From positions 5,850 through 69,849 of IMG/VR virus record IMGVR_UViG_3300014043_000003: a stretch of DNA of 64,000 nucleotides, one strand, 5' to 3'. The translations under genes and the position numbers were made by a program. The first letter of the stretch is position 1, and the number at the start of each line of letters is the position of its first letter. This document shows positions 1-64,000 of the stretch, in pieces. The notes beneath the pieces were generated by a model that was not told the DNA's origin, ran no database searches, and worked only from the letters and a program-made list of their open reading frames with translations. The stretch comes from a virus. Taxonomy: Duplodnaviria > Heunggongvirae > Uroviricota > Caudoviricetes.

Positions 1-294
1 TCGGGTACTCGTGATTTCCCATTTCGTACATGAAAGCCTCCTCAGCGAAGGCCTCATCCTTTTTGATGAGCTCGCGCAGCTCCGCCAAGTGGTCCCTGTT
101 CATCCACGCGCGGACCTGTTCGGCATCCTTGCGCAGATAGAACATTCCTTCTGCTTTGTAGAGCTGATCCGTGTCAGCCGCGGTCAGTCCTCTCTTTTCC
201 ATCTCCTCGATAAGCTGATCATCAGAGAAGGCGAAGAACACCGGCAGACTGTCCATCTCTGCCCTGAGCTGATCTCTGTATTCCTTGTATGTCA
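1..294 (-). CDS. Hypothetical protein, 3' part only (gene runs off the window start)
   Basis: Minus-strand ORF starting at an ATG at about 294 (MTYKEYRDQLRAEMDSLPVFF...) and continuing past position 1. It is not in the ORF track because it is truncated. No recognisable motif. Confidence 0.35.
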
Positions 295-481
295 TCTCAG
301 CATATCCTCCCTTTTACGCGGCCGCCGGAACGCTCTCCAGCACCTCAATGTAGAAGCCGTTCGTGCTGCGCTTGGCATCGAAGCCATAATCCGTGACCTC
401 ATTGCCCAGCGCCGCCATGTATCGGGCAAAAGCCCACGCAGAAGCCGAGCTCGCGAAATGATATCTGACTTTTTCCATTGT

Positions 482-1372
482 TTACGCAGCCTCCTTTACG
501 TCATCCGCGGTGGCAAGGCTGCCTTTCAGAATGAGATCGACAGCCTTGTCCGCCTTTCCTGCCGCCTGCACAATCAGATCCGGATTACCCTTGATCGCAT
601 CGGTCCATCCCTTGAGATAGGCCGCAGAATTCTGGAAGCTGGACCGGCTCTCCACACCGCACTTCAAGCACAGAGCCGCGGCGCCCAGCTCGGCGATCAG
701 CTCCTCTTTGCTGTACTCCTCATTGCCGAAGCCAATCGCCCCGTTTTCCTTGAAACGCCCAAGGCGGGACCAATGGCCCGTCGAGTGAGTCATCTCATGG
801 AAGAGCGTCGAGTAAAACTCCTCCACCACCTTGAACTGCTCCACGCACGGCACCGTGATCAGATCCTCGCTCGGCCGGTAGAAGGCCCTGTTGCTCTCCT
901 GATCGCGGACGATCCGCAGCGTCGGATTCGCGGCGCAGTACCCCTCGATGATCTCCTCGGCCTCGGCCACGGTGTCATGCTCGAAGCGCAGATCATCATC
1001 CGCCAGATATTTCTTGTCGATGCCCTCGCAATCGTCCAAGTTGAAGACGTTGAAATATCTGAGCACCGGATATGTCTTGGCGACCTCCTCGCCGTCGTCG
1101 TTGGTCTCCACCTTGTTGATCACATTCCAGTAAACGATGAAGCGAGCCTTGGCGCCCTTCCTAACGTGGCCGCCCTCAGCCGCGATCTGCTTGAACGTCG
1201 CGTACTCGCCCGGCTTCCCCAGCAGCATGCAGTTGAGCAGACTGTAATGCTTGCCCGTTGTGTGACTCACAAAGCGATCGGACCCAAACCACGGCTGATG
1301 CCAGGGGATGACGCCCTTTTCCAGCTCTTCCAGAACACGCGCAGCGACCATTTCACAAACTTTTCCCGGCAT
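482..1372 (-). CDS. ardC: ArdC-like antirestriction protein (ssDNA-binding N-terminal domain plus zincin-like metalloprotease domain)
   Basis: The 315-aa ORF 482..1429 contains HEMTHSTGH (an HExxH zincin motif) and an N-terminal 'PWHQPW' region typical of ArdC/DUF1738. The likely true start is the internal Met (MPGKVCEM...) at 1372, which is preceded by a GGGAGGT ribosome-binding site. Confidence 0.65.
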   Translation of the reverse strand: MPGKVCEMVAARVLEELEKGVIPWHQPWFGSDRFVSHTTGKHYSLLNCMLLGKPGEYATFKQIAAEGGHVRKGAKARFIVYWNVINKVETNDDGEEVAKTYPVLRYFNVFNLDDCEGIDKKYLADDDLRFEHDTVAEAEEIIEGYCAANPTLRIVRDQESNRAFYRPSEDLITVPCVEQFKVVEEFYSTLFHEMTHSTGHWSRLGRFKENGAIGFGNEEYSKEELIAELGAAALCLKCGVESRSSFQNSAAYLKGWTDAIKGNPDLIVQAAGKADKAVDLILKGSLATADDVKEAA

Positions 1373-1690
1373 AATAGTACCTCCCATATTCCGTCCCGCA
1401 AGTGCCTTTCGCTTCTCTCTGAATGGCACGAGGCATTTTCAGCTCCAAGAAAAAAGCCCCCTGCCAGCGTCATAATAATAACACAGGCAAAGGGCTTTTT
1501 CAAGTGTAAATATACACAAATAATAGTGTTTGATTTTGGTGATTTTATCCGGGATTTCGGCGGTTTCGCTGATCGACGGTTTGGCCGCATCTTAAGACTA
1601 ACTTGCAACTAACTTGCTTCAGTTGCAACCATGTTGCAAGTTGGCCTTGTATAACTATCGTGCATATTTTGCGAAAAGGCGCACGATAGG

Positions 1691-2647
1691 TCAAGCGATC
1701 CTCTCGATTTTCCGGTAATTTTCGAGAGAACTGTACGCTTTTTCGATGAACCTCCCGAACTCCGGGTTCTCACGGAACAGCTTGTAGAGGCTCTCGCCGC
1801 TGTTGTCGGTGATTGCGTCCATCATCTTTTCTGAGTTAGAGAAAGCTCCATATTCAGCGAGGGCAAACATGATGTGAAGCCAAAACGGTTCATTTACGAA
1901 CTGCTTTTCTGTGCTGTATCCGCACAAAGCGCCCAGGATCTCTTCGTACTCCATCTCAACACCACACTGGGCGATAATGTTTATAATGGAGTGAAAGTCC
2001 TCGTTCATTTTTTGTGCCCTATATCGGATTGCACTTTTGGAGCCCTCGGGGTTTCCGTTTTTGGCCGCCATCAGGTAGGTCTTGCTGCCTTCTGCGACGC
2101 AGATACCGCCGGCCCTTCGAAGGTCCTTTCTTGTATCGTCGATGATCGCGTTTGCTTTCTTCGCGCTTCTTGGGTACAGAGACGAAACGCTCGTGTTAAA
2201 GCTCTCCATGTTGACCTGCCCAGTGACTTTCAGCTCCTCAATGAGCCGACTGCGCAGTTTGTTTACGATCTCATCCTTCTCCTCTTCAGCCAATTTGTCT
2301 CCAATTTCCCGCTTGTAGACTTGGTCGATCGTGAGTCCCTGGGAGCACATACGTATATAGTGGTTTCGCTCTTTCTCGCCCATCTCATAGAGCCATTTTG
2401 CAACGGCACGCTGTTCCTTCCTGCGAAGCTGCTCAATGCCGTCAAGCTCCGCCACTCTCACAAGGGCCTCTGCTTCGAGCTGTGCATATTGGACAGACAT
2501 CTCGTGGAAAGTCTCGTTTGCCTTGAGTGCTTCCCCGAGAGCGTTGATTTTGTTGACTTTCTTGATGAGGTCTCGCAGATCAACAGTCTGCCGTATACTG
2601 TCCAGATCGAACATTCTGTCCCTGATCGCAATCTCGTTATTTGCCAT
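1691..2647 (-). CDS. Hypothetical protein (318 aa) immediately adjacent to CRISPR array 1
   Basis: Long clean minus-strand ORF with no recognisable catalytic motif. It ends next to a 9-bp-stem hairpin at 1653-1689 and starts 27 bp from the degenerate terminal repeat of array 1. Confidence 0.5.
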   Translation of the reverse strand: MANNEIAIRDRMFDLDSIRQTVDLRDLIKKVNKINALGEALKANETFHEMSVQYAQLEAEALVRVAELDGIEQLRRKEQRAVAKWLYEMGEKERNHYIRMCSQGLTIDQVYKREIGDKLAEEEKDEIVNKLRSRLIEELKVTGQVNMESFNTSVSSLYPRSAKKANAIIDDTRKDLRRAGGICVAEGSKTYLMAAKNGNPEGSKSAIRYRAQKMNEDFHSIINIIAQCGVEMEYEEILGALCGYSTEKQFVNEPFWLHIMFALAEYGAFSNSEKMMDAITDNSGESLYKLFRENPEFGRFIEKAYSSLENYRKIERIA

Positions 2648-2673
2648 ACTACCTCCTTGATTTATATATTCTT

Positions 2674-2903
2674 ACTCTGACTTTGCACGCTTGCGCGAGT
2701 CACATCCGGGAATTGGAGGACGACAAGCGCCAAATGATTCTCTGACTCTGCACGCTTGCGCGAGTCACATCTATGACGCTGGCGGGGGCCTTTTTTCTTG
2801 GGTTTCTCTGACTCTGCACGCTTGCGCGAGTCACATCTGGAAACGCCCCTGCAAAGATTGATGGAAGCCATCTCTGACTCTGCACGCTTGCGCGAGTCAC
2901 ATC
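2674..2903 (-). CRISPR. CRISPR array 1: four 33-bp repeats (consensus on the + strand TCTCTGACTCTGCACGCTTGCGCGAGTCACATC) and three spacers of 32-33 bp
   Basis: Repeats at 2674-2706 (degenerate, 2 mismatches), 2739-2771, 2805-2837 and 2871-2903, with unique spacers between them. The strand was inferred from the degenerate repeat at the low-coordinate (trailer) end and a conserved leader-like flank (GGCAAATTTGCACAA) at 2904+. The orientation is not certain. Confidence 0.8.
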
Positions 2904-3135
2904 GGCAAATTTGCACAATATCTATCGCGCCGCTTTATGCAATTCGCGCTTTATTCGCAGTTGCGCAAGCAATGCCTACTCTGTAGACCACGCCTTTTTC
3001 GTGGAACACTACCGGCTTCTTACGCCTATTTCGGTGCGAACGCATAGGCTTTTACTCATTGTTTACGGTTCGCACCTCGCCGGGGTCAGCCTCCGGCGAT
3101 TTATATTACTTTACTTCTTTCACATTGTCTCTTCT
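2904..3135. ncRNA. Conserved structured non-coding module flanking array 1 (candidate leader and/or tracrRNA-like scaffold), ending in a hairpin plus T-run
   Basis: It is homologous to 3437-3605 and 5296-5466: a shared AGCAAAnnGCACAA start, a shared 'caccg.tttct.acgcctatttcg' block and a stem that covaries between copies (ccacg/cgtgg here versus ctacg/cgtag in copy 2). It ends with TCGCCGG-loop-CCGGCGA followed by a T-rich tract at about 3102-3135 (on the + strand). Confidence 0.35.
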
Positions 3136-3139
3136 GTTC

Positions 3140-3436
3140 ATATCATTTGGCGCACTCGCGCCGGTTGCGTCGGGGAGAGATAAGGAAACACCCCACCGGG
3201 ACCTTCTCTGGCCCTGCGCACTCGCGCCGGTTGCGTCGGAAATCCCAGAAAAGGAGGCCGACGATGGCATCCTCTGGCCCTGCGCACTCGCGCCGGTTGC
3301 GTCGGCCCATCCAGCAGGTGCTGCTGGCCTTTAAGGACTCTGGCCCTGCGCACTCGCGCCGGTTGCGTCGGAGGAGATCCGGGAGGAGCTGAGCGCCACA
3401 GATCTCTGGCCCTGCGCACTCGCGCCGGTTGCGTCA
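3140..3436 (-). CRISPR. CRISPR array 2: five 33/34-bp repeats (consensus on the + strand CTCTGGCCCTGCGCACTCGCGCCGGTTGCGTCGG) and four spacers of 32-33 bp
   Basis: Repeats at about 3140-3172 (the first 10 nt are degenerate), 3206-3238, 3272-3304, 3338-3370 and 3404-3436 (the last ends ..GCGTCAGC). Spacers are all unique. The repeat is related to but distinct from the array-1 and array-3 repeats (shared CTCTG..CTGC..GCGC core). Confidence 0.85.
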
Positions 3437-3605
3437 GCAAAAGTGTACAAAGACAGTTACGCTATTTTGTGCATTCAGACGCGAGTCTCAGTTGCGTGAG
3501 CGATAACTACCATGTGGTCCTACGCGGAGTTCGTAGAAACACCACCGTTTTCTCACGCCTATTTCGCTCGGCTTTCGTCGAGCATCGCTGGAGCCAGGTG
3601 CCAGC
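3437..3605. ncRNA. Conserved structured module between array 2 and the 3' end of the effector gene (candidate leader and/or tracrRNA-like RNA)
   Basis: It starts AGCAAAAGTGTACAAAG. It contains a repeat-like fragment GTCTCAGTTGCGTG, a stem CTACG-cggagtt-CGTAG that covaries with copy 1, and a perfect 8-bp hairpin ATCGCTGG-agccaggtg-CCAGCGAT followed by TCATTTATTT at 3571-3605. That hairpin has a + strand terminator-like geometry and lies directly after the effector stop codon on the opposite strand. Confidence 0.35.
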
Positions 3606-3616
3606 GATTCATTTAT

Positions 3617-5089
3617 TTACCCCGCTATAAGCGAGGGATAAAATGCTGCGTGGAGTATGTTAATGGCTGCGTTTACATCCTTGTCGTGAACAGTTTTGCA
3701 CTTTGGGCATCGCCAGTAGCGCGGAACGATGGATTTTCTTTCCATGATATGCCCGCAAGTGTGGCACGTTTTCACCGAAGGAAACCATTCATCGACGGCT
3801 ACGACCTCTCTCCCGTGCCATTTGGCCTTATATCTGATATTGTCCAAGATTGTACTGATTGCCGAGTCCGCGAGAACTCTCGCTGTGTGCTTGCTCTGAA
3901 ATTTTTTCACGACATCCAGCGTCTCTATGCCGATCCTTCCGTTTTCCTGAACAATTTTCCTGCTGATGATATGATTTTCGTTGGCTCGCCTGCGCGCGAT
4001 TTTTCTTTCCAGTTTTGCGAGCTTGAGTCTTGTCCTCTCATAGGTTTTCGACGGGCGGATGGTCTTATCTTGCACGTGTGCCGCACGGAACTGCTCATTT
4101 GCCCACCCCCAACGGCGCGAAAGTCTCCTGCTCACGCGCCTTTTATGCCTCTGCTCCTGCTCCTTAAACCGTTTGTTCTGGAACTTCTCGTTATCAGAAA
4201 GAGTAACCAGGTCCTTTGCTCCCATCTTTATGCCGACTTCCTTGCCCACTTTTTTGCTCATCGGCTTGTAGACCGCATTGTGCAGCTTGAAGCAAATGTA
4301 GTAGCTGTCGCAGTTATCCTTGCTGATCGTAATGGTTATCTGCTTGCTTTTGTTCTCTTGGAGCCATTCAGGAAACTGCATTTTTCCTTCTGGGTCAAAA
4401 CGGATCTCCTGATTCCAGCCTTTGATTTTGCAGGTGCTTTCTTTGCCTTCGTCACCACAGTCGCTCAGCCTTGCAAGGCGCGCATACATTGCATTGCGAT
4501 TACTTTTTGTGAAAAATTTCGAGCATGGTTCTTGGTATGTATAGCTCATTCGAGGCTTTTCCGAGTTGTAATAGCTTGGCGCTCGGAGGCCTTTCATCTC
4601 TTCTTTAAGTGCATCTATTACTTTTTGGTCTGCTCCCCTTGAGCGAAGATCTCTGATCCTCTTTCTGAGGTGCTTTTTAAGCTCGATCATCTGTTTAGTT
4701 CGTTCAACTGGCATTACTACGTGCTTTCCGTCTTTTTTTCTGGGGGCCGAGAGCGCCCTTGCAAGATCGTACTTAATGCACCCTGCATTTCCTGTGATTG
4801 CATAGGCAGGAACCTCTTTAACGATGGGGTTTTCCTCCGTTATTTTTGCCTTCCACTCTTTTGCCGTGAGATAGCCAAAATTTGGGTAGTGAGGGTATTC
4901 GCCATTTTCATTCGGCTTATCATCCTGCTTTGAAGCTGCTGGATCATTCAGGACGGCGTACAGGCTGCAGTTGTAGGCAATACGGACACCGATGAGTATT
5001 CTGTCGATTTGCTCTCTCTGCTTTTTGTTCGGATAGAGCCGACATTTCATCGTGTAGTCCTCAATAAAATCGTATGTCATCTTTTCCAT
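3617..5089 (-). CDS. TnpB/Cas12f-like RuvC-domain RNA-guided effector candidate (490 aa). Its RuvC-I aspartate is replaced by lysine, while the RuvC-II glutamate, RuvC-III aspartate and the zinc finger are retained
   Basis: The N-terminus MKCRLYPNKKQREQIDRILIGVRIAYN matches the TnpB/OrfB N-terminal motif. The central segment ..VGIKMGAKDLVTLSDNE aligns to the TnpB 'GIDLGLK.LA.LSDG' motif with K at the catalytic-D position (the codon ATA-AAG was checked on the DNA). The segment RRLSRRWGWANEQFRAAH...RIGIETLDVVKKF carries the RuvC-II glutamate. The C-terminus CHTCGH...RCPKCKTVHDKDVNAAINIL is the zinc finger plus the RuvC-III D-x-N-A-A-x-N-I motif. The gene is flanked by CRISPR arrays on both sides. 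Alternative starts at 5080 (MTYDF, AAGGAG ribosome-binding site 9 nt upstream) or 5050 (MKCRLYP). Confidence 0.8.
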   Translation of the reverse strand: MEKMTYDFIEDYTMKCRLYPNKKQREQIDRILIGVRIAYNCSLYAVLNDPAASKQDDKPNENGEYPHYPNFGYLTAKEWKAKITEENPIVKEVPAYAITGNAGCIKYDLARALSAPRKKDGKHVVMPVERTKQMIELKKHLRKRIRDLRSRGADQKVIDALKEEMKGLRAPSYYNSEKPRMSYTYQEPCSKFFTKSNRNAMYARLARLSDCGDEGKESTCKIKGWNQEIRFDPEGKMQFPEWLQENKSKQITITISKDNCDSYYICFKLHNAVYKPMSKKVGKEVGIKMGAKDLVTLSDNEKFQNKRFKEQEQRHKRRVSRRLSRRWGWANEQFRAAHVQDKTIRPSKTYERTRLKLAKLERKIARRRANENHIISRKIVQENGRIGIETLDVVKKFQSKHTARVLADSAISTILDNIRYKAKWHGREVVAVDEWFPSVKTCHTCGHIMERKSIVPRYWRCPKCKTVHDKDVNAAINILHAAFYPSLIAG

Positions 5090-5128
5090 CTCCTTGCCGT
5101 AGCCTTGTTTTGTGGTTAAAAGCCGGGT

Positions 5129-5295
5129 CTCTCAGTTCCCGCACCTGCGCGGGTTGCGTCGCATACGTGGGTGCCTTTGCTCGGATGCTCAAAGGCTCTC
5201 AGTTCCCACACCTGCGCGGGTTGCATCGGAACTAAAAGAACTGGAGGAGGATCTGTAAAATGCTCTCAGTTCCCACACCTGCGCGGGTTGCATCA
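5129..5295 (-). CRISPR. CRISPR array 3: three 33-bp repeats (consensus on the + strand CTCTCAGTTCCCACACCTGCGCGGGTTGCATCG) and two 34-bp spacers
   Basis: Repeats at 5129-5161, 5196-5228 and 5263-5295 (the last ends ..GCATCAGCAAAA, the same terminus as array 2). The array sits about 40-50 bp upstream of the effector start codon, on the same strand if the minus orientation is correct. Confidence 0.75.
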
Positions 5296-5466
5296 GCAAA
5301 ACCGCACAAATCAGTGAGGAGCTTTTTGTGCAATCCGTGCATGGTGGAGATTGACCGAGCAATAGCTACTTTGTCTGCTGGCCTACGGCCATATTGACTA
5401 CCGCTTTCTCGATCTTTTCGGCTTACGCCGCGGCGTGGCTGAGTCTCACGCCGTTTTTATTCTTGA
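5296..5466. ncRNA. Conserved structured module flanking array 3 (candidate leader and/or tracrRNA-like RNA), ending in a hairpin plus T-run
   Basis: It starts AGCAAAACCGCACAAATC and shares the 'ctaccgctttctcgatcttttcgg' block with the other two copies. It ends with CGGCGTG-gctgagtct-CACGCCG followed by TTTTTATT at about 5436-5466. Confidence 0.3.
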
Positions 5467-5491
5467 CAAAACTATTTTTGCACACTATAAT
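5463..5491 (+). promoter_or_regulatory. Consensus sigma70 promoter TTGACA-N17-TATAAT driving the divergent HTH gene
   Basis: TTGACA at 5463-5468, a 17-nt spacer, then TATAAT at 5486-5491. An AGGAGGTG ribosome-binding site lies at about 5512-5519 and a TTG start at 5525. Confidence 0.7.
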
Positions 5492-5524
5492 TTGTGTATA
5501 TAGACCACCATAGGAGGTGATATT

Positions 5525-5773
5525 TTGGCGATTATATGGAAAGTTGACCCTGTCGAGCTTCTGAAATCAGCGGGCTACAGCTCGTACCGCATCCGGCAGG
5601 AGAAGATTTTTGGTCAACAAACGTACCGCAACCTTCGTGAGCGGCGGCCAGTCGGTTTTGATGCTCTGAATACAATCTGCAAACTCACAAAAAAGAAACC
5701 CGGTCAACTCCTTGATTACGTCCCTGACAGTAAGCTCCCTCCAAAGGAGCAGGAGACTATCCCTGCTCCTTGA
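5525..5773 (+). CDS. Small HTH (Cro/CI-type) DNA-binding protein, paralogue of 6600..6833
   Basis: 82 aa from a TTG start with a strong ribosome-binding site. The ...YRNLRERRPVGFDALNTICKLTKKKPGQLLDYV segment resembles the ENIDTICSILNCQPGTLIRF HTH of its paralogue. It is transcribed divergently from the CRISPR locus. Confidence 0.55.
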   Translation: MAIIWKVDPVELLKSAGYSSYRIRQEKIFGQQTYRNLRERRPVGFDALNTICKLTKKKPGQLLDYVPDSKLPPKEQETIPAP

Positions 5774-5951
5774 TGCGGTCGAGCGCGAGGTAAATCAACG
5801 CGAGCGATTTGTCCGGATCTCCGTTCTCGGCGAGGAGGGCTGCGCCCTCCAGAAGAGCTTCGAGCTCAGCGACGAGCTCGCTCTGATCGTTCTGATCGTC
5901 ATGGATGACAGTCGTGCTATGCACCGTTACGGTGCTGTGCGTTGGCTTCAT
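5757..5951 (-). CDS. Hypothetical small protein (64 aa), paralogue of 24185..24382
   Basis: AGGAGG ribosome-binding site upstream. The C-terminus ALLLAENGDPDKSLALIYLALDRIKEQG resembles ALLFFENGKEDDSIACMYMAGDRIKEYW of the 24185 copy. Confidence 0.55.
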   Translation of the reverse strand: MKPTHSTVTVHSTTVIHDDQNDQSELVAELEALLEGAALLAENGDPDKSLALIYLALDRIKEQG

Positions 5952-5963
5952 GGCTTTTCCTCC

Positions 5964-6260
5964 TTATGCTGCGTCCGGCTTAATCGTGTTCAGCGTGAAG
6001 CGCGTGCCGGTCGTTGCCTTCGTGAAGGCCTTGTACAGATCACCGTGCTCCTTCTTGAAAGCGGCGCTGTCGAAGCGATTGCTCACGGTGTTGTGCCAGG
6101 TGGCACGCCAGCCGGCGCCCTCCAGCTCCTCAGTGCCCTGCTCGACCATCTCAGCCTTGACCGCGTCCTTGATGGCCTCGGCCTCGGCCTCCAGCTCGGA
6201 AATCATCTGCATAATCTCAAAGTAGTTGCGCACCTTGTCGTTAAGCTCGATGTTTTTCAT
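5964..6260 (-). CDS. Coiled-coil phage protein (98 aa), near-identical paralogue of 23754..24050 in inverted orientation
   Basis: MKNIELNDKVRNYFEIMQMISELEAEAEAIKDAVKAEMVEQGTEELEGAGWRATWHN... is about 80-85% identical at the protein level and about 90% identical in the central DNA segment to the 23754 copy. Confidence 0.6.
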   Translation of the reverse strand: MKNIELNDKVRNYFEIMQMISELEAEAEAIKDAVKAEMVEQGTEELEGAGWRATWHNTVSNRFDSAAFKKEHGDLYKAFTKATTGTRFTLNTIKPDAA

Positions 6261-6556
6261 GTTCGGCAGCTCCTTTCATTTTTGAGGGGGGAAGCGCCGG
6301 GCGGCATTAAGTCATCCCTATGCTATGCAATCGCTTTCATCTCTTATCGGCCCCGGTCTTACCTGTGGTAGTCTTGGCTCGGTTGGCTTTTTGCCGTACC
6401 CGCGGGGCGCATCGGATCGCCGGAGCCATCCGACCGATTTCCTTGGGACCTACTACGTCTACCTTGGCTTCCCTCTCTTGAGTACGGTTAAATAGTACAC
6501 CAAATTTCGTCTTTTTGCAAGTAGTAAATTGCACGAATTACGGTGCTTTTCTATGT

Positions 6557-6590
6557 GCGTTTTGCACTAATTTTCGTCTTTTTTTATAAG
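6557..6590 (+). promoter_or_regulatory. Candidate promoter TTGCAC-N17-TATAAG upstream of the second HTH gene
   Basis: TTGCAC at 6562-6567, a 17-nt spacer, then TATAAG at 6585-6590. The -10 element almost abuts the GGAGG ribosome-binding site, so the transcript would be near-leaderless. Uncertain. Confidence 0.35.
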
Positions 6591-6599
6591 GAGGAAACG

Positions 6600-6833
6600 A
6601 TGCTTGTTTGGAAGAAAGATGTGTTAAGTGCCCTGAAAGATGCCGGGTATAACTCTGCGAGGTTGAGGAAAGAGAACATTTTGAGTCAATCTACCATCCA
6701 AAAGCTCCGTGAAGGTAAGGGACTTGGCTGGGAAAACATTGACACAATCTGTAGTATCCTGAACTGTCAGCCCGGAACGCTTATCCGCTTCATACCAAAT
6801 TCAACAGCTCCCGCCGATCCCCCGCAGGACTAA
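6600..6833 (+). CDS. Small HTH (Cro/CI-type) DNA-binding protein
   Basis: MLVWKKDVLSALKDAGYNSARLRKENILSQSTIQKLREGKGLGWENIDTICSILNCQPGTLIRF. AAGGAGG ribosome-binding site at 6588-6594. Confidence 0.6.
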   Translation: MLVWKKDVLSALKDAGYNSARLRKENILSQSTIQKLREGKGLGWENIDTICSILNCQPGTLIRFIPNSTAPADPPQD

Positions 6834-7085
6834 TCAGTCTTGCGGGGATTCTTCTTCTCTGGACTTGTAATGGCCGCAGTATCTCGGCGGTTTATCAAAG
6901 TGCTGCTCGAAGTAGCACTCTGGATGTTTGCAAGTGTATTTCCAGAAACCTCCACCACCTTTCTTTCGCAGATAGCGGCATGAGTTACACGGTATAGTCT
7001 TCTCCCGAAGCACCACGAGAGCAGCCACGCATCCTACGGCAAGGATGGCAACTTCTTTGGCAAGCGCGGTGAAAAAAATACTCAT
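6834..7085 (-). CDS. Small membrane/Cys-containing hypothetical protein
   Basis: 83-aa ORF with an N-terminal hydrophobic segment and a CxxC...C...H motif. Confidence 0.4.
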   Translation of the reverse strand: MSIFFTALAKEVAILAVGCVAALVVLREKTIPCNSCRYLRKKGGGGFWKYTCKHPECYFEQHFDKPPRYCGHYKSREEESPQD

Positions 7086-7273
7086 AATTTATGCTCCTCA
7101 AACATCTTAGTCGTTCCGAGCCTCTTGTGGCATTTCCGGCAGTACACAGCTTTTGATTCGGCAAGCTGGTCGATCTCAAACCCTTCGGGCTCTCCGTCGA
7201 ACGAATAATCTTGGAATCCTCTGATTTTCGTGTAAACGCCGTAATTGGAACCGCAATACTTACATTTGTTCAC
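7082..7273 (-). CDS. Zinc-ribbon hypothetical protein
   Basis: 63 aa with CKYCG...CRKCHK. Confidence 0.4.
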   Translation of the reverse strand: MNKCKYCGSNYGVYTKIRGFQDYSFDGEPEGFEIDQLAESKAVYCRKCHKRLGTTKMFEEHKL

Positions 7274-7608
7274 ACTTTGTCCTCCTCATCCACGATGACC
7301 ACTTCCCACTCGGCCAGGGTCGAAAAATCGTAGAAGATGTTCTGGCCGTACTGGTAGGGCTGGATCTTGTACGCCTCCTGCTTATCGGGATAAACGATGA
7401 GGAAGGTGTTTGCAACCTTCTCGTCAAAGTAAACTTGCCTATCCTTGTCTGACAAGTATTGGGCGACCATGGTGCCCGTCTGTCGATCGAAAAACGGGCA
7501 GGCAGATCCTTTGCGTTTCCGGCCGACGTCGAGGCCGGGATAGTGGATATTGTCGCCTTTGATATTGAAATAGGCCAGCCGCGGCCTGTTTACCTTTGCA
7601 GCGCTCAT
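7270..7608 (-). CDS. Hypothetical protein
   Basis: ORF 7270..7662. The probable start is the internal Met (MSAAKVNRP) at 7608, which abuts the upstream gene. Confidence 0.4.
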   Translation of the reverse strand: MSAAKVNRPRLAYFNIKGDNIHYPGLDVGRKRKGSACPFFDRQTGTMVAQYLSDKDRQVYFDEKVANTFLIVYPDKQEAYKIQPYQYGQNIFYDFSTLAEWEVVIVDEEDKV

Positions 7609-8093
7609 TTGCTTCTCTTTCCTCCGGGAGTCCAGCACTTGGAGATCTCCCACAACGACCACTCATGCAGCCTGTACATTTTCCTACGGTAGGAGCCTAT
7701 CTTCATCTGGAAGTCAGGTCGATCCCCGTACAGTTTACGGAGGATCTGCGGCCACGGGCGGCCGATGATGTAGCGATCAATGATGATCTGTTCGGCGCCG
7801 TCTCTCCTCAATTGGGATGCAAGATCCTCGATGGTCCACCTGCACATGTTCTGGCTCTCCTGCTCGCGCTTGATCTCCTTCTCCAGAGCTTCCTTCCGGA
7901 TGAGATATTCGGCAAGCTGGTCCCGTGTGCTGCTGTTCGGCGCCTTCGGCATGTCCGTGATCTCCTGGGCGCCGATGCTGTGGGCACGGGCCTCCAAGGC
8001 TCGAAGCCGCTCATACTTCTCGTTCAGCTTCTCGGCGGATTTTCTGTAGGATGTGAGCCATTCCTTGACGGCTTCCGTCTGTTTTTTGTACAT
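7605..8093 (-). CDS. Hypothetical protein (possible ArpU/RinA-like regulator, unverified)
   Basis: 162 aa with a GGGAGG ribosome-binding site before the ATG at 8093. No diagnostic motif was recognised. Confidence 0.45.
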   Translation of the reverse strand: MYKKQTEAVKEWLTSYRKSAEKLNEKYERLRALEARAHSIGAQEITDMPKAPNSSTRDQLAEYLIRKEALEKEIKREQESQNMCRWTIEDLASQLRRDGAEQIIIDRYIIGRPWPQILRKLYGDRPDFQMKIGSYRRKMYRLHEWSLWEISKCWTPGGKRSK

Positions 8094-8241
8094 GCAAGCC
8101 TCCCGTTTGATGGTGTGTGGATATGTAAGGTCCTAAAAAAACTCTCTCTGCTTCGCCGGCACTAATCATTGCGCCGGCCTCCTTGAGTACCTTACCGTCC
8201 ACTAACTGCATGTACCAAACCGTCCAGATAATCGCCCGTTG

Positions 8242-8541
8242 TTACTCTTCTTCAGCGTCCTGGGCATCGAGATAGTTCTTGCCGAACTCTCTGTGCCAAT
8301 CCGCCATTGTCCAGTGCTGTTCCTTCATAATTTTTGCCTGTGCCCACCGAGACAGCTCATCCCTTGTCTCTCTGCATTTGTGAGCTGCCCGAGGGCCGTT
8401 TTCATGGCAGCGGTCATGGCATAGGTATACGACCGCGCCGTATTTCTCAGATTTGTTTCGTAGTGCTCCAGGGAATATGTGATGCCTGTCAAGTGGATCA
8501 CTGGCTCCGTTTCTCCCGCAGAGCCAGCATCTTTCAGACAT
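8242..8541 (-). CDS. Small HNH-like / zinc-finger nuclease-like protein
   Basis: CWLCGRNG...HHIFPG...LCHDRCHE resembles an HNH fold. Start taken at MSERCW. Confidence 0.4.
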   Translation of the reverse strand: MSERCWLCGRNGASDPLDRHHIFPGALRNKSEKYGAVVYLCHDRCHENGPRAAHKCRETRDELSRWAQAKIMKEQHWTMADWHREFGKNYLDAQDAEEE

Positions 8542-9088
8542 CCTTCTTCTCTCCCGCAACCTTTATCAGGATCTCAATCCTGGGATTTTCGCTCCACACC
8601 TTGCTCATCTCCGCATCCACGATCTGCGAGTCGTCGTAATAGGCGACCTGATTCAGCGCATCGTAGACCGTCTTCGCAAGGTTTTCTATGTCTGGGACCT
8701 TCGTGGGCCGCATCCGGCCCATGATCTTCTCCAGCCTGGTTTTCTTCGGCTCCGACTTGGCGATCTGCATATAGAAGGTCGTCTTGATGTAAAGCGGGAT
8801 GCCTTTCCCGAATCCTCGCCCCCCGTACTTGCTCTTGTACAGGAGGGCTATTGTATTCTCCGCATTATGCGTTTTCGTCGGTGTGAAGACTCCCTGTCTC
8901 GTGACTCTCGGCCTCGCCTTTGCCACCGGCTCGCCGAAAACCGTCAGCTTGACCTCCTCCCCTTCTTCCAGAGGCTCAAATTTGACCTCTGAGCGCTTTT
9001 GCCTCTTGGTGGTCCCCGTGTGCCTTGAAGCACTCAGAAGGGTGCTGTGCCCCTTTTCTCGTTTGCCTCGCCCGTATTTTATCGCCAT
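8534..9088 (-). CDS. rusA: RusA-family Holliday-junction resolvase (N-terminal extension uncertain)
   Basis: GEPVAKARPR...VPDIENLAKTVYDALNQVAYYDDSQIVD matches RusA family motifs. Confidence 0.6.
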   Translation of the reverse strand: MAIKYGRGKREKGHSTLLSASRHTGTTKRQKRSEVKFEPLEEGEEVKLTVFGEPVAKARPRVTRQGVFTPTKTHNAENTIALLYKSKYGGRGFGKGIPLYIKTTFYMQIAKSEPKKTRLEKIMGRMRPTKVPDIENLAKTVYDALNQVAYYDDSQIVDAEMSKVWSENPRIEILIKVAGEKKDV

Positions 9089-9099
9089 ACTCTAAAATC

Positions 9100-9858
9100 T
9101 CAGGCGGCAATGATGTCCTGGATCTCCTTGCCGGTCTCCATCGAGATCCTCATGAGCGAAACATTGAACATGTCCTTGTCAAGCTCCATGCCGATGAAGT
9201 TGCGGCCGGCGGCATAGGCGGCGACTCCGGTAGATCCGGAACCCATCACATTGTCCAGCACAGTATCTCCCGGATTCGTGTATGTTTCGATGAAGTAGCG
9301 GCAGGCGGCCACCGGCTTCTGAGTGGGATTGAGATTGCTGATCTGGGTATCCCAGCGGAATTTGAGTACATCCCGCGGATATCTTATTGTGCTTCCTCCC
9401 CCGCTGATCCCGGCCTTCGTTGCGCCGTAATTGGTGCCGTCGGTCGTATGCTTCGTGTAGCTGTGGACCGGCTTGTGGCCGGTGGTGCATTGTGGATTGT
9501 AGGTGGGGAGCCTCTTGTAAAAGATGAGGACGTTTTCGTGGGCCTTCATGGGCATCTTCTTGGAGTTGAGATGCCCCGTGGCCTTCGTTTTCTCCACAAT
9601 CCACTCATAACGAAATAATTTGAGATTGCTGCAGGCCAGGATCTTGTCGAAGGGGCTTTGTGCCCAGAGGGCAATGCAGCCGTCGTCCTTAATAATGCGC
9701 TCATACTCGGGCCACAGTCTGGAGAGATCCAATGGCCGATCCTTTGGATTTTGTGTCGTTCCGTATGGCAAATCCGCGAGTATCATGTTGACTGAGGCGC
9801 TCGGTATATGTTGGAGGAGATCAAGGCAATCTCCCTGATATAACTTGATATCTGACAT
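9100..9858 (-). CDS. DNA methyltransferase (N6-adenine/N4-cytosine class, DPPY motif)
   Basis: LYQGDCLDLL...ILADLPYG (motif IV, D/NPPY-like) and ..DTVLDNVMGSGSTGVAA (motif I, FxGxG-like). Confidence 0.7.
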   Translation of the reverse strand: MSDIKLYQGDCLDLLQHIPSASVNMILADLPYGTTQNPKDRPLDLSRLWPEYERIIKDDGCIALWAQSPFDKILACSNLKLFRYEWIVEKTKATGHLNSKKMPMKAHENVLIFYKRLPTYNPQCTTGHKPVHSYTKHTTDGTNYGATKAGISGGGSTIRYPRDVLKFRWDTQISNLNPTQKPVAACRYFIETYTNPGDTVLDNVMGSGSTGVAAYAAGRNFIGMELDKDMFNVSLMRISMETGKEIQDIIAA

Positions 9859-9861
9859 CGT

Positions 9862-10209
9862 CTATATCTTTCTTCTTCCTTTGTTCCAGCACTCTCTCCA
9901 CAGCTCGAACCCCGAAGCCGCGTTATCGTTGCAGCGGATGAAAGAGTCCGTTGTCTCTCTCAGTATTGTGCGGTTTTCGAGCATGCAGGAGAGGATCGCC
10001 AGATAGGTTTTTGCGTTTTGCTTTCGCTTATGATCCTTCAGATCCGTCTGAATGTTTTTGAAGGTCTCAACGACATCCTGAAGCGCCGCGGTATACCCCT
10101 GAACATAGCAAGGGTCAAAGCTGGGGACAAAGACAGGCGGGCGTTCTGGTGTGGGCGGGTATTGCGTCTTCGGCGGTGTATATCCAGCCTGATCATGCGC
10201 CGTCTTCAC
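9862..10209 (-). CDS. Hypothetical protein
   Basis: 115-aa ORF in the early operon. Confidence 0.4.
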   Translation of the reverse strand: MKTAHDQAGYTPPKTQYPPTPERPPVFVPSFDPCYVQGYTAALQDVVETFKNIQTDLKDHKRKQNAKTYLAILSCMLENRTILRETTDSFIRCNDNAASGFELWRECWNKGRRKI

Positions 10210-10540
10210 AGTACCGGACCTCTCTCGGCTGATAGTGTTTGCCCCAAGCAGCCTTCATTTCATCCTCGAACTTCTGGTCAGAGTACCAACCGTCCTTGTC
10301 TTCGCGCATATCCATGATGTTTCTGGTCTGGATCTTATCGAATTTCTCCATGAACTTCGTGCCAAACCGGAAATTGCGCTCAGGGCCGAAGCCGAACTCC
10401 TCATGGAGCACGGTCGAGGCGATATCAAGCGCCTGTTGGATTCCGTTCTGGTGGAGCTGCATGTCACGCGCCATCTGATAACGCTGATGCTTCGCCACAT
10501 AGTCCTGTGCCTGTTCGGAGTTTTTCTTGATTCCGGACAT
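10193..10540 (-). CDS. Hypothetical protein
   Basis: ORF 10193..10729. The probable start is the internal Met (MSGIKKNSEQ) at about 10540, which avoids overlap with the DnaC-like gene. Confidence 0.35.
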   Translation of the reverse strand: MSGIKKNSEQAQDYVAKHQRYQMARDMQLHQNGIQQALDIASTVLHEEFGFGPERNFRFGTKFMEKFDKIQTRNIMDMREDKDGWYSDQKFEDEMKAAWGKHYQPREVRYCEDGA

Positions 10541-10566
10541 CTTTCTCTTGCTTTTTCCCACAGTAG

Positions 10567-11400
10567 TTACCTCCCATCGGCCGGGCGCGCGGCTTTGGCC
10601 GCACGTTGATCCAGCTCTCTCATTCTCCAGTTTTCGTTTGGTGCAAGAATCGCGTATCCGCCGCGGGTCCTCTCGTATATACGGCCGGCAAGAGCCTCGT
10701 CGATATCGAAAAGCCCCCTCAATGTGCATTCGCTCGTGATGATCGTCCTGAGCTTGCTGTTGGCGTACCTCGCATTGATGATGTCAAAGGCCGTTCTGAC
10801 GTCAGCCTCGGTCCCTTTCTTGAGGAAATCGTCGATATAGAGGACAGGGACTCTGATCAGCTTGTCTATCTTCTCTGTGTATTGGGGAGTGTTCATCAAG
10901 CCCTTGAGTTCCGTAATCTCATGGCGCCAGTCCATGTAATACAGATCATTCCCGGCCTCGATCAGTGCGCTGCAGACCGCGGTGCAGATATGAGTCTTTC
11001 CGCTGCCGCTTCTGCCGGAGACGTATAACCACCAGCCGTCCCCCTCTTTCACATACCGCATTGCGCGCGCCTTGATCTTCCCGCGGAGCTCGTCCGGCGT
11101 CTCATAATTGGCGAACGTATAGCGCCGCAGCAGGTCCTCCATGTGGCTGTTTTTCAGACGCTTTATGGATCTCCGCTTTGACATACACTCGCACTCGCGG
11201 CTGTGCATTACATGAAATTCATCCTGCCACACGATATGTCCGGAGTCGTTGCACTTGTCACAGTGCAAGACATCAAGCCCCGTGCCATTCAGCACGTCGC
11301 TATGATATGTCGTAGTGGACACCTTGCCATTTGGGGTCCGTTTCCGGATCGCTTCCAGAGCCGATGCTATACCGGCTGCGTCGATTTTCTCCAGAGCCAT
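10567..11400 (-). CDS. DnaC/IstB-like AAA+ ATPase (replicative helicase loader)
   Basis: Walker A GRSGSGKTH plus a DnaC-like layout. The N-terminus overlaps the upstream gene by about 100 bp, so the true start may be internal. Confidence 0.7.
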   Translation of the reverse strand: MALEKIDAAGIASALEAIRKRTPNGKVSTTTYHSDVLNGTGLDVLHCDKCNDSGHIVWQDEFHVMHSRECECMSKRRSIKRLKNSHMEDLLRRYTFANYETPDELRGKIKARAMRYVKEGDGWWLYVSGRSGSGKTHICTAVCSALIEAGNDLYYMDWRHEITELKGLMNTPQYTEKIDKLIRVPVLYIDDFLKKGTEADVRTAFDIINARYANSKLRTIITSECTLRGLFDIDEALAGRIYERTRGGYAILAPNENWRMRELDQRAAKAARPADGR

Positions 11401-12271
11401 TTCTGTTATACTTCCCCTCCAATACCTTCACAAAGTTGTTCGGACAGACAAACCATCCGAAATCAAACCACGTCTGTTCCTTCAAGAATTGACTCGCAGC
11501 CGCTATTTCAACAGCTCGGATTACCTCTTCCGTTCCGTATTCTTTGATCCTGGCAATCAGGCTCTTCCCTCTCACTGAGCTTGGGCTTACTCGAACTACT
11601 TTGGGGAGATCTGTCTGATTCCACTTGGAGACAATCTTTTTCGCCTCATCCGTATAATTTGTTGTCTTGGTGTCTGAGCCTTCTGCCAGATTATCGCAGT
11701 CCCTTTCTTCTCCTTCTTCCCCCACACCCCTATTATCCTCTTCTTTCTCTATATCTTCAGATATAGCTTCAGAAGAAGAATAAGAATAAGAAGGAGACTT
11801 TGACAAAGGCAACCTTTGTCCTTGACATGTCAATGACATGTCTTCTTCAGTTTCTTCTTTTTCTGGGCTTCCAGAGGGGAGACGTTTTTGCTTTTGACGC
11901 TCTCTGGAGCGCTGTTTTGCAAGACGGTTATACTCACGTATCTCCGCAAGGGCAGGCTCGTTCTGATGCTCTTCCCAGCCCGTGATCGAAATAAACCCGT
12001 CTGTGCTGATCATTTCAAGACGTTCGAGCGCTTCGATGGCGAGTTTGACGGTGTTTTCCTCAAAGTCAAGCTCATCCGCGAGCATCTTTGTCGTATAAGG
12101 AATATTTTGCGTCAGGAAGATCATCCCGCCGGCATTGCACTTCCCGGCAAGGGTAAGCAGCGCAATCCAGATGAGGAGGATATTGTTCCCCTCCGGGAGC
12201 TTCCTGATATGTCTTATTTTCCGGTTGTTGAACAACTCAATATCGAGTTTGATCCACTTGACTTCGCCCAT
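11300..12271 (-). CDS. Phage replisome organizer (N-terminal Phage_rep_org_N-like domain)
   Basis: MGEVKWIKLDIELFNNRKIRHIRKLPEGNNILLIWIALLTLAGKCN is the hallmark N-terminus. The acidic/Ser-rich middle region contains palindromic repeats that are an origin candidate. Confidence 0.65.
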   Translation of the reverse strand: MGEVKWIKLDIELFNNRKIRHIRKLPEGNNILLIWIALLTLAGKCNAGGMIFLTQNIPYTTKMLADELDFEENTVKLAIEALERLEMISTDGFISITGWEEHQNEPALAEIREYNRLAKQRSRERQKQKRLPSGSPEKEETEEDMSLTCQGQRLPLSKSPSYSYSSSEAISEDIEKEEDNRGVGEEGEERDCDNLAEGSDTKTTNYTDEAKKIVSKWNQTDLPKVVRVSPSSVRGKSLIARIKEYGTEEVIRAVEIAAASQFLKEQTWFDFGWFVCPNNFVKVLEGKYNRNGSGENRRSRYSIGSGSDPETDPKWQGVHYDIS

Positions 12272-12293
12272 ATTGCGTTCCTGCCCCTTACTC

Positions 12294-12749
12294 TCACGTT
12301 ATCTTCGTGGCTTGGTCGATCTCTATACCGAGGTATATGTCTTCAAGCCGCATGCCGTCCTTGATCTCAATGCCGTAGGCCCGTTTCAAATACTCGACAT
12401 CTTCCGTGGAAGCTACGATGTGTATGACATTCTGCACTTCGCGGCCCTGTCTCTTCTTTCTGCGGTTATAGCAAATGCCTCCGATTTTCTCAAAGGCATA
12501 GGACCAGCACTTAGCACGGTGATACCTGTCAAAACTGATGTAAATTGCTTCGATAACTTCTTCAAAGCCAAACTCTTTGATCCAGAAGACAAGCTGCTCA
12601 AAGCGAGGTCCTTCTAATGGCGAATAGTACGATAGTCGGCCGATTTCTTTGGCAGCCTCTTCCGCAAGGGCTACGTATTTAGCTCTTTTATCTCTATTTT
12701 CGAGAACCGCAGACTCCGCTTTCACTGTTCTCTCCTCCTTGGCATTCAC
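12294..12749 (-). CDS. Hypothetical protein
   Basis: 151-aa ORF. Confidence 0.4.
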   Translation of the reverse strand: MNAKEERTVKAESAVLENRDKRAKYVALAEEAAKEIGRLSYYSPLEGPRFEQLVFWIKEFGFEEVIEAIYISFDRYHRAKCWSYAFEKIGGICYNRRKKRQGREVQNVIHIVASTEDVEYLKRAYGIEIKDGMRLEDIYLGIEIDQATKIT

Positions 12750-12798
12750 AAGTGCTTCAAGGCACTTTTTTCTGAATCAAAAATGGCCGTTCTGCGGC

Positions 12799-13185
12799 CT
12801 ACTCCACGAAATCTTCTTCGCCGCTGTAGGTCCCGTTGAAACCGTTCTCCTGGTCCGCCCGGCGCCTGTTTCCGAAGTATATGGACGTTGCGGACGATAT
12901 GACATGCTCATTCTTCCGCTTTTTCTCGCCGCTCGTAGATGTGTATTCCCTGATCTCCTCGCGGGCATTCACGACGATCATCGAATCCCCTTTATGGAAA
13001 TGTTGGGCAACAAATTCAGCCGTGCCGCGCCAGCAGACGAAGTCAAGGAAATCGGTAACACGATTTCCCTCTGCGTCTTTTCTGTCGCGGTCCACGGCCA
13101 ATGTAAATGACAATCTCAGGTTTTTGCCCTCTCCCACGAGCTGTGGGTCAGCAGTCAGGCGTCCGCAGAAGGTGCAACTGTTCAT
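12799..13185 (-). CDS. ssb: Single-stranded DNA-binding protein
   Basis: OB-fold motifs ..FLDFVCWRGTAEFVAQHFHKGDSMIVVNAREEIREY and an acidic C-terminal tail ..EEDFVE. Confidence 0.75.
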   Translation of the reverse strand: MNSCTFCGRLTADPQLVGEGKNLRLSFTLAVDRDRKDAEGNRVTDFLDFVCWRGTAEFVAQHFHKGDSMIVVNAREEIREYTSTSGEKKRKNEHVISSATSIYFGNRRRADQENGFNGTYSGEEDFVE

Positions 13186-13212
13186 TCTGATAGTTTATCC
13201 TCCGTGATAGTG

Positions 13213-13473
13213 TCAAGGCTCAGCAAGCCAGTACTCTTTCCAGTGTGTGCGCTCTCCGTTCTCGGAGACTTGGTAGATCATCTCATCGCGGATGGCGATC
13301 CCCCTCTTGTTTCGGAGATCCCAGATCCGGGCGCCGAGCCTCATAATCCCAAGCTCTTTCACGGCGCGCATTTGGCTGATCCTCCCGTGGCGAAGCATGT
13401 AATCGTACACCTTCGCCTCTTGCTTTGAATAACTCATTTTTGACCTTTGGCCTCCTTCTGTAAGCTCTCCCAC
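13213..13473 (-). CDS. Small winged-helix/HTH DNA-binding protein
   Basis: 86 aa; ..ISQMRAVKELGIMRLGARIWDLRNKRG. Confidence 0.4.
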   Translation of the reverse strand: MGELTEGGQRSKMSYSKQEAKVYDYMLRHGRISQMRAVKELGIMRLGARIWDLRNKRGIAIRDEMIYQVSENGERTHWKEYWLAEP

Positions 13474-13958
13474 CAGAGTTGCTTGTCTGGGGTTTCTGTA
13501 TCTATGTCAAGTTTTTCAGCCTCAAATATCAAAAATTCGATGAGTTGGGTCATCTGATCCACTGTGAAGGTGGAGCTGCCGTAGTATACGATAACATTGG
13601 TCCAGCCATCGGCAGACTGTGCGACTTCGGTTTGCCATCCGAGGCCCTTTTCCTTCCATTCTTGGCAAAACCTCGGGACGGCGGCGTCTTGCATTTGAAG
13701 AATGTCAGAGACTCCGCCTATTTCCCGTAATGCACTTCGATATACATCGTCCTTCGATGTGAGTGTTTCCGCGGCGATCTTGTCGCAGAGAACCCACATA
13801 TAGCGGTTCGCTGCGAGTGATCGCTTGCTGCGCCAGAGCTTGAATGTGACTTCCACGGCCTTGTCCCTGAACTTATCGGCAATGGTGGAGAAGTCTGTGT
13901 CAAACTGGATTACAGCTCTGTTGCTGCGGAAATCGTAATCAAGGATCTTGGCACGCAT
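13434..13958 (-). CDS. Hypothetical protein
   Basis: 174-aa ORF in the recombination module. Confidence 0.4.
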   Translation of the reverse strand: MRAKILDYDFRSNRAVIQFDTDFSTIADKFRDKAVEVTFKLWRSKRSLAANRYMWVLCDKIAAETLTSKDDVYRSALREIGGVSDILQMQDAAVPRFCQEWKEKGLGWQTEVAQSADGWTNVIVYYGSSTFTVDQMTQLIEFLIFEAEKLDIDTETPDKQLWWESLQKEAKGQK

Positions 13959-14613
13959 CTCTTGTGGCTCCTCGGTCTACGTGTTTATGGAGGAAAATGT
14001 ACTCGCTTTTCTGTTGGTCCATATTGGCATAGAGCCAATTCGTGATCTGCTCCTCCGACATATGGTAACGGCGGACGCGCATCTCATATGGATACTTGCC
14101 TTCGGCAAGCTTCGCGTCCATACGCGCCTGCAGCTCATCTTCCTTGTAGTTGTTCTCCACCAGATAGAGGTCATAACCTCGGGCGTTGACGCCATTAAGA
14201 TGCCCCATATCCGTACAGTAGAATACCTTCTCCTTGTTGGGGAAAAATATCTTGTACGCATAGTTCTGGACATCGTGGAAAACAGGGACAGGGAGTACAC
14301 TGCACAGATTGTATGGCTGGAGCATTTTGTCGTAGAGCACATTGATCTGCGACTTTTTCACTCCAGTTGCAAGCAGCTTTTTTACCATCCACGGTCCGCA
14401 CCCGAATCGGAGGAGTGGCTTTTCGGTAGCCATCCTCCGAATGGTGCTCGGGAGGAAATGATCTTGGTGCTCATGGGTGATAAGAACGAGCTTCACCTTG
14501 TCCAAATATGGAGACACGAGCTTAAAGGACACGCCGCAGTCTACCATGACAGCGTCATTCAGAATGACACAGTTTCCGGTGCTTCCGGTCGCAAGTATAT
14601 TAACCTTGATCAT
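13939..14613 (-). CDS. MBL-fold metallo-hydrolase
   Basis: HEHQDH metal-binding motif. Confidence 0.65.
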   Translation of the reverse strand: MIKVNILATGSTGNCVILNDAVMVDCGVSFKLVSPYLDKVKLVLITHEHQDHFLPSTIRRMATEKPLLRFGCGPWMVKKLLATGVKKSQINVLYDKMLQPYNLCSVLPVPVFHDVQNYAYKIFFPNKEKVFYCTDMGHLNGVNARGYDLYLVENNYKEDELQARMDAKLAEGKYPYEMRVRRYHMSEEQITNWLYANMDQQKSEYIFLHKHVDRGATRDACQDP

Positions 14614-14635
14614 TTCTGTAACTGATCCTTACGGC

Positions 14636-15631
14636 TTAGATATCGTCCAGGTTGATCTGGCCTGCGACATCGGAAAACTCCGATTCGATGATTTCAGAGT
14701 TGCCGCGGAACGTAGGAGGAGTGAACGGATCTTCAAATGTCGGCTCGTCCTCCATAATGATGTCGCCGGTGTCGGACACGCTGATGATCTGGTTATCCGT
14801 CTGAAACGCTCTCTGGAGGCCTTCCGTCTCAACGGAGATTGGACCGTAGTGGCCGATAAGCCGGCGCACGATCGTTTTGTTACCCATCGCGTCGAAGTCC
14901 TTGTACCAAAAGCTGGAGTATTTCCAGAGCTCGTCCTGGGGGATCTCGCCGTTCTGGATCTTGTGGAAGGCCTTTTTGGAGAACGCCGGGGAGAAGGTGT
15001 CGGCATAGTCGATCATCTCTTCCTTGGTCATATAGAGGGACTTCTGGAATCCGTTTTTCAGGAGAAACATGCCGTAGTAGCCGACGGTAGGCGTCATCTT
15101 GCGCTTGTAGGGATCTTTGATGATCTGGCTGTCCATCTCCTCCAGAAGGGGATTCCAACCCCGGAACTCGCCTTCCTTGATCTCCAGAATGACGATCTTC
15201 CTGTACATCTCGCTTCTGAGTGCGAGCTGCCAGTATCCGCGCCAGCCAAGGACGAACTCGGCCTTATCGCACTCCGGCACAAGGATTTCTCCGGTTTTGC
15301 GATCCCGCTTTTCCTTCTGGTGGAACGGCACCATATAGAAGAGACCGAGCTGCGGTGAAGGAGGGAGCTTCAAAGCCGCGCCATTGAGGGCGGCGCCGAT
15401 GACCGAGGCGGTCGTGCATTTCTGAATTGCAGGCGTCTTGTTGTGCGTGGTGATGATGGACGTGGTAAATTCCTTTGCCAGCTTCTCGTCGCCCAGCGTG
15501 TTAAGAATAGCCTGCTGGTAACGCTCAGTATTGACGATCTGAGAAAAGCTGAGTTTCTGGCTCTTTGCGGGCGCAGTAGTAGGCTGGGCAGCCTGCGGCG
15601 TAGGCGCCATCTGACGATTAGCAGTCCCCAT
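14636..15631 (-). CDS. recT: RecT-family single-strand annealing recombinase
   Basis: ..ASVIGAALNGAALKLPPSPQLGLFYMVPF.. and overall RecT-like layout. It lies adjacent to the MBL hydrolase and SSB. Confidence 0.65.
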   Translation of the reverse strand: MGTANRQMAPTPQAAQPTTAPAKSQKLSFSQIVNTERYQQAILNTLGDEKLAKEFTTSIITTHNKTPAIQKCTTASVIGAALNGAALKLPPSPQLGLFYMVPFHQKEKRDRKTGEILVPECDKAEFVLGWRGYWQLALRSEMYRKIVILEIKEGEFRGWNPLLEEMDSQIIKDPYKRKMTPTVGYYGMFLLKNGFQKSLYMTKEEMIDYADTFSPAFSKKAFHKIQNGEIPQDELWKYSSFWYKDFDAMGNKTIVRRLIGHYGPISVETEGLQRAFQTDNQIISVSDTGDIIMEDEPTFEDPFTPPTFRGNSEIIESEFSDVAGQINLDDI

Positions 15632-16607
15632 ACTTCAATCCCTCCTCATCCAAATATTTCTTGAGCATTTCTTTGAGATAAGCCTTGAGAGCCTTGAGCT
15701 GAGGCAGTGTACCGTAAATCTGATAGCCCAGATACTTCGTGCAGAGCACAGCTTCGTCCTCTTTCGGCGAAACGGGAGTCTCTGCCGCCGGGATCTCCTC
15801 TTCCTCCTCGGTATAGGCGACAGGAGCGTCAGGAATAAGCTCCTCAGCACTTTCCGAAGGCCTCACGGCATTTTCGGCGATGGCGGCGTCCACGGATGCC
15901 TCGTGAGCTTCGCGCGCTCTGCGGGCTTCCTCGGCGGCCTCACGGGCCTGTTTCTCTGCCTCCTGACGTGCGATCCTGTCCTTGACGGTACGGACCGCCA
16001 TGTTGAAGTCCAGATTCAGGCGATACTCGGCCATGATCTCGTCCCTGTTCTCAAGGGTCTCGATCGTTTTGAGATCGCTGTCGATCTTGTCCAGATATGC
16101 CTTGACTCTCTCCTTCAAGGATTTCATGGATTCGCTGAGGCCTGCCACTACAGGGCAAGACGGCACAAGCGTAGGGTCAAGGCCGAGGCTCGTGCGATAG
16201 TCGTGGAAGTATGTCTCAACTTCCTGCTGTCTGAGCTTCTTCTTTGCGGCCTCCACATCCTTGAGGCCGGTATCAAGGCGGCCAACGGCCTTCTTGATGT
16301 CTGTGTAGAGATCCTTGTAAGGACCAGCTTCGAACTGTTTGTACGGCGCCTCAATCTCAGCCTTGACGCGCTTCCTTGCTGTTTCGAGGGCGTCCAGCTT
16401 CTTGTTCCACTCTGCGCGGATTTTCTTGAGCTCTTTGTAATTCTCGTCCGTAGGGACAAGATTTTCCAAGATCCGGAGATCATTGTCGAGCTCACGATGC
16501 AGAGCTTCAAGCTGGTCCTCGATCACGGCGAGCTGCTTAACTGTGATAAGCTCCTGGCCGGTCACGATTGCGGTTTCATTCATTTTCTCTTTAGTACCTC
16601 CCAACAC
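15618..16607 (-). CDS. Phage coiled-coil protein (DUF1351-like)
   Basis: 329 aa, highly charged coiled coil, as typically found next to RecT. Confidence 0.4.
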   Translation of the reverse strand: MLGGTKEKMNETAIVTGQELITVKQLAVIEDQLEALHRELDNDLRILENLVPTDENYKELKKIRAEWNKKLDALETARKRVKAEIEAPYKQFEAGPYKDLYTDIKKAVGRLDTGLKDVEAAKKKLRQQEVETYFHDYRTSLGLDPTLVPSCPVVAGLSESMKSLKERVKAYLDKIDSDLKTIETLENRDEIMAEYRLNLDFNMAVRTVKDRIARQEAEKQAREAAEEARRAREAHEASVDAAIAENAVRPSESAEELIPDAPVAYTEEEEEIPAAETPVSPKEDEAVLCTKYLGYQIYGTLPQLKALKAYLKEMLKKYLDEEGLKYGDC

Positions 16608-16627
16608 TCTATTTGCAGGCTCTCCGA

Positions 16628-17401
16628 TCAGGGAGAGCCGTGCGCTTCATCAAATTCGTCCCAGTCGGACTCGTACCAGTAGTGGGCATTGCCGTCCATA
16701 GAGTCAAAGATCTGAATCTCTTTGGGCGTCCAGAGCAGATAGATCATTGAGTAGGACATCGGGCGGATACCGCTGTGCCACCTCACGACTTCCTTATATG
16801 CAATGTCATAGTTCTCCTGAGTAACCTGATTGTCCTCGCTGTATCCCATGTACGCGGACTTCTGGCTCAGGACCTCTTCCAATGTGTTGTCATAGTTCGG
16901 GCTGTCTACCCGGCAGAAGGCGCTCCAGCAGGCAGACCTCTTGCCATTCACGGTGTTGCCGTTCATGGGCTGGAGCATCTTCGCGCAAAGTCTTGCTTCT
17001 TCCTCCATGCGAGCCTGCAGGGCCTCGGCCTCCGTGATGCCATACTCATCGCGCATCTTTGTGGCAAGCTGCTGCTCCGCCTGAAATACAGCGAGCTTGA
17101 GATCCATCGCATAGCGCTCACCCAAGACCTTGCTGGTGCGCCAGTACGTGATCCCGCAGCCGATGAGCACCGCGATCAGCATGATTATCACATTGCGGAC
17201 GATGTCCCTGTTCTGGGACAGGAACCGTCCAATGTCCATTCCTCTTCTGCGGTATTCGCGGCGCCTGCTGTATCGCTCGGTCTTCTCTTCCGCCTCCTGA
17301 CCGGGGGCATCGTACTCCGCCCGGAAGTCCTCCCTGTTGAGGAGCAGAGGCTTGATCTGATTTCTGCTGTTGGGCGTCCAGATTGTCAATTTTTCGTCCA
17401 T
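16628..17401 (-). CDS. Membrane-anchored hypothetical protein
   Basis: 257 aa with one transmembrane segment (IIMLIAVLIGCGITYW). Confidence 0.4.
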   Translation of the reverse strand: MDEKLTIWTPNSRNQIKPLLLNREDFRAEYDAPGQEAEEKTERYSRRREYRRRGMDIGRFLSQNRDIVRNVIIMLIAVLIGCGITYWRTSKVLGERYAMDLKLAVFQAEQQLATKMRDEYGITEAEALQARMEEEARLCAKMLQPMNGNTVNGKRSACWSAFCRVDSPNYDNTLEEVLSQKSAYMGYSEDNQVTQENYDIAYKEVVRWHSGIRPMSYSMIYLLWTPKEIQIFDSMDGNAHYWYESDWDEFDEAHGSP

Positions 17402-17427
17402 TTCTCTTTGTACCTTCCTTTCACCTT

Positions 17428-17952
17428 TTACGCCGTAGTTCCTTTCGACTTCTCTTGCTGCATGCGCCTTAAAGCGCGGTCCTTGATAAGCTCCAGTTTG
17501 GATATGATCAACGACAGATCTTGAAGATCATCAATGATTTCGACCAGTGCCGGTATCTCCTCTTCGGACACCTCGCCGTCAGCGGCAATGTCCTGCAGCC
17601 GATGTTTGATCCCCTGTACGGTTTCCTTCCGCAGGGCCTTCGTAATTTCCACCGTGGCCCTCTCGATCCCGACCGGGACCTCAGCAAGCGATCGTCTGTT
17701 CCCGATGGGACACTCGTGCTTGCAATAGTAGTTTAAGAGTTCCGGTGATCCATATGTTTCTGCCATGAGCACAGCTTTTTCCACCGGCATGCGTTTGGTA
17801 AGATCCAATTCGGCATCGGCCAGAGCCGATACGCTCATATTCAGCACTTCGGCCGCTCCCTCACGGCTGGATAGCCTCTCGTCGTGTTCTGAGGCCTTTA
17901 TCCTCGCCTCATACCATGGGTTTCCGGCCGCTACGATAGCTCCACGCCCCAT
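17428..17952 (-). CDS. Hypothetical protein
   Basis: 174-aa ORF. Confidence 0.4.
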   Translation of the reverse strand: MGRGAIVAAGNPWYEARIKASEHDERLSSREGAAEVLNMSVSALADAELDLTKRMPVEKAVLMAETYGSPELLNYYCKHECPIGNRRSLAEVPVGIERATVEITKALRKETVQGIKHRLQDIAADGEVSEEEIPALVEIIDDLQDLSLIISKLELIKDRALRRMQQEKSKGTTA

Positions 17953-17982
17953 TTATTTCTCACCGCCTCCGCATTATAATTT

Positions 17983-18288
17983 TTACTGTGCAAAGGGGAG
18001 GTCATGAGTCATCCTGATGTGACACTTGCCATATTCAGGGCGTGAAAAAAGCCTGGCTGATTCCTCAAATCCCACGCCGAGGACATCAGCAAACGCCACC
18101 AGCTCATGAATCATGATCGGTGTTTCGCCTCTCTCCCTGCGCCGCCACGCCTGGACGCTCATATCTGCTCCATGTTCCCGGAGCGCTGACACAAAATCGT
18201 CGAGGTCTCCATAACCCTTGATCTTGCGAAGCCCTTCAATGCGCTCGCACTGCGCCTTGCTCCACGCCTCATATTTCGGTTTTGCCAT
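17983..18288 (-). CDS. XRE-family HTH protein
   Basis: ..MSVQAWRRRERGETPIMIHELVAFADVLGV HTH signature. Confidence 0.45.
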   Translation of the reverse strand: MAKPKYEAWSKAQCERIEGLRKIKGYGDLDDFVSALREHGADMSVQAWRRRERGETPIMIHELVAFADVLGVGFEESARLFSRPEYGKCHIRMTHDLPFAQ

Positions 18289-18316
18289 CTTTTCTGCTCC
18301 TTCTCCAACTTTTTCT

Positions 18317-18631
18317 TTACTTTACTTTGATTATGTCGAGGGGCACCCTTCTTCGGTGTGATACCTCGATCGTGCCGGATTCAAGCTCCGCAAGCCTTTC
18401 GGCACACTGTTCATCCGTCTCATACCCAAAGCAGAAGACCATGTTGTCCGGACCTCTGATCCCCTCCATCACGTCGATGATGAAGTACCGCACGGTCTTC
18501 TTAATATTCATGGGCTTCGTGCAGATGATATACCTGTCGCTTCGGCATCTGACCTTGTATGGGCGTTTCTCCGTGGATACCCACACGCGATCCCCCGCCT
18601 TGAGATTCTTCAAGCTCTCCATATCCAGCAC
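18317..18631 (-). CDS. Hypothetical protein
   Basis: 104-aa ORF. Confidence 0.4.
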   Translation of the reverse strand: MLDMESLKNLKAGDRVWVSTEKRPYKVRCRSDRYIICTKPMNIKKTVRYFIIDVMEGIRGPDNMVFCFGYETDEQCAERLAELESGTIEVSHRRRVPLDIIKVK

Positions 18632-18634
18632 CTG

Positions 18635-18991
18635 TCAGAAAAGCCGCGTCCTCATCCCAGTGTGCATCTCGAAGATCTCGCACATCTGGTCGAAGAAAAT
18701 GTCCTTATAGACCTTCTCGTGATCTTCCTTGATCGGAGTGAAGGTCCACGTCTTCTTGCTGAGATTCCCGCCGGTGCGGCGGAAGAAACGCATGTCGTAG
18801 AGATCGTTGCCGTTGAGCGTGATGTAAAGGCGATTGGCCTTGCTCTTGTTGTTGCCGGGGATGCTCATACGCAGCGTGTTACCATCGCCGATGAAGTCTT
18901 TGGCTCCCGTCATGGCGATGAACTTATTTCCGCCAAGCTGGCGAAGAATCATTTCCTGAACACTCACTTTCATACCCTCCATATCACTCAC
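18635..18991 (-). CDS. Hypothetical protein (first gene of the leftward early operon)
   Basis: 118-aa ORF immediately downstream of the minus-strand consensus promoter. Confidence 0.45.
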   Translation of the reverse strand: MSDMEGMKVSVQEMILRQLGGNKFIAMTGAKDFIGDGNTLRMSIPGNNKSKANRLYITLNGNDLYDMRFFRRTGGNLSKKTWTFTPIKEDHEKVYKDIFFDQMCEIFEMHTGMRTRLF

Positions 18992-19030
18992 AGTACCTTC
19001 TATTTCTCTCTACCTCTCAGGGACAGCCTT

Positions 19031-19059
19031 ATTATAAAATGCTTCGTGGTGTTTGTCAA
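19031..19059 (-). promoter_or_regulatory. Consensus sigma70 promoter (minus strand) TTGACA-N17-TATAAT driving the early/replication operon
   Basis: On the minus strand this reads TTGACAaacaccacgaagcatttTATAAT. On the + strand the TGTCAA is at 19054-19059 and the ATTATA at 19031-19036. Confidence 0.65.
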
Positions 19060-19089
19060 GTGCCTTGCGTCATTTGTTATAAAAAAATT

Positions 19090-19118
19090 TTGACAGTGTG
19101 CCATATATGGTATACAAT
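19090..19118 (+). promoter_or_regulatory. Consensus-like promoter TTGACA-N17-TACAAT driving the CI-like repressor, divergent from the early promoter
   Basis: TTGACA at 19090-19095 and TACAAT at 19113-19118, with a GGGGGAG ribosome-binding site before the ATG at 19146. Confidence 0.6.
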
Positions 19119-19145
19119 AAAGCACAAAGAAGGGGGAGCTTAATT

Positions 19146-19511
19146 ATGCCTCAAAATCGTAAATTCAAAATCCAAGACGACTACACTTGGACAGACTTCC
19201 GCACGAACCTGCGTACACTCCTGGACAGCCACGGCTTCAACTGCAAAGAGTTTGCGGATGCTGCCGGCTTCAATCCCACAACCATCTCGCGTTATCTCAC
19301 TTCGCGTTCTCCGGATCTCACTTCGATTTGGCGCATCGCTGATTACTGGGGAGTAAGCATCGACTGGCTCCTCGGTCGGAAAGTAGATGACGCCGCTTCC
19401 TACATCTCCGAGGATGCCAGGAAAGCGGCTGCCCTCTATTCTGCGGCGTCAGCGGAAGACCGCCGCATAATCGACATGATGCTGCAGAAATACGACCATG
19501 AAGCCAAATGA
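19146..19511 (+). CDS. CI-like XRE-family transcriptional repressor
   Basis: HTH ..LRTLLDSHGFNCKEFADAAGFNPTTISRYLTSRSPDLTSIWRIADYWGVSIDWLLG. The position is classical for a phage immunity repressor. Confidence 0.65.
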   Translation: MPQNRKFKIQDDYTWTDFRTNLRTLLDSHGFNCKEFADAAGFNPTTISRYLTSRSPDLTSIWRIADYWGVSIDWLLGRKVDDAASYISEDARKAAALYSAASAEDRRIIDMMLQKYDHEAK

Positions 19512-19845
19512 GATTGATGCTTGCGTAATATCCCGCAATGTGCAGCTCTCTGATCTCCTTTTAGCAACGGCTATTTACGTCTCATCCGACGGCAGAGTCT
19601 TCATAACCACAGATTCTATGTATGCCAATGAGCGTGAGATCCTCCCCACCTTATCCGTCGAGTATCTGGACGCGCTATGCTCCAAACACTATTTTGGCGG
19701 ATATGGACATCAGGGCGCCATAGCAGATATACTTCTTCTGCATGACGCCCTGACCAAAGATATGTATGACGATTTTTATTCCGCGCTACGTTCTAACCTT
19801 GCTGCGGGGAATATTACGATTGTTTCCTCGCAGTTAGCCCCATAA
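19498..19845 (+). CDS. Hypothetical protein co-transcribed with the repressor
   Basis: The start overlaps the repressor stop (ATGA). No HExxH motif, so it is not an obvious ImmA homologue. Confidence 0.4.
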   Translation: MKPNEIDACVISRNVQLSDLLLATAIYVSSDGRVFITTDSMYANEREILPTLSVEYLDALCSKHYFGGYGHQGAIADILLLHDALTKDMYDDFYSALRSNLAAGNITIVSSQLAP

Positions 19846-20080
19846 CTCCTCCCAGCAGATCGTGATAGTCGAGAGCTGCCCAAGACAGGGCAGCTCTGTC
19901 GGCGTCTTGGAGTTGGCAGCCGTCAAGCACATTCAGGATTGCTCCCAGCTTTTCAAAATATTCAATGGCCTTAGCCTCTTCGATGGCCGTAAGTCTTACA
20001 TTGTTCATCTTATTGTTTATCTCTCCTATCTTTCTTCTGTAATTGGTAATCTTTCTCATTTTTTGGAAAAAAACCGTCAC
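19814..20080 (-). CDS. Hypothetical protein
   Basis: 88-aa ORF. Confidence 0.3.
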   Translation of the reverse strand: MTVFFQKMRKITNYRRKIGEINNKMNNVRLTAIEEAKAIEYFEKLGAILNVLDGCQLQDADRAALSWAALDYHDLLGGVMGLTARKQS

Positions 20081-20164
20081 AGGAAAAGACTACTATATTC
20101 AGTCAAATTTCTTTGATTTTATGGCACTTTTGCGTGTCACTTGCCACTTTCGGATTATAAAAAA

Positions 20165-20365
20165 TCAGGTCAGATTTTTGTCCCTCGTATTGGCCCACTC
20201 GATCAAGCGCTCCTTCGGTATCAGGATTCGTCCGCCCAGCCGGAACGCTGGGAAGTCCTCTCTGTATAAGAGGTTGGAGTATAAGGTCGATCTGGAGATC
20301 CCCAGAAGCTCCGCTGCTTCCGTCACATTCAGAGTGATCTTGTCTACACTGGCATATCTTGACAT
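20165..20365 (-). CDS. xis: Excisionase/AlpA-like HTH protein
   Basis: ..LNVTEAAELLGISRSTLYSNLLYREDFPAFRLGGRILIPKERLIEW is an HTH_17/MerR-like excisionase signature. It is adjacent to the integrase. Confidence 0.55.
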   Translation of the reverse strand: MSRYASVDKITLNVTEAAELLGISRSTLYSNLLYREDFPAFRLGGRILIPKERLIEWANTRDKNLT

Positions 20366-20501
20366 TTTTTATCGGCACATCCTTCCTGGCTGTATTTTTA
20401 CATTTGTTAATATGATTATAGTCGCTCGGATGCTGTTTGTCAACTGTAAATGCCTCTTGACACATTTCTTTTTCCCTTATTGATAGTGAGGTTATGGCGC
20501 T

Positions 20502-21773
20502 ATGGCAAAACGTAAGAATAAGGAAGGCACCATATATAAGAAGACCGTTGTACGGAACGGGAAAGTATACACGTATTGGGAGTCCCAAGTCAGTCTCGGC
20601 AGCGATCCCGGAACTGGGAAGAGACTCCGCAAGACTTTCACCGGTGCCACGCAGCGCGAGGTAAGGATGAAGATGCAGGAAGCCTCCCTTGCTGTCGAAA
20701 ACAAGGAGTATTTCGAGCCATCGCGCGCTACCCTCGGGCAGTGGATAGATAAGTGGCTGGACCAATACTGCGACGAGGTCAAATACCAGACCTTGAAGCA
20801 TTATAGGGCCCAGTGCGAGACGCATATAAAGCCGGCGCTCGGTGCGGCCAAGCTCGCCGATCTCACGACCGATCAGATCCAGTCCTTCTATAAGCAGCTC
20901 TCCAAAAGTGGGAAGACTGTCATGCGCAAGGACAAAAAAACGGGGAAGATGATCTCTGAACGCTACCCCCTTGCTCCGAAAAGTATTAAGAACATTCATT
21001 CCATCCTCTCCAAATGTCTGAACGTGGCTATCGAATTGAAGTACATCAAGTTTAATCCCGCCACAGCTACAAAGCGCCCGAGAGTGGAGAAGCATGAGAT
21101 CGTTCCCCTGACCGATGATCAGGTACGCATATTCATTTCCTCTCTCGATGAGGAAAAATACGGGGATCTGTATAAGGTCATTATCTTTACCGGTCTCAGG
21201 AAGGCCGAGGCACTGGGCCTCACATGGGACTGCGTGGATTTCCGTACCGGAAACCTCAAGATAAACAAGCAGATGATCCGTCGGCCGCAGAAGGATGGAG
21301 GATACACACTCGCCTCCGTGAAATCTGATAAGGCGCGTACTTTGACAGCCACTCCCTACGTCCTCGCTGCCCTCCGTCATCGTCAGGAGGAGCAGGACCA
21401 ACACAAGGCCATCGCCGGCGACAACTGGGAGATCTTCCGCAATGAGAACGGGAAGAAAGTGGAGCTCGTTTTTACGGATGATATTGGACACCCATTGAGT
21501 CCAAAGCGTGTCTACCTCCATTACAAGAATATAGCCCATGCTCTTGATGCAGATGAAAGCCGGGTCCATGATCTCCGTCACACCTATGCTGTCATGTCTC
21601 TCCAGAATGGGGATGACTATAAAACGCTCCAGACGAATCTCGGTCACTCATCGGCAGCCTTCACCCTGGACGTCTACGGACACACTACGACGAGGATGCA
21701 AAAGGAATCGGCAGCCAGGATGCAGGACTTCATCGACACCCTAAAGCAGGGAGAAGATGACGACCAAAAATAG
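20502..21773 (+). CDS. int: Tyrosine-type site-specific integrase
   Basis: Conserved R...HDLRHTYA...LGHSSAAFTLDVYGH (catalytic R-H-R-Y). 423 aa. Confidence 0.85.
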   Translation: MAKRKNKEGTIYKKTVVRNGKVYTYWESQVSLGSDPGTGKRLRKTFTGATQREVRMKMQEASLAVENKEYFEPSRATLGQWIDKWLDQYCDEVKYQTLKHYRAQCETHIKPALGAAKLADLTTDQIQSFYKQLSKSGKTVMRKDKKTGKMISERYPLAPKSIKNIHSILSKCLNVAIELKYIKFNPATATKRPRVEKHEIVPLTDDQVRIFISSLDEEKYGDLYKVIIFTGLRKAEALGLTWDCVDFRTGNLKINKQMIRRPQKDGGYTLASVKSDKARTLTATPYVLAALRHRQEEQDQHKAIAGDNWEIFRNENGKKVELVFTDDIGHPLSPKRVYLHYKNIAHALDADESRVHDLRHTYAVMSLQNGDDYKTLQTNLGHSSAAFTLDVYGHTTTRMQKESAARMQDFIDTLKQGEDDDQK

Positions 21774-21774
21774 C

Positions 21775-22150
21775 GAAAAAAATCGAATTGGCAGAAAACA
21801 TGGCCGAAAACTTTTCGGCCATGTTTTTTCATTGAACTTTTTCAGATACATTTCCTTCATAAAAGCAAGAAAGCCACAAGATTCAATAACGAACCCTGTG
21901 GTTTTCAAGTGGCAGGGGAAGAAGGCTTCGAATTATCGGCTGTGTGTTTTATGCCGTCCAGGCGCGTCCGGAGACGCGCTTTTTTCAATGGTTTCCGTCT
22001 TTTGCTGTCCGATGTTATCCATCCGTGTGGCAGAAAAAATGGCCGAAAACTTTTTTATTGGCAGAAAACTTTTTCGGCCGGAAATTGAAGTAACCGCCGG
22101 ACCCTCGAACAGTCGGCGATTACTTCAATGACCAAGTGATCGGAAGACCA
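21775..22150. other. Candidate attP / integrase arm-site region
   Basis: A repeated TTGGCAGAAAA(C/A)ATGGCCGAAAAC element at 21788-21822 and 22027-22080, a second hairpin plus T-run at about 21963-21990, and a 10-bp inverted repeat ATTGAAGTAA...TTACTTCAAT at 22084-22129. The region is non-coding and directly 3' of int. Confidence 0.4.
21799..21830 (+). terminator. Rho-independent terminator after the integrase gene
   Basis: Perfect inverted repeat CATGGCCGAAAAC/TTTTCGGCCATG followed by TTTTTTC. Confidence 0.65.
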
Positions 22151-22153
22151 CTA

Positions 22154-22669
22154 TTATTTGCAAAAGTCAAGGCTTCCTTTTGACGGAGTTCTAATGGAGA
22201 GTATTGTTTTGCCGCCCACATTCGATATTGAGAAATCGCAGTTCTTAATAACATCCATCCCAATAAGCATTGCCAGTTCTCCATCAAGCAGTTCCGTGCA
22301 AGCTACCTCTACATCTGGAAGTCTGTTCCTATTCGGCAATTGAATATCGACGATGTATGTATGCACTGGGACTTTACCTTCTATGGATGATACCGTACTC
22401 TCGCCAAATTGTTTGAGTCCAAGTGCCTCCACGATTTCCTTTGAAATACACGAATTTGTAGCTCCTGTATCCCAAATTCCGGTAACTTCAACTCCACGTT
22501 CTTCGGAGATTACATAGGCGGTTGTCTCGATCTTCTTAACTATCCCATCAAATTCTTTTGTATACGACAGAAAACCCTCTCCGATTTTCAGACTCTCTTT
22601 CACTTCAGACCTCCAAAAAAATCGAGGGCTGCTATTTTGATGGTATAGCATGATTCGTCTGGCCCGCAT
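22154..22669 (-). CDS. Retropepsin-like (clan AA) aspartic protease
   Basis: ..GIWDTGATNSCIS.. D-T-G-A active-site motif. The start is uncertain (it overlaps the next ORF). Confidence 0.55.
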   Translation of the reverse strand: MRARRIMLYHQNSSPRFFWRSEVKESLKIGEGFLSYTKEFDGIVKKIETTAYVISEERGVEVTGIWDTGATNSCISKEIVEALGLKQFGESTVSSIEGKVPVHTYIVDIQLPNRNRLPDVEVACTELLDGELAMLIGMDVIKNCDFSISNVGGKTILSIRTPSKGSLDFCK

Positions 22670-22869
22670 TTCTGAATGATGAACGAATCTGGAGGTTCTT
22701 TTCTCAGAGTTTCTCGGAAAGCGACTCCGGGAGCATCATAAACGCCAATAATCTGTTTATCTCTTATCACCAGATATGAGTCTCCGTACTTTTTGTGCAA
22801 GGCTTCAAGATTCTGCGTAAACCATTTGAAATCTTGATGTTTTCTTTCGTCTGCTGTCATTGTATTCAC
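22600..22869 (-). CDS. Small hypothetical protein, partner of the aspartic protease
   Basis: 89-aa ORF directly upstream and co-oriented. Confidence 0.4.
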   Translation of the reverse strand: MNTMTADERKHQDFKWFTQNLEALHKKYGDSYLVIRDKQIIGVYDAPGVAFRETLRKEPPDSFIIQKCGPDESCYTIKIAALDFFGGLK

Positions 22870-22920
22870 CCTCTTTTAATATAACAGTTCCCTCTACCCT
22901 TTGTCAATCGGCAGCTTAAG

Positions 22921-23146
22921 CTATAAGGTTCCGTCCTCAGACGGAGTCTCTTTCTTTTCCTGATCGCGGGCCATTGTCTCGTCGATAGCTCGATTGACAA
23001 AAGCGTTGACGCTCTCCCCCATGTTTTCTGCGTGCGACTGTACTTCCTCATACTTGTCCTTCGCCATTCGGATACGAGCCAAAGCAAACTGATCCATGTA
23101 CTTTTGCTGCGCCCTTTTCTGCGCGGGTGTTTTCTCTCCCATCATG
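22921..23146 (-). CDS. Ribbon-helix-helix (CopG/Arc-like) DNA-binding protein
   Basis: MMGEKTPAQKRAQQKYMDQFALARIRMAKDKYEEVQSHAENMGESVNAFVNRAIDE. GGAGGT ribosome-binding site before the ATGATG at 23146. Confidence 0.5.
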
Positions 23147-23340
23147 TACCTCCGGTAGTAGATTTCCTGATAATACTTCAGAGTCCTATTATAACCAGGT
23201 GCGATATCTATGCCAAGATACAAAATAAACAAATCTATGCTTAGATATTTGTGTGAAGTGTCTATTATTATCTATGCTTAGATATGCTATATTATAACCG
23301 TGGAAGGGATCTAAGCCATTCCGGAGAAAGGGGGGACATC

Positions 23341-23541
23341 ATGGAAAAGTATTCTGTCAGCTATGAGATCGAACGGTACGAAGTTCATCTCTATGTCGGC
23401 AACAGCGACATCGGCGGCAACAACTTTTTCTATTGTGAAGAAGACGCGGTTGCCTTTGCTCGCAGCTACGTAAAGGAGCACCCGAAATGGACCGCGAAGA
23501 TCCTGCGCGTCGAGCGCGCTATTGTGGAGGAGGAAGCATGA
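23341..23541 (+). CDS. Hypothetical protein
   Basis: Start at MEKYSV, with a GGAGAAAGGGGGG ribosome-binding site. Confidence 0.4.
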   Translation: MEKYSVSYEIERYEVHLYVGNSDIGGNNFFYCEEDAVAFARSYVKEHPKWTAKILRVERAIVEEEA

Positions 23542-23735
23542 TGATGCACACAGCCGAATGCACTGTCACTGTAAGGTTCACCGACGAAGAGGTCATTGAG
23601 AGCCTTGTCGATGACGAGATCATAACGGAGGAGGAAGCAGAGACCTACACTCCGACCGATGAACAGCTCCGTGACTACGCCTGGCGCTTGATTGATGCCG
23701 ACGACGGTGAGTATGGGCACGTAAGTGTTGATTAA
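23538..23735 (+). CDS. Acidic hypothetical protein
   Basis: Start MMMHTAEC, overlapping the upstream stop. Confidence 0.35.
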   Translation: MMMHTAECTVTVRFTDEEVIESLVDDEIITEEEAETYTPTDEQLRDYAWRLIDADDGEYGHVSVD

Positions 23736-23753
23736 GAAAGGGAGGTACTGATA

Positions 23754-24050
23754 ATGGCAAACATCGAACTGAATGAGAGAGTCCGTAATTACTTCGAGAT
23801 TCTCCAGACGATCTCCGAGCTGGAGGCTGAGGCCGAGGCCATCAAGGACGCGGTCAAAGCTGAGATGGTCGAGCAGGGCACCGAAGAGCTGGAGGGTGCT
23901 GGCTGGCGTGCTACCTGGCACAACACTACGACCAACCGCTTCGACAGCTCCGCTTTCAAGAAAGAGCACGCTGAGCTGTACGCGGCGTTCACGAAGAAGA
24001 CGAACAGCACGCGCTTCACGCTGAACTCGATCAAGCCCGAGGCTGCATAA
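23754..24050 (+). CDS. Coiled-coil phage protein (98 aa), paralogue of 5964..6260
   Basis: MANIELNERVRNYFEILQTISELEAEAEAIKDAVKAEMVEQGTEELEGAGWRATWHN.. GGAGG ribosome-binding site upstream. Confidence 0.6.
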   Translation: MANIELNERVRNYFEILQTISELEAEAEAIKDAVKAEMVEQGTEELEGAGWRATWHNTTTNRFDSSAFKKEHAELYAAFTKKTNSTRFTLNSIKPEAA

Positions 24051-24184
24051 AGAGAAAGGCTGTATATCCAATTCGCCCTTGGATATACAGCCGGGACCAT
24101 CTCAGACACATACAAATTCGTGGGAAGGTCTAAAAATGATTTTACCAGACCTTCCCCCATTTTACAAGGAGGAATTTTCAAGAA

Positions 24185-24382
24185 ATGTCCGATGTGAAAG
24201 AATTTGGCTCTACGGTAGGAAGCGATAGGCTCCGGGCCGCAATGAACACCGAGAAGATCGTCAGTGAGACGCAGACCTTGATCGAAGCAGCTCTCCTCTT
24301 CTTTGAGAATGGGAAGGAGGACGACAGCATCGCCTGCATGTACATGGCTGGCGATCGAATCAAGGAATACTGGAAATCCTGA
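24185..24382 (+). CDS. Hypothetical small protein, paralogue of 5757..5951
   Basis: 65 aa with a homologous C-terminus. Confidence 0.5.
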   Translation: MSDVKEFGSTVGSDRLRAAMNTEKIVSETQTLIEAALLFFENGKEDDSIACMYMAGDRIKEYWKS

Positions 24383-24440
24383 TCCACATACATAAGGAAA
24401 CGGGCGCTCTCGTCAAGATCAACGAGGGCGCCCGATTGCT

Positions 24441-24941
24441 TTATGGCTCTTCCATGATGCCTTTGTCCAGGATCTCAATCCATGGGAACTTGCGTTTCCC
24501 GGCCGCCGGGTCTCCGTCACTGTAGTGTACAACATAATACTCATCGTACACAGCATCATAATAGTATTCATCGGCGCGGTGATCCCGGTACTTGTTGACG
24601 CCGTCATAGAAGAAGGTATTGGAGATCGCGCAGGCTCGTTTCGTGTCATAACGACGCCCTTTCACGACGCGGATGACGCGCTCCCCAACCGCGGGAGATA
24701 TCGGGACTATTTCGCCATTTGACTCAATCCTGATCTGCATGCCGAGTACATCCAGGACCTCCAGGAGATCAGTCACTCGCATGGAGCCATTCTTCACTTT
24801 TTTGAAGAAGTTCTGGCGAGTCTTCGGCTGCCCGCTTTTCTCTGCCAGCATCTCAGCAACTTGCGGATAGGACAGGCCGCGATATTTCATGATGCCTTCC
24901 ATCATGTTTATCAGCCGGTCAGTATTAAGATCGTCTTTCAT
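24441..24941 (-). CDS. XRE-family HTH transcriptional regulator
   Basis: ..LSYPQVAEMLAEKSGQPKTRQNFFKKVKNGSMRVTDLLEVLDVLGMQIRIE. Confidence 0.5.
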   Translation of the reverse strand: MKDDLNTDRLINMMEGIMKYRGLSYPQVAEMLAEKSGQPKTRQNFFKKVKNGSMRVTDLLEVLDVLGMQIRIESNGEIVPISPAVGERVIRVVKGRRYDTKRACAISNTFFYDGVNKYRDHRADEYYYDAVYDEYYVVHYSDGDPAAGKRKFPWIEILDKGIMEEP

Positions 24942-25001
24942 ACTTTTATATCTGCCTTATTGGTTTTGTTGTTGCAATTATAGTTGACAATCTTTGCTTT
25001 G

Positions 25002-25301
25002 TCAACAGCGTTTGGACTTGGTTATGACCGGATTTATGTGGTACTCATCACGCAGCACCGTCAAAAGATCAACGACGGAAACACGGCCCTCTGAGACTTC
25101 CTCGGCCAGCTTTACCACATCATTCCATACGCTGTTGATGTAGTCAGCGCCATTATACTTGTCCAGCAGGACCGTCAGAAATAGGGCCGCATACATCAGG
25201 AGTGCTTTTTCCTCTGCAAGCTCGGTTGCTCTCGCCTCGGCTTTCTTTACGTCGGCAGCAGAGACCGGCACATTTCTCGGATTGACCTTCCTTTTCCCCA
25301 T
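25002..25301 (-). CDS. Hypothetical protein
   Basis: 99-aa ORF. Confidence 0.4.
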   Translation of the reverse strand: MGKRKVNPRNVPVSAADVKKAEARATELAEEKALLMYAALFLTVLLDKYNGADYINSVWNDVVKLAEEVSEGRVSVVDLLTVLRDEYHINPVITKSKRC

Positions 25302-25307
25302 ATCGTT

Positions 25308-25715
25308 TCAGTTATGCGTTTCGATCTTGGTCGCAAGCTGGGCAAGCTGAACCTGAAGATCTACTTTTGCTGGTTCGGTCATGAGCATGTTACTGAAGAT
25401 GGAGGCAAGTGTCTTGATCATGATATCCTCGCCGCGCTGCTCAACAGCGGCAAAAAGCATTTTCCTGTACTTCTCCACTTCGTCGGCCGTGAAAGAGTTT
25501 TCAAGGATTCGTACAATCTCATTCCTCAGCTCGGGCCCACTTGAATAATACTGCCTTTCCTTGAAAAGTATTTTCTCCATCACTTTCGGATCAGAAAGGT
25601 ATGACGAGATCGCGTCCTTGGCAATTTGCGTGATTGTCTCATTGCTCAGACCCTCGATCCCCTTTTGTACAGCTCCGTCCAAAACAGAGTCAGCAATTTC
25701 AACAGATAATTTCAT
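25308..25715 (-). CDS. Hypothetical protein
   Basis: 135-aa ORF. Confidence 0.4.
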   Translation of the reverse strand: MKLSVEIADSVLDGAVQKGIEGLSNETITQIAKDAISSYLSDPKVMEKILFKERQYYSSGPELRNEIVRILENSFTADEVEKYRKMLFAAVEQRGEDIMIKTLASIFSNMLMTEPAKVDLQVQLAQLATKIETHN

Positions 25716-25803
25716 ATATTATTATAATGTAGGCGCTCCTCACGCGCTCCCGCGCTCTACGATGCTCCATAAAGGGAGGCACCGTAGAGCCTTTTACCAG
25801 CTT

Positions 25804-26628
25804 TCAAGAGGCATTCAGGGAGTCAAAAAACTCTCTTGTGCCTATCTTCTTCCCCTGCTCGGTCCATTCCTTCTCAAAATTGAACCTTCGCGCGAGGTCG
25901 AAAACGCTCTTGCCCTCCCCTTTCATGGGCTCCGGGAGACGTGCCTGCATATCCTCCAGGCGCTCCCAGTACTCAGGGAGAAGGCCATGCATAGCTCTGA
26001 GCTCCTTCAAATTCTTGTTTCGGCAACACCAGCAGCTCACTCGATCCAGCACATCGTACAGGTCAACATCGCCGTTCCTTGTGTGTTCGATCCAGCCCCA
26101 GCCGCTATTTCTGCAATACTGTAGGCAATCGGCTTCCTTCATGCCCCAATCCACAAGGGGCATTGTAGATCCGTCGGAGTGCGCTTTTTCAAACCTCAGC
26201 GGCTCGTCCGCTGCAATCCCTATGTAATCCGTGACAGGTCCTTGTAAAGACCTTTTATATCGGGAAATGGCCTGCATTTTCTCAGCAGTACCCCAGCGGC
26301 ACACGCCGCCGCACCAGCCATATCCTTTGTGATAGCCGTCTTTGCTGCGGTATTTCACCAGCTTCTCAAACATTGAGAACAGAAACGGCTCTTCTGGATG
26401 CAGTTCCACATACTCGATCCCGTGCCGCAGCAGTAAGCCGGCTGCTTTGTCCCTGACTCTGTAAATGGCGTCAAACTCCATCCCAGTATCATAAAACACG
26501 ACGGCGTCCAAGGGCTTTCCCTCTTCAATGAGTCTCAAAAGCATTGCCAGACTATCTTTTCCGAAGCTCACGCTCGCTATATACTTTTCGTTCACACCGA
26601 CCACAAACCAGATTCCGGCCGTGGTCAA
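25804..26628 (-). CDS. Phosphoadenosine-phosphosulfate reductase family (PP-loop) protein
   Basis: ..ASVSFGKDSLAMLL.. PP-loop (SxGxDS) and an overall PAPS-reductase-like layout. Confidence 0.55.
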   Translation of the reverse strand: MTTAGIWFVVGVNEKYIASVSFGKDSLAMLLRLIEEGKPLDAVVFYDTGMEFDAIYRVRDKAAGLLLRHGIEYVELHPEEPFLFSMFEKLVKYRSKDGYHKGYGWCGGVCRWGTAEKMQAISRYKRSLQGPVTDYIGIAADEPLRFEKAHSDGSTMPLVDWGMKEADCLQYCRNSGWGWIEHTRNGDVDLYDVLDRVSCWCCRNKNLKELRAMHGLLPEYWERLEDMQARLPEPMKGEGKSVFDLARRFNFEKEWTEQGKKIGTREFFDSLNAS

Positions 26629-26779
26629 TTCTCGGCTCCTCCCGTGCTACTTTCCCTCACAGTGGGGATTTGACGCAGTTATCGAGAATTTTACCCAGAA
26701 CTTATGCAAGCTGTAAGGAACCCGGTTTACCGGGCTTGGTGTTACTCCTTTCTGTTCTCAAGCATTTTTGTTGTTACTG

Positions 26780-27400
26780 TCATACAATTGTTACTGTCAT
26801 ACAATTATGGTCTATATCATTTGTTTGCGAATACCCAAGGTGATTATTGTATCTCCAGTGAGGGCATCCGATTCCGGCATCTGAGAAGAATGCGTACGAT
26901 TGTTTCAGGTCTTTTCCTGAATAAAGGCATTTTTCGAAAACAAAGTTCTCAAAATATTCGCATCCTTCAAGCTGGTGTTCTACCTTCAAGTGAAAAAGGC
27001 ATGACTCGCAATTATGTTGCGCCTGTTCCTCCATCACTTTCTTGACTTTTTCCCTTACATTTGGAAGGTCCTCTTTGAAGAGTGCAATTCGATTGCCTCT
27101 GTGAAGTGACAAATCGCGCCTCGAGACATAGATCGGGTCTTTGGCGGGAACATTCACGACACATACATTGACCATCTTTTTCATGCACTCTTTGCATAGA
27201 TCCAATGGATAAAAGCCAAGTTCTGTCGGATTTGTCTCCATTTCCAACTGGTCCAGTGCATCATCAGCGTTGTTGAAAGTCATACAAAGCACTTTATCGG
27301 GAACCTCGCTGTAGAGGACCGGCATTCTCACATCTTGGTAATCGTCAAATCTGAGTTCCTGATTACAAAAATCACAGTAATGACGGTCATTTATCTCCAT
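26780..27400 (-). CDS. Cys-rich hypothetical protein
   Basis: 206 aa with multiple CxxC pairs. The 3' end lies in a 17-bp tandem duplication. Confidence 0.4.
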   Translation of the reverse strand: MEINDRHYCDFCNQELRFDDYQDVRMPVLYSEVPDKVLCMTFNNADDALDQLEMETNPTELGFYPLDLCKECMKKMVNVCVVNVPAKDPIYVSRRDLSLHRGNRIALFKEDLPNVREKVKKVMEEQAQHNCESCLFHLKVEHQLEGCEYFENFVFEKCLYSGKDLKQSYAFFSDAGIGCPHWRYNNHLGYSQTNDIDHNCMTVTIV

Positions 27401-28004
27401 GGCTTTTTCTCCCCGTCATGCGGTCAAACGCTTCATTGTAGAGCCGATATCGCTCTCTGATGTCGCCGATCTGCTCAGGACTCCAGTCTTTCGAGATCTT
27501 TTCCCAATACCCGCATGTCCGAAGTTCCGGGCATGCTCCGCGGTAGACGCAGTTCGGGACAAGGACAGTTCCGATCTCAGGCTGCACCTCAGCGATCACG
27601 GATTTCAGGTCCTCGGCGTACTCCCTTGTTTCCGGAGATGCCTGATAGCACAGGCGCTTGCGCATGGTGTCAATGAGGGCCTGGACATTTGCCTCTCCAA
27701 CGAAGTTCACTGGGGCATCCTGTGGCAGCTTGTCCCGCGGGACGCCGGTCCTGTCGCTGCGCTGTGTCGAAACCCTGCACTCCCAGTGATGACGGACCCA
27801 GTGTGTAGCAATCCAGCTCTTAATCCCGGACCACCGCCAACGGAAAGAGATGTCACGGATGGGGCTGTGCTCCGCGATCAAGATGTCCTGTTTGAATTTC
27901 GATGAAGGCTCATGGCCGAGAGGGGGCTTGCTGACGGTCGATCTGCAGTCGTCAACGACCTCAAGCCAATCGCCTTTCATCTTCAAGAGTTCTGTTTTTG
28001 GCAC
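27387..28004 (-). CDS. Hypothetical protein
   Basis: 205-aa ORF. Confidence 0.4.
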   Translation of the reverse strand: MPKTELLKMKGDWLEVVDDCRSTVSKPPLGHEPSSKFKQDILIAEHSPIRDISFRWRWSGIKSWIATHWVRHHWECRVSTQRSDRTGVPRDKLPQDAPVNFVGEANVQALIDTMRKRLCYQASPETREYAEDLKSVIAEVQPEIGTVLVPNCVYRGACPELRTCGYWEKISKDWSPEQIGDIRERYRLYNEAFDRMTGRKSHGDK

Positions 28005-28010
28005 TTTTCA

Positions 28011-28220
28011 TCATCCTTTCTCTCTCGATTTAGAGAATATGCTGCGCAGAAACCAGCTCACGAGCCACACGATCAGGACAAGCGGCCAGCTAAAGGCAAC
28101 CGTCCACGATCCTATTGTCGTAATTCCAACGGCCTTGAGCGCCCAGCACAGGACCCACACAACGCCGCCTTCGGCCACGAAGCTCACGGCAAGGATTATA
28201 AGTACTACGAAAATTCCCAT
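28011..28220 (-). CDS. Small membrane protein
   Basis: 69 aa with two predicted transmembrane segments. Confidence 0.4.
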   Translation of the reverse strand: MGIFVVLIILAVSFVAEGGVVWVLCWALKAVGITTIGSWTVAFSWPLVLIVWLVSWFLRSIFSKSREKG

Positions 28221-28386
28221 AACTTTTTCCTCCTCTCTTATCGACTATCGGATATAAATCGCTGCGCATAATGGCATTTTTTGCAGGCATACAGTCTTTC
28301 TTCGTACTTGTTGTCCAACTGGAATCTGTAGACAAGCTCCCAGTCATGATGGCAGAATAATGACCGTATGAAATTGATGATTTCCC

Positions 28387-28911
28387 TTAGCATTTTTCGC
28401 GTTCTCCTATGATGGTAAGCTGGAGTACAGAAATTTGCTTTCCACGAATGACTTTCCCAGAGAAATCACGGCCGAAGTCATCAGTGACAAAGACGTTAAC
28501 TGAGGGAAGCTCAGGGGAAAAGGCGTTTTTCAGAGAAATACCCCCAATCCTTACTTTATTCTTATGCCCCTCAAACAATTGAGTGAGGTTTAATTCAGGC
28601 AGTTCATCTCTCTCTTCTTTGGGGATTAAGCGCTCAACGCGGGTAATCATTTTGCGAGGTTCAGTTGTGTCGCCCGCTGCAGCTTTACCGTAGTAGTGCC
28701 CATACTTCTGCAAGCAGTAATTGGTCATTTTATGCCTGCACATGTTTTCCTTCACATCATACTTTGGGCACCCACGGCACATTTCCTTCAAAATCGAAGA
28801 TACCTTTTCCGGAGGATCAGGAACAGCCTCTTCCCGATCCGGACCACATACCAGACAGTGCTCCGAGAAGTCCGGTATGTACAGGCCGCATTTTCTACAA
28901 TACCTGCTCAT
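28387..28911 (-). CDS. Cys-rich (zinc-ribbon) hypothetical protein
   Basis: CRKCG...CLVCG...CRGC motifs. Confidence 0.4.
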   Translation of the reverse strand: MSRYCRKCGLYIPDFSEHCLVCGPDREEAVPDPPEKVSSILKEMCRGCPKYDVKENMCRHKMTNYCLQKYGHYYGKAAAGDTTEPRKMITRVERLIPKEERDELPELNLTQLFEGHKNKVRIGGISLKNAFSPELPSVNVFVTDDFGRDFSGKVIRGKQISVLQLTIIGEREKC

Positions 28912-29093
28912 TTCTTTTCCTCAAACAACATGTAGTTTCCGAGTGGACCGCACCACCAGTCGATTTCTGTTTTCTCTTGATCAGCTCTGCCGCTTGCGCA
29001 ATATGCGAATGGAATGCAGATGTCCATTGTATGTTGAGGAACGGTCTTCTGACATGCTGTATATAGGGGACAGTCCGTGCTCACGCAGATCAT
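28908..29093 (-). CDS. Small Cys-rich hypothetical protein
   Basis: 61-aa ORF. Confidence 0.3.
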   Translation of the reverse strand: MICVSTDCPLYTACQKTVPQHTMDICIPFAYCASGRADQEKTEIDWWCGPLGNYMLFEEKK

Positions 29094-29311
29094 TGAGGAT
29101 CTCCGCCTTCCGTCTTTGCTTCATAGTCGTACCCCATCCGTTTAAGGGTGCGAATCATGAGCTCACGATGATTCGGATACTTCCCCTCATCCAGCCGGCG
29201 AATAAGCTGTTCCTTTTTGGCCGGTACAAAATCATCATCGCCGTGACCGGCAAGGCAGTAATCTGCCGCGCATACGGCGCATTCGCCGGAACAGTCTGAA
29301 AATAACTTCAT
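29090..29311 (-). CDS. Small hypothetical protein
   Basis: 73-aa ORF. Confidence 0.3.
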   Translation of the reverse strand: MKLFSDCSGECAVCAADYCLAGHGDDDFVPAKKEQLIRRLDEGKYPNHRELMIRTLKRMGYDYEAKTEGGDPQ

Positions 29312-29329
29312 TATTGAACTCCTTCATAT

Positions 29330-29785
29330 TTAAAACCCGTATCTCACTATCCATGGATAAGGCCGCATTCTATCTTGCAGCAGGTCATCGGCGATTGGAT
29401 CGCACGGCTGGACTTGGTAAGGGTAAAGAAAAGGCTGCTTTTCTGGAGTAATCTTGAGCTTGTCTGCGAGCTTTGCCACATCGTCGAAGTCGAAATTGGC
29501 AACAGATATGGGGCTGAGGTATGGGGTATCTTTTGCCTTCTTCATGATGGCCTTTATCTTAAGATAATCATCCCGAGTGACCATCAATACCCCGCCAGAG
29601 ACCATTGCCTGCCCTTTTTTAAGCGGTTGTCCACTCCACACCCCGTACCGTTTCAGCCATTTCTTGTTAATACGGCGCTTGTGGTGCTTCCTCCGCTGCT
29701 CACCGTTTCCGTGCCGGCAGACAACAACGACTTGATATCCGAAAAGTCGCTCTGGCTTATCCAATTTCAGATAGTTCACTTTCAT
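29330..29785 (-). CDS. Hypothetical protein
   Basis: 151-aa ORF. Confidence 0.4.
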   Translation of the reverse strand: MKVNYLKLDKPERLFGYQVVVVCRHGNGEQRRKHHKRRINKKWLKRYGVWSGQPLKKGQAMVSGGVLMVTRDDYLKIKAIMKKAKDTPYLSPISVANFDFDDVAKLADKLKITPEKQPFLYPYQVQPCDPIADDLLQDRMRPYPWIVRYGF

Positions 29786-29950
29786 GTTTCTTCCTCATGC
29801 TCAATGATCCAAAACTCTGAGAGGATTTCTATAGCTTCAATGCACATGGCCCAGAGTCCTTGATTTCCGCTTTCAAGAACCTTTTTTCTGGCTTCATCCC
29901 ACACTTCCTCCGGAAGCCGTTTGACAATTTCTGAGATATAATCGCCCATA
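29783..29950 (-). CDS. Small hypothetical protein (55 aa), not in the ORF track
   Basis: ATG at 29950 preceded by an AAGGAGG ribosome-binding site. The stop overlaps the next start (ATGA). Confidence 0.4.
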
Positions 29951-29961
29951 AAGTGCCTCCT

Positions 29962-30162
29962 TCACAGGCTACCATCGGTCCTGACGCCGATAAGCTTGCC
30001 GATCTTCTGAGCGCAGAACGGGCAGATCCAGCCGTCATCCCGAACGAACACGGCATAGGGATCTTGCTTCTTCAGACAAATAGAGCATTGCTTGGTAGGC
30101 GGCCTGTCGGAGCCTGGGACTTTGTCATAACGCATTACGCACGCGGTTTTTTCTTCTGACAT
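29962..30162 (-). CDS. Small Cys-rich hypothetical protein
   Basis: 66-aa ORF. Confidence 0.3.
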   Translation of the reverse strand: MSEEKTACVMRYDKVPGSDRPPTKQCSICLKKQDPYAVFVRDDGWICPFCAQKIGKLIGVRTDGSL

Positions 30163-30355
30163 CGGATGCTCCTAACCGAACATACAGGGAGAGCCTGTTT
30201 TTTGCTGCTTGAAGCTCATTCTCTGCATCGTTCACGAATTGTTTGTTGCGGATTGTAGGCGAAATCGAGTATTGGTGCTCCGCGATCCGCTTCCTTTCGA
30301 GGGCAGCGTAGACGGCAGTCCAAAGTAATTTTTCACGATCCATCTTTGTCTCCAT
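30125..30355 (-). CDS. Small hypothetical protein
   Basis: 76-aa ORF. Confidence 0.3.
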   Translation of the reverse strand: METKMDREKLLWTAVYAALERKRIAEHQYSISPTIRNKQFVNDAENELQAAKNRLSLYVRLGASDVRRKNRVRNAL

Positions 30356-30515
30356 CTTTGTTCACTTTCCTCTTCCAGCACGGACAGCCGCGCTCGTCTG
30401 GCTCGGGTGGGCAGTCGGCGCAGTACTCACTATCTCCGTTGCAGCACACGCCAAACCAGTCATAGTACCAATCGCAGGTTTCGCATACCTGCTTCACCGG
30501 CGTTTCGTTATCCAT
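30333..30515 (-). CDS. Small Cys-rich hypothetical protein
   Basis: 60 aa with many Cys residues. Confidence 0.3.
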   Translation of the reverse strand: MDNETPVKQVCETCDWYYDWFGVCCNGDSEYCADCPPEPDERGCPCWKRKVNKDGDKDGS

Positions 30516-30900
30516 GCAAAGCCTCCATGCAATACCCGCTGTCCACGAATCTCAGCGTTTTCTCGTGATTGACAGCGTTCCCGATATAGGTGTATATCTC
30601 GTCCATATCCTGCTGAGTGAAGCTGGTGCCGAGGAAGCGGTTGATCCCATCAATATGGTATTTCTGAGACCATGGGTACACGCTTTTTGACGCCTCTCTG
30701 GAAAGCCATTCGAGGATCTTTGCGGTAAGCTCTCTCTCGGTATGCACACCGTCAAGGCTGAAATAGGTGTTTCTTTTTGGCTCAATAATGAGCTCAAAGT
30801 TATGATTGATAAAGAGCCTCGGGAAGGCCGCTGTAAGCCTGTTCCGGATCTCCTTATTTTCCATGACGTTCACGCCACTCGCCCTCCTTTTTGATCTCAT
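30508..30900 (-). CDS. Hypothetical protein
   Basis: 130-aa ORF. Confidence 0.4.
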   Translation of the reverse strand: MRSKRRASGVNVMENKEIRNRLTAAFPRLFINHNFELIIEPKRNTYFSLDGVHTERELTAKILEWLSREASKSVYPWSQKYHIDGINRFLGTSFTQQDMDEIYTYIGNAVNHEKTLRFVDSGYCMEALHG

Positions 30901-30958
30901 ATTGGTTTACCGTCCCCAGAGTATTCCGGGGACGGTTTGTTATCTTGGCGCTGAGAGA

Positions 30959-31342
30959 TCAGGTTTCGTCGATGAGCTGGCGCAGCTCTTCAACAGATTT
31001 CTTGCTCAGCTCCTCCTCTTCCTTCTTTTCGAGCAGGGCCATGTACTTTTCGCGCTTAGCCTGGCGATCGGCCTCGTTGCGTCTCTCAAGGATCTCCTTC
31101 TGTTTCTCCTCGAAGACATACTTGACGATCTCGATGCGGTTCTCCAGATCAACGTCATCCTTGGTCTGGCCGATGGTCATGAGCAGGGAATCTTCGGTCT
31201 GGACGCGGCGGGACTTGACGAGGGCCTTGTAGATGGAGTTGAGCTGTTCCAGGGATAGGTCCCACAGTTCCTCGGTGCTGATCATGCCCTTGAAGGGGAA
31301 GCGATATTTTTCACGAGAAGCGATTTCAAAGACGTTTTTCAT
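30959..31342 (-). CDS. Hypothetical coiled-coil protein
   Basis: 127-aa ORF. Confidence 0.4.
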   Translation of the reverse strand: MKNVFEIASREKYRFPFKGMISTEELWDLSLEQLNSIYKALVKSRRVQTEDSLLMTIGQTKDDVDLENRIEIVKYVFEEKQKEILERRNEADRQAKREKYMALLEKKEEEELSKKSVEELRQLIDET

Positions 31343-31528
31343 TGTTTGATTTCTCCTTTAGTTTTTTTCTTTCGTGAGATTGGAAATGGTATTTTGCTGT
31401 TCCTCCAAACGGTTTGCGACATCGCTGCAAAGTAAGTCCCAGCGCATTTCACCTGTTCCGACGTGATCATTCTTGTGGATTTCAGCGAGTCTGCGCAGTT
31501 CACGAATCATATCATCTGTATCCATAAA

Positions 31529-32443
31529 TCACTCCTTGTCTCCCTGAAGGTAATCCGATGCATTCACGATGGTGGACCCTCCGGACGTGATACGGGGAAG
31601 CATACCGTCCCAAGCCTGCGCGTATGTATAGTCAATCAAACCAGACGTGATAGACTCTGCGATGGCACGGTTGGCATCCGCCTCAGCCTCCGCCGCAATT
31701 CTCACGGCTTTTGCATTGGCTTCTGCCTCGATAATCTCCCGTTCAGCATTGATCTGTGCAACCTGCTTGTCTTTCTCAGCTTGTACTTTCGCGGTCTGAG
31801 CTTCGATATTGGCAAGCTCAAGTTCCTGCTGCGCGGTAACTTTTTTCTGGATGGCCGCGGCCGTCTCATCATCAACTGAGATATCTGTGAAGTTTACGGT
31901 GTCGATAATGATGCCGTATGGGTCAAACTTCTGCTTCAGGTACGTATCAAGCTCGGCGTTGATTGCTGTGCGCTGATCTCCAAAAATGTCTGTGACGGGA
32001 TAATGTGCACTGACCTCCTGCGTCCAAGCAATGATCTTCGGCTTGATAAACGTGTCTTTGATTACTTCGCCGCTTTTGCCCTTAAAACGAACAAAGGTTT
32101 CTGTGACGCGATCCTCATCGAAGCGATAGGAGAACTCAAGATTGACGCGGACTGTCTTTCCGTCTGAGGTCGGAATACTAAAGCTCTCGTCTTCCTTGCT
32201 GTCTCCCTTGTTGTCTGAGGTAAGATAGCTCTGTTCGAGGCCAATGCTGTATGTCGTCACTTTCTTTGTCGGAGACACGACATGCCAGCCCTGCGTGATA
32301 TACTCACCGTCAACGCCGCCGTTCATGTTGTACACGACTCCGACATAGCCAGCCGGGATCTTTTCCAGGCATACGACGCCGCACACGAGCGCCACAATCA
32401 GTATGATTGCGACGAAAACTCCTCCAACTGTACCACTTCTCAT
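31529..32443 (-). CDS. SPFH/band-7 (prohibitin/HflK-like) domain membrane protein
   Basis: N-terminal transmembrane segment, an SPFH-like core and a C-terminal coiled coil (QQELELANIEAQTAKVQAEKDK..). Confidence 0.6.
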   Translation of the reverse strand: MRSGTVGGVFVAIILIVALVCGVVCLEKIPAGYVGVVYNMNGGVDGEYITQGWHVVSPTKKVTTYSIGLEQSYLTSDNKGDSKEDESFSIPTSDGKTVRVNLEFSYRFDEDRVTETFVRFKGKSGEVIKDTFIKPKIIAWTQEVSAHYPVTDIFGDQRTAINAELDTYLKQKFDPYGIIIDTVNFTDISVDDETAAAIQKKVTAQQELELANIEAQTAKVQAEKDKQVAQINAEREIIEAEANAKAVRIAAEAEADANRAIAESITSGLIDYTYAQAWDGMLPRITSGGSTIVNASDYLQGDKE

Positions 32444-32602
32444 CTTTCTTCGTCCTCCTCTTCGTAGACGTCATTCATTTCGTCGCGGGTGTATTCCACC
32501 TCGCCCTTGATGGCTCTGCCTATGGCTCCAAACACTGGGCGGAACAGAGCCCAGATTGCTACACCAATCACGGCGATAGCAAGCCAAAATACGATATTCA
32601 TT
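32444..32602 (-). CDS. Small membrane protein upstream of the SPFH gene (52 aa)
   Basis: MNIVFWLAIAVIGVAIWALF.. The stop overlaps the SPFH start. Not in the ORF track because it is under 60 aa. Confidence 0.35.
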
Positions 32603-32703
32603 GAATACCCCCTACAAATTTGCCAGTGTATTGTAAAAAATGCGGGTATTTTTTTAATACCCGCACAGATTCGCGGGATTATTGCAAGACTACTTTAAAT
32701 ATT

Positions 32704-34752
32704 TCAGAAACAGATCCGCATGATACGCTCGGTTGCCCCCTTGACCTTCAGGACAATGTCGCCGCGCTTCGTGGTGCTGAATCCGAGGCCGGAGAGCTGA
32801 TCATCCACATAGGCGACCTTCATTTTGCCGCCCAGGGCCTCAAATACGCGCTTGTGTTCGACAAGCTCCTGCTTGAGGAACTCATTGTAGAAGCCGTTTG
32901 GCTCCTCCGGATTCTTGCAGTCCTTCAAGATGAAGAAGAGGTGCTTGTGGCCGATGCCGGTCTGCTCGTCCCAATAATTTGGAGAGAACATCACGACGCT
33001 GACGGGGACAAAGTCCATCGTCTTGATGCCCCAGATTTCAGTGCTGGAGGTATCGACGGGAAGAGAATGCTCAATGGTGAAGTTGCCCTTGGAATCAAGG
33101 GTAACGACAGCCACTTCCACCTTCTCGTTCTGGCGGAGTTCCTTTCTGTAGTCATACTTGAAGATCTGACCGTCGAATTCAATTTCGGCGCGGAAACCGT
33201 CACGGCCGCCGCGATTGGTGTACTGGTGTACGAAGAATCTGTACTTGCCGGGCCTCATGCGCCGCAAGTCAGGCCAAGTGATGTTTTCGACCGCGGCAAC
33301 CGTATTGTACGGGTGCGTGATATCCACATCCAGATTGCCGCCGTCTCTGCACAGTTTGTTATAGTAGGCGATCTCCTCGCCGCTGGGCTCAAAGCAATGT
33401 GCATCAAGGTCGTTCCGGCTGTATTCCCCGGTGTCGTTCCACTGGATGCTGAATCTGAGGACACCATCGACACGGCCGCCGGCTGACTTGACGTTCTGCT
33501 TCACATCGCTGTCGGTGATATTCCCGGCGTAGGCCCACGAGAACGGGTTGTTCCACTTGAACATGGAGGGCGCATCGCTGTTCTGAGGGGCGATCACGGA
33601 AACGAAGTTGGGCGCGTGGCGGTTCTCCACATAGGCCTCGATCTCCTTTGCCGTCGGAAGGACCTCCTTGATGAAGGTCTCCGCGGAGATCTCCTCCACT
33701 CGATCGAACTTCTTCGGGGATTTCTTTGCATCGGCCTTCATCTCATCGAAGACCGTGGCGCCGACGATCCGCTTGGCCGCATCCCTGTTTGAGAACAGGA
33801 TGTTGTTCACGCGGATATCGTCAAGCTGAGCGTAACGGCGGGGCAGAGACTCCATGTATCCGAGGTCCCGGATGGTCTTCTTGGCCTCCTCCAGCATCTT
33901 TTCGGTGAAGATGGCCTTGGGCCTTTTGTAATTTGCTGGGGCTACAATGGCCTCGTAGCGCCTCACAGCCTCATTGAGATCCACGTTCTCGGAAATGTCC
34001 ACCAACAGAGTGCCGATGGAGTGATTGCGCATGCGGCTCAGGACAGGACCGGCCTTCTTCGACGCTTTCAGGGCATACAGGTTCTTCTTTTCCTCAGAGA
34101 TATTGTCGTACTCCGTCTTATATTTCTTGAGCTCCAGAAGGCTGTTCTTCCACTCCTGGCCCTTGTACAGGGTGTTGCTGCCGATGAGTTCAAGGACGGT
34201 GTCTATGGACTCCATCGTGATCTCCCGCAGGGTACGGGCGAAGACCTCGGCCGCCGATCTGCGGTGGGCTTTCTCGGTATCAATGGTGTCCCTGCCGCGG
34301 TACTGCCACGGATCAGGGATGGGGAGGTAAAAGTGCTCCCAGGTCGTGAGGTTGCCGGTGTTGCTGTCGTACTCGTGGCTCTTCTCTGTGCCGGCGAAGG
34401 TCTCCTTGGTGATGTACTCGTCGGTGATGCTCCGGCTGAGCACATATGTGTTCACGGCGTCAAGGACAAGCTGGAAATCCGGATCTTCCACGGTGAAGCC
34501 CCAGATCGTATGGCGGTCCAGATTCTCGTCAATGAACACGATGCCGCCGATCGTCTTGATGAAGTGACGGCAGCAGGAGCAGTCGAACTCCCGGCGGGTC
34601 CTGTAGATCGGATTGACTCTTGCGGGGAAGCTCTCCAGATAGGTGCTCCAGAGAACGTCCTTGTCCACATCGGTCTGGTAGGCCGTGCCGTAGCGCGCCA
34701 CCAGATCATCGAAGTTCTTTCGCAGCGCAAGCTGCAGATCGTGAAATCTCAT
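32704..34752 (-). CDS. Large hypothetical phage protein (682 aa)
   Basis: Long clean ORF with no recognisable motif. Confidence 0.5.
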   Translation of the reverse strand: MRFHDLQLALRKNFDDLVARYGTAYQTDVDKDVLWSTYLESFPARVNPIYRTRREFDCSCCRHFIKTIGGIVFIDENLDRHTIWGFTVEDPDFQLVLDAVNTYVLSRSITDEYITKETFAGTEKSHEYDSNTGNLTTWEHFYLPIPDPWQYRGRDTIDTEKAHRRSAAEVFARTLREITMESIDTVLELIGSNTLYKGQEWKNSLLELKKYKTEYDNISEEKKNLYALKASKKAGPVLSRMRNHSIGTLLVDISENVDLNEAVRRYEAIVAPANYKRPKAIFTEKMLEEAKKTIRDLGYMESLPRRYAQLDDIRVNNILFSNRDAAKRIVGATVFDEMKADAKKSPKKFDRVEEISAETFIKEVLPTAKEIEAYVENRHAPNFVSVIAPQNSDAPSMFKWNNPFSWAYAGNITDSDVKQNVKSAGGRVDGVLRFSIQWNDTGEYSRNDLDAHCFEPSGEEIAYYNKLCRDGGNLDVDITHPYNTVAAVENITWPDLRRMRPGKYRFFVHQYTNRGGRDGFRAEIEFDGQIFKYDYRKELRQNEKVEVAVVTLDSKGNFTIEHSLPVDTSSTEIWGIKTMDFVPVSVVMFSPNYWDEQTGIGHKHLFFILKDCKNPEEPNGFYNEFLKQELVEHKRVFEALGGKMKVAYVDDQLSGLGFSTTKRGDIVLKVKGATERIMRICF

Positions 34753-35444
34753 CTCTCCATTTCCTTTCTCAAGCTGTCTTTTATATAGTAATCAAGGCCG
34801 ATTCTCTGGCAGAGGGCCTCAGCCTCAATCCCAAACTGTTTCCAGTCGATATCCGACTGATGGTAGTTCAGCTTCCCGATCTTGACGCGGTCAACAAAAT
34901 AGTACTTCGCCAAGACGATATAGCTTATAACGCGGACGTTGTTCAGCACAGGCTCGAACGAAATCCATGTATTTATGCCCTTTGTTTTCGCCAATCTGAG
35001 CGTTTCGAGTCTCGAAACTGCTACGTTGCCGTCTTCGCTGCCGTCAAGCGTGACACCATACCAGTCGTTTTCGTCCAGCAGGTCTAAGGCATCGCTGCCG
35101 TCCCCTTTGGTGAGGATCTGAACATGATTCCCGTGCTCTTTCAGCAGCTTGATAATCTCAAGCGTCGTGGTGTGATCATAGCCCGTGGGGAATGGATCAC
35201 AGGTGAAACACAGGAAAATCGTCTTCCCGGTGATCGACTCCTTTTGGAGCTGTTTTCTGACCTCCTCAACGATGTTGGGGCGCGGTGTGACGGAGGCATG
35301 GAACTGTGCCCTATCCTTGTGCAGGACGTTCGGAACGTAGCAATAGGGGCAGGCATGGGGGCATCCGTCATAGATATTCAGTGCGAAGCCATCTTCGGCG
35401 TACTCGCCGGCGGCTCCTCGCGGCCTATATATTGGTGGTCTCAT
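34749..35444 (-). CDS. Radical SAM protein
   Basis: CPHACPYC CxxxCxxC cluster. Confidence 0.55.
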   Translation of the reverse strand: MRPPIYRPRGAAGEYAEDGFALNIYDGCPHACPYCYVPNVLHKDRAQFHASVTPRPNIVEEVRKQLQKESITGKTIFLCFTCDPFPTGYDHTTTLEIIKLLKEHGNHVQILTKGDGSDALDLLDENDWYGVTLDGSEDGNVAVSRLETLRLAKTKGINTWISFEPVLNNVRVISYIVLAKYYFVDRVKIGKLNYHQSDIDWKQFGIEAEALCQRIGLDYYIKDSLRKEMER

Positions 35445-35964
35445 TTTTTCTCCTTTTCAATGCGGCTTCGGCCGCTTCCCGAGTGAGGAAAACATCTTTC
35501 CCGATTGCATCGGCCCACACGCCGTCAATCTTGTGTTCTCCAATTATGCCTTCTTCGAGCCTCCAAGCGCAGAACATGTATCTTGGCGTTATGCTGACAT
35601 GAAGCACACGGAACACAGACACAAAGTCCCTTGTCAGGGCATACAGCTTGTCCCCAGGCTTACAGGGGAGGTCCACAGTGAGACCGGATTTCCGTTTCTC
35701 CTTGTTTTCCTTGTACTCCAGGCAAATCGCGGCGAGAGAGGCCAGATCCTCGCTCTTGTATATTGCTCCGGTCATATTGTGCTTCATCTTCTGGATCTCT
35801 TCCGGCTCAAGCCCGGTGTCCTCATAAGCTGCGAGCTTGAGGAGCGCCACACGTATATCGTGTCCGGACATTTCGCTCGGTTCTACGAATACGTCAGGAT
35901 CATCCGTTGACGCCATCCGCACAATTTCTTCGGTTTTCTTAGTCAGCCTTTCCATCGGCAGCAC
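35425..35964 (-). CDS. Hypothetical protein
   Basis: 179-aa ORF. Confidence 0.4.
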   Translation of the reverse strand: MLPMERLTKKTEEIVRMASTDDPDVFVEPSEMSGHDIRVALLKLAAYEDTGLEPEEIQKMKHNMTGAIYKSEDLASLAAICLEYKENKEKRKSGLTVDLPCKPGDKLYALTRDFVSVFRVLHVSITPRYMFCAWRLEEGIIGEHKIDGVWADAIGKDVFLTREAAEAALKRRKNETTNI

Positions 35965-36565
35965 CTTCCGCTTCTTTTTCCGCCTTTAGGCATTTCTCGT
36001 ATTCTTTATTTATTATGTCGGTGATAGACTTGATGCTCGTTTTTGAATTGTAGTGAAACTCAAAGGTAAACAGGATATCGTCGGAGAACACCTTCCGGGC
36101 CTTTACCTTGCAGATATTCCTGTCGTATTCAAGCCCGCCAAATCTTACTGTGTATGAGTGATCGGCGGCAGCGAAGGCCTTCCAGACCTTCTGGTACACC
36201 TGATACTGGACCCCTTCAAGCAGTTCATAATAACCAAGAAGATGTTTTGGGAGTCGCATAAAGGACTCATTTCCGTAGTTGCACAGCCTGTCGCTCCCGA
36301 TCTCCCTGATTACGACCATTCCGCTTTTATCCGGCGGCTCATGCACAAAGCCTACAATGAAATCGTTCGGACGGAAGGACGTGGAGGCAACAACCAGATC
36401 CCCGCGCTCAAGCGGTCTCCTTACGTTTTTGCTAAATCCCAAGAGTGGAGGCTGATCATTTTGCCACTTGTTTACCTCCCCGCGGTCATACAGCGCTTTC
36501 CTGAACACCTCCTGCAGAAGCATCATAAGAATACGTTCTTTGTCTGTCATCGTAGTTCCTCTCAT
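35939..36565 (-). CDS. Hypothetical protein
   Basis: 208-aa ORF. Confidence 0.4.
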   Translation of the reverse strand: MRGTTMTDKERILMMLLQEVFRKALYDRGEVNKWQNDQPPLLGFSKNVRRPLERGDLVVASTSFRPNDFIVGFVHEPPDKSGMVVIREIGSDRLCNYGNESFMRLPKHLLGYYELLEGVQYQVYQKVWKAFAAADHSYTVRFGGLEYDRNICKVKARKVFSDDILFTFEFHYNSKTSIKSITDIINKEYEKCLKAEKEAEGAADGKAD

Positions 36566-37152
36566 TTGCTATCGCATTGCGCGGCTCTTTTTTCTCTCTC
36601 GTTCATGTCGTTGATCATTCGCATGACCTTGAGGGCATCCGCCTGGATCACATGGTTTTCGATGGTCTCAAGCTCGGCCTTCGTCGGCTTGAAGTATTCA
36701 TTGCACAGGGCCTTTACATTCCGGATGGTGATTTGTACGTTGTCCGGCAAAAGCTCCATAGCGTAAACAGATTCCAGAGCCGTTGTGAAGTCAGCACGCT
36801 TTTTGCACCTCTCGAACTTTCTGCGCAGGATCTCCACGACGAAAACCCCTTCGCCGCATGTTGGCTCCAGAAAGGTGCTTTCCGGCTCGAATGCATTCTG
36901 TGGGAGGCTGTCACACATCAGGTCAACGACCCATTGCGGTGTGAAGACTTCTCCAAATTTTGACACTCTCTCAGCTTTTGTGAGGCGTTGTACTGAATCT
37001 GTCCCCAAGTCTTCCCGTGCTTTTTCCTGAATGCTTCTCGCCCCCCTTTGGATGCTTTCACCACCTTCGGATAACAGCTCTCGCACAGGCGGATAGGTTC
37101 TCCGCCCCATGCTGTAACCCCTTCCATATACGGTTTTCCGCATATGTGGCAA
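36562..37152 (-). CDS. Protein with an N6-adenine-methyltransferase-like N-terminal motif pair (FGEVFTP...EPTCGEGVF). The N-terminus is uncertain and overlaps the upstream ORF
   Basis: The 'FTP' and 'EPxCGxG' motifs resemble motif X/I of gamma-class methyltransferases, but no NPPY motif follows. There is a 234-bp overlap with 36918..37385. Confidence 0.35.
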   Translation of the reverse strand: MPHMRKTVYGRGYSMGRRTYPPVRELLSEGGESIQRGARSIQEKAREDLGTDSVQRLTKAERVSKFGEVFTPQWVVDLMCDSLPQNAFEPESTFLEPTCGEGVFVVEILRRKFERCKKRADFTTALESVYAMELLPDNVQITIRNVKALCNEYFKPTKAELETIENHVIQADALKVMRMINDMNEREKRAAQCDSK

Positions 37153-37385
37153 TACCCATCAAGGCGGCGCGTCGGGTAGCTCGGTTCTTTCTCCTGCTTG
37201 ATGTATTCGATCGGCGTTTTGTGGCGGTAATGGGTGTGCTCAAAGCACCGCGGATGTCCGGAAATCGTGTAGGCATCTTCTTTTCCGCATTCCGTACACA
37301 AATGGTGCTGCCGGAAGAAATCTCGGCGCTCCTTCATGTACTGACGGTGGTAAGCGCGCCTATCCTCAATTTTCTTGTACCCCAT
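36918..37385 (-). CDS. Zinc-finger hypothetical protein (C-terminal part doubtful)
   Basis: CTECGK...H...CHICGK...CESC. The C-terminal 70 aa overlap the methyltransferase-like frame. Confidence 0.35.
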   Translation of the reverse strand: MGYKKIEDRRAYHRQYMKERRDFFRQHHLCTECGKEDAYTISGHPRCFEHTHYRHKTPIEYIKQEKEPSYPTRRLDGYCHICGKPYMEGVTAWGGEPIRLCESCYPKVVKASKGGREAFRKKHGKTWGQIQYNASQKLRECQNLEKSSHRNGSLT

Positions 37386-37578
37386 CCGAGACAGCCATCA
37401 CCTTTTCTGGATTTACATATACGATGCAGTTTTCATTTTTGTCCAACAAGCCAGCAGAAATGACGAGCTTCTTTGCCGGGCAGCTATAAACGATCTGGCA
37501 AACTTTCAGGTACTCAATACCGTTGCATGTTACAGGCACAGCGTTGAACAGAGCGTCTTTCAGCTCGGTATTGGTCAT
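37366..37578 (-). CDS. Small hypothetical protein
   Basis: 70-aa ORF. Confidence 0.3.
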   Translation of the reverse strand: MTNTELKDALFNAVPVTCNGIEYLKVCQIVYSCPAKKLVISAGLLDKNENCIVYVNPEKVMAVSDGVQEN

Positions 37579-38114
37579 GATTTCTCAGACACAGTGAAGC
37601 CAAACGGCACTTTCCCGGCGGCAATAGATTTCAAGTGCATCACAACAGAGTTGGCAGCACATCCATCGCTCAAGCCCTCCAGTTCTTCTCTGGCTGCTTT
37701 CTGGACTGCCTCCCATACTTCGGGTTTGATCGTTTTATTGAAGCTGTCTTCGTACTGCGGGTAAAGGAGTTTGTCATAGTCGATGATCTTCAGTCCGCAC
37801 TTATTGCTTGTGTAGGTCCAGTTGCGAATGAAGTCCCACATCACAAAGCCAGCCTGGAATCCGGTGATTCCTCCACGCGCGCCCTCCATTCGGTCACACG
37901 CCCAAGCCGTGGCGACCGTACAGGCGCCGATCGCGCGGCAGACAGTCCCGTAGTCATGAACATAGTCGTTCATCACATGGCGGATGAACTCAGGCAGCGT
38001 ATCAAATGTCTGATCTCTCGCCTGCTCAAACCACTCCTGGATCTCGGCTTTGTTGTCTTCTTCGGTGATCGCCTTTTTGGTGCTTTCCTCAGTGATTCTC
38101 TTCTGTTCGTCCAT
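37575..38114 (-). CDS. Hypothetical protein
   Basis: 179-aa ORF. Confidence 0.4.
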   Translation of the reverse strand: MDEQKRITEESTKKAITEEDNKAEIQEWFEQARDQTFDTLPEFIRHVMNDYVHDYGTVCRAIGACTVATAWACDRMEGARGGITGFQAGFVMWDFIRNWTYTSNKCGLKIIDYDKLLYPQYEDSFNKTIKPEVWEAVQKAAREELEGLSDGCAANSVVMHLKSIAAGKVPFGFTVSEKS

Positions 38115-38547
38115 CTTGTTCCTCCAGATATTTTTCCCATGTCCGGCGCATCGGTGGATCTTTGGTCCAGCCCCATGTGCGCTCGTATTTTTCTGTCAGC
38201 TCCTTGGCATGAAGCGCAGCTTCGCGGGCGGTGTAGAAAACCTTCGTCCCAATATCAGACAGCTTGTGATAGCGCGGAGTAGGAGAACTGTAGTCTCCAT
38301 TTGGTATTGGGCCGCACATTACCAGTTCTACGTATCCACCCTCAAAATAGCTCTCAATAGGGGCAGATGTAACTACATACTCCAAACGCACCAAGACGCT
38401 GCCTTTTTCGTAATACCTGTTTTCATGTACATCCCACATCACGGTCCCGATCGGCGGCCTTTTCTGTCTTGCTCCCATACGCCCCCCTATCAGATAGCCA
38501 CGGCCTGCATCAGGGCGGCCATGTCTACGTAAGTAACCTGGCACCAC
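38089..38547 (-). CDS. Hypothetical protein
   Basis: 152-aa ORF; the start is uncertain. Confidence 0.35.
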   Translation of the reverse strand: MVPGYLRRHGRPDAGRGYLIGGRMGARQKRPPIGTVMWDVHENRYYEKGSVLVRLEYVVTSAPIESYFEGGYVELVMCGPIPNGDYSSPTPRYHKLSDIGTKVFYTAREAALHAKELTEKYERTWGWTKDPPMRRTWEKYLEEQDGRTEENH

Positions 38548-41177
38548 TCCGGCATGTTGGCCTTAACCACAGCCGTCGCCATCGGCGGGCACACCGCGTT
38601 CCCGCAGCGCGCGACCTGTGCCGTCTTCGGGTAATCCTTCCCCGTGTAATCCTTATCAATGACATAATCGTCTGGGAATCCCATTGCCGAGTACAGCTCC
38701 CGCGGTGTCAGCATTCTCATAGAAATATCGCTCAGGTAATACCATGTCCCACCGAGATTCAACAGTAGGATCTCATCATCAGCCAGCTTATAATCGCAAT
38801 ACTTGTTCAGGAGCGCGCGGATCTCCGGCCAGTGGCCCAAAGACTGTGTTCCCGGCGCGTATTTCTCGATGCGCACCGAGGCAACCGCAAACTCCCCGCC
38901 GCCGGCCGTGACCGTCTGCATAGGCTCCGCAGGGATTTGCCCAAGATTGTCGCCCTTGAATTTGACGACGTGAACAGCAGTCAGGGCCTCCCGGTCATGC
39001 CCGGTAACTGTGTGCATCGGCTCCCGAAGATCCAGAGGGACCCCGTTGCCGTAATACTCGGTCAGATGAGCAGCCGTCAGGCTGTATCTGTTGGAGGAAT
39101 CCACGGTCGGAAGAGGATCGCGCAGGCCGTTTGCTCTGACTGTTTCGGTCTGCTCCGTGTGGTACTGGATCAGGTTTGTTGCGACAAGGCCCTTCGTGCA
39201 TTTCTGGGTTATTGTCCCAAGCGGTGTATCTGTCCCAGCGACATGTCCGCCTCCAGAGTGGTTACACTCCGCAATGAACGGCTTACCGCTCTTGATGGTG
39301 AACTTATCCACGCCGCGGATGATTCTCCGCATAGTGTTGTTCGCAAGAGGCCGGACGGCGTTGACGCCGTATTTCTCCTTGAGTTGTTCTTTTGTATCGA
39401 ATACGGAGTACATCGGAACGCTCCAGTTGATGATCTCCGCGGCGGAGCGCCACGGCTTATACTTGCCGCTCTTGACCTCCTCGCTGTCTACAGGCGCGTG
39501 TGTCCGTTCAGGCCACACAACGGGCTTTCCGTCGCACCTTGCGACAAGGACGAAGCGCTTGCGCGTGGTAGGGGCGCCATAGTCGGCTGCCACCAGCTCA
39601 CGGTGTTCGACCTGATACCCCAGGTCTTGGAGTTGCTTGAGCCACTTTTTGAAGGTCTCCCCAGCCTTTTTCTTGATCGGTTTTCCCTTGCGGACGGGTC
39701 CCCAGGTCTGGAACTCCTCCACGTTTTCGAGGATGATGACGCGAGGCCGAACAGTACCGGCCCAGCGAAGCACGATCCATGCGAGGCCCCGGATATTCCG
39801 GTCCACGAGGGCGCTGCCCTTGGCCTTGGAGAAGTGCTTGCAGTTGTGGACGATGACTCCCTCAGCAATGTAGCTTTCGTCCTTATCGACGCTGATGTTA
39901 TAAAACTCTTTCTGATTGCCGGTGACGGTCGTCTCTTTGATCGGCGCCCAGAGGACGCCGTCTTCTGTGAAGGTCTGCCTATGTTTCTCCTCAACAGCGC
40001 GGCGCCACTTGACCCTGAATTGGTCTCTGGTGTTGACGACTCGGCCCTCTATTGGCCGTCCAGGAGCATCGGCGGCATACACCATAGGGGAAAACCCGAC
40101 CGTACCAGCAAGCGTTTTGAGGCCATACGCGAGCTTCTTGGAGACTGTAGTTGCCTCCACCAGTCCATCCTTCTCATAACCGTCCGCGCTGAGGTAGCCC
40201 GCGAGGAACGCTCCACGCAATCTCATACTGGAGCCGAACAGCCACGCCGGGATTTTCTTCTCTCCCGCCAAATGGCCGAAGTTCTCGCGGAGCCACTGGA
40301 CAAGGCTTCGATTGCTGCATGTAAACTGCCCGCCTGTCCTGACCTTCCTGAAATGCCATGCAAGCTCTCCATCCTTGCATCGCAGCCCCGTTCGCGGCCA
40401 CATATCCAGATTCTTCTGCAGATATTCGATGTCCTGCGGTCCGCAGCAGATGACAAGCTCACCACGCTTTTCGCTCAGGCGACTCCATCCATCACCGACG
40501 TATCTGCCGGCGAGCCACAAGAGGCGCTCGTCAATCGGAAGGACAGAGCACTTGCCGCTCGACTTTGTCATCAGGGGAATCGGGAGCTGTTCAATCTCGA
40601 TCGGCATTCCCCAATAATCCTTTGGCGTCAGCTCTTTGGCCTTCTTCCAGACCGGGGCACTGTATTGGTGATCGTAGTTTCTGCGGTCATTGTTCCACAC
40701 CTCCGAGCGCTCTCTGACATAGAACGGATGCCCGGTGCTGCACACGATTCCCGGATGCCCATAGCCTTTGACGATCATCTCATCTCTGAGCGTCTTCATT
40801 GTGGCCGTGACCTTTCTCCACCTGTTCTTGTGGGTGAGGACGCAGTCTCCCTCGCGGATCTCCTCAATGGGCTTGTAGCCATCTGTGGTGAGGATCAGCG
40901 TCCCCGCTTCAAAACAGTCAGGGGAAAACCACGCGAGGCCAACAGGCCGCCCAGCGCACACCTCCGTCGGGTCAACATCCCAAACCGAGGCTTGGAGGTG
41001 CAGCGTATAGGGGTGATTCGTCTTGTGCATGAGTATGGCCGCGGGATTGTGATTGATCGCTATGGTAACAGGGCGGCCGGTTGCCAGCTCTATCCCGGTA
41101 GAGGCACCGCCACCGCCGGCGAAGTTGTCCACGATAATCTCATCAAGGAGATTGATCTGTGCGTTTTCTCGGCTCAT
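38490..41177 (-). CDS. dcm: DNA (cytosine-5)-methyltransferase interrupted by an intein with a LAGLIDADG homing-endonuclease domain
   Basis: Motif I ..VDNFAGGGGAS, motif VI ..VIILENVEEF, motif X ..GNAVCPP. The catalytic PC motif is split: FSPD|C FEAGTLILTTDGYKPIEEIREGDCVLT (intein block A) ... IVCSTGHPFYV (block B) ... LWLAGRYVGDGWS and FLAGYLSADGY (two LAGLIDADG motifs) ... EGVIVHN|CKHFSKAKG (intein C-terminal HN plus the +1 Cys). Confidence 0.8.
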   Translation of the reverse strand: MSRENAQINLLDEIIVDNFAGGGGASTGIELATGRPVTIAINHNPAAILMHKTNHPYTLHLQASVWDVDPTEVCAGRPVGLAWFSPDCFEAGTLILTTDGYKPIEEIREGDCVLTHKNRWRKVTATMKTLRDEMIVKGYGHPGIVCSTGHPFYVRERSEVWNNDRRNYDHQYSAPVWKKAKELTPKDYWGMPIEIEQLPIPLMTKSSGKCSVLPIDERLLWLAGRYVGDGWSRLSEKRGELVICCGPQDIEYLQKNLDMWPRTGLRCKDGELAWHFRKVRTGGQFTCSNRSLVQWLRENFGHLAGEKKIPAWLFGSSMRLRGAFLAGYLSADGYEKDGLVEATTVSKKLAYGLKTLAGTVGFSPMVYAADAPGRPIEGRVVNTRDQFRVKWRRAVEEKHRQTFTEDGVLWAPIKETTVTGNQKEFYNISVDKDESYIAEGVIVHNCKHFSKAKGSALVDRNIRGLAWIVLRWAGTVRPRVIILENVEEFQTWGPVRKGKPIKKKAGETFKKWLKQLQDLGYQVEHRELVAADYGAPTTRKRFVLVARCDGKPVVWPERTHAPVDSEEVKSGKYKPWRSAAEIINWSVPMYSVFDTKEQLKEKYGVNAVRPLANNTMRRIIRGVDKFTIKSGKPFIAECNHSGGGHVAGTDTPLGTITQKCTKGLVATNLIQYHTEQTETVRANGLRDPLPTVDSSNRYSLTAAHLTEYYGNGVPLDLREPMHTVTGHDREALTAVHVVKFKGDNLGQIPAEPMQTVTAGGGEFAVASVRIEKYAPGTQSLGHWPEIRALLNKYCDYKLADDEILLLNLGGTWYYLSDISMRMLTPRELYSAMGFPDDYVIDKDYTGKDYPKTAQVARCGNAVCPPMATAVVKANMPEWCQVTYVDMAALMQAVAI
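39843..40916 (-). other. Intein (about 358 aa, Hint plus LAGLIDADG endonuclease) inserted at the catalytic Cys of the C5-methyltransferase
   Basis: Boundaries inferred from Cys1 (aa 88) through His-Asn (aa 444-445) with Cys +1. Coordinates are approximate. Confidence 0.65.
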
Positions 41178-41371
41178 TCGCTGTCCTTCTTTTCTTCGTC
41201 GGAATTATTGGCCTGCTTGTTGTTTCTCACCGTCACTCCGTTGAGCAACACCAAAACCAGAAACCAAAGCAGGGACCATTTGTGGAACTGGACGGCCGCG
41301 TAAGTAACGCAAACCGTTATCGCTATGTTCTCAAGGGTTACGCAAAGCCACGCTACCGCTATAGCCATCAT
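41174..41371 (-). CDS. Small membrane protein
   Basis: 65 aa, hydrophobic. Confidence 0.35.
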   Translation of the reverse strand: MMAIAVAWLCVTLENIAITVCVTYAAVQFHKWSLLWFLVLVLLNGVTVRNNKQANNSDEEKKDSE

Positions 41372-41703
41372 TTGTCATACCCCGCAATTCCGAATTTCCT
41401 GAAAATCTCCTTGAGCTCAGGAACCTGGAGGACCTTCATGTTGCGGAAGCCATCCTTCTTGAGGGGAGATCCACCAAGCTCGTCCGCGATGATTCTCGAA
41501 ATGGCATTCCACTTATTATTGATTTCGAGGACCGCGCGGGCGGCCGACTCATTCGACCGGATCTTCCTTGCCTCCAGCGTGCGGCTGAGGTCTTCCTGGA
41601 GCTCGTTTAAGATCTTCGACGTGATCTCTATCAGCTTTTCCTGACTCTGGACGTTCTCCTTGATCTCCGGTATGTATTTCCGTGCATAGTCCTTTGCCTT
41701 CAT
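41368..41703 (-). CDS. Hypothetical protein
   Basis: ORF 41368..41832; start taken at MKAKDYARKY to avoid overlap. Confidence 0.35.
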   Translation of the reverse strand: MKAKDYARKYIPEIKENVQSQEKLIEITSKILNELQEDLSRTLEARKIRSNESAARAVLEINNKWNAISRIIADELGGSPLKKDGFRNMKVLQVPELKEIFRKFGIAGYDK

Positions 41704-41707
41704 CCTT

Positions 41708-42076
41708 TTACTCCTTCTTAAATCCCGGAACCTGTACCGGGTTTTCTTTCTTGAAGCCAATGTAGACACTTGCTTTCCGGCCGATGACTCGCCCATAGAA
41801 ATCCGTCTTGTCTTCAATGGGTAAGGCTTCAAAGATCTTCTCTGACATGTCGGCCTTCAATTTCTCGTCAATAATTCGAAGAAGCACGGCCTTCATGTCG
41901 TCGTCGCTCGTGTGATAGTCGCTCATAAATGTGTGTTCACACCTGAGCTCCTTGAAATCAAACGAGGAAGGTTGTTTCGTCATCGGGAGCCAGTACAAGG
42001 TCGTTCCGCAGTACGGGCAAATGCTGGAAAACCCGATTGGCGCGCCGCAGTTTGGGCAGTTATATTTTCTGTCCAT
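41708..42076 (-). CDS. Zinc-ribbon hypothetical protein
   Basis: CPNCG...CPYCG. Confidence 0.4.
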   Translation of the reverse strand: MDRKYNCPNCGAPIGFSSICPYCGTTLYWLPMTKQPSSFDFKELRCEHTFMSDYHTSDDDMKAVLLRIIDEKLKADMSEKIFEALPIEDKTDFYGRVIGRKASVYIGFKKENPVQVPGFKKE

Positions 42077-42083
42077 TGCCTTT

Positions 42084-42653
42084 TCAATCCTCGAAGTCCA
42101 TGTACATCCGGCTTGCCTGGACGCCGTTGTTTCCCTGATACTTTCCGCTGTAGGGCTTCAGGCACTCGCCCTTGATCGGCTGGTAGTACACCTGGCCGAT
42201 GCTCACATCCGCATAAATACGGATCGGCTGGATCGGCGTGATCTCCAAGGTCCAGCGGCCATCAAACCCCGGATCGCCAAACCCGGCGGTAACATGGACA
42301 AACACGCCGAGGCGTCCTACAGAGGAACGCCCGTCAAAGATCGGCTCCAGATTGGTGCCTGTAATGGTCCTCTCTTTGGTCATGCCGAGGTACAGCCGGC
42401 CGGGATAAATGACAAGCCCCTCTTCCGGGATCTTGATCTTCTTCGTGGGATTATTCTTTTTCATGTCAAGGACGCCGTGAACAGACGCCATGTAGCCATG
42501 TCGGGGATCAACATAGTCTGTTTCATAGATGAGGAGCGTATCGTCCAAACGGACGTTGTAGCTCGCTCCGTTGAGCTGGTCACGGGAAAAGTTTTCGATT
42601 ACGATGTTCCCGGCTTCCACCTCTTTCAGAATTTCGCTGTCGGCGAGAATCAT
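42084..42653 (-). CDS. dcd: dCTP deaminase (dUTPase-fold)
   Basis: ..IFDGRSSVGRLGVFVHVTAGFGDPGFDGRWTLEI.. conserved dCTP-deaminase segments. Confidence 0.7.
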   Translation of the reverse strand: MILADSEILKEVEAGNIVIENFSRDQLNGASYNVRLDDTLLIYETDYVDPRHGYMASVHGVLDMKKNNPTKKIKIPEEGLVIYPGRLYLGMTKERTITGTNLEPIFDGRSSVGRLGVFVHVTAGFGDPGFDGRWTLEITPIQPIRIYADVSIGQVYYQPIKGECLKPYSGKYQGNNGVQASRMYMDFED

Positions 42654-42801
42654 TGTGCGTGTCCTCTCTTTTTCCTTTTGCCATTCATAAATGCCTCTTG
42701 CCATTTACGAAGGAAAAATAAATAGCTGTGTCCAGCACCTATATATTATCATATATAGGCACTCGCGTCAACTGTTTTGGTAACTTTTTACCTTGTTTTG
42801 C

Positions 42802-43452
42802 TTACAGTTTGTAGATCTTGCTTCTTCTCTTGCCGGTCCCCTTCTTGTACTCGTCTATCCAAACGACGCTGCCGTTCTTGTAGTGGCGATAGTGGCCGCG
42901 GACAGAAAAGATGCCGTTCGGCTTTGCGTGGCCTCCCCGCTTGTGAATGGAGATCCCGGTCTTGCCGCGACGCATGAGATAGGTGACAGGATCGTCCGGC
43001 TTTTTCTTCTTTGCCGGTTTTGCTGTGTTGCTTTTCTTTGCTTCCTTCGGCTCTTTTTCCGCTGCAGGAGAGGCAGCCTTTTCCTCCTCCCCTTCCGATA
43101 TATCAGGGCATCCGTAGGCCATGAGGGCCATAAGCGAGCAATAGAGAGTAATGACAGACTGCAGTTCCTCCGGCTTCACCTTCATCGTATTTTTTCCTCT
43201 GGCAGCCAACTGCTTTACATTTCCGCGATATATGATCTCGAAGTGCGCGGCGCCGAGAGGCTTTCCGTCAAGGGCAAGGTGGAGATCTACCCTGTCGCTG
43301 TTGCGGAAGCCGCGGATTGTGAAGCCGCTGTCCTTGCAGATGATCTCGATGCCGCGAAGCGATGGAGGCATGGAGCGAACAAAATCCTTGTGCTCATCGC
43401 GCCACTCGAAGAGCGCGTCTATATCCTTTTTGGTGAGGATCGCTTTGTCCAC
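42802..43452 (-). CDS. Hypothetical protein
   Basis: 216-aa ORF with a basic C-terminus. Confidence 0.4.
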   Translation of the reverse strand: MDKAILTKKDIDALFEWRDEHKDFVRSMPPSLRGIEIICKDSGFTIRGFRNSDRVDLHLALDGKPLGAAHFEIIYRGNVKQLAARGKNTMKVKPEELQSVITLYCSLMALMAYGCPDISEGEEEKAASPAAEKEPKEAKKSNTAKPAKKKKPDDPVTYLMRRGKTGISIHKRGGHAKPNGIFSVRGHYRHYKNGSVVWIDEYKKGTGKRRSKIYKL

Positions 43453-43481
43453 GCCGTTCGCCTCCTTTCCGTTTTTATAGG

Positions 43482-44129
43482 TTAATCCCAGTAGGCATTT
43501 ATATCCTTATATTGAGGAAAATGCTCCTCCATATAGTTCTCAACCTCACCGCGGAGGCGCTTCATGATGGCATCGGAGGCATCGTATTGGATGCACCCAT
43601 TTACCTTCGGTGGCGCCGGAACATGCTCCGTCTCATAAATCACTTTGTCTCCGTCAAGAGCAACTCCGTGATAATCAGACGCATCCCACGTCTCCCAATC
43701 CGCCGTTTCAGGTGCGCAGTGGTTGGCGTAGACGCTATACCGGCATTTGAAGTATAGGTCTGCGTACCTGTCGTATGGTGCGGCTTTGTAGCAGAATTTT
43801 GCTCTGAGCCTCCCTTTGCTGTCGCGGAGCTCGCTCCACAGCGGCCCGTCGTATTCTGATGCGCGGATTTCCCATCCTTCCGGCAGAGCGACATTGTAGA
43901 ACAGGTCATCGTACTCGCCGATAACCTTAATTCCCATTCTTTCGTACTGGGCCCTTGCATCAACCTCCTTGCAAACTGCGATGTAGTGGCCGCGCGGAAG
44001 CCTCTGGTTTCTCACGACGTCCTGCTGGCCTCTGCGTTCGGCATCTTCAATGGCTTTTGCCGGGTTTATCCCTTCGGCAGCATAGAGCATTGCGTCAAGC
44101 AAGATGCGTTCTGCTTCTGAAGTGTTCAT
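43482..44129 (-). CDS. Hypothetical protein
   Basis: 215-aa ORF. Confidence 0.4.
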   Translation of the reverse strand: MNTSEAERILLDAMLYAAEGINPAKAIEDAERRGQQDVVRNQRLPRGHYIAVCKEVDARAQYERMGIKVIGEYDDLFYNVALPEGWEIRASEYDGPLWSELRDSKGRLRAKFCYKAAPYDRYADLYFKCRYSVYANHCAPETADWETWDASDYHGVALDGDKVIYETEHVPAPPKVNGCIQYDASDAIMKRLRGEVENYMEEHFPQYKDINAYWD

Positions 44130-44146
44130 CTTATGTGATCCTCCTC

Positions 44147-44338
44147 TCAGGCATTCACGACCTTGTTGATATCATAGTGGCTGCACTGGAGAGTCTTGGT
44201 CTTGCCGTCGGCGAAAGTGCATGTCCAGAACTTTGTCGGGCGGCCGTTACGGCCTTTGCTCCAGGTCATTTCGACCGTTTCTACATCGTCCTGGCGCAAG
44301 TAGGTCTCGCGCCTCTTATCCCAGAAGAAAACAGTCAT
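44147..44338 (-). CDS. Small hypothetical protein
   Basis: 63-aa ORF. Confidence 0.3.
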   Translation of the reverse strand: MTVFFWDKRRETYLRQDDVETVEMTWSKGRNGRPTKFWTCTFADGKTKTLQCSHYDINKVVNA

Positions 44339-45180
44339 CAGGCACTCTCCTTTCTCTCCTCATTCATCTTGTGAATCAGTGTCCGGAAGTGGAAGCACTG
44401 AATGTTGTACCCGCCGGCGCCGATGGTCTTGACCTTGGCGGTCCCCTTCTTGCCGACAATGAATCCGTTCAGATCCCCGGAAGACCCTACCTTGAGGCCG
44501 GAGGCGTCCGTGATCTTCCCGGTGATCGCGTTCGTGCGCTCGATAATGAAGTCGTATTTCCTGTTGGCCTCTTCATCCAGATCCTTGCGCAGCCTCTCCA
44601 CGCCCTCCTCATAGCTGGAGCGTATGTAGTGCAGAGCATATTCCCACTCGCCGTCGCTGACCTTTACCTGCTTTTTCCGCGGGCAGCCGTACACAATAAC
44701 CTCCTGCTCCTCGAAGCGGCCGTAGAGCTTTTCGCGGTAGATCTCGTGGAGCTCCTTGAACGACTTCTCCAGATCCTTGTACTCCGGAGTACCCCACCCG
44801 GCGCGCTGCATGTCCTGATCTATCTCGCGCAACCGTGCGCGGAGCTCAAAGGCGGCCTTGATCGCCTTTTCGTACCACTCGAAGCAGTGCTTCTTCCACA
44901 GTTCGAGAAACTGGAGAATCGCCGGGACATTGCGGCTCGCTGCCTTCTCTTCCGCAGTGCGGAGCTGTTCCTGCCAGTCGGCCAGCGCCTTCCGGGCAAG
45001 GTCCAGATCGTTGAGCGTGTATCTCTTGTCGGACGGTCCGTAGTAGTACGGATTGTTCTCCTCCCAGCCGGAAGCCTCGGCCTTTTCGATCCGCTGGAGC
45101 TTGGCTTCGAGCTTGGCGATTTCCTTTTCCTTGCCCGCGATTCTCTTGCTGATGAAATCAATGCTTGCCATTCTGGTCAC
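44338..45180 (-). CDS. Hypothetical coiled-coil protein
   Basis: 280-aa ORF. Confidence 0.4.
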   Translation of the reverse strand: MTRMASIDFISKRIAGKEKEIAKLEAKLQRIEKAEASGWEENNPYYYGPSDKRYTLNDLDLARKALADWQEQLRTAEEKAASRNVPAILQFLELWKKHCFEWYEKAIKAAFELRARLREIDQDMQRAGWGTPEYKDLEKSFKELHEIYREKLYGRFEEQEVIVYGCPRKKQVKVSDGEWEYALHYIRSSYEEGVERLRKDLDEEANRKYDFIIERTNAITGKITDASGLKVGSSGDLNGFIVGKKGTAKVKTIGAGGYNIQCFHFRTLIHKMNEERKESA

Positions 45181-45431
45181 TCCTCCCCTTCTTCATGAGC
45201 TTCGATTACGCAATCGGCTCCGCGGTACGAGTACAGCACAACGCTCTCGTTGCCCGCTTCGTCGCGGCGGATCTCATACCTCTCACTTCTCTTGTGAGAG
45301 CCGTCGATCTCCATTGCATGAACCTTGAAATACACGCTGCGCTTGGAGACCTTCGAGACGGTCATATCGCTCCTGCCGCCTGAAAACCAGTCATAGTGAG
45401 CATACTGCTGACCAACGGAAAACTTCCTCAT
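45177..45431 (-). CDS. Small hypothetical protein
   Basis: 84-aa ORF. Confidence 0.3.
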   Translation of the reverse strand: MRKFSVGQQYAHYDWFSGGRSDMTVSKVSKRSVYFKVHAMEIDGSHKRSERYEIRRDEAGNESVVLYSYRGADCVIEAHEEGEE

Positions 45432-45450
45432 TGAGAAAACCTCCTTCTTT

Positions 45451-45693
45451 TCAAACGACAGTGCGGCGCCGCACCTTTACCTTGTGAATCCTGTCCACGA
45501 CCTCAAAGTGAATGTGCTCAAAAACGAGAGCTGAATAATCCTCCGGCTTCCCGGTCAGATACCCGCGGCGGATCATCCGTTCGCCAGCCTCGCAGACTTT
45601 TCCGTCATGCTCATGCCGGAACAGGGAATGAACCGCATTGTACCCGCGGGCCTCCTCCAGCCGAGCCCATTTCTCAGCCGTCACAAAGATCAT
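45451..45693 (-). CDS. Small hypothetical protein
   Basis: 80-aa ORF. Confidence 0.3.
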   Translation of the reverse strand: MIFVTAEKWARLEEARGYNAVHSLFRHEHDGKVCEAGERMIRRGYLTGKPEDYSALVFEHIHFEVVDRIHKVKVRRRTVV

Positions 45694-45709
45694 CGTGTCA
45701 CGCTCCTCC

Positions 45710-45916
45710 TCAGTGCTTGGCGCACCATTCGGCGCCCATCGTATTGATCACCGCGGGATTCGTTCTCCCGCGAATCGTTCTCTTTGCATTCGCAAGACCT
45801 GTGACCGTTACCTCCGCCCATCCAGGAACCGTAAACGTATAGGCGGTTTGCTTTCCTTCTTTCACGACGCGGCATTCGATACCGTAGATCTTTTCGGTCC
45901 ATTCCACTTTCTCCAC
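45710..45916 (-). CDS. Small hypothetical protein
   Basis: 68-aa ORF downstream of the promoter at 45982-46010. Confidence 0.3.
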   Translation of the reverse strand: MEKVEWTEKIYGIECRVVKEGKQTAYTFTVPGWAEVTVTGLANAKRTIRGRTNPAVINTMGAEWCAKH

Positions 45917-45981
45917 CGCGTTCTCCTTTCGTCAAGCCGCGAACCGCGCAGCGCCGGTGCCGGGCCTCTCCCAGCATCGTA

Positions 45982-46038
45982 ATTATACACTATTAGTAGT
46001 GCGTTATCAAGTGTAATTATGCACAATTATTTGTGCTT
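45982..46038 (-). promoter_or_regulatory. Minus-strand consensus promoter (TTGATA-N17-TATAAT) with the palindrome GCACAATTATTTGTGC immediately upstream of the -35 element
   Basis: On the minus strand this reads TTGATAacgcactactaatagtgTATAAT. On the + strand the TATCAA is at 46005-46010 and the ATTATA at 45982-45987. The 20-mer ATGCACAATTATTTGTGCTT at 46019-46038 is repeated exactly at 49126-49145. Confidence 0.5.
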
Positions 46039-46253
46039 TTGCTTGTTGAAAAATGCCGCTTCTTTGCGAGTGCGGCGTAGTAGGCGCGGCGGATGCCGGT
46101 GACCTCGCACACATCATACATGGCGTCCGGATCTATGCGGCGTCTGATCGCTTCCCCCGCCGCATCGGCAGCGGCGTAATTTGGGAAAAAGCCGACCTCT
46201 GTGTGCTTCTCAGATCCACCGTTGGGAAATACGTCTATTCTAAACATGGTCAT
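46017..46253 (-). CDS. Small hypothetical protein
   Basis: 78-aa ORF. Confidence 0.3.
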   Translation of the reverse strand: MTMFRIDVFPNGGSEKHTEVGFFPNYAAADAAGEAIRRRIDPDAMYDVCEVTGIRRAYYAALAKKRHFSTSKSTNNCA

Positions 46254-46270
46254 GAGTTGCTGTCCTCCCT

Positions 46271-46579
46271 TTATTCAATGTACAGGGCTTTCGACAGCCC
46301 CTCCAGATGCTGAAGCTCGCGCTTGAAAGCCTTCTGATTCTTCATGTAGTCGTCAAACTGATAGAGGATGTTTTTGATTGTGCCGGTGACATCAACGACG
46401 CGCCTGGTGTACTAGTTTACGATCTCTTCTTTGGCGTCTTCCTCTTTCTTCCCGACCACCATATCGAGGAGATCAAGCACGTCATCGCCGCACCCGTCTC
46501 TAATGATGGTGCGAAGCATGTCCTCAGCATTGCTCTCAGAAATGAGCTCATGGGTCCCGTTTTTAAGGCAAATGTGCAT
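46271..46579 (-). pseudogene. Small gene interrupted by a single in-frame amber (TAG) codon
   Basis: A GGGAGG ribosome-binding site precedes the ATG at 46579. The two halves are in the same frame and both look protein-like (MHICLKNGTHELISESNAEDMLRTIIRDGCGDDVLDLLDMVVGKKEEDAKEEIVN * YTRRVVDVTGTIKNILYQFDDYMKNQKAFKRELQHLEGLSKALYIE). The TAG is at 46412-46414 (read on the minus strand). Confidence 0.4.
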
Positions 46580-46611
46580 GTTTTCTATCCTCCCACAGTG
46601 TTGTTTGTTTT

Positions 46612-46809
46612 TTAGCTCCAGGTTATCTCGTACGGCGTTTCATTTCGATGCTGCGCAGATCGGAGAAAAAGGCGCTCTTCTGACGGCAGCGCCATTTCCG
46701 GATACTTGCAGAGGTACGGGCCGCGGCTGTCCCTATACACAACAGAATATAGGTGCTGCACCTTCCGGTATCTGACGGAGATGATGGTAAGGCCCTCGGC
46801 TCTGATCAT
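46612..46809 (-). CDS. Small hypothetical protein
   Basis: 65-aa ORF. Confidence 0.3.
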   Translation of the reverse strand: MIRAEGLTIISVRYRKVQHLYSVVYRDSRGPYLCKYPEMALPSEERLFLRSAQHRNETPYEITWS

Positions 46810-47009
46810 GCCGTCATCCTCTGGCCGTCCTCGCGCTCCACGTCCTTCATAACGGCCATGTACAGGTCAACACCGTACTTATCCCGGATATCCTCCAGCT
46901 TCTTCGGATCGAAGATCATGATCATCGGATCAAAGACAATGGGCTCCGGCAGCCTTGCCTTTTCCACTTCCTTGCGGCACTCATCATATCCGGCGATTTT
47001 CTTTGTCAT
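46806..47009 (-). CDS. Small hypothetical protein
   Basis: 67-aa ORF. Confidence 0.3.
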   Translation of the reverse strand: MTKKIAGYDECRKEVEKARLPEPIVFDPMIMIFDPKKLEDIRDKYGVDLYMAVMKDVEREDGQRMTA

Positions 47010-47035
47010 TTTCTCTCTCGGCCTCCTGATTTATA

Positions 47036-47236
47036 TTATTTTTTGGCACCTTCACGACGGCGGACCTTTACCTTTACTGCGGCCGGCGCCTTTGCCCCCG
47101 GCCAGGTGTCTTCCTCCAGCGCGCGGGCGCAGGCGCTCTCATATATCCTTGTGGGGATGCCAAGCTCTCTGGCAAGAACAGTGGTCGATTTCCTCGGATT
47201 CTTGAAGCGGTGTATCATTATCTCTCGGTCAGTCAT
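47036..47236 (-). CDS. Small sigma-70 region-4-like HTH protein (possible late-gene regulator)
   Basis: MTDREIMIHRFKNPRKSTTVLARELGIPTRIYESACARALE resembles a sigma region 4 / LuxR-type HTH. Start taken at MTDRE. Confidence 0.4.
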   Translation of the reverse strand: MTDREIMIHRFKNPRKSTTVLARELGIPTRIYESACARALEEDTWPGAKAPAAVKVKVRRREGAKK

Positions 47237-47258
47237 AGTCAAGCCTCCCTCCGACGGC

Positions 47259-48629
47259 TTAGGCATTTGCGGCGGCCACAAACTCACTGATGGCCTTTTC
47301 CGCGGCGTCATTCCACGGCGCTGCGTTGGTAGCCGGCTTTTCGGCCGGATACTCCACCTTGCAGCGCGTGAGCTCGGTCTGCTTGATGCCTTTGTACTCT
47401 TTCAGCTCTTTGACCTTACCGGTGATCGTCGCGCCGACGATTCTCCTGTCATTGACCCAGTTACTTGTCTTCCAGGTGCATTCATGGCCCTCGGTATCCG
47501 TGAACTTGTAGACGAAGGTGCTTCCCCACTGAGTATCCCAGCTCGTAATCACGCGGAAATCCGAGACAGTGAAGGAGACCCTGTCTCCCACATCGCCAAG
47601 CCAAGAGCTTTTGGCCCTTGCCTCGGCCTCCTTGGCCTCTCGGTCGCGTCTCTCGGCCTCAAGCTCAAGCTCCCGATCATAAGCCGGGAAGGCAGAGACA
47701 AGCAGCCCCAGCTTCCACGAATCGCAGTAGTCGAGAGAGCAGACGACTTTCAGATTGTGGCAGTAGTTGTCGTCGCGTTCGTTCTCGGTGATCCACTTTT
47801 TGACCGTGGCGGCCAGCTCCACGCTCTCTTTCCTTTTGATGTCAAAGCCACGGCTCACCGCCTCGTCATACATTTCAAGGATCTCTTTGGCGCACGGACC
47901 GAGGCGCATGCCGTACTCCACCCGGTAAAGATCTTCGGCGCGCGATGCCGTCGGGATCGCCTCGCCGTCACGCTTTGCATACCCGTAAATACGGATCGTC
48001 TCGGCTGCAACCGTCAGGAAGTCATCGGTCTTGAAATAGCTCTTGCCGCCGATGAAGTTGCCGTCGTACTCGCTCTCCTCTTCGCAAATCTTGAAGAAGC
48101 TCTCAAACTGCGCCACGTTTTCAGCACTCAGCCCGCCGGTGAAGTCACGCAAGCAGGAAGATCCGACCTGCTTAAACTCTCCACTCTCTTCATTGAAGAC
48201 GATGAAGCTGGACCGGCGGCCGCGGCTTCTCTGGCAATGCTCGCACCACGGCTCGCAAGTGTAGTAGCGGCTCGGAATTTCGAGGCCTTCCACGCCATTG
48301 ATGATATTGCCCTTGTCAGTGAAGTCCAGAGTGGCGGCGAAGCGCCAGCCGTTCACCGCAGCCTTTCCCTCCACCTCAATGTCGATGAAATGGACGGTCT
48401 CCGTGTAAGCTCTGTCCGGCCCTACCGGATTCTTCACCGGGAAGGTGATTTCCTCGTAGTGATCGCCGACGCGCTCATACCGGAATTCGCACCCGTACTT
48501 GGCGCATTTGTTCCGGATTTTCGTCAGCTTCTTCTCCAGAGCCTCAATATTGTCTTCAGGAATAGCGAATTTCATCTCTTTCAGGCACTCTCCTTCCTTG
48601 CCGTTTGCCAACGTGCTATCAGTCGTCAA
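47259..48629 (-). CDS. Large hypothetical protein (456 aa)
   Basis: Clean ORF with no recognisable motif. Confidence 0.45.
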   Translation of the reverse strand: MTTDSTLANGKEGECLKEMKFAIPEDNIEALEKKLTKIRNKCAKYGCEFRYERVGDHYEEITFPVKNPVGPDRAYTETVHFIDIEVEGKAAVNGWRFAATLDFTDKGNIINGVEGLEIPSRYYTCEPWCEHCQRSRGRRSSFIVFNEESGEFKQVGSSCLRDFTGGLSAENVAQFESFFKICEEESEYDGNFIGGKSYFKTDDFLTVAAETIRIYGYAKRDGEAIPTASRAEDLYRVEYGMRLGPCAKEILEMYDEAVSRGFDIKRKESVELAATVKKWITENERDDNYCHNLKVVCSLDYCDSWKLGLLVSAFPAYDRELELEAERRDREAKEAEARAKSSWLGDVGDRVSFTVSDFRVITSWDTQWGSTFVYKFTDTEGHECTWKTSNWVNDRRIVGATITGKVKELKEYKGIKQTELTRCKVEYPAEKPATNAAPWNDAAEKAISEFVAAANA

Positions 48630-48882
48630 ATTCGATCTGCCGGACCTCTCGCGCCGCAGATTTAAGGCGCTCTACCGCATTCTTGGCGTAAGGATACATT
48701 TTCTCGGTCTCCTTCGCCTTGTCCTCCAGGTAATCAGCAACGACGCCGATGATCGCGTCTTCTCCATCACCAAGATAACGGTCCTCCAGATACTTGCTAA
48801 ATCTTTTCATTCGCTGCATCTCCTCTATATCTTCCCAGCTTTTATTAACTCGTTCGTGAGCTTCACGGTCTTGCTCAGCCAC
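48619..48882 (-). CDS. Small hypothetical protein
   Basis: 87-aa ORF. Confidence 0.3.
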   Translation of the reverse strand: MAEQDREAHERVNKSWEDIEEMQRMKRFSKYLEDRYLGDGEDAIIGVVADYLEDKAKETEKMYPYAKNAVERLKSAAREVRQIEFDD

Positions 48883-49037
48883 ATGTCAGCATCATGCCGA
48901 TTGTAAAACCCGCGCTTGACGCAGGTCGTTCCGTCTTTCGTGAAAACCCCATACTCAAACTGATTCTCCTGATTAAGAAGACGTCTGCCGGTACGCCAGC
49001 TCTTAATCACGAACTGATTCTTGAAAACCTTTTTCAC
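48825..49037 (-). CDS. Small hypothetical protein
   Basis: 70-aa ORF downstream of the promoter at 49089-49117. Confidence 0.3.
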   Translation of the reverse strand: MKKVFKNQFVIKSWRTGRRLLNQENQFEYGVFTKDGTTCVKRGFYNRHDADMWLSKTVKLTNELIKAGKI

Positions 49038-49088
49038 AGCTTTCGCCTCCTGACTTCAAGACATTTGTAAATGCCTCTCAGCATCTTT

Positions 49089-49145
49089 AATATACCATGT
49101 GCCATTCGTTTTTTCAACTGTAAATATGCACAATTATTTGTGCTT
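49089..49145 (-). promoter_or_regulatory. Minus-strand promoter (TTGAAA-N17-TATATT) with the same GCACAATTATTTGTGC palindrome just upstream of the -35 element
   Basis: On the + strand the TTTCAA is at 49112-49117 and the AATATA at 49089-49094. The 20-mer ATGCACAATTATTTGTGCTT at 49126-49145 is identical to 46019-46038. Confidence 0.5.
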
Positions 49146-49177
49146 GGTTTTGTTTGTTTTATCCTTCCCAATAACAA

Positions 49178-49215
49178 AAAAAGTCCCGCCACAGTGCTTA
49201 ACTATGGCGGGACTT
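49178..49215 (-). terminator. Rho-independent terminator (bidirectional hairpin) downstream of the membrane-protein gene
   Basis: AAAAAAAGTCCCGCC-acagtgcttaactat-GGCGGGACTT. On the minus strand the stem is followed by a T-run. Confidence 0.6.
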
Positions 49216-49244
49216 ATCATGTATGTTGAATTATCAGGTAAAAA

Positions 49245-50351
49245 TCAGCCGAGCATACTGTTCAACTTATTGGCAAACTCAGCGCCTTTGTTATAGTAGA
49301 AATCTTCGCTCGCTGTTTCGGATGCTGAGAACATATCGACATTGTCTTTATCCGTGTAGATCATATCGACCAGGGGGATCTCATACTTTTCCTTTACGTC
49401 AGCGCCGATGTCGGAGCCAAGGATGCCGGTTCCTTTGGCGTAAACCTTGACTGTGCTGAGGCCAGCGCCAGTGGCATAGACCGTAATATAGTCGCCAGCC
49501 ATAAGCCGCGGTTCACGAAGCTCTCGCTTGTCGTGGACGCCTATCTCTCCTCCATTATAGGTGGCGAAGATGTTTCCAACAGTGAGAAGGCCGTCAGCCT
49601 CGACATTGTCTACATAGAGGTAGAGCTTCAGGGCCTTGCCTTTATAGGTATCAGGATAGCGGCGAAGATCATCATGCGAGACCTCAACGGCAGATGCAAT
49701 GAAGTCTTCACGGGCCTTTACCTTGGCTGCTCTTACCGCTGCTTCATACTCCGAAACCAGAGCCACATAATCCGACGGCGCTTCTGTTCCATACCAGAGG
49801 ACTTCGGCATTGGTGATCGAAGCATATCCGTACTTCACCTCAGCCATACCGCGCACAGTGGCAAAAGCGATGTCATTTTTCTTCTTGTAGAGAGATTCGT
49901 CATTTGTCTCGATGCGAAGCTCGCTCTTGATGCGGTCTCTTACCGTAAATCTGCCAGACGTGTTGACTTCCTTGACGGGGACAGTCATTTCAACGATCTT
50001 GCCCTCATACGATCCGAAGTCTTTAGACAGATCAACATAAAAAACAGGGATGGCGGGAGTTTGAGTCGGTTCTGGTGTTTCGACCGCGGCTGGAGTCTCA
50101 CTGGCTTTTACGGGAGCCGCCGTAGCTTCGGGCGCGTCAATCTTCTGTTCACTTGTTGGCTCTACCGTGATAAGAGACATGGCTATCAGCAGAGCCGCAG
50201 AGATCACAATGGATATGCCGCCTCTCTTGAAGCGAGATTTTGCAAGGTCTTTGTTCTTTCTCAATGACGCTATGCCTTTGAAGCACTGTACAATGGCATA
50301 GACAAGGACTGCGAGGGATGCAAGGAACATAACAAGGGTCAATGCAGCCAT
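49245..50351 (-). CDS. Membrane-anchored hypothetical protein (368 aa)
   Basis: Two N-terminal transmembrane segments followed by a Pro/Ala/Thr-rich linker and a large extracellular domain. Confidence 0.45.
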   Translation of the reverse strand: MAALTLVMFLASLAVLVYAIVQCFKGIASLRKNKDLAKSRFKRGGISIVISAALLIAMSLITVEPTSEQKIDAPEATAAPVKASETPAAVETPEPTQTPAIPVFYVDLSKDFGSYEGKIVEMTVPVKEVNTSGRFTVRDRIKSELRIETNDESLYKKKNDIAFATVRGMAEVKYGYASITNAEVLWYGTEAPSDYVALVSEYEAAVRAAKVKAREDFIASAVEVSHDDLRRYPDTYKGKALKLYLYVDNVEADGLLTVGNIFATYNGGEIGVHDKRELREPRLMAGDYITVYATGAGLSTVKVYAKGTGILGSDIGADVKEKYEIPLVDMIYTDKDNVDMFSASETASEDFYYNKGAEFANKLNSMLG

Positions 50352-50426
50352 CAGCTTTTCCTCCTATGTAGTTTTTTGCAATTGACAAACACATGATACA
50401 GTCAGCGGTTTTTTATGTCAAGACGC

Positions 50427-50470
50427 AAAAAATCCCCCGACAAGGCGCGAAGCCAAGCCGGGGGACCACA
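50427..50470 (-). terminator. Rho-independent terminator downstream of the holin-like gene
   Basis: AAAAAATCCCCCG...CGGGGGA. On the minus strand the stem is followed by TTTTTT. Confidence 0.5.
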
Positions 50471-50561
50471 ATCTATAGCGCCGCCGCTTTTCGTGCAGTG
50501 CAGGGGAACACCGCTCGACGGCGCTGCCAAAACGGGTGGAGGTCTTACCCGTGATAGCCGC

Positions 50562-51056
50562 TTAGTTTTCTTTCTTCGTCACGAGCAGCGTGACGAGAGC
50601 TTCGATGATCTGCTGCTGAGTCATTCCTGCGGTTTCAATTCCGAAGCCGCTTGCAAAGGATCGGAGCCCGACGAGGCTGAAGGATGACAAGCCCTCCACA
50701 AGGTCATGGGCCAGCTCTTCAGTGGTCTCCTTGTAGGGGTCTTCTGGCGCGTTTTCCTTTTTGGAGTTGATATAAGCGTTCGTGTATTTCTTCATGTAAT
50801 CGTAGATTTTCTGCGCCAGGATCTGAAGCACAGCCTTGTTCAGAATCTGGCGGAAGGGCGCGGGAATCATATCGTACAGCCAGTCCACGACGAGAGCCAT
50901 TTTTTCCGGTCCGAGAAGGCCGGTTTCTTCGGCGTTGGCGATTAGGCTGGATGCCGCGGCAGCGGCATTGCCCTTTGTCTTGCAATACAGTCCCCACACG
51001 AAAATGCCGACATTCAGGATGATGGAGACTATGAGGATGATCTTGTCTGCGTTCAT
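50562..51056 (-). CDS. Holin-like protein (LL-H family-like)
   Basis: MNADKIILIVSIILNVGIFVWGLY.. N-terminal transmembrane segment, amphipathic remainder, adjacent to the endolysin. Confidence 0.5.
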   Translation of the reverse strand: MNADKIILIVSIILNVGIFVWGLYCKTKGNAAAAASSLIANAEETGLLGPEKMALVVDWLYDMIPAPFRQILNKAVLQILAQKIYDYMKKYTNAYINSKKENAPEDPYKETTEELAHDLVEGLSSFSLVGLRSFASGFGIETAGMTQQQIIEALVTLLVTKKEN

Positions 51057-51203
51057 TGTATTTTCCTTTCCGGGAGTCATGCACTCCCCTGCTCAAATTT
51101 CGCGTTTGGGACGGTTTTATGGCATTTTGCCGCCGAGTGTGAAAAGATACCCGGCGGCAAATTTGCCACTTTCTACGGCAAGTAGATGAATTCGGCGGTA
51201 TCT

Positions 51204-51551
51204 TTACAGCTTGAGTGAGGTGTCGAGATCCTCCGTATCCTCGGAGGGGGCTCGGTCTTTCGACAGAATCTTGAATACCGAATCGGCGTCCCGTCCGTAG
51301 ACACGCCTCAGCTTTATCATGTTCTCGCACTTGGCTTTCCACAGGTAGGCCAAAATTATTACCATAGCAAGCTTCTCAGAGCTGTCGATGGCATCAGAAA
51401 CGACCATGGAATCGACGGTTATGATGCCGAATATCAGAGCATAGACGAACACGACCACCCAGGAAGCCGAGATGATCCCGACGATGATCTTCGAGTATTC
51501 AAACTTCTTCTCCTTGATAGGGACGGGCTCATTCTTTTTCTGCTCCTCCAT
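51204..51551 (-). CDS. Holin-like membrane protein
   Basis: Two transmembrane segments (IIVGIISASWVVVFVYALIFGIITV; LAMVIILAYLW) and a charged C-terminus. It lies directly downstream of the endolysin. Confidence 0.5.
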   Translation of the reverse strand: MEEQKKNEPVPIKEKKFEYSKIIVGIISASWVVVFVYALIFGIITVDSMVVSDAIDSSEKLAMVIILAYLWKAKCENMIKLRRVYGRDADSVFKILSKDRAPSEDTEDLDTSLKL

Positions 51552-51552
51552 G

Positions 51553-53199
51553 TTAGATCGCCTCCAGGTCCTCTTCGTTCACCCAGCCCATGACATTGGA
51601 GCCTCCGAGAAGGATGCGCACCACGTAGTACGGGTGCTTCGCCCCGGCACTCACCTTGGAGACCTTCGCTTTTCCGGGAGTGCAGGTGCGGCTCCGGTCA
51701 GACTGTGCGCTCGTGTATTGTTTCTTCCCGTAAAACATGACCTTGTCTCCGGCCTTGAATCTGAGCTTCTTGACGGAGGGAGCGGACGGCTTGGCAGAGG
51801 CTACGGCTGGTTTAGCGGTGGCTTTCTCTGCGTCAGCCTCGCTCTTCATGGCCTTGAAGGTCTGAGTACCGAAGTAGCCGCACTCGCCAAGATTGCGGTC
51901 TTTCTGGTATTGCTTGAGAGCAGCGAGGGTGTTGTCGCCGAACTCGCCATCTACTCCGTCAGGTCCAAGATCGTATCCTGCGGCTTTCAGACGCTCCTGC
52001 ATGAGAGCGACCTGTTCTCCGGTGTCGCCGAGCTTCAGTATCATTTTGATGTTGCCGTTTACATTGACATTGATTGTGGTCTGCACAGGGCCGCCAGAGT
52101 TGCTTGCGCCGGCGGCAAGCTCCCACAGAGGACGGCCATATCCGGCGATGTAACCGCTATTGATGTCGTACTGACGGCGGGCTACGCGATCAGAGCTGTT
52201 GCCTTCGATGGTCGTGACGGTATTGCCATCAACGCTCTCGACAATTCCGGTATGATTGATCTGACCGGAATCGTCAAAAAAGAAAATCTGGTCGCCTGGC
52301 TGGGGATCGCGTGTCCAGCGGCCGGCGGCCTTGTAGTATTGCGCAGAGTAAGAGCATCCAGCTCCGGCACTGTTCTGTGGCTGGCAGAGCATACGCATTG
52401 CCAGGTCAGCGCCGAAACAGGTCTTGAACAGCCAGTCGTAGAAAACGTCGCACCATGCAAAGCCCTGTTTCTTTCCGTTGTAGAATGTAGGTTCGGCGTC
52501 CAGATCGCGGGCATACTTTGTAAAATTGCCGGAACCTGCATTGCCGTCCTTTACGTCAAGGGCCTGATTGTTGGCTTTCTCGCGGTAGTTTACCTCGCTC
52601 TTTGCCAAGGCGAGCACCTTTCCGATGGCGGCCTCGACACCGCTTGTCTGGCTTTGCTGCTGGGTGTCCTCTTCTTCATTGAGGGCGCCACTGGCTTCAA
52701 GCGCTTGAGCTTGTTTGAGCCATTCCTGGGCAAAGCCGTAGCGCTCGATCATGTTCTGCTCCTTCTCGTCAGGGTTTTCCCATTTGTCCAGCAAGAGCCA
52801 TGTGAGAGCGTATAGATCATGGCTTGTGCAGAGCTGCGCCCAGATGCCGGGGAACTTTTTGTAGAGCTCCCACAGAATATAGGCAGTCTGATTATCCAGA
52901 TCACCGATGGACTGCTTTCTGATCTGCGTGAAATTCCAGAAGGCTGTTTTGCGGTCAGAATGGGTAAGCTGTATGAGTCCATACCCGATTTCGTCAGTGC
53001 AGAAGTCTCCATAGGTTCCGTTGTCAACGGCCCAAGTGTAATCGTCGTCTGTCCAGCCGCAGCCGTCTTGGACGTTGTTGACTATGAAACGGCTTTCCTT
53101 TTGGATCTGTGCAAGTGAGGAACAGGCCCCCTCGATGGTCATTCCGGCCTTGCGAAATGCCCGGTACAGATAACCGGCAACGGTTTTCACTTCGCTCAT
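51553..53199 (-). CDS. Endolysin: N-terminal lysozyme-like domain, CHAP peptidase domain, PG_binding_1 domain and SH3-like C-terminus
   Basis: CHAP Cys...His (..FAWCDVFYDWL....INHTGIV), the PG-binding repeat LKLGDTGEQVALMQERLKAAGYDLGPDGVDGEFGDNTLAALKQYQ, and C-terminal ..KHPYYVVRILLGGSNVMGWV. Confidence 0.75.
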   Translation of the reverse strand: MSEVKTVAGYLYRAFRKAGMTIEGACSSLAQIQKESRFIVNNVQDGCGWTDDDYTWAVDNGTYGDFCTDEIGYGLIQLTHSDRKTAFWNFTQIRKQSIGDLDNQTAYILWELYKKFPGIWAQLCTSHDLYALTWLLLDKWENPDEKEQNMIERYGFAQEWLKQAQALEASGALNEEEDTQQQSQTSGVEAAIGKVLALAKSEVNYREKANNQALDVKDGNAGSGNFTKYARDLDAEPTFYNGKKQGFAWCDVFYDWLFKTCFGADLAMRMLCQPQNSAGAGCSYSAQYYKAAGRWTRDPQPGDQIFFFDDSGQINHTGIVESVDGNTVTTIEGNSSDRVARRQYDINSGYIAGYGRPLWELAAGASNSGGPVQTTINVNVNGNIKMILKLGDTGEQVALMQERLKAAGYDLGPDGVDGEFGDNTLAALKQYQKDRNLGECGYFGTQTFKAMKSEADAEKATAKPAVASAKPSAPSVKKLRFKAGDKVMFYGKKQYTSAQSDRSRTCTPGKAKVSKVSAGAKHPYYVVRILLGGSNVMGWVNEEDLEAI

Positions 53200-53361
53200 T
53201 CTTCGATTTCCTCCTCTCTTTCTGTATTGTCGATTGCTTTCTTCACAGCGTCATTGACGGTCGGCCCATGTGCAATAACGCTATTGTCCTTCAAATTGAT
53301 GATTTTCCAGACGAGGATGCCGCCAATATAAGATGGCTCAGCTTTGATTCCGTCTCCCATG
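53198..53361 (-). CDS. Small hypothetical protein (54 aa) upstream of the endolysin
   Basis: MGDGIKAEPSYIGGILVWKIINLK... The stop overlaps the endolysin ATG. Not in the track. Confidence 0.3.
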
Positions 53362-53363
53362 GA

Positions 53364-53687
53364 TTAGGTAATCACATCCCACTTCCGGACTTCTTTTTCA
53401 ATGTCGTCAATGAAGCTGTTTCCGCCGAGAGCTTTGTACGCGGCGTAGCTATACAAGAAATTTTCTTTCTCATACTGGCGTATCTTGTCCTCCTCGCGGT
53501 GGCGGTAGTATGTTCTCAACATGTCAGAACGGAGCTGGCACTTGTTTGCTTCTCTGACATCTTTCAGCCCGAAGAGTCGTTCTCTCACTGGCTTCACAAT
53601 GAGCGCAATAAACGCAAGGACGCTCATGACGTGGCTGAGAACTTTTGCGACTTCGTCAAGGCCGTCGATAATGGTCTGAAAATCCAT
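53364..53687 (-). CDS. Hypothetical protein with an N-terminal transmembrane helix
   Basis: 107-aa ORF. Confidence 0.4.
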   Translation of the reverse strand: MDFQTIIDGLDEVAKVLSHVMSVLAFIALIVKPVRERLFGLKDVREANKCQLRSDMLRTYYRHREEDKIRQYEKENFLYSYAAYKALGGNSFIDDIEKEVRKWDVIT

Positions 53688-53798
53688 ATCTTTTTTCCTC
53701 CTGAGATGGTTTCGACCGCGAGGCTTTTCGTAATATAGCGGCCGACTGCCTATGATTTTTTATTCTGGTAAGGGCATTTACGCCCATACCAGAATCTT

Positions 53799-54146
53799 TC
53801 AGTTGCCGAACATGTTGTCGATGTCACTGGTGGATGCCGTGGTAACTCCAACAATGTCATCAAAAGTCTCCTGGCCTTCATCGTCTCCAATTGCCTCAAG
53901 AAGCTCCTTCATGGTTGGCTTGTTCAGAATTGCAGATGGACCGGACGTGGCGTTCCAGTCCGCTTGCACAACACCAGAAGCGCCAGGGATTCCACCATGA
54001 TCTTCAAAATAGATCGCAAGCTGTTCAAGGGAGTCATTTGCACGGCTCCCGGTCGGACTATCAAGATCGTCAGTTGAGGTGATTGCATCTGCTATTCTGT
54101 CGATGAGAATTGTTTTCCGATCAAACGGGCCGGAGTAATTAGACAT
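53799..54146 (-). CDS. Hypothetical acidic protein
   Basis: 115-aa ORF. Confidence 0.4.
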   Translation of the reverse strand: MSNYSGPFDRKTILIDRIADAITSTDDLDSPTGSRANDSLEQLAIYFEDHGGIPGASGVVQADWNATSGPSAILNKPTMKELLEAIGDDEGQETFDDIVGVTTASTSDIDNMFGN

Positions 54147-54230
54147 AAGTAGCTCACCTGCCTTGTTCAGAATTTACGGCGTAAATGAAGGAGACGGTCA
54201 CTGTTGGCCGTCTCCTTCATTGTCTGTTTG

Positions 54231-54395
54231 ATTATGATTCGGATAAAGGAAGGTCCTTGGCGTCCTCACCGTCGTTTTCCAGTACAACCGTATAGCTGTA
54301 CTGACTCTTGATGACGTTCTCCGGCTTCACATGGAAATAGTCAGCAAGAATCTGCTTTATGTCGTTCGGTTCTACTACTTTCGCGTTTTTCATCT
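54231..54395 (-). CDS. Small hypothetical protein (54 aa)
   Basis: MKNAKVVEPNDIKQILADYFHVKPENV... Not in the track. Confidence 0.3.
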
Positions 54396-54412
54396 ACCGC
54401 ACGTACCTATTA

Positions 54413-54544
54413 CTCGACGATGAGATCCTCGCGACCTCTCTCAATCAGAATCTCGCGAACCTGATCTTTCAGCTTCGCCGGAACCTGAGCGAAGGTCTTG
54501 TCTCCGCTGATGACGCGGTCAGCCCACAGTTTTGCAATCATGAT
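54413..54544 (-). CDS. Small phage protein (43 aa), tandem paralogue of 54556..54687
   Basis: MIAKLWADRVISGDKTFAQVPAKLKDQVREILIERGREDLIVE versus MLAFLWANQIILGKKTFAQVPAKLKAQVREILIDAGCEDLIDE. Confidence 0.4.
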
Positions 54545-54555
54545 TTTCTTCCTCC

Positions 54556-54687
54556 TTATTCGTCAATGAGGTCTTCGCAGCCGGCGTCGATCAGTATTTC
54601 TCTGACCTGTGCCTTCAGTTTTGCAGGAACCTGTGCGAAAGTCTTCTTCCCCAGAATGATCTGATTCGCCCAAAGAAATGCAAGCAT
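54556..54687 (-). CDS. Small phage protein (43 aa), tandem paralogue
   Basis: See the previous entry. The 63-aa track ORF starts upstream, but the paralogue alignment suggests the M at 54687. Confidence 0.4.
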   Translation of the reverse strand: MLAFLWANQIILGKKTFAQVPAKLKAQVREILIDAGCEDLIDE

Positions 54688-54736
54688 TTGTTTTTCCTCC
54701 TTAGTCAAAAGTAGATTGATGATTCCAAAGCGAAGA

Positions 54737-55042
54737 TTACTCAGCATAGAGAATCTCGCTCATTTCCAGGATGCATTCCGTGAGGACTTCGTTTTCCTCA
54801 CGGAGTTCGCGAAGCGTACGCTCAAGGTCGCTCTCCTCAACAAAAGTGAACCAGTAGCGTCCGTCGATGCTGGCGCAGCGCTGTACGCTTGCATTCACGT
54901 ATACGATACTGCCGTTGTCGGTCTCCACCGTCACCTGACTGAGATCGGCGGGGAAGGTCGGCTCCACAGGGACAATCAGACTGTCGCCGTTCTGCTCCGC
55001 CGTGAGGGTTGTGCCGTTTTTGAAGATGATTCTGGCTTCCAT
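54737..55042 (-). CDS. Hypothetical protein downstream of the reverse transcriptase
   Basis: Start taken at MEARIIFKNG. It overlaps the reverse-transcriptase 3' end by about 66 bp. Confidence 0.35.
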   Translation of the reverse strand: MEARIIFKNGTTLTAEQNGDSLIVPVEPTFPADLSQVTVETDNGSIVYVNASVQRCASIDGRYWFTFVEESDLERTLRELREENEVLTECILEMSEILYAE

Positions 55043-56202
55043 TTCAATTCCTTTCCGAAGAGCTCCATATACAGACTCTTCATGTGCTTGATTTGGTCTT
55101 TTGACATGATCCTTGAAAAATCGCCCATCCATGATCGAGCCGCCTGCTCAATCTCCGGATAGGCGATCTTTCCGTTGTCCATGAGACGCTTATACGCTTT
55201 CAGTTTCCTTCTTTCGCGGGTTACTGATTGTGGATTGATCCTCCGGACAACCTGCCCTGTTTCGGTAAGACTGTACTTGATCTGTAGAAACTTGTAAGTG
55301 CCGGAGAGCTTGACGATCCTTGTCTTGCTTTCATTGATAAACAGGCCAAGAGAATCCGCTTCGGCTTTCACCCCATTGATGATGGACTTCAATTCCTCAA
55401 GGTCTTTGCAGATGATATACATGTCATCCATATACCTGCCGTAATACTTGCATCTGCGGACAATCTTCACGTAATTATCAATGGGTGTCGGAAAGAAAAC
55501 GCCGATGTCCTGCGACACCTGATCCCCTATGTCTACAGACTTCGGCATGAATTTTTCTCCCGTCCGATTCGCCTTTGGGACGTTCTTGTAGTATTCAACA
55601 GAGTTGAATTTCCGATTCATGCAGGAGGCAAATTCATTGTCGCTCATATACGATACATCGACCTCGAACGTACGGAGTATCTTGTCCATAAACCATTGGG
55701 CTTCGCTGCTGATCTTCGGATACACCTGCTCTTTGATCTTGTCATGCTGGATGTTGTCATAGAACTTTGAAAAGTCAACGAAACCAACATATCCATCATT
55801 CGTGCGGTGTTTTAACCAGAAGTTATGCAAATCCTTCTCGAACATCATTCTTGTGAAGCTGATGCCCTTTCCCTTCTGACTGGCACCGTTGTTATGAATC
55901 AGATACGGATGCAGCGCCGATGTAAGCTCGCCGTCACATAACGCATGGCGAACGACCCTGTCACGGACCTTTACGCCATGGATGTGCCTGATCTTCCCTC
56001 TCTCATTCAGAGTAAACTCGACGCCCGGAAGGGTTTCGTAGGTGCGAGATTCCATCTCATGTTTCAGCTTGACAATCTCCGACAGAAAATCCCTTTCAAA
56101 AAGCTGAGGCTCTTCTTTCCATGCGCTCCCCTTCATGGATGCAAGAAATGAATCGTAGAGCAAATTCAGATCACACAGTCTATTCTCGCTCATATTTCGC
56201 AT
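54976..56202 (-). CDS. Diversity-generating retroelement reverse transcriptase
   Basis: RT motifs ..YGRYMDDMYII.. (YxDD) and ..VDIGDQVSQDIGVFF.. (the DGR-specific I/VGxxxSQ). Strong GGAGGT ribosome-binding site. It lies directly 3' (in the minus direction) of the template repeat. Confidence 0.85.
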   Translation of the reverse strand: MRNMSENRLCDLNLLYDSFLASMKGSAWKEEPQLFERDFLSEIVKLKHEMESRTYETLPGVEFTLNERGKIRHIHGVKVRDRVVRHALCDGELTSALHPYLIHNNGASQKGKGISFTRMMFEKDLHNFWLKHRTNDGYVGFVDFSKFYDNIQHDKIKEQVYPKISSEAQWFMDKILRTFEVDVSYMSDNEFASCMNRKFNSVEYYKNVPKANRTGEKFMPKSVDIGDQVSQDIGVFFPTPIDNYVKIVRRCKYYGRYMDDMYIICKDLEELKSIINGVKAEADSLGLFINESKTRIVKLSGTYKFLQIKYSLTETGQVVRRINPQSVTRERRKLKAYKRLMDNGKIAYPEIEQAARSWMGDFSRIMSKDQIKHMKSLYMELFGKELKWKPESSSKTAQPSRRSRTATV

Positions 56203-56382
56203 ACCTCCCTCCGCGGGTTAAGCCCCGGATATTAGTTCGTCGTAACTCACTACATGAAGCAAACCGGGTATGCGCGGCTCCGCATTGCTGCGCTGTCTTT
56301 TAGCCTCCTTATCGGAGGACATGGATAATCTTTCCTTTCGGTAAAACGCCGGCCTATCTTATAGAGGACTTACTATGCGTTT

Positions 56383-56505
56383 CCAAAATCCGGACGGACG
56401 CCGATCCTTGAGTTCGAAGCGTTGTTGTAGTTGCAGTTGCCGTTGTTGTTCACATTGGCGAAGTTCGACGCGGAGACGACATCACGCAGCCACCAGTTGG
56501 CGCGT
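56383..56505 (-). repeat. DGR template repeat (TR)
   Basis: About 123 bp homologous to the 3' ends of both target genes, with a constant offset (894 bp to VR1, 1955 bp to VR2) and no indels. Nearly every TR/VR mismatch lies at a + strand T (an A on the sense strand) of the TR. The spurious ORF 56373..56651 is its translation. Confidence 0.85.
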
Positions 56506-56529
56506 TCAAAGATTACCCAAATATTAGAA

Positions 56530-57204
56530 TCATTGCTTTGTGACTTCCGCTTCCTTGCTGACCAGCAAACTTTTCTCAACCTTGGCGATTTTGCGGATAA
56601 TGTCTGCAATATTCTCGAAGATTGTGATAATGTGCTGATCCATGGAGTCAAGGATTTTTCCGGTCTTTCTGTCCTTTCGCGGCTTTATGAGCTTATTATC
56701 CGCAGAACGGACGCCCTTGTAGAGGGCGATCTGCTTATCTATCAGCTCCGCAAACCTCTCGTACTTGTTGATGTCGACCGGAAGCGTCCTGATGACGTAG
56801 TTGATCTCCTGCTTCAGAGAATAGCAAAGGCCAATCGCCTTGTTCATGTGCCATCTGCGCACAAGGAACTCCATGAGTCTCGCCGGTGTCTCAGATGGAA
56901 AAATAGAATTGCCGGACGTAAATTCTTCTTCGATCCTTCTGAGCAAATCCAGTAGGGCGCGGGCTTCCTCGTCGATAAACCATTTGTCAAATGCGTCCAG
57001 CTTTTGCTGTTTCAACGCTATAGTCTCAAGCGACTTCGGATTGTTCACGTTTGCCGCCTTGAGCTGGTCAATCTTCATCTGATATTTCTCTTTGCAGAAG
57101 CCGAAATCATTCAGAATGAGGCCGGTCACTTCATTCCGCAAGTAATAGAAATGATGGGACGCCTCGAAGCGTGATTCCTTCCTTCGGCCTTTCGGTACAC
57201 TCAT
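56530..57204 (-). CDS. DGR accessory protein candidate (in the Avd position; 224 aa, not obviously an Avd fold)
   Basis: It occupies the canonical position between the target genes and the TR. No recognisable Avd-like four-helix-bundle sequence, so the call rests on synteny only. Confidence 0.4.
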   Translation of the reverse strand: MSVPKGRRKESRFEASHHFYYLRNEVTGLILNDFGFCKEKYQMKIDQLKAANVNNPKSLETIALKQQKLDAFDKWFIDEEARALLDLLRRIEEEFTSGNSIFPSETPARLMEFLVRRWHMNKAIGLCYSLKQEINYVIRTLPVDINKYERFAELIDKQIALYKGVRSADNKLIKPRKDRKTGKILDSMDQHIITIFENIADIIRKIAKVEKSLLVSKEAEVTKQ

Positions 57205-57263
57205 GTGTGATTCTCCTTATCTCCTTGAATCCCGCCCACAAGGGGCGGAGATTCAAGATACGC

Positions 57264-58238
57264 TTACGCTTTGATACCGAAAGCCGGACGGACGCCGATC
57301 CATGAACCCGAAGCGCTGTTGTAGTCGCAGGCGCCGTGGTTGTTCACATAGGCGAAGTCCGACGCGGAGACGACATCACGCAGCCACCAGACGGCGCGGT
57401 TGCAGATGTACTGCGGCGCCAGCTTGAACAGAGGCAGTTGTCCCTTGTCTATCGTGTAGGCATTGGGAATGTTCGTGCCATGCACAACGTTGGAGAACAC
57501 ACGGCATCCATAGACCATCTGTTCATTCATCAGGTCAACTGCGCTGTCATACCAGGCGCCTGCGTTCTGATACCCGCCGGTCGTGGAGTTCGCAAAATAC
57601 TCGCGGTGAGTAAGGATGTGAGAACTTCCAAAGGCTTCTTCGATCATACCGACGGCCGTTGCCTTGCCGACATTGTCGTTGTTGCCGGTGTAGAAGTCGG
57701 ACCCGATGTACGCGCCTGTCGTGATATTCGTCTTGTTCATCGGCGCGTTGGAGCCGAGGTTCGTATCCGGGACGATAACCGCGTGGTGGGTAGTGCATTC
57801 GGTGTCGCCGCATCTGAGCCAGTAGTCAAAGGCGGCAATACGCCAGTTCTTGCCGCCGATCACCCAGTAGTCGCCGATAAAAAGATCCTCAAACGTACCG
57901 GCGCTGATCGCCGCATACTGATCGGCGGTAACGGATGTGCCAAGGTTCTTTCCACGGAACAGGCTGTTGTGAAATCCGGCGTTATTATAGTTTCCGGCGA
58001 CATTGCGAATCCTTGCTATGTCTGCAACATGCTCATTGATCGCACCGGTCAGGTTCTGGGCCGTGGTCAGGAGCGCAGCAGTACCAACGCGGGCCGCAAT
58101 TGCCTTGTTCTCGACAGGGTTCGTCGAGGTCGTGGAGAGTGCGCTGTCGATTGTGTCGATCACGCCGGTTGCCAGGTCGGTGTATGTGCCGTCCTGATTC
58201 CGTTTCTTGACCGCGCTGGGATAAAGGGTTACAGGCAT
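57264..58238 (-). CDS. DGR target protein 1: tail-fibre/receptor-binding protein with a C-terminal C-type-lectin-like variable region
   Basis: The C-terminus ..NRAVWWLRDVVSASDFAYVNNHGACDYNSASGSWIGVRPAFGIKA is encoded by VR1. It is a paralogue of 58325..59326. Confidence 0.8.
   Translation of the reverse strand: MPVTLYPSAVKKRNQDGTYTDLATGVIDTIDSALSTTSTNPVENKAIAARVGTAALLTTAQNLTGAINEHVADIARIRNVAGNYNNAGFHNSLFRGKNLGTSVTADQYAAISAGTFEDLFIGDYWVIGGKNWRIAAFDYWLRCGDTECTTHHAVIVPDTNLGSNAPMNKTNITTGAYIGSDFYTGNNDNVGKATAVGMIEEAFGSSHILTHREYFANSTTGGYQNAGAWYDSAVDLMNEQMVYGCRVFSNVVHGTNIPNAYTIDKGQLPLFKLAPQYICNRAVWWLRDVVSASDFAYVNNHGACDYNSASGSWIGVRPAFGIKA
57277..57399 (-). repeat. DGR variable repeat 1 (VR1)
   Basis: Aligned to the TR with substitutions only where the TR sense strand has A. 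An identical 18-bp GC-rich segment (CCGGACGGACGCCGATCC on the + strand) lies at the sense 3' end (IMH candidate). A conserved hairpin CCCGCCC-ACAA-GGGGCGG lies at 57231-57248, just 3' of the gene. Confidence 0.8.
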
Positions 58239-58324
58239 AAATTATCCCTCCTATTCTAATTCTATTTATGCCCCATGAAGTAGTCTGAATCCCCGCCCAC
58301 AAGGGGCGGTGATTTAAGATTCGC

Positions 58325-59326
58325 TTACGCTTTGATTCCGAAAGCCGGACGGACGCCGATCCCGGAGTACGAAGCGTAGTTGAAGTAGCAGCGGCCGTAG
58401 TTGTCCACAAGGGCGAAGCGCGACGCGGAGACGACATCACGCAGCCACCAGACGGCGCGGTTGCAGATGAACGAAGGCGCGAGCGCAAACAGCGGGAGCT
58501 GCCCTTTGTCGATGGTATAGGCATTCGGAATGTTCGTTCCGTGCATTGCATTGGAATAGACGCGACAGCCGTACACCATCTGCTCGTTCATCATATCCAC
58601 CGTGGAGTCGTACCACGCTCCAGCGCTTTGATAGCCGTTGGTCACAGCATTGGCGAAGTATTCTCTATGGCTGAGAATATGCGCAGCGCCGAAGGCACCC
58701 TCGGCCATTGCGATGCAGTCAGCCTTGGCAGTGTTCTCAGTTTCATTGGCATTGACGCCGGTGTAGAAGCCGCTGCCGACATACGCGCCGGTCGTGATGT
58801 TCGAGGTGTTCATGTAATGAGTGGTACTGCCATCGGCAACTTTCAGGTTGGAGTCTGGAACGATCACGGCATGATGCTTTGTGCATTCGGTATCTCCGCA
58901 TCTATACCAGTAATCAAAGGCCGCAATGCGCCAGTTAATGGAGTTGATCGTCCAATAGTCTCCAATGAACAGGTCTTCAAAGGTTCCGGCGTTGATTGCC
59001 GCCCACTGTTCCGCCGTAATGGTGGAGCCGAGGCTTTTCCCCCTGAAAATGCTATTATGGAAGCCTGCGGTGTCACTGTTGCCGAAGATCGCCATGAGCT
59101 CCTCAATGTCCGCTTCCTGCTCATTGATCGCTTCAGCAAGGGTTTGAGCTGTGGTATCCAGGGCCGCCGTGCCGAGCCTGTTTGTGATAACAAGGTTCTG
59201 AACGGGACTCGAACTGATTGTAGAGAACACATCGTCAACTTCGGTTACGACGGCAGGGGTAACGTCGGTGTACGTTCCGTTGTCGTTGCGTTTCTTTACA
59301 ACGCCGGGATAAAGAGTCAAAGGCAT
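58325..59326 (-). CDS. DGR target protein 2: paralogous tail-fibre/receptor-binding protein with a C-terminal variable region
   Basis: The C-terminus ..NRAVWWLRDVVSASRFALVDNYGRCYFNYASYSGIGVRPAFGIKA is encoded by VR2. Confidence 0.8.
   Translation of the reverse strand: MPLTLYPGVVKKRNDNGTYTDVTPAVVTEVDDVFSTISSSPVQNLVITNRLGTAALDTTAQTLAEAINEQEADIEELMAIFGNSDTAGFHNSIFRGKSLGSTITAEQWAAINAGTFEDLFIGDYWTINSINWRIAAFDYWYRCGDTECTKHHAVIVPDSNLKVADGSTTHYMNTSNITTGAYVGSGFYTGVNANETENTAKADCIAMAEGAFGAAHILSHREYFANAVTNGYQSAGAWYDSTVDMMNEQMVYGCRVYSNAMHGTNIPNAYTIDKGQLPLFALAPSFICNRAVWWLRDVVSASRFALVDNYGRCYFNYASYSGIGVRPAFGIKA
58338..58460 (-). repeat. DGR variable repeat 2 (VR2)
   Basis: Same relationship to the TR as VR1, with a conserved downstream hairpin CCCCGCCC-ACAA-GGGGCGG at 58291-58309. 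Confidence 0.8.
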
Positions 59327-59372
59327 AAATTATCCCTCCTTATTTCTCCATCTATGCCTTATGGATGATGTT

Positions 59373-61427
59373 TCAGGACGTACCTTCAAGGGCAGCCACT
59401 TTCGCTTCGAGCGTAGCGACTCTGTCTGCAAGAGCGAGGAGCTCCGCGTAAGTTGCCATCTCGATACCTGCCCCGGTGGTCTTGTTGATCCAGACCTGAT
59501 TGGTTGTAGCGGTCGGCTGCGTGTCAGACACGATGACCTCGCTCTCAAGCTGGTTAAGAGCGATAGCGACAGCTTTGTTCTGGACCGGGTTTGTGGACGA
59601 AGTGGACAAGGCGGAATCAACAACATTTCGTGTAGCTCCGGCCTCAATCCCGAGAAGTTTCGCCTTTTCCTCGCTTGTGTAGTCGCTGCTGGAGAGTCCC
59701 TTCCCGGAGATGGCCGTGACCTTCGTGTTGACCTCTGCCTGGAGAGCTTGCAGCTCCGCGTAGGTAGCGACAGAAGACGCCGATCCGAGTGTTTCGGCCA
59801 CCCAGAGCTGGTTCGTTGTCGCCGTGGGCTGTATGTCAGAGACAATGAGCTCACTGTCGAGCACGTCAAGGGCGGCCTTGACGACCTTGTTCTGGACAGG
59901 ATTCTCCGATGTGGTAGACAGGGAAGAATCCACCACGGTCTTGTTGGCCTCCGCTTCGATACCGGACAGCTTGTTCTTCTCTGTGGTCGTGTAGTTATTG
60001 TCCGTATGGACATAGCTGGCATCGACCGGGAAGTTGCTGTCGTTCGTGAGGTCAGAGGTCTTCGTCGGGACAGTGACATCGACCGCCTTGTTCGTGACCG
60101 TGAGCGCGGTCCCGTTGACCTTGACGGCTTCAATGACGTTCACATCCGCGCCGGAATCCACGCCGTCCAGCTTGCTCTTGTCAGATGCGCTCATGAGTCC
60201 GGCGGCCGAGGTAGTCGCTTCGGAATACGTGGTGTCCGATCCGGGGATGCCGAGTCCGGTGATGTCGCTCTTCTCGACAGCGGTTGCGGCGGTGACGTGT
60301 CCCTCGCTGTTGGTCGTGATCTTATACAGGCCGCTGGCAAAGGCCGATCCCTTGTTGGTTACGCCGTGGGCGTAGGCAGAAGCGCCGTAATCGCCGCGGA
60401 ACGCGGTGGAAGACGTGGTGCCAAGAGCGAGGTCTGACGCGATGAATACGTAAGCCGAACCGCTCCAGCGGTAGCACTTGTTCGTGGATGTATCGAGATA
60501 AATCTTGCCACTCTCGCCGGTAGCTGGAAAAGCAGACTGGCCGTTATACTCCACAATGTCGTCCACGTAGGACGGGAGCTGGCTGGACGGAACCTTGCCG
60601 TTCGCATCGAGCTCCGCAAGACCGTTCGCCGCACCCTTGAGGCTTGTGTCGAGCTTGCCGCTGATGTCCTGATGGGCGGTGATAACGGTGCCGAGATCCA
60701 CGACGCCGCTTGTGCCCTTGGAAGCTCCGTTCATGGTGATGCCGGTGATCGTGCCGGTATTGCCTGTGTAGCCCTTGTTCTCTATGGCCGCGTCCAGCAC
60801 AGCCGCGGAGATCAGCTTTGCCTCTGTAGCTGTCCCTGCCTCGGCCTCGGCTTCGGTCATCCCGGAATAGGTGGTGTCGGTCTCAGGCGGCGTATATCCG
60901 AGGGCGTCTGTGACGTTCTTCTTGGTCAGCTCGCCGCGGATATCTGCGGAGGACTTGTCCTCTACATTGCCAAGGCCGATATTGCCCTTGGTGATGTTGA
61001 CGTTTCCGGTCCTATAGCTTTCTTCGGCGCTGCCTTTGACGCCTGTGATGCTGTTGACCTGAGCGCCGCTGGCGATACCTGCGAGCTTGTCCTTTTCTAC
61101 CGTGGTGTAGTTGTTGTCTGTGTGGACATAGTTTGCGTCCGACACATAGTTGCCGTCGTTCGTCAGGTCGCTCAGCTTGGTGGGCACCGTGACGTTAACG
61201 GACTTCGACGCGACAGGCAAAGCGGTTCCATTGACGGCGACAGACTCAATGACGTTGACCTGAGCGCCGCTGGCGATATTGCCGAGCTTGGTCTTCTCAT
61301 CTGTCGTGTAGTCGTTTGTGGACAAGCCCTTTCCGGACTCTTTATCCACCTTGCCGTTCAGCAGAGTCTTGATCTTCCCGAGGAAATACCCGAGTTTCTC
61401 AAGGTCCACTAAATTGTGAAATGCCAT
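59373..61427 (-). CDS. Tail fibre protein with repeated K-L-x-G-I-x-x-G-A-Q-V-N modules
   Basis: 684 aa with repeated ..KLGNIASGAQVNVIESV.. and ..KLAGIASGAQVNSITGV.. units. Gly/Ser/Thr/Asn-rich, fibre-like. Confidence 0.65.
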   Translation of the reverse strand: MAFHNLVDLEKLGYFLGKIKTLLNGKVDKESGKGLSTNDYTTDEKTKLGNIASGAQVNVIESVAVNGTALPVASKSVNVTVPTKLSDLTNDGNYVSDANYVHTDNNYTTVEKDKLAGIASGAQVNSITGVKGSAEESYRTGNVNITKGNIGLGNVEDKSSADIRGELTKKNVTDALGYTPPETDTTYSGMTEAEAEAGTATEAKLISAAVLDAAIENKGYTGNTGTITGITMNGASKGTSGVVDLGTVITAHQDISGKLDTSLKGAANGLAELDANGKVPSSQLPSYVDDIVEYNGQSAFPATGESGKIYLDTSTNKCYRWSGSAYVFIASDLALGTTSSTAFRGDYGASAYAHGVTNKGSAFASGLYKITTNSEGHVTAATAVEKSDITGLGIPGSDTTYSEATTSAAGLMSASDKSKLDGVDSGADVNVIEAVKVNGTALTVTNKAVDVTVPTKTSDLTNDSNFPVDASYVHTDNNYTTTEKNKLSGIEAEANKTVVDSSLSTTSENPVQNKVVKAALDVLDSELIVSDIQPTATTNQLWVAETLGSASSVATYAELQALQAEVNTKVTAISGKGLSSSDYTSEEKAKLLGIEAGATRNVVDSALSTSSTNPVQNKAVAIALNQLESEVIVSDTQPTATTNQVWINKTTGAGIEMATYAELLALADRVATLEAKVAALEGTS

Positions 61428-61504
61428 AGTTCATCCCCCCTGAAAAAAGTGAGGGCACATACCCCAAAATGGGGTATGCACCCTCGCGGATGTTTGATAA
61501 ATGC

Positions 61505-64000
61505 TCATGAATTGAACAAAGCGTCGATCTGGGCCTCCGTCACGATCGACACATCGTCATTTGTAACGAATTGCGTAGTATCAATGGCATTGCCCATGAG
61601 CTTCCAGTCTTCGCCGTCCCAGAAGTATGTGCTTTGCTCGTCATCGACGTACCAGACATCGCCGCTCTTGTTTCCAGAAGCGGGGAGATCCGTATAGGAC
61701 GTCTTTGAACCCTTGATTTCAAAGGCGGAGGCGACAGCCGCAGTGATCGCATTAGAGACAAACTCCGTTGTGGCAATCTGCGTCGTGTTCGTGCCGGATG
61801 CAGCCGTCGGGGCTGTGGGAGTGCCTGTAAATGCGGGGCTTGCGAGAGGCGCTCTTGAGGTGTCCGTCGGGTGGATGTGGTCTGCTCTGGCAAAGTTCTG
61901 GGAGGTGCCGGGGGATGCTACACCGTCCACGACGGGGTTGGCATCTGACAGATCGGCGTGGGTGACGAAATCTGAGTCGTTCGTTATATCTGAGGTCTTC
62001 GTCGGGACCGTGATATCCACAGATTTGTTGACCACAGACTGGGCAGTGCCGTTGACCTTCACGCTTTCGATCACATTGACCTGAGATCCGGCTTCGATCG
62101 CGTCGAGCTTTGCTTTCAGAGGATCGGTGAAGTCGTTCTTGGACAGGCCGTAGCCCGTGACCTTATCCACTTTCCCGGATTCGAGCTGGCCGATCTTCTC
62201 GCCCACACTCCCGGTTGTATAAGCAGTTCCGGTCTGATACCCAATGTCCCCGGCTCCGATTTCGACCGCAGCCACGTCCAGAGCATGGCCGTTTACAGTG
62301 GTAGTCTTGTTGACCTTATCGTCGCCGAGGTTTGCCACGTTCTGCTTGAGCGTTTTCACCTCAGCGCCCACGGTGCCGCTGTTGTAGGTCTCACTGTCGG
62401 AGTATCCGATATCCCCAGGACCCACAACGACGTTCGCGCTCAATGCGTGTCCGTTGACCGTGGTGGTCTTGTCGGCCTTCGTACTGCCGAGGTTATCCGA
62501 AGCATCGGAGAGGCTTTTCACCTTGGCTCCGATGGACCCGGTCTGATACTCAGCACCATTGTTGTAGCTGATATCTCCTGGGCCGACAACAACATCGTCT
62601 GTCAGCGCGTGGCCGTTTACCTTTGTGGATTTATCTGCCTTTGTGCTGCCAAGAGTGTCTGCAGTATCGGAAAGACTCTTGACCTTCGCCCCGAGGCTTC
62701 CAGCCTGGTAATTCGTGCTGTTGCTGTAAGCAATGTCCTCCGGGCCGACGACAACATCATCCGCAAGGGAATGACCGTTTACGGTGGTATCCTTGTCGGC
62801 CTTGGTGTCTCCGAGGCTTTCTGAGGCGACAGTCAGATCCTTCACCTGTTTGCCAAGGGTGTTGGCATCATAGGAGGCGGTCCTGTCAAAAGCGATGTCC
62901 CCGGAGCCTACAACGACATTATCGCTGAGGGCATGCCCGTTGACAGTCGTGACTTTATCGACCTTGGTGTCTTCGAGCGTATCGGCCTTATCTGAAAGGC
63001 TCTTCACCTTTGTTCCGAGAGATCCGGACTGGTACTCGCCGCTGTCGCTATACGCTATATCCCCCGGTCCTACAACGACATTTGCACTCAGGGCATGACC
63101 ATTCACGGTCGTGGTCTTATCTGCTTTTACGTCGTTGAGGTTCTCCGAAGCGGTGGTCAGGTCCTTGACCTGCTTGCCCAAGCTGTTGTTCTCGTAAGTC
63201 TCCGCTTGGCTGAAGGCGATGTCCCCGGCGCCGACGGTCACATCTGATTCAAGAGAATGACCGTTGACCTTTGTTGCCGCATCAGCCTTGACGCTTCTGA
63301 GGATGTTAAGGGCATTTCCGATAGTCCCGGCGTCAAACTGCTGTGTAGGCTCATAGCTGATGTCGTTCGGGGTAATGGTTACATTGCTGGACAGCGCATG
63401 CCCATTTACCGTTGTGGTCTTGTCCACCTTGACGGACATGTCAGGCTGGAAATTCTCTTCGCTGACATAGGCGGGATAGCCGTCTGCGGAGCTTGCCGCA
63501 AAGTACTCGAAGATCCCGGCGGCGAAGCTGGCAAACTCCACCTTGTAGGAAGTCACACCCGCGGAGGTCTCGGTCTCTACCCTATAGCAGAGGCAGATCG
63601 ACTCAAGGCCCCCGTTGGATTCCTGGTAATAAAGGACGCCGTTGGATATGGCGTCCTTGCATTCCTGCCATGTGAGGTTGAGCTTTGCCGGCTCTCCTGA
63701 CTCCTGATCGAAAATCAGACGGGCAATCGTTATTTTGGGGGCATCAGGGTCCAGTCTGCCGAGCTTTGTCTTCTCCTCCAGGGTGAAATTCTCGTCAGAG
63801 AGGGCTTTTCCCATGACCTTGTCCACTTTCATGGACAGGGCATCAAAGATGGCTCTGTTCTCCACGGGATTCGTGGAGCTGTCGGAGATCTGACGGTCGA
63901 TTACGGTATTGGTGGCGTTCGCCTCGATACCGGCCAGCTTGTTTTTCTCCGGTGTGGTGTAGTCGTTCGTCGAAAGGCCTTTTCCTGAGACCTTGTTGAC
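61505..64000 (-). CDS. Tail fibre protein with about nine tandem 47-aa repeats; 5' end beyond the window
   Basis: Repeats of ..TTVNGHALSxNVVVGPGDIAYSxSxxYQxGSLGxKVKSLSDxxDxLxxTKADK.. The track ORF starts at M 63865, but the same frame stays open upstream to the window end, with tail-fibre-like sequence (KGLSTNDYTTPEKNKLAGIEANATNTV..). Confidence 0.65.
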   Translation of the reverse strand, partial: VNKVSGKGLSTNDYTTPEKNKLAGIEANATNTVIDRQISDSSTNPVENRAIFDALSMKVDKVMGKALSDENFTLEEKTKLGRLDPDAPKITIARLIFDQESGEPAKLNLTWQECKDAISNGVLYYQESNGGLESICLCYRVETETSAGVTSYKVEFASFAAGIFEYFAASSADGYPAYVSEENFQPDMSVKVDKTTTVNGHALSSNVTITPNDISYEPTQQFDAGTIGNALNILRSVKADAATKVNGHSLESDVTVGAGDIAFSQAETYENNSLGKQVKDLTTASENLNDVKADKTTTVNGHALSANVVVGPGDIAYSDSGEYQSGSLGTKVKSLSDKADTLEDTKVDKVTTVNGHALSDNVVVGSGDIAFDRTASYDANTLGKQVKDLTVASESLGDTKADKDTTVNGHSLADDVVVGPEDIAYSNSTNYQAGSLGAKVKSLSDTADTLGSTKADKSTKVNGHALTDDVVVGPGDISYNNGAEYQTGSIGAKVKSLSDASDNLGSTKADKTTTVNGHALSANVVVGPGDIGYSDSETYNSGTVGAEVKTLKQNVANLGDDKVNKTTTVNGHALDVAAVEIGAGDIGYQTGTAYTTGSVGEKIGQLESGKVDKVTGYGLSKNDFTDPLKAKLDAIEAGSQVNVIESVKVNGTAQSVVNKSVDITVPTKTSDITNDSDFVTHADLSDANPVVDGVASPGTSQNFARADHIHPTDTSRAPLASPAFTGTPTAPTAASGTNTTQIATTEFVSNAITAAVASAFEIKGSKTSYTDLPASGNKSGDVWYVDDEQSTYFWDGEDWKLMGNAIDTTQFVTNDDVSIVTEAQIDALFNS

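What the first reader, a model, noticed from the sequence alone, without database searches (positions are those of the whole stretch)
2674..5466. Phage-borne miniature CRISPR locus: three arrays flanking a 490-aa TnpB/Cas12f-like effector, with no adaptation genes
Three short arrays (4, 5 and 3 repeats of 33 bp; spacers of 32-34 bp) surround a single ORF. That ORF has a full TnpB/Cas12f architecture: the OrfB N-terminal motif, RuvC-I, RuvC-II and RuvC-III segments, and a CxxC..CxxC zinc finger. No cas1, cas2 or cas4 gene is present anywhere in the 64 kb. The locus sits inside what is otherwise a temperate phage genome, between an ArdC antirestriction gene and the immunity/replication region. 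At 490 aa the protein is at the small end of known type V effectors and barely larger than a transposon TnpB. The combination of phage-encoded, multi-array and ultra-compact makes this the best candidate in the window for an undescribed type-V-like system.
Basis: partly seen in the sequence, partly recalled or inferred. Interest (0 to 1): 0.9.

Follow-up and report, generated by a model that had tools for sequence, protein, structure and literature searches.

The report
Phage mini-CRISPR with probably dead nuclease
A temperate gut phage carries a tiny TnpB-like CRISPR system of the recently described TranC kind, with three guide-RNA modules and a guide aimed at a sibling phage's anti-defence promoter. 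Its cutting site has lost an essential residue, so it probably silences rivals rather than cutting them.

Summary
There are three arrays of 4, 5 and 3 repeats. Repeats are 32 nt and spacers 33-35 nt. They flank a 490-aa TnpB-like gene (3617-5089, minus strand) in a temperate phage, and no Cas1 or Cas4 was seen among ORFs of at least 109 aa.

The system is not undescribed. The effector's closest solved relative is LaTranC (sequence E 1e-60, TM 0.76), the type member of the TranC transposon-CRISPR intermediates published in 2025.

1. Each array abuts a 165-200-nt tracrRNA/reRNA-like scaffold on the gene strand. A 5-bp pseudoknot links the scaffold's first hairpin loop to the 3' end of the repeat. 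It covaries perfectly (75/75 pairs in 15 modules) and differs between the three modules here, so each array matches its own scaffold.
2. The RuvC-I catalytic Asp is Lys (K288), alone among 109 family members. The equivalent LaTranC D253A mutant is inactive.
3. One spacer matches, with a 5'-TTC PAM, the promoter of the ardC anti-defence operon of a sibling phage. The phage's own copy carries seed mismatches, and the sibling's array targets this phage in return.

Best reading: a TranC locus used in conflict between phages, probably by DNA binding without cleavage. It is a new variant of a known kind.

The parts
3617..5089 (-). Effector gene, 490 aa. It is a TranC-like (TnpB-derived) RNA-guided protein with an HTH_OrfB N-terminus, a RuvC split by a CxxC..CxxC zinc finger, and lineage-specific basic helical inserts at residues 117-123 and 132-169.
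   Evidence: Pfam and NCBIfam. Best solved relative LaTranC, E 1e-60. AF2 model pLDDT 94.6. Foldseek TM 0.76 to 9jfq. Inserts.
4226..4228 (-). Codon AAG = K288, at the position of the RuvC-I catalytic Asp (VGIKMG here, GxDVG in the family).
   Evidence: Asp in 108 of 108 other family members. It corresponds to LaTranC D253, whose D253A mutant is inactive (alignment; paper). Codon read.
5295..5459 (-). Scaffold of module 3 (tracrRNA/reRNA-like), upstream of the gene. Its first hairpin H1 is at 5432-5452. The loop 5-mer CTCAG (5439-5443) pairs with CTGAG near the 3' end of the array-3 repeat.
   Evidence: Alignment A3 and helix counts. Coordinates.
5129..5294 (-). Array 3: 3 repeats (gene-strand text GATGCAACCCGCGCAGGTGTGGGAACTGAGAG) and 2 spacers. 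It ends 39 nt before the effector's start codon.
3436..3611 (-). Scaffold of module 2. It starts 5 nt after the effector's stop codon. H1 is at 3586-3606. The loop 5-mer CTGGC (3592-3596) pairs with GCCAG of the array-2 repeat.
3140..3435 (-). Array 2: 5 repeats (GACGCAACCGGCGCGAGTGCGCAGGGCCAGAG) and 4 spacers. The distal repeat, 3140-3171, is degenerate.
2904..3103 (-). Scaffold of module 1. H1 is at 3078-3098. The loop 5-mer CTGAC (3085-3089) pairs with GTCAG of the array-1 repeat.
   Evidence: A single-sequence fold reproduces H1, H2 and H3 with z = -4.0.
2675..2903 (-). Array 1: 4 repeats (GATGTGACTCGCGCAAGCGTGCAGAGTCAGAG) and 3 spacers. Spacer A1s2 (2772-2805) is the only spacer with an identified target.
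1438..1474 (+). The phage's own copy of the A1s2 protospacer: TTC at 1438-1440, then 34 nt. It matches 29 of 34 positions. The mismatches are at guide positions 2, 3, 4, 17 and 22. It lies directly downstream of the -10 box of the ardC-operon promoter.
   Evidence: The sibling phage L182 has the same site with only 2 mismatches and the same TTC.
1475..1503 (-). Sigma-70-like promoter of the ardC operon (TTGAAA, 17 nt, TATTAT, with a TG before the -10). It is conserved in related phages.
   Evidence: Promoter scan. Comparison of ardC upstream regions in L182-L188.
1691..2647 (-). 318-aa gene of unknown function directly after array 1. It is a conserved neighbour of phage TranC loci. Whether it belongs to the system is uncertain.
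   Evidence: Homologues sit directly after the downstream array in L163 (38% identity, 9e-74) and L165 (31%, 9e-33). The gene is absent from L182 and L183. No family or fold assignment.

Best explanation
**What it is (well supported).** This is a TranC-type system, the intermediate between TnpB and Cas12, carried by a temperate phage.

The minus strand encodes three guide-RNA modules and one effector, in this order:
- scaffold 3 and array 3;
- the effector gene;
- scaffold 2 and array 2;
- scaffold 1 and array 1.

Each scaffold is a reRNA/tracrRNA-like RNA of 165-200 nt and is fused directly to the first repeat of its array. The first unit of each module is therefore a natural single-guide RNA. 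The later repeat-spacer units must use the scaffold in trans.

A 5-bp pseudoknot joins the loop of the scaffold's first hairpin to the 3' end of the repeat. Its sequence differs between the three modules, so each array is tied to its own scaffold.

Guides read 5'-repeat-spacer-3'. Targets carry a 5'-TTC PAM, as for LaTranC.

**What it is for (supported by one spacer and by reciprocal evidence).** It serves conflict between closely related temperate phages.
- Spacer A1s2 matches the -10 to +28 region of the promoter of the ardC anti-restriction operon of a sibling phage.
- The resident phage's own copy has mismatches in the PAM-proximal seed.
- The sibling phage's TranC array carries spacers against this phage.

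**How it acts (inferred).** The RuvC-I catalytic Asp is Lys, and further departures from family-conserved residues cluster around the RuvC site. The effector is therefore most likely unable to cut DNA. It would work as an RNA-guided DNA-binding roadblock, for example shutting off an incoming rival's anti-defence operon. This resembles TldR, Cas12m and Cas12c in mode.

Spacer acquisition must depend on something outside the locus. It could also be very rare, for instance by recombination.
For: **Family.**
- LaTranC is the best solved relative by sequence (E 1e-60) and by fold (TM 0.76-0.77). The model has pLDDT 94.6.
- About 105 relatives of 30-46% identity exist in metagenomes.

**Architecture is conserved in relatives.**
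- The scaffold follows the stop codon and the arrays are co-oriented with the gene.
- L163 and L165 have an array on each side of the gene. L014 has two arrays downstream. L007 has three: one upstream and two downstream.
- Each array within a locus has its own repeat variant.

**RNA structure, on alignment A3 (15 modules).**
- 86% of cells are paired, against 30-50% when partners are slid.
- 94 cells carry double-sided changes, against 34 in shuffles.
- The pseudoknot is 75/75 Watson-Crick with 9 different 5-mers.

**Strand.**
- G-U pairs outnumber A-C pairs 69 to 16 on the gene strand.
- The degenerate repeats lie at the distal ends of the arrays.
- TTC lies 5' of all four protospacers on the guide-sense strand. 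This equals the LaTranC PAM.

**Targets.**
- A1s2 matches L182 positions 823-856 with 2 mismatches. It matches the phage's own site 1441-1474 with 5.
- The promoter lies at 1503-1475.
- L182 spacers hit window 19-51 and 1218-1253, and the TranC gene of L183.
- Related phages carry AcrVA2-like genes in the ardC operon.

**Loss of nuclease.**
- K288 is unique among 109 sequences.
- LaTranC D253A is inactive.
- The protein departs from 12 of 81 family-conserved columns. These include M289, N300, K396, S399 and K470 around RuvC.
- The ORF, the zinc finger and all three matched RNA modules are nevertheless intact.
Against: - The nuclease-dead inference rests on sequence alone, and mainly on one residue.
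- The lineage has no close relatives: the next protein is 46% identical.
- The contigs that carry the identical gene are probably from one biosample (L001 and L190 from run SRR948119; L002 and L189 from SAMN02302785). Conservation of K288 over time therefore cannot be shown.
- A recently inactivated allele on its way to decay would look similar.
- Eight of the nine spacers have no identified target. 'Promoter targeting' therefore rests on a single case.
- The sibling phage's spacers hit coding regions.
- The consensus scan found no minus-strand promoter in 2400-5800. It found promoter-like and terminator-like sites on the plus strand instead. I read the terminator-like sites as hairpin H1 seen from the other strand.
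- There are no RNA or expression data.
Confidence: 0.55

Rival explanations
1. This is an ordinary, cutting TranC interference system. K288 is tolerated or compensated, and the effector still cleaves TTC-flanked DNA of rival phages, as LaTranC does.
For: - Everything except residue 288 looks like an active TranC: E389, D471, the zinc finger and a confident fold.
- All 108 relatives keep the triad.
- Relocated catalytic residues have caused false 'dead' calls in TnpB surveys.
- The sibling phage's spacers hit coding regions, which fits cleavage.
Against: - The RuvC-I Asp is invariant in the family. Its Ala mutant is inactive in LaTranC, and the same is reported for TnpB and Cas12 generally.
- To my recollection, the known relocation concerns the RuvC-II Glu and not this Asp.
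- No lineage-specific acidic residue appears nearby. D293 is also the consensus residue in relatives that keep the Asp.
- A Lys puts a positive charge where Mg2+ binds.
Confidence: 0.2
2. This is a decaying relic. The effector was inactivated recently, and the locus no longer does anything for the phage.
For: - K288 is seen in a single lineage, possibly in a single biosample.
- The protein is the most divergent full-length member at conserved columns.
- Most spacers have no known target.
Against: - The 1.47-kb ORF is intact and the predicted fold is very confident.
- All three scaffold-repeat pseudoknots are still perfectly matched, although they have diverged from each other.
- D to K needs two nucleotide changes.
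- The other departures cluster near RuvC and are not spread at random.
- The phage's own copy of the A1s2 target carries mismatches in the PAM-proximal seed, which suggests selection against self-recognition.
Confidence: 0.2
3. The arrays and tails are transcribed from the plus strand, antisense to the gene, as promoter, array, tail and terminator units. The guide polarity would then be spacer-repeat-scaffold.
For: - Plus-strand promoter-like sites lie at 2641-2670 and 3119-3146.
- Plus-strand terminator-like hairpins lie at 3077-3099 and 5430-5454.
Against: - The 'terminators' are the conserved hairpin H1. Its loop pairs with the repeat.
- G-U pairs would become A-C mismatches on the plus strand (69 against 16).
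- The scaffold follows the stop codon on the gene strand in all relatives examined.
- The 5'-TTC PAM fits only guides of gene-strand sense.
Confidence: 0.03
4. This is an IS200/IS605 or IS607 TnpB transposon inserted in the phage, and the repeats are unrelated to guide RNA.
For: The Pfam and NCBIfam TnpB models match.
Against: - The scores are below the IS200_TnpB and IS607_TnpB equivalog cut-offs.
- No TnpA appeared among the Pfam families listed.
- The repeats pair with the scaffold and covary with it.
- The spacers match phage DNA next to a PAM.
Confidence: 0.02

Closest known systems
TranC (transposon-CRISPR intermediate) systems. The type member is LaTranC from Lawsonibacter (Jin et al., Cell 2025; PDB 9jfo/9jfp/9jfq).
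   Same: - A TnpB-sized effector with the same fold (TM 0.76; sequence E 1e-60).
- Short arrays. The 32-nt repeats here fall in the 32-36 nt range published for clades 3 and 11, and the 3-5 repeats per array fit the published medians of about 5.
- No associated adaptation genes.
- A reRNA-derived scaffold working with CRISPR repeats.
- A 5'-TTC PAM.
- Some members are virus-borne (CauTranC9).
   Different: - Only about 28-33% identical to LaTranC.
- No long C-terminal domain (490 aa against 574).
- RuvC-I Asp replaced by Lys.
- Three scaffold-plus-array modules with mutually different pseudoknot sequences around one gene.
- The clade could not be assigned because the Cell paper is not in the library.
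TldR (TnpB-like nuclease-dead repressors), including the prophage-encoded fliC_P-associated TldRs (Wiegand et al. 2023/2024).
   Same: - A TnpB derivative with a broken RuvC triad, carried by temperate phages.
- A guide aimed at a promoter.
- The phage's own homologous promoter escapes through TAM or seed mutations, the same logic as at 1438-1474 here.
   Different: - TldRs use one fixed omega-RNA-like guide and regulate host genes. This locus has CRISPR arrays with nine spacers and targets a rival phage.
- Most described TldRs have two or more triad mutations or a truncated C-terminus. Here one residue is changed and the zinc finger and RuvC-III are kept.
- Not phylogenetically placed with TldR clades.
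Cas12m and Cas12c (type V effectors that bind but do not cut DNA).
   Same: The proposed mode is the same: crRNA-guided DNA binding that silences mobile elements without cleavage.
   Different: - By my recollection of the literature (not checked here), Cas12m and Cas12c keep an intact RuvC, which Cas12c uses to process its crRNA.
- They are larger and only distantly related (UnCas12m4a E 3e-6; Foldseek TM about 0.4).
Cas12f (type V-F, Cas14).
   Same: - A miniature effector that depends on a tracrRNA.
- PADLOC Cas12f and Cas12u models match at 1e-35 to 1e-37.
   Different: - Closer to LaTranC and TnpB than to any Cas12f structure.
- No cas1, cas2 or cas4 seen.
- The scaffold is fused to the first repeat.
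Virus-borne mini-arrays and phage-encoded type V systems used in conflict between mobile elements (for example Cas12r of Thermus Lalka phages; CauTranC9).
   Same: - A phage-encoded effector with short arrays.
- Spacers against competing mobile elements.
   Different: - Those effectors are active nucleases. CauTranC9 has demonstrated activity, and Cas12r interferes with plasmids and phages.
- Here targeting is reciprocal between sibling temperate phages, and the effector is predicted to be inactive.

Membership tests
TranC | A TnpB-like RuvC/zinc-finger effector that is closer to TnpB and characterised TranC proteins than to established Cas12 subtypes. | tested here: met
   LaTranC is the top hit by sequence (E 1e-60) and by fold (TM 0.76-0.77). 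TnpB structures come next and Cas12f after that. NCBIfam guided_TnpB scores 184.6 against a cut-off of 100.
TranC | A CRISPR array next to the effector. | tested here: met
   Three arrays of 4, 5 and 3 repeats, with 32-nt repeats. Relatives also carry arrays.
TranC | A guide made of a reRNA-derived scaffold (tracrRNA) that works with the CRISPR repeat. | tested here: met
   A conserved scaffold lies next to every array. The helices covary, and a 5-bp loop-repeat pseudoknot is 75/75 Watson-Crick. Physical splitting into two RNAs could not be tested without RNA data.
TranC | Not part of an active IS element (no TnpA, no transposon ends). | tested here: met
   No Y1 or serine transposase appeared among the Pfam families listed for 149 ORFs (list truncated at 25 of 29). 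The IS200_TnpB and IS607_TnpB equivalog cut-offs were not reached. The locus sits at the same place, just upstream of ardC, in the related phage L183 and apparently in the truncated contig L182.
TranC | DNA targeting that depends on a 5' PAM. | tested here: met
   TTC lies 5' of 4 of 4 protospacers on the guide-sense strand. This is in silico evidence only.
TranC | RNA-guided DNA cleavage by an intact RuvC D-E-D triad. | tested here: not met
   The RuvC-I Asp is Lys (K288). The other 108 family members have Asp. Activity itself was not testable.
TldR | Inactivating substitution(s) in the RuvC D-E-D motif of a TnpB-derived protein. | tested here: met
   One of the three residues is changed (D to K). 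The survey that defined TldRs required two or more mutations to avoid false calls.
TldR | A single omega-RNA-like guide encoded next to the gene, with no CRISPR array. | tested here: not met
   Three arrays with nine spacers.
TldR | The guide is complementary to a promoter that it represses. | tested here: inconclusive
   One spacer, A1s2, covers -10 to +28 of the sibling phage's ardC promoter. The other eight targets are unknown, and repression was not testable.
Cas12f (type V-F) | Membership of the Cas12f sequence and structure family, usually with cas1, cas2 and cas4 nearby. | tested here: not met
   PADLOC Cas12f models match (1e-35). Solved Cas12f proteins are nevertheless much more distant (E about 1e-6; TM 0.5-0.56) than LaTranC or TnpB. 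No adaptation genes were seen.
IS200/IS605 TnpB | The equivalog-level score, an associated TnpA, LE/RE ends, and a single omega-RNA overlapping the 3' end of the gene. | tested here: not met
   Score 175.9 against a cut-off of 425. No TnpA was seen. The scaffold starts after the stop codon and is followed by an array.

The most novel reading that the evidence does not exclude
This is a natural, nuclease-dead, CRISPR-array-guided TnpB/TranC derivative. A temperate phage uses it for phage-against-phage CRISPR interference. It would sit on the promoter of a superinfecting sibling's anti-defence (ardC/Acr) operon, leaving the rival exposed to host defences or unable to establish. It would run three mutually orthogonal tracr-array modules from a single effector.
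Probability: 0.4. Interest if true: 0.8.

Novelty: new variant of a known kind. Interest (0 to 1): 0.6.

Why it matters
- **A natural CRISPRi system in a new setting.** If K288 really abolishes cutting while the locus remains functional, this would be a natural CRISPR-array-guided DNA-binding system at the TnpB-to-Cas12 transition, carried by a phage. It would link two known exaptation routes of TnpB: towards CRISPR immunity (TranC and Cas12) and towards RNA-guided repression (TldR, Cas12m).
- **A possible set of orthogonal guide scaffolds.** The covarying 5-bp loop-repeat pseudoknot differs between the three modules of one locus. That suggests a simple specificity code matching each array to its own scaffold. 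This is directly testable. It could supply orthogonal guide scaffolds for the compact TranC editors now being engineered.
- **An ecological picture.** Sibling temperate phages target each other, and one spacer is aimed at the promoter of an anti-defence operon. This suggests how such minimal systems, which lack adaptation genes, are used in gut phage communities.

Tried and rejected
1. **Plus-strand transcription of array and tail.** The promoter and terminator scan suggested it. I rejected it on G-U against A-C counts, the conserved position of the scaffold after the stop codon, and the side on which the PAM lies.
2. **Rfam.** No family matched 2400-5800 at E up to 1.
3. **Spacer targets.** Nothing was found in:
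   - GenBank phages;
   - IMG/VR exact-pattern scans for four spacers;
   - JGI metagenome scans for two spacers;
   - 181 fetched loci at up to 8 mismatches;
   - six-frame peptide comparison with the phage's own genome and its relatives.

   The only target found came from fetching contigs that encode close ArdC homologues.
4. **The genome-contig scan with the family alignment** was swamped by ordinary TnpBs that share the RuvC-III motif. It returned no family member, so the host taxon was not established.
5. **A second anti-repeat for the 5' half of the repeat.** A UUGC/GCAA mini-helix at the scaffold-repeat junction is 80-93% canonical but has no double-sided changes, so I left it out of the model.
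7. **** was a wasted self-comparison.
8. **TranC clade.** The Cell 2025 TranC paper is not in the library, so the clade could not be assigned. The name 'TranC11a' refers to an evolved variant and not to a clade.

Full report
**1. What is there**

Region 2675-5459 holds three short arrays and one gene.
- Array 1 (2675-2903) has 4 repeats.
- Array 2 (3140-3435) has 5 repeats, and the outermost is degenerate.
- Array 3 (5129-5294) has 3 repeats.
- The period is 65-67 nt. The repeat core is 32 nt and the nine spacers are 33-35 nt.
- The three arrays use three different, related repeats.

Between arrays 2 and 3, on the minus strand, lies a 490-aa ORF (3617-5089). It matches:
- Pfam HTH_OrfB_IS605, OrfB_IS605 and Cas12f1-like_TNB;
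- NCBIfam guided_TnpB (3.4e-54, above the cut-off), but not the IS200 or IS607 TnpB equivalog cut-offs;
- PADLOC Cas12u and Cas12f models.

The surroundings are a temperate phage.
- ArdC, DUF7659, Cro/CI-type HTH genes, RusA, a DnaC-like gene, a replisome organiser, SSB and RecT lie in the first 15 kb.
- An integrase, an endolysin, methyltransferases, a reverse transcriptase and tail-fibre-like genes lie elsewhere.
- Scanning all 149 ORFs of at least 109 aa showed no Cas1, Cas4 or Y1 transposase among the families listed. It found only one TnpB-like gene.

**2. The family is already known**

Against all PDB sequences, the best hit is LaTranC (9jfo/9jfq, E 1e-60). TnpB structures follow (1e-25) and Cas12f comes far behind (1e-6).

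An AlphaFold model built on 109 family members is very confident (pLDDT 94.6, pTM 0.89). Its best structural match is again LaTranC (TM 0.76-0.77), then ISFba1 and ISDra2 TnpB, then Cas12f.

TranC systems ('transposon-CRISPR intermediates') were described by Jin et al. (Cell 2025). [quoted passage not shown]

A 2026 preprint reports the following for TranC systems:
- repeats of 32-36 nt in the two best-characterised clades, 3 and 11;
- a median of about 5 repeats per array;
- no associated adaptation genes;
- some members from viral genomes, including an active one from a caudoviricetes genome.

LaTranC uses a 5'-TTC PAM and an sgRNA scaffold of about 157 nt. Its D253A mutant is inactive.

The Cell paper itself is not in the library, so I could not assign a clade.

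**3. The guide-RNA modules**

Each array is followed on the plus strand by a tail of 165-200 nt, and the three tails are alike. The same element occurs next to the arrays of relatives fetched from:
- viral contigs (L007, L008, L011, L014);
- metagenome contigs (L163 and L165, both phage-like; L167, chromosomal).

In all of them the element lies on the gene strand, directly upstream of the first repeat. The downstream copy starts right after the effector's stop codon.

Several relatives also have more than one array, each with its own repeat variant:
- L163 and L165 have one array on each side of the gene;
- L014 has two arrays downstream;
- L007 has three, one upstream and two downstream.

I aligned 15 modules (alignment A3). 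The curated structure has a 5' hairpin H1, a GUGCGAAC/GUUCGCAC stem, a long three-part stem, a hairpin just before the repeat, and a hairpin inside the repeat.
- 86% of cells are paired, against 30-50% when the partners are slid.
- 94 cells carry double-sided changes, against 34 in shuffles.

The most telling element is a pseudoknot between five loop nucleotides of H1 and five nucleotides near the 3' end of the repeat.
- It forms 75 of 75 Watson-Crick pairs with nine different 5-mers.
- In this window the three modules read CTGAC/GTCAG, CTGGC/GCCAG and CTCAG/CTGAG.
- Each array is therefore matched to its own neighbouring scaffold.

The scaffold runs straight into the first repeat (...UUUUGCU|GAYGCAA...). 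The first unit of each module is thus a natural single guide, and the further units need the scaffold in trans. This is what the RNA-splitting model of TranC evolution would predict. Whether the split molecules exist here needs RNA data.

**4. Strand and PAM**

A consensus scan placed promoter-like sites before arrays 1 and 2 on the plus strand. It placed terminator-like hairpins after tails 1 and 3, also on the plus strand. I took this seriously, but four lines of evidence reject it.
- The 'terminators' are hairpin H1 read backwards.
- Across all helices there are 69 G-U pairs and only 16 A-C oppositions on the gene strand. The numbers would swap on the other strand.
- The arrangement relative to the gene is constant across relatives.
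- All four protospacers found (section 5) carry 5'-TTC on the guide-sense strand only if guides are read from the gene strand. TTC is also the LaTranC PAM.

The guides are therefore minus-strand RNAs of polarity 5'-repeat-spacer-3'. Array 3 ends 39 nt before the start codon. Module 3 and the gene are probably co-transcribed (inference).

**5. Targets**

Nothing matched in GenBank phages, IMG/VR or JGI metagenomes.

Within the window, spacer A1s2 matches 1441-1474 at 29 of 34 positions. By my estimate, the chance expectation over the nine spacers is of the order of 1e-7.
- The site begins one base after the -10 hexamer of a sigma-70-like promoter (TTGAAA, 17 nt, TATTAT; 1503-1475).
- That promoter drives the ardC operon.
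- TTC lies at 1438-1440.
- The five mismatches include guide positions 2-4, which form the PAM-proximal seed.

Fetching contigs that encode close ArdC homologues gave a sibling phage, L182, whose ArdC is 98% identical.
- In L182 the same site matches A1s2 with only two mismatches, at guide positions 1 and 22, again next to TTC.
- L182 carries a different TranC gene, cut off by the contig end, and its own 5-repeat array directly upstream of that promoter.
- L182's spacers match this window at 19-51 (DUF7659 gene, 3 mismatches) and at 1218-1253 (ardC, 2 mismatches).
- Another L182 spacer matches the TranC gene of a third relative, L183 (4 mismatches).
- All three of these sites lie next to TTC.

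Closely related temperate phages therefore aim these loci at one another. The promoter-leader region targeted by A1s2 is conserved across the phage group. In some relatives the ardC operon includes AcrVA2-like genes, which supports calling it an anti-defence operon.

**6. The effector has lost a catalytic residue**

In the family alignment, the GxDxG Asp of RuvC-I is Lys in the window protein (VGIKMG). It is Asp in all 108 other sequences. E389, D471 and the four Cys are kept.

By the alignment, this Asp is LaTranC D253.

The codon is AAG, two substitutions away from GAY.

The protein also departs from the family at 12 of 81 columns that are at least 85% conserved.
- Several of these lie around the RuvC centre: M289, N300, K396, S399, K470.
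- That is more than any other full-length member of the family shows.
- The protein also has lineage-specific basic helical inserts.

The rest of the protein is intact: the fold is predicted with high confidence, the ORF is unbroken, and the three RNA modules are still perfectly matched.

The literature is clear for this family that changing any of the three acidic residues abolishes cleavage. It also warns that relocated catalytic residues have produced false calls.

I therefore consider loss of DNA cleavage likely but unproven. If it is true, the protein would act as an RNA-guided DNA binder. The one known target, on a promoter's -10 to +28 region, would suit that mode.

The TldR work describes the same logic in prophages: the guide is aimed at a promoter, and the phage's own copy is protected by TAM or seed changes.

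**7. Caveats**

- The identical gene was found only in contigs that probably derive from one biosample (L001 and L190 from run SRR948119; L002 and L189 from SAMN02302785).
- The nearest other protein is 46% identical. Persistence of K288 cannot be shown, and a recently crippled allele cannot be excluded.
- Eight spacers have no known target.
- No adaptation route is evident. The chromosomal relative differs between two samples by two internal repeat-spacer units, which looks more like deletion than polarised acquisition.
- The host was not identified, because the single genome scan was swamped by ordinary TnpBs.

**8. Verdict**

The locus is a phage-borne TranC system with three cognate scaffold-array modules, used in conflict between sibling phages. 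Its effector is probably nuclease-dead.

It is a new variant of a known kind, and clear experiments could settle whether it cuts or merely binds.

Noticed in passing
window 54976-56202 (- strand), near 59373-63865: A reverse-transcriptase gene (PHROG RT 4.9e-54; Pfam RVT_1) lies a few kb from tail-fibre-like genes. This could be a diversity-generating retroelement acting on the tail fibre.
   Followed up: no
window 5478-5496 (+ strand) and 1508-1526 (- strand); also L182, L183, L184 upstream of ardC: The motif CACTAT(T/A)ATTTGTGTATAT occurs in the strong plus-strand promoter 5463-5491, which drives the Cro/CI-type HTH gene 5525-5773. It occurs again just upstream of the ardC promoter. It is probably an operator for the phage repressor.
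   Followed up: no
window 1691-2647 (- strand); L163 6982-7929; L165 7065-8072: A gene of 315-335 aa and unknown function sits directly after the downstream array in three phage TranC loci whose effectors are only 42-46% identical. The protein family has about 150 clusters at 50% identity and no annotation. Two of 37 members scanned also match HTH-regulator PHROGs. The gene is absent from L182 and L183. It could be an accessory gene or merely a marker of an insertion hotspot.
   Followed up: partly
L186 16274-17299; L188 7476-8483: Related phages carry AcrVA2-like (PF26125) genes in the operon that starts with ardC. This marks the operon as an anti-defence locus and possibly as a source of anti-type-V inhibitors.
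   Followed up: no
L182 1-700; L183 8170-9800: Sibling phages (ArdC 98% and 81% identical) carry a different TranC gene at the same genomic position. L183's effector is 42% identical to the window's, and L182's is cut off by the contig end. Their repeats also differ and the 318-aa gene is missing. The site therefore looks like an exchange hotspot for TranC cassettes. L184 (ArdC 75% identical) has no TranC at all.
   Followed up: partly
L167 6609-6840 compared with L168 6609-6970: The same chromosomal TranC locus, next to rpsB and tsf, has 4 repeats in one sample and 6 in another. The difference is two internal repeat-spacer units.
   Followed up: partly
L003 5723-5929; L004 7531-7610; L006 7661-7747: Some relatives have repeats spaced only 48-55 nt apart, which means spacers of about 16-23 nt. 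This is close to the guide length of TnpB and not to that of a typical CRISPR spacer.
   Followed up: no
window 38490-41177 (- strand): An 895-aa ORF combines DNA-methyltransferase PHROGs with a region resembling the large subunit of anaerobic ribonucleotide reductase. It is an unusual fusion in a phage.
   Followed up: no

What the first reader, a model, noticed from the sequence alone, without database searches (positions are those of the whole stretch)
2904..5466. Each array is followed by a homologous structured module with covarying stems and a terminator-like hairpin: candidate tracrRNA or scaffold RNA
The regions immediately + strand-downstream of each array (2904-3135, 3437-3605 and 5296-5466) all begin AGCAAA(A)nnGCACAA. 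They share a 'caccg.tttct.acgcctatttcg(g)' block. They contain a stem that changes by compensatory substitutions between copies (ctacg...cgtag in copy 2 versus ccacg...cgtgg in copy 1). Each ends in a strong hairpin followed by a T-rich tract on the + strand (TCGCCGG/CCGGCGA at about 3102; ATCGCTGG/CCAGCGAT at 3571-3605; CGGCGTG/CACGCCG at 5436-5466). Copy 2 also contains a collapsed repeat-like piece (TCTCAGTTGCGTG), which is what a tracrRNA anti-repeat remnant would look like. So the whole unit of array plus structured RNA plus hairpin has been triplicated with divergence. The strand of transcription is ambiguous. The conserved leader-like start and the co-orientation of array 3 with the effector favour minus-strand arrays. 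The T-runs give the hairpins a + strand terminator geometry.
Basis: seen in the sequence. Interest (0 to 1): 0.7.

Follow-up and report, generated by a model that had tools for sequence, protein, structure and literature searches.

The report
Three tracrRNA genes beside three arrays
The three repeated "modules" are diverged copies of the guide-scaffold RNA (tracrRNA) of a recently described miniature TnpB-derived CRISPR nuclease family (TranC). Each copy is matched by base-pairing to the repeats of its own small CRISPR array, and all three serve one phage-borne effector that has lost a catalytic residue.

Summary
Three homologous structured modules (window 2904-3102, 3436-3610, 5295-5456) each abut a mini CRISPR array.

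- **Strand and family.** A covariance model built only from 29 foreign loci hits exactly these three places, all on the minus strand (99.9, 62.6 and 44.4 bits). The arrays and a 490-aa effector (3617-5089) lie on the same strand. The effector's best solved relative is LaTranC (E 1e-60). So the modules are tracrRNA genes of a LaTranC-type system.
- **The "terminator-like hairpin".** It is the 5' stem-loop of the RNA. Five loop bases pair with repeat positions -8 to -4. They covary with the repeat unit by unit: CTGAC/GTCAG, CTGGC/GCCAG, CTCAG/CTGAG here. Across 32 units 96.9% of cells pair.
- **The T-tract.** The "+ strand T tract" is the A/T-rich 5' flank on the minus strand.
Partly right: tracrRNA and the minus-strand leaning hold. 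The terminator reading and the "anti-repeat remnant" do not.

Beyond the known family, three deeply diverged tracrRNA-plus-array cassettes (49-60% identical) serve one effector. That effector alone among 120 homologues has Lys in place of the RuvC-I catalytic Asp. This is a new variant of a known kind, of moderate interest.

The parts
5295..5456 (-). tracrRNA module M3 (unit 3, upstream of the effector). Hairpin 1 spans 5431-5453, with the anti-repeat loop pentamer CTCAG at 5439-5443. A short stem 2 lies at 5419-5430. Helix Pa pairs 5408-5413 with 5354-5359. Stem 3 lies at 5380-5390. The post-Pa anti-repeat candidate is at 5343-5350. The junction motif is at 5295-5310.
   Evidence: Covariance model hit at 5346-5455, 62.6 bits, E 5.9e-13. 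The MFE fold reproduces H1, Pa, Pb and stem 3, z = -2.77. Coordinates.
5129..5294 (-). CRISPR array A3: 3 repeats (GATGCAACCCGCGCAGGTGTGGGAACTGAGAG) and 2 spacers of 35 nt. The last repeat ends about 40 nt before the effector start codon.
   Evidence: The repeat hairpin has a G.U pair on the minus strand, which would be an A.C mismatch on the plus strand, in repeats 1-2.
3617..5089 (-). Effector, 490 aa, a TnpB-like RuvC protein. Its closest solved relative is LaTranC. The RuvC-I motif reads GIKMG: Lys288 (codon 4226-4228) replaces the catalytic Asp.
   Evidence: Pfam Cas12f1-like_TNB, OrfB_IS605 and HTH_OrfB_IS605. LaTranC E 1e-60. K288 aligns with D191 of ISDra2 TnpB. 119 of 120 homologues keep G-x-D-x-G.
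3436..3610 (-). tracrRNA module M2 (unit 2), starting 7 nt after the effector stop codon. Hairpin 1 spans 3584-3608, with the loop pentamer CTGGC at 3593-3597. A short stem 2 lies at 3566-3583. Pa pairs 3552-3558 with 3494-3500. Stem 3 lies at 3520-3536. The post-Pa segment is at 3480-3491. The junction motif is at 3436-3451.
   Evidence: Covariance model hit at 3487-3609, 44.4 bits, E 1e-8. Fold (z = -0.71, not significant on its own). Coordinates.
3140..3435 (-). CRISPR array A2: 4 full repeats (GACGCAACCGGCGCGAGTGCGCAGGGCCAGAG), 4 spacers of 34 nt, and a terminal repeat that keeps only its first 22 nt (3150-3171).
2904..3102 (-). tracrRNA module M1 (unit 1), the most complete copy. Hairpin 1 spans 3077-3099, with the loop pentamer CTGAC at 3085-3089. 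A long stem 2 pairs 3068-3076 with 3033-3041. Pa pairs 3019-3025 with 2963-2969. Stem 3 pairs 3000-3004 with 2988-2992. The post-Pa segment is at 2956-2960. The junction motif is at 2904-2918.
   Evidence: Covariance model hit at 2956-3101, 99.9 bits, E 1.2e-21. The MFE fold reproduces the consensus, z = -3.26, 0 of 200 shuffles as stable. Coordinates.
2675..2903 (-). CRISPR array A1: 4 repeats (GATGTGACTCGCGCAAGCGTGCAGAGTCAGAG) and 3 spacers of 33-34 nt. The last repeat ends about 25 nt before the ATG of the 318-aa ORF.

Best explanation
Each module is a tracrRNA gene of a LaTranC-type (TnpB-derived, "TranC") type V-like system. It is transcribed on the minus strand, in the same direction as the effector and the arrays.

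**Fold.** The RNA core is about 150 nt, or up to about 195 nt counting to the array junction. From 5' to 3' it folds into:
- hairpin 1;
- stem 2, long in M1 and truncated in M2 and M3;
- a long-range helix Pa, which encloses a 3-bp helix Pb and a variable hairpin (stem 3).

Between the helices lie conserved single-stranded motifs (GAAATAGGCGTAAGAA, GGTAG, AGTAG, ATTGC). They presumably contact the protein.

**Pairing with the crRNA.** Five bases in the loop of hairpin 1 pair with positions -8 to -4 of the cognate repeat, just 5' of the spacer. This is a pseudoknot-type anti-repeat. The 4-12 nt that follow Pa probably pair with the 3' arm of the repeat as a second repeat:anti-repeat helix. Together these dock a repeat-spacer crRNA onto the scaffold, which the 490-aa effector binds.

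**Three cassettes.** The three cassettes are old, diverged paralogues. Their loops and repeats have co-evolved, so unit 3 is orthogonal to units 1 and 2, while units 1 and 2 are partly cross-compatible.

**Shown versus inferred.** Shown here: homology, strand, secondary structure and loop-repeat covariation. Inferred: transcription start (an A/T-rich -10-like flank, or processing from an operon transcript), the mature ends, protein binding and the PAM (TTC).
For: 1. **Effector identity.** The effector's best solved relative is LaTranC, E 1e-60.
2. **Position and strand in relatives.** In about 30 independent relatives, a homologous module sits on the effector strand immediately 5' of an array. 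None lies on the other strand.
3. **Covariance model.** A model built only from 29 foreign units finds exactly three hits in the 64-kb window. All are on the minus strand, at 99.9, 62.6 and 44.4 bits. The same model also hits LaTranC-like loci at 29.4 bits, and finds nothing in the 20 ordinary-TnpB loci searched (L015-L080).
4. **Structure as a whole.** The consensus has 31 pairs. 89.5% of cells pair, against 73.2% in shuffles (0 of 500 shuffles reach it). There are 152 double-change cells against 43.9 in shuffles. Slid controls give 32-42%.
5. **Loop-repeat helix.** 96.9% of cells pair and all 5 pairs change on both sides. For example, column 22/275 reads UA 21, AU 5, GC 4, CG 2, with none unpaired. 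The window units read CTGAC/GTCAG, CTGGC/GCCAG and CTCAG/CTGAG. In a LaTranC-like locus the pair is TCTAC/GTAGA.
6. **Strand.** G.U pairs outnumber A.C by 56 to 23, and by 27 to 3 in hairpin 1. The degenerate or truncated repeats lie at the array ends far from the modules. Spacer 2 of A1 matches window 1441-1474 at 29 of 34 positions, with TTC immediately 5' on the non-target strand. TTC is the PAM reported for LaTranC (PAM from bioRxiv 10.1101/2025.09.28.678669).
7. **Single-sequence folds.** M1 and M3 reproduce the consensus, with z = -3.26 and -2.77.
8. **Second trans helix.** Module columns 162-165 covary with repeat columns 267-270: score 0.515 against 0.257 in shuffles, 0 of 500.
Against: - No expression data exist.
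- The consensus scan found no sigma-70 promoter on the minus strand in 2600-5600. Only weak -10-like boxes precede hairpin 1 in the window.
- M2 alone does not fold better than shuffles, z = -0.71.
- The second trans helix is confounded. The module segment is homologous to the 5' arm of a repeat, so some complementarity is expected without selection.
- RNAduplex energies for the short loops are not cleanly cognate-specific.
- M2 and M3 lack the long stem 2 that nearly all relatives have, so they could be impaired copies.
- The LaTranC guide RNA sequence itself could not be obtained. The link to the validated RNA therefore runs through loci whose effectors are 56-68% identical to LaTranC.
Confidence: 0.85

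Rival explanations
1. The modules are 3' trailers of plus-strand arrays, ending in Rho-independent terminators. On this reading the arrays are transcribed on the plus strand and each hairpin plus T-tract stops transcription.
For: The terminator scan flags the M1 and M3 hairpins on the plus strand: 9-pair stems followed by TTTATATT and TTTTTATT.
Against: - The number of terminator-like sites in the region equals the shuffle expectation, 4 against 4.1.
- No plus-strand gene lies upstream of the hairpins. That strand is antisense to the effector and the arrays.
- The hairpin loop covaries with the repeat, which a terminator does not require.
- G.U outnumbers A.C by 27 to 3 in this hairpin when read on the minus strand.
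- The family is found only on the effector strand.
- The TTC PAM geometry fits minus-strand crRNAs.

A secondary role in stopping antisense transcription cannot be excluded.
Confidence: 0.04
2. The modules are only duplicated CRISPR leaders, meaning a promoter plus integration signals for each array. They would have no function as RNA.
For: - They lie directly upstream of the first repeat on the transcribed strand.
- A sequence-conserved junction motif (TTGTGCAnnTTTTGCC) abuts the first repeat across the family.
- The degenerate repeats are distal to the modules.
Against: - Four helices plus the loop-repeat helix are maintained by compensatory changes.
- Stem 3 is conserved in structure but not in sequence.
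- In single-unit loci the module starts within about 10-90 nt of the effector stop codon, as TnpB-type guide RNAs do.

A leader role for the last 40 nt or so may coexist with the RNA function.
Confidence: 0.05
3. Each module is a complete transposon-type reRNA/omega-RNA with its own fixed guide. On this reading it acts independently of the arrays.
For: - After helix Pa the modules contain a same-sense, degenerate repeat ("repeat 0").
- In some relatives (L002, L003, L090, L010) that element is followed directly by spacer-like sequence, as in a fused guide RNA.
Against: - In the window, the fossil repeat has lost complementarity to the hairpin-1 loop. Family-wide, only 56% of cells pair, no better than shuffles: 489 of 500 shuffles reach that value.
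- The loops track the real repeats instead (96.9%).
- The sequence after the fossil repeat is a conserved motif, not a variable guide.
- No TnpA or IS ends were seen in the 9.4-kb gene table.
Confidence: 0.05

Closest known systems
LaTranC / TranC systems (transposon-CRISPR intermediates; Jin et al., Cell 2025, doi 10.1016/j.cell.2025.09.004; PDB 9jfo, 9jfp, 9jfq)
   Same: - The effector is the best PDB match, E 1e-60 across three segments.
- The layout is shared: a tracrRNA gene immediately 5' of a small array of 32-nt repeats, on the effector strand. No adaptation genes appear in the 9.4-kb gene table.
- Loci whose effectors are 56-68% identical to LaTranC carry the same RNA architecture, including a loop/repeat pentamer complement.
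- A TTC lies next to the one protospacer-like match.
   Different: - The effector is only about 31% identical to the LaTranC-like proteins in the hit list, and it sits in a sister group.
- Three diverged tracrRNA-plus-array cassettes surround one effector, one upstream and two downstream.
- The RuvC-I Asp is replaced by Lys.
- The clade number (11) is inferred from a secondary source, bioRxiv 10.64898/2026.03.27.714800.
TnpB omega-RNA / reRNA (IS200/IS605, e.g. ISDra2)
   Same: - The RNA starts at or just after the 3' end of the nuclease gene, on the same strand.
- The scaffold has several stems.
- A pseudoknot forms between an upstream loop and the nucleotides just 5' of the guide. This last point rests on established knowledge of the TnpB and Cas12f RNA structures and was not tested here.
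   Different: - Here the guide part is supplied in trans by array-encoded repeat-spacer units.
- The fused terminal element survives only as a fossil.
- There is no transposase and there are no transposon ends.
Cas12f (type V-F) tracrRNA
   Same: - A long structured tracrRNA lies between the effector and the array.
- There are two repeat:anti-repeat contacts, one of which is a pseudoknot next to the guide.
- The effector is miniature.
   Different: - There is no sequence or covariance-model relationship: Rfam gave no hit, and Cas12f proteins match only at E 1e-2 to 1e-6.
- A preprint (10.64898/2026.03.27.714800) cites TranC clade 11 as monomeric.
Nuclease-dead TnpB/Cas12 derivatives (TldR, Cas12k, DNA-binding Cas12c/Cas12m)
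   Same: The effector lacks one RuvC catalytic residue, so binding without cleavage is the expected activity.
   Different: - Only one residue of the triad is changed; Glu389 and Asp471 are kept.
- There is no C-terminal truncation.
- Function was not tested.

Membership tests
TranC (LaTranC-type) tracrRNA-crRNA system | The effector is a TnpB-like RuvC protein related to LaTranC. | tested here: met
   LaTranC at E 1e-60, against TnpB at 1e-25. Pfam OrfB_IS605 plus Cas12f1-like_TNB.
TranC (LaTranC-type) tracrRNA-crRNA system | A CRISPR array with repeats of about 32-36 nt lies next to the effector. | tested here: met
   Three arrays of 32-nt repeats. The repeat-length range comes from bioRxiv 10.64898/2026.03.27.714800.
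TranC (LaTranC-type) tracrRNA-crRNA system | A separate structured RNA gene carries an anti-repeat complementary to the repeat. | tested here: met
   The loop pentamer pairs with repeat positions -8 to -4. 96.9% of cells pair over 32 units, and all 5 pairs covary. A second helix is supported but confounded.
TranC (LaTranC-type) tracrRNA-crRNA system | The RNA is homologous to the RNA encoded next to LaTranC-like effectors. | tested here: met
   Model R1 hits L119-L121 over its full length at 29.4 bits, E 1e-4, on the effector strand just after the gene. The same H1, stem 2 and Pa are present, with a TCTAC/GTAGA complement. The LaTranC RNA itself was not available.
TranC (LaTranC-type) tracrRNA-crRNA system | An intact RuvC catalytic triad, giving RNA-guided DNA cleavage. 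| tested here: not met
   Lys288 aligns with D191 of ISDra2 TnpB and with the Asp of GLDVG in LaTranC. 119 of 120 homologues keep the Asp. Cleavage itself cannot be tested here.
TranC (LaTranC-type) tracrRNA-crRNA system | The tracrRNA is expressed, processed and bound by the effector. | not testable with these tools
   No transcriptome or biochemistry is available.
Rho-independent terminator (plus strand) | A G+C-rich hairpin is followed by a T tract. | tested here: met
   M1 and M3 are flagged and M2 is not. The total count is not above the shuffle expectation.
Rho-independent terminator (plus strand) | It lies at the 3' end of a transcription unit on that strand. | tested here: not met
   No credible plus-strand gene lies upstream: that strand is antisense to the effector and arrays. 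The loop covaries with the repeats. G.U outnumbers A.C by 27 to 3 on the minus strand.
TnpB reRNA/omega-RNA (fused guide) | The scaffold is fused directly to a guide, and its terminal element pairs with the upstream loop. | tested here: not met
   Pairing between the fossil repeat and the loop is 56%, no better than shuffles. The fossil repeat is followed by a conserved motif rather than a variable guide.
TnpB reRNA/omega-RNA (fused guide) | The element sits within an IS200/IS605 element, with TnpA and transposon ends. | tested here: inconclusive
   No TnpA appears among the called genes of the 9.4-kb locus L105. The neighbours are phage-like: RusA, ArdC-N, HTH. Transposon ends were not searched for specifically.

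The most novel reading that the evidence does not exclude
A phage carries a naturally RuvC-inactivated TranC (Asp to Lys at catalytic site I). On this reading it works as a programmable DNA-binding or silencing protein rather than a nuclease. It would be loaded from three co-evolved, partly orthogonal tracrRNA/crRNA cassettes. Its role would be to repress competing phages or its own genes. One spacer has a PAM-flanked 29/34 match in the phage's own intergenic region upstream of the ArdC-like gene.
Probability: 0.3. Interest if true: 0.75.

Novelty: new variant of a known kind. Interest (0 to 1): 0.55.

Why it matters
TranC systems were described only in 2025, as the step at which a transposon guide RNA split into tracrRNA and crRNA. 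This locus adds several things to that picture.

- **The anti-repeat by covariation.** Covariation locates the contacts that hold the two halves together in this clade: a 5-nt loop pseudoknot plus an adjacent helix.
- **A fossil of the split.** The locus keeps a fossil of the fused repeat inside each tracrRNA.
- **A natural specificity experiment.** One protein is served by three scaffolds only 49-60% identical to each other, each matched to its own repeats. This bears on tracrRNA-crRNA specificity. If the scaffolds are active, they are ready-made orthogonal scaffolds for multiplexing a miniature effector.
- **A possible fourth route to binding-only effectors.** If the unique loss of the catalytic Asp is functional, it would be another independent route from a TnpB-type nuclease to an RNA-guided DNA binder, this time inside a phage.

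Tried and rejected
- **Rfam.** At gathering thresholds there was no hit anywhere in the window.
- **Viral contigs.** A single-protein scan of viral contigs found nothing. An alignment-based scan was needed.
- **Pairing with the fossil repeat.** Pairing of the hairpin-1 loop with the fossil "repeat 0" was rejected: 56% of cells pair and 489 of 500 shuffles do as well.
- **3' hairpin as terminator.** A 3' hairpin (TTGCAnAAA...TTTGTGCAA) followed by TTTTGC forms in the three window copies. It could be a tracrRNA terminator, but it shows no covariation in the family: 59.8% against 58.9% in shuffles. This remains unresolved.
- **Promoters.** No minus-strand consensus promoter was found in 2600-5600. 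Only weak -10-like boxes precede hairpin 1.
- **Spacer targets.** There were no matches in 50,697 phage records. Three spacers gave no match in IMG/VR.
- **Loop energies.** RNAduplex energies of the isolated loops were too noisy to show cognate specificity.
- **Literature.** The primary TranC paper is not in the library. No supplement with the LaTranC guide sequence is held. A literature search found no description of multiple tracrRNA cassettes. This does not prove absence.


Full report
**What is there**

The left end of the window holds three small CRISPR arrays of 32-nt repeats with a 65-67 nt period:
- A1, 2675-2903, 4 repeats;
- A2, 3140-3435, 4 full repeats plus a truncated one;
- A3, 5129-5294, 3 repeats.

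A 490-aa ORF on the minus strand (3617-5089) lies between A2's module and A3.
- It carries the Pfam domains Cas12f1-like_TNB, OrfB_IS605 and HTH_OrfB_IS605.
- Its best solved relative is LaTranC (PDB 9jfo), E 1e-60. ISDra2 TnpB follows at 1e-25 and Cas12f proteins at 1e-2 to 1e-6.
- LaTranC is the structurally characterised member of the "TranC" transposon-CRISPR intermediates (Jin et al., Cell 2025). Reviews PMC13565253 and PMC13639567 summarise these as TnpB derivatives whose ancestral guide RNA has split into tracrRNA and crRNA.

The neighbours are phage-like: RusA, ArdC-N/MPTase and HTH proteins. No adaptation genes appear in the 9.4-kb gene table of an identical contig from another sample.

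**Checking the observation**

The three modules flank the arrays exactly as described. Read on the minus strand, the order is:

M3 - A3 - effector - M2 - A2 - M1 - A1

The shared block, the covarying stem and the three terminal hairpins are all in the sequence. The common start motif is only approximate. The copies are old: their cores are 49-60% identical and their repeats 62-69%.

**Relatives**

About 100 full-length homologues of the effector exist at 33-46% identity. I fetched loci from IMG/VR, from genomes (Ruminococcus, Faecousia, Oscillospiraceae) and from metagenomes.
- In nearly every locus the effector stop codon is followed by a conserved module of 180-270 nt and then by an array, all on the effector strand.
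- An nhmmer profile finds the module only on that strand and always immediately 5' of an array.
- Among the closest relatives, L106 (46% identity), L107-L109 and L096 have two cassettes, one upstream and one downstream of the effector. The window and the identical contig L105 have three.

**Formal test of family membership and strand**

I built a covariance model (R1: 147 positions, 26 pairs) from 29 foreign units, leaving out the window copies.
- It hits the 64-kb window three times, all on the minus strand: 2956-3101 (99.9 bits, E 1.2e-21), 5346-5455 (62.6 bits, E 5.9e-13) and 3487-3609 (44.4 bits, E 1e-8). The only plus-strand match scores 9.4 bits and lies inside the palindromic stem 2.
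- It hits loci whose effectors are 56-68% identical to LaTranC over its full length at 29.4 bits, E 1e-4. These hits lie just after the gene.
- It finds nothing in the 20 ordinary-TnpB loci searched (L015-L080).

**Structure**

I analysed an alignment of 32 units, each a module joined to its cognate repeat (A2). The proposed structure has these elements:
- hairpin 1;
- the base of stem 2;
- long-range helix Pa;
- a 3-bp helix Pb;
- a pseudoknot between the hairpin-1 loop and the repeat.

- 89.5% of cells pair, against 73.2% in shuffles (0 of 500 shuffles reach it). Partners slid by 1-3 columns give 32-42%.
- 24 of 31 pairs change on both sides. There are 152 double-change cells against 43.9 in shuffles.

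The MFE folds of M1 (z = -3.26) and M3 (z = -2.77) reproduce the consensus. M2 alone is not distinguishable from shuffles, z = -0.71.

**The anti-repeat**

Five loop bases are complementary to repeat positions -8 to -4, and they change together with the repeat.

| Unit | Loop | Repeat |
|---|---|---|
| Window unit 1 | CTGAC | GTCAG |
| Window unit 2 | CTGGC | GCCAG |
| Window unit 3 | CTCAG | CTGAG |
| L082 | CGCAA | TTGCG |
| L084 | CACAA | TTGTG |
| L012 | CCCAA | TTGGG |
| L010 | TTCAA | TTGAA |
| L094 | CACGA | TCGTG |
| L106d | CTCGC | GCGAG |
| LaTranC-like L119 | TCTAC | GTAGA |

Over the 32 units, 96.9% of cells pair and all five pairs covary.

A second contact is also supported. The 4 nt after Pa pair with the repeat bases just 5' of the pentamer: covariation score 0.515 against 0.257 in shuffles, 0 of 500. 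In M2 and M3 this contact extends to about 8-13 bp with the cognate repeat. I treat it as probable only, because that module segment is homologous to a repeat arm.

**Fossil repeat**

After Pa each module carries a same-sense, degenerate copy of a repeat. In some relatives this copy is still followed directly by spacer-like sequence. This looks like the ancestral fused guide RNA.

Its pentamer no longer matches the loop: 56% of cells pair, no better than shuffles. Selection therefore acts on pairing with the array repeats, which means on action in trans. It now forms the 3' strand of Pa.

**Strand and the T tract**

Four independent lines put the RNA on the minus strand.
1. Homologues occur only on the effector strand.
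2. G.U pairs outnumber A.C by 56 to 23 overall, and by 27 to 3 in hairpin 1.
3. The degenerate or truncated repeats lie at the array ends distal to the modules.
4. Spacer 2 of A1 matches window 1441-1474 at 29 of 34 positions, with TTC at 1438-1440 immediately 5' on the non-target strand. TTC is the PAM reported for LaTranC (bioRxiv 10.1101/2025.09.28.678669).

The plus-strand T-run is the A/T-rich 5' flank of hairpin 1 on the minus strand.
- In the IMG/VR giant-phage group this flank carries a perfect TTGACA-16/17-TATAAT promoter.
- In most other relatives it carries -10-like boxes.
- In the window the boxes are weak, and the scan reports no minus-strand consensus promoter.

Processing from one operon transcript (M3 through A1 and on into the 318-aa ORF) is therefore equally possible. 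The terminator scan does flag the M1 and M3 hairpins on the plus strand. However, the count of such sites equals the shuffle expectation, and no plus-strand gene lies upstream.

**How it most likely works**

Each cassette supplies a tracrRNA and a few crRNAs. The crRNA docks through the loop pseudoknot and the adjacent helix, and the single effector binds the dual RNA. The conserved single-stranded motifs between helices are the likely protein contacts. They are kept in all three copies, although M2 and M3 have lost the long stem 2.

By pentamer complementarity, unit 3 is orthogonal to units 1 and 2 (2-3 of 5 pairs). The unit 2 loop can pair with the unit 1 repeat through one wobble.

The repeats of upstream cassettes in several relatives (L096u, 84% identical; L106u, 75%) resemble A3, and share the CTCAG loop with it. 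The upstream/downstream duplication therefore seems to predate the divergence of effectors that are now only about 46% identical, which argues that it is maintained.

**The effector is probably not a nuclease**

Its RuvC-I motif reads GIKMG. Lys288 (AAG, window 4226-4228) aligns with the Asp of GLDVG in LaTranC and with D191 of ISDra2 TnpB. All 38 aligned relatives keep the Asp, as do 119 of the 120 listed homologues. Glu389, Asp471 and the zinc-finger cysteines are kept.

The same protein occurs on contigs from two samples. The change needs at least two base substitutions, so it is not a sequencing slip. By established knowledge, replacing this Asp abolishes cleavage in TnpB and Cas12. The system may therefore act by binding alone. 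That is inference, not a result.

**Comparison and novelty**

The RNA is a member of the LaTranC-type tracrRNA family, and in that sense the finding is explained by known biology. Three points go beyond anything I could find described, although the primary paper is not held:
- the three-cassette architecture with co-evolved loop/repeat pairs around one effector;
- the covariation-defined pseudoknot anti-repeat;
- the unique catalytic substitution.

I rate it a new variant of a known kind, with interest 0.55.

Noticed in passing
window 4226-4228 (codon of Lys288 in the effector, 3617-5089, minus strand): The RuvC-I catalytic Asp (G-x-D-x-G) is replaced by Lys (GIKMG). It aligns with D191 of ISDra2 TnpB. 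119 of 120 homologues keep the Asp. The Glu and the third Asp of the triad are retained. The effector is probably nuclease-dead.
   Followed up: partly
window 1438-1474 (+), versus spacer 2 of array A1 (window 2772-2805): The spacer matches the phage's own genome at 29 of 34 positions, directly after a TTC (the LaTranC PAM). Mismatches fall at guide positions 2, 3, 4, 17 and 22. The site is a terminator-like hairpin in the intergenic region upstream of the ArdC-like gene. It could be an escaped self-target, a target in related phages, or a regulatory site.
   Followed up: partly
window 2904-2918, 3436-3451, 5295-5310 (minus strand): The junction motif TTGTGCAnnTTTTGCC lies immediately before the first repeat and is conserved in sequence across the family. 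A hairpin plus U-run can be drawn there, but it shows no covariation. Its role is unknown: tracrRNA terminator, processing site or leader signal.
   Followed up: partly
window 5463-5491 (+): A perfect sigma-70 consensus promoter (TTGACA, 17 nt, TATAAT) starts a few bases beyond hairpin 1 of M3 and points away from the locus, towards the small HTH ORF at 5525-5773. The tracrRNA 5' flank and this divergent promoter share the same A/T-rich stretch.
   Followed up: no
window 1691-2647 (minus strand): A 318-aa ORF with no Pfam hit starts about 25 nt after the last repeat of A1. It has homologues in the same position after the last array in L106 (38% identity, full length) and L107/L108 (31%). It may be a conserved accessory gene, or simply phage synteny.
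   Followed up: partly
L002, L003, L081, L090 (about 4452-4640) and L010 (4403-4600): In these relatives the module still ends in a repeat-like 3' half that is followed directly by spacer-like sequence before the regular array. This looks like a fused reRNA-type guide next to a CRISPR array.
   Followed up: partly
L011 and L092, 4895-5184: A second, unrelated array (repeat GTTTTAGAACCTTATGAAATCACATAGGTACTGAAC, 36 nt) lies just downstream of the TranC-type array in these giant-phage contigs.
   Followed up: no
window 3140-3171 (minus strand): The terminal repeat of A2 keeps only its first 22 nt. It lacks both tracrRNA-pairing segments. It runs into the A/T-rich flank of M1.
   Followed up: yes
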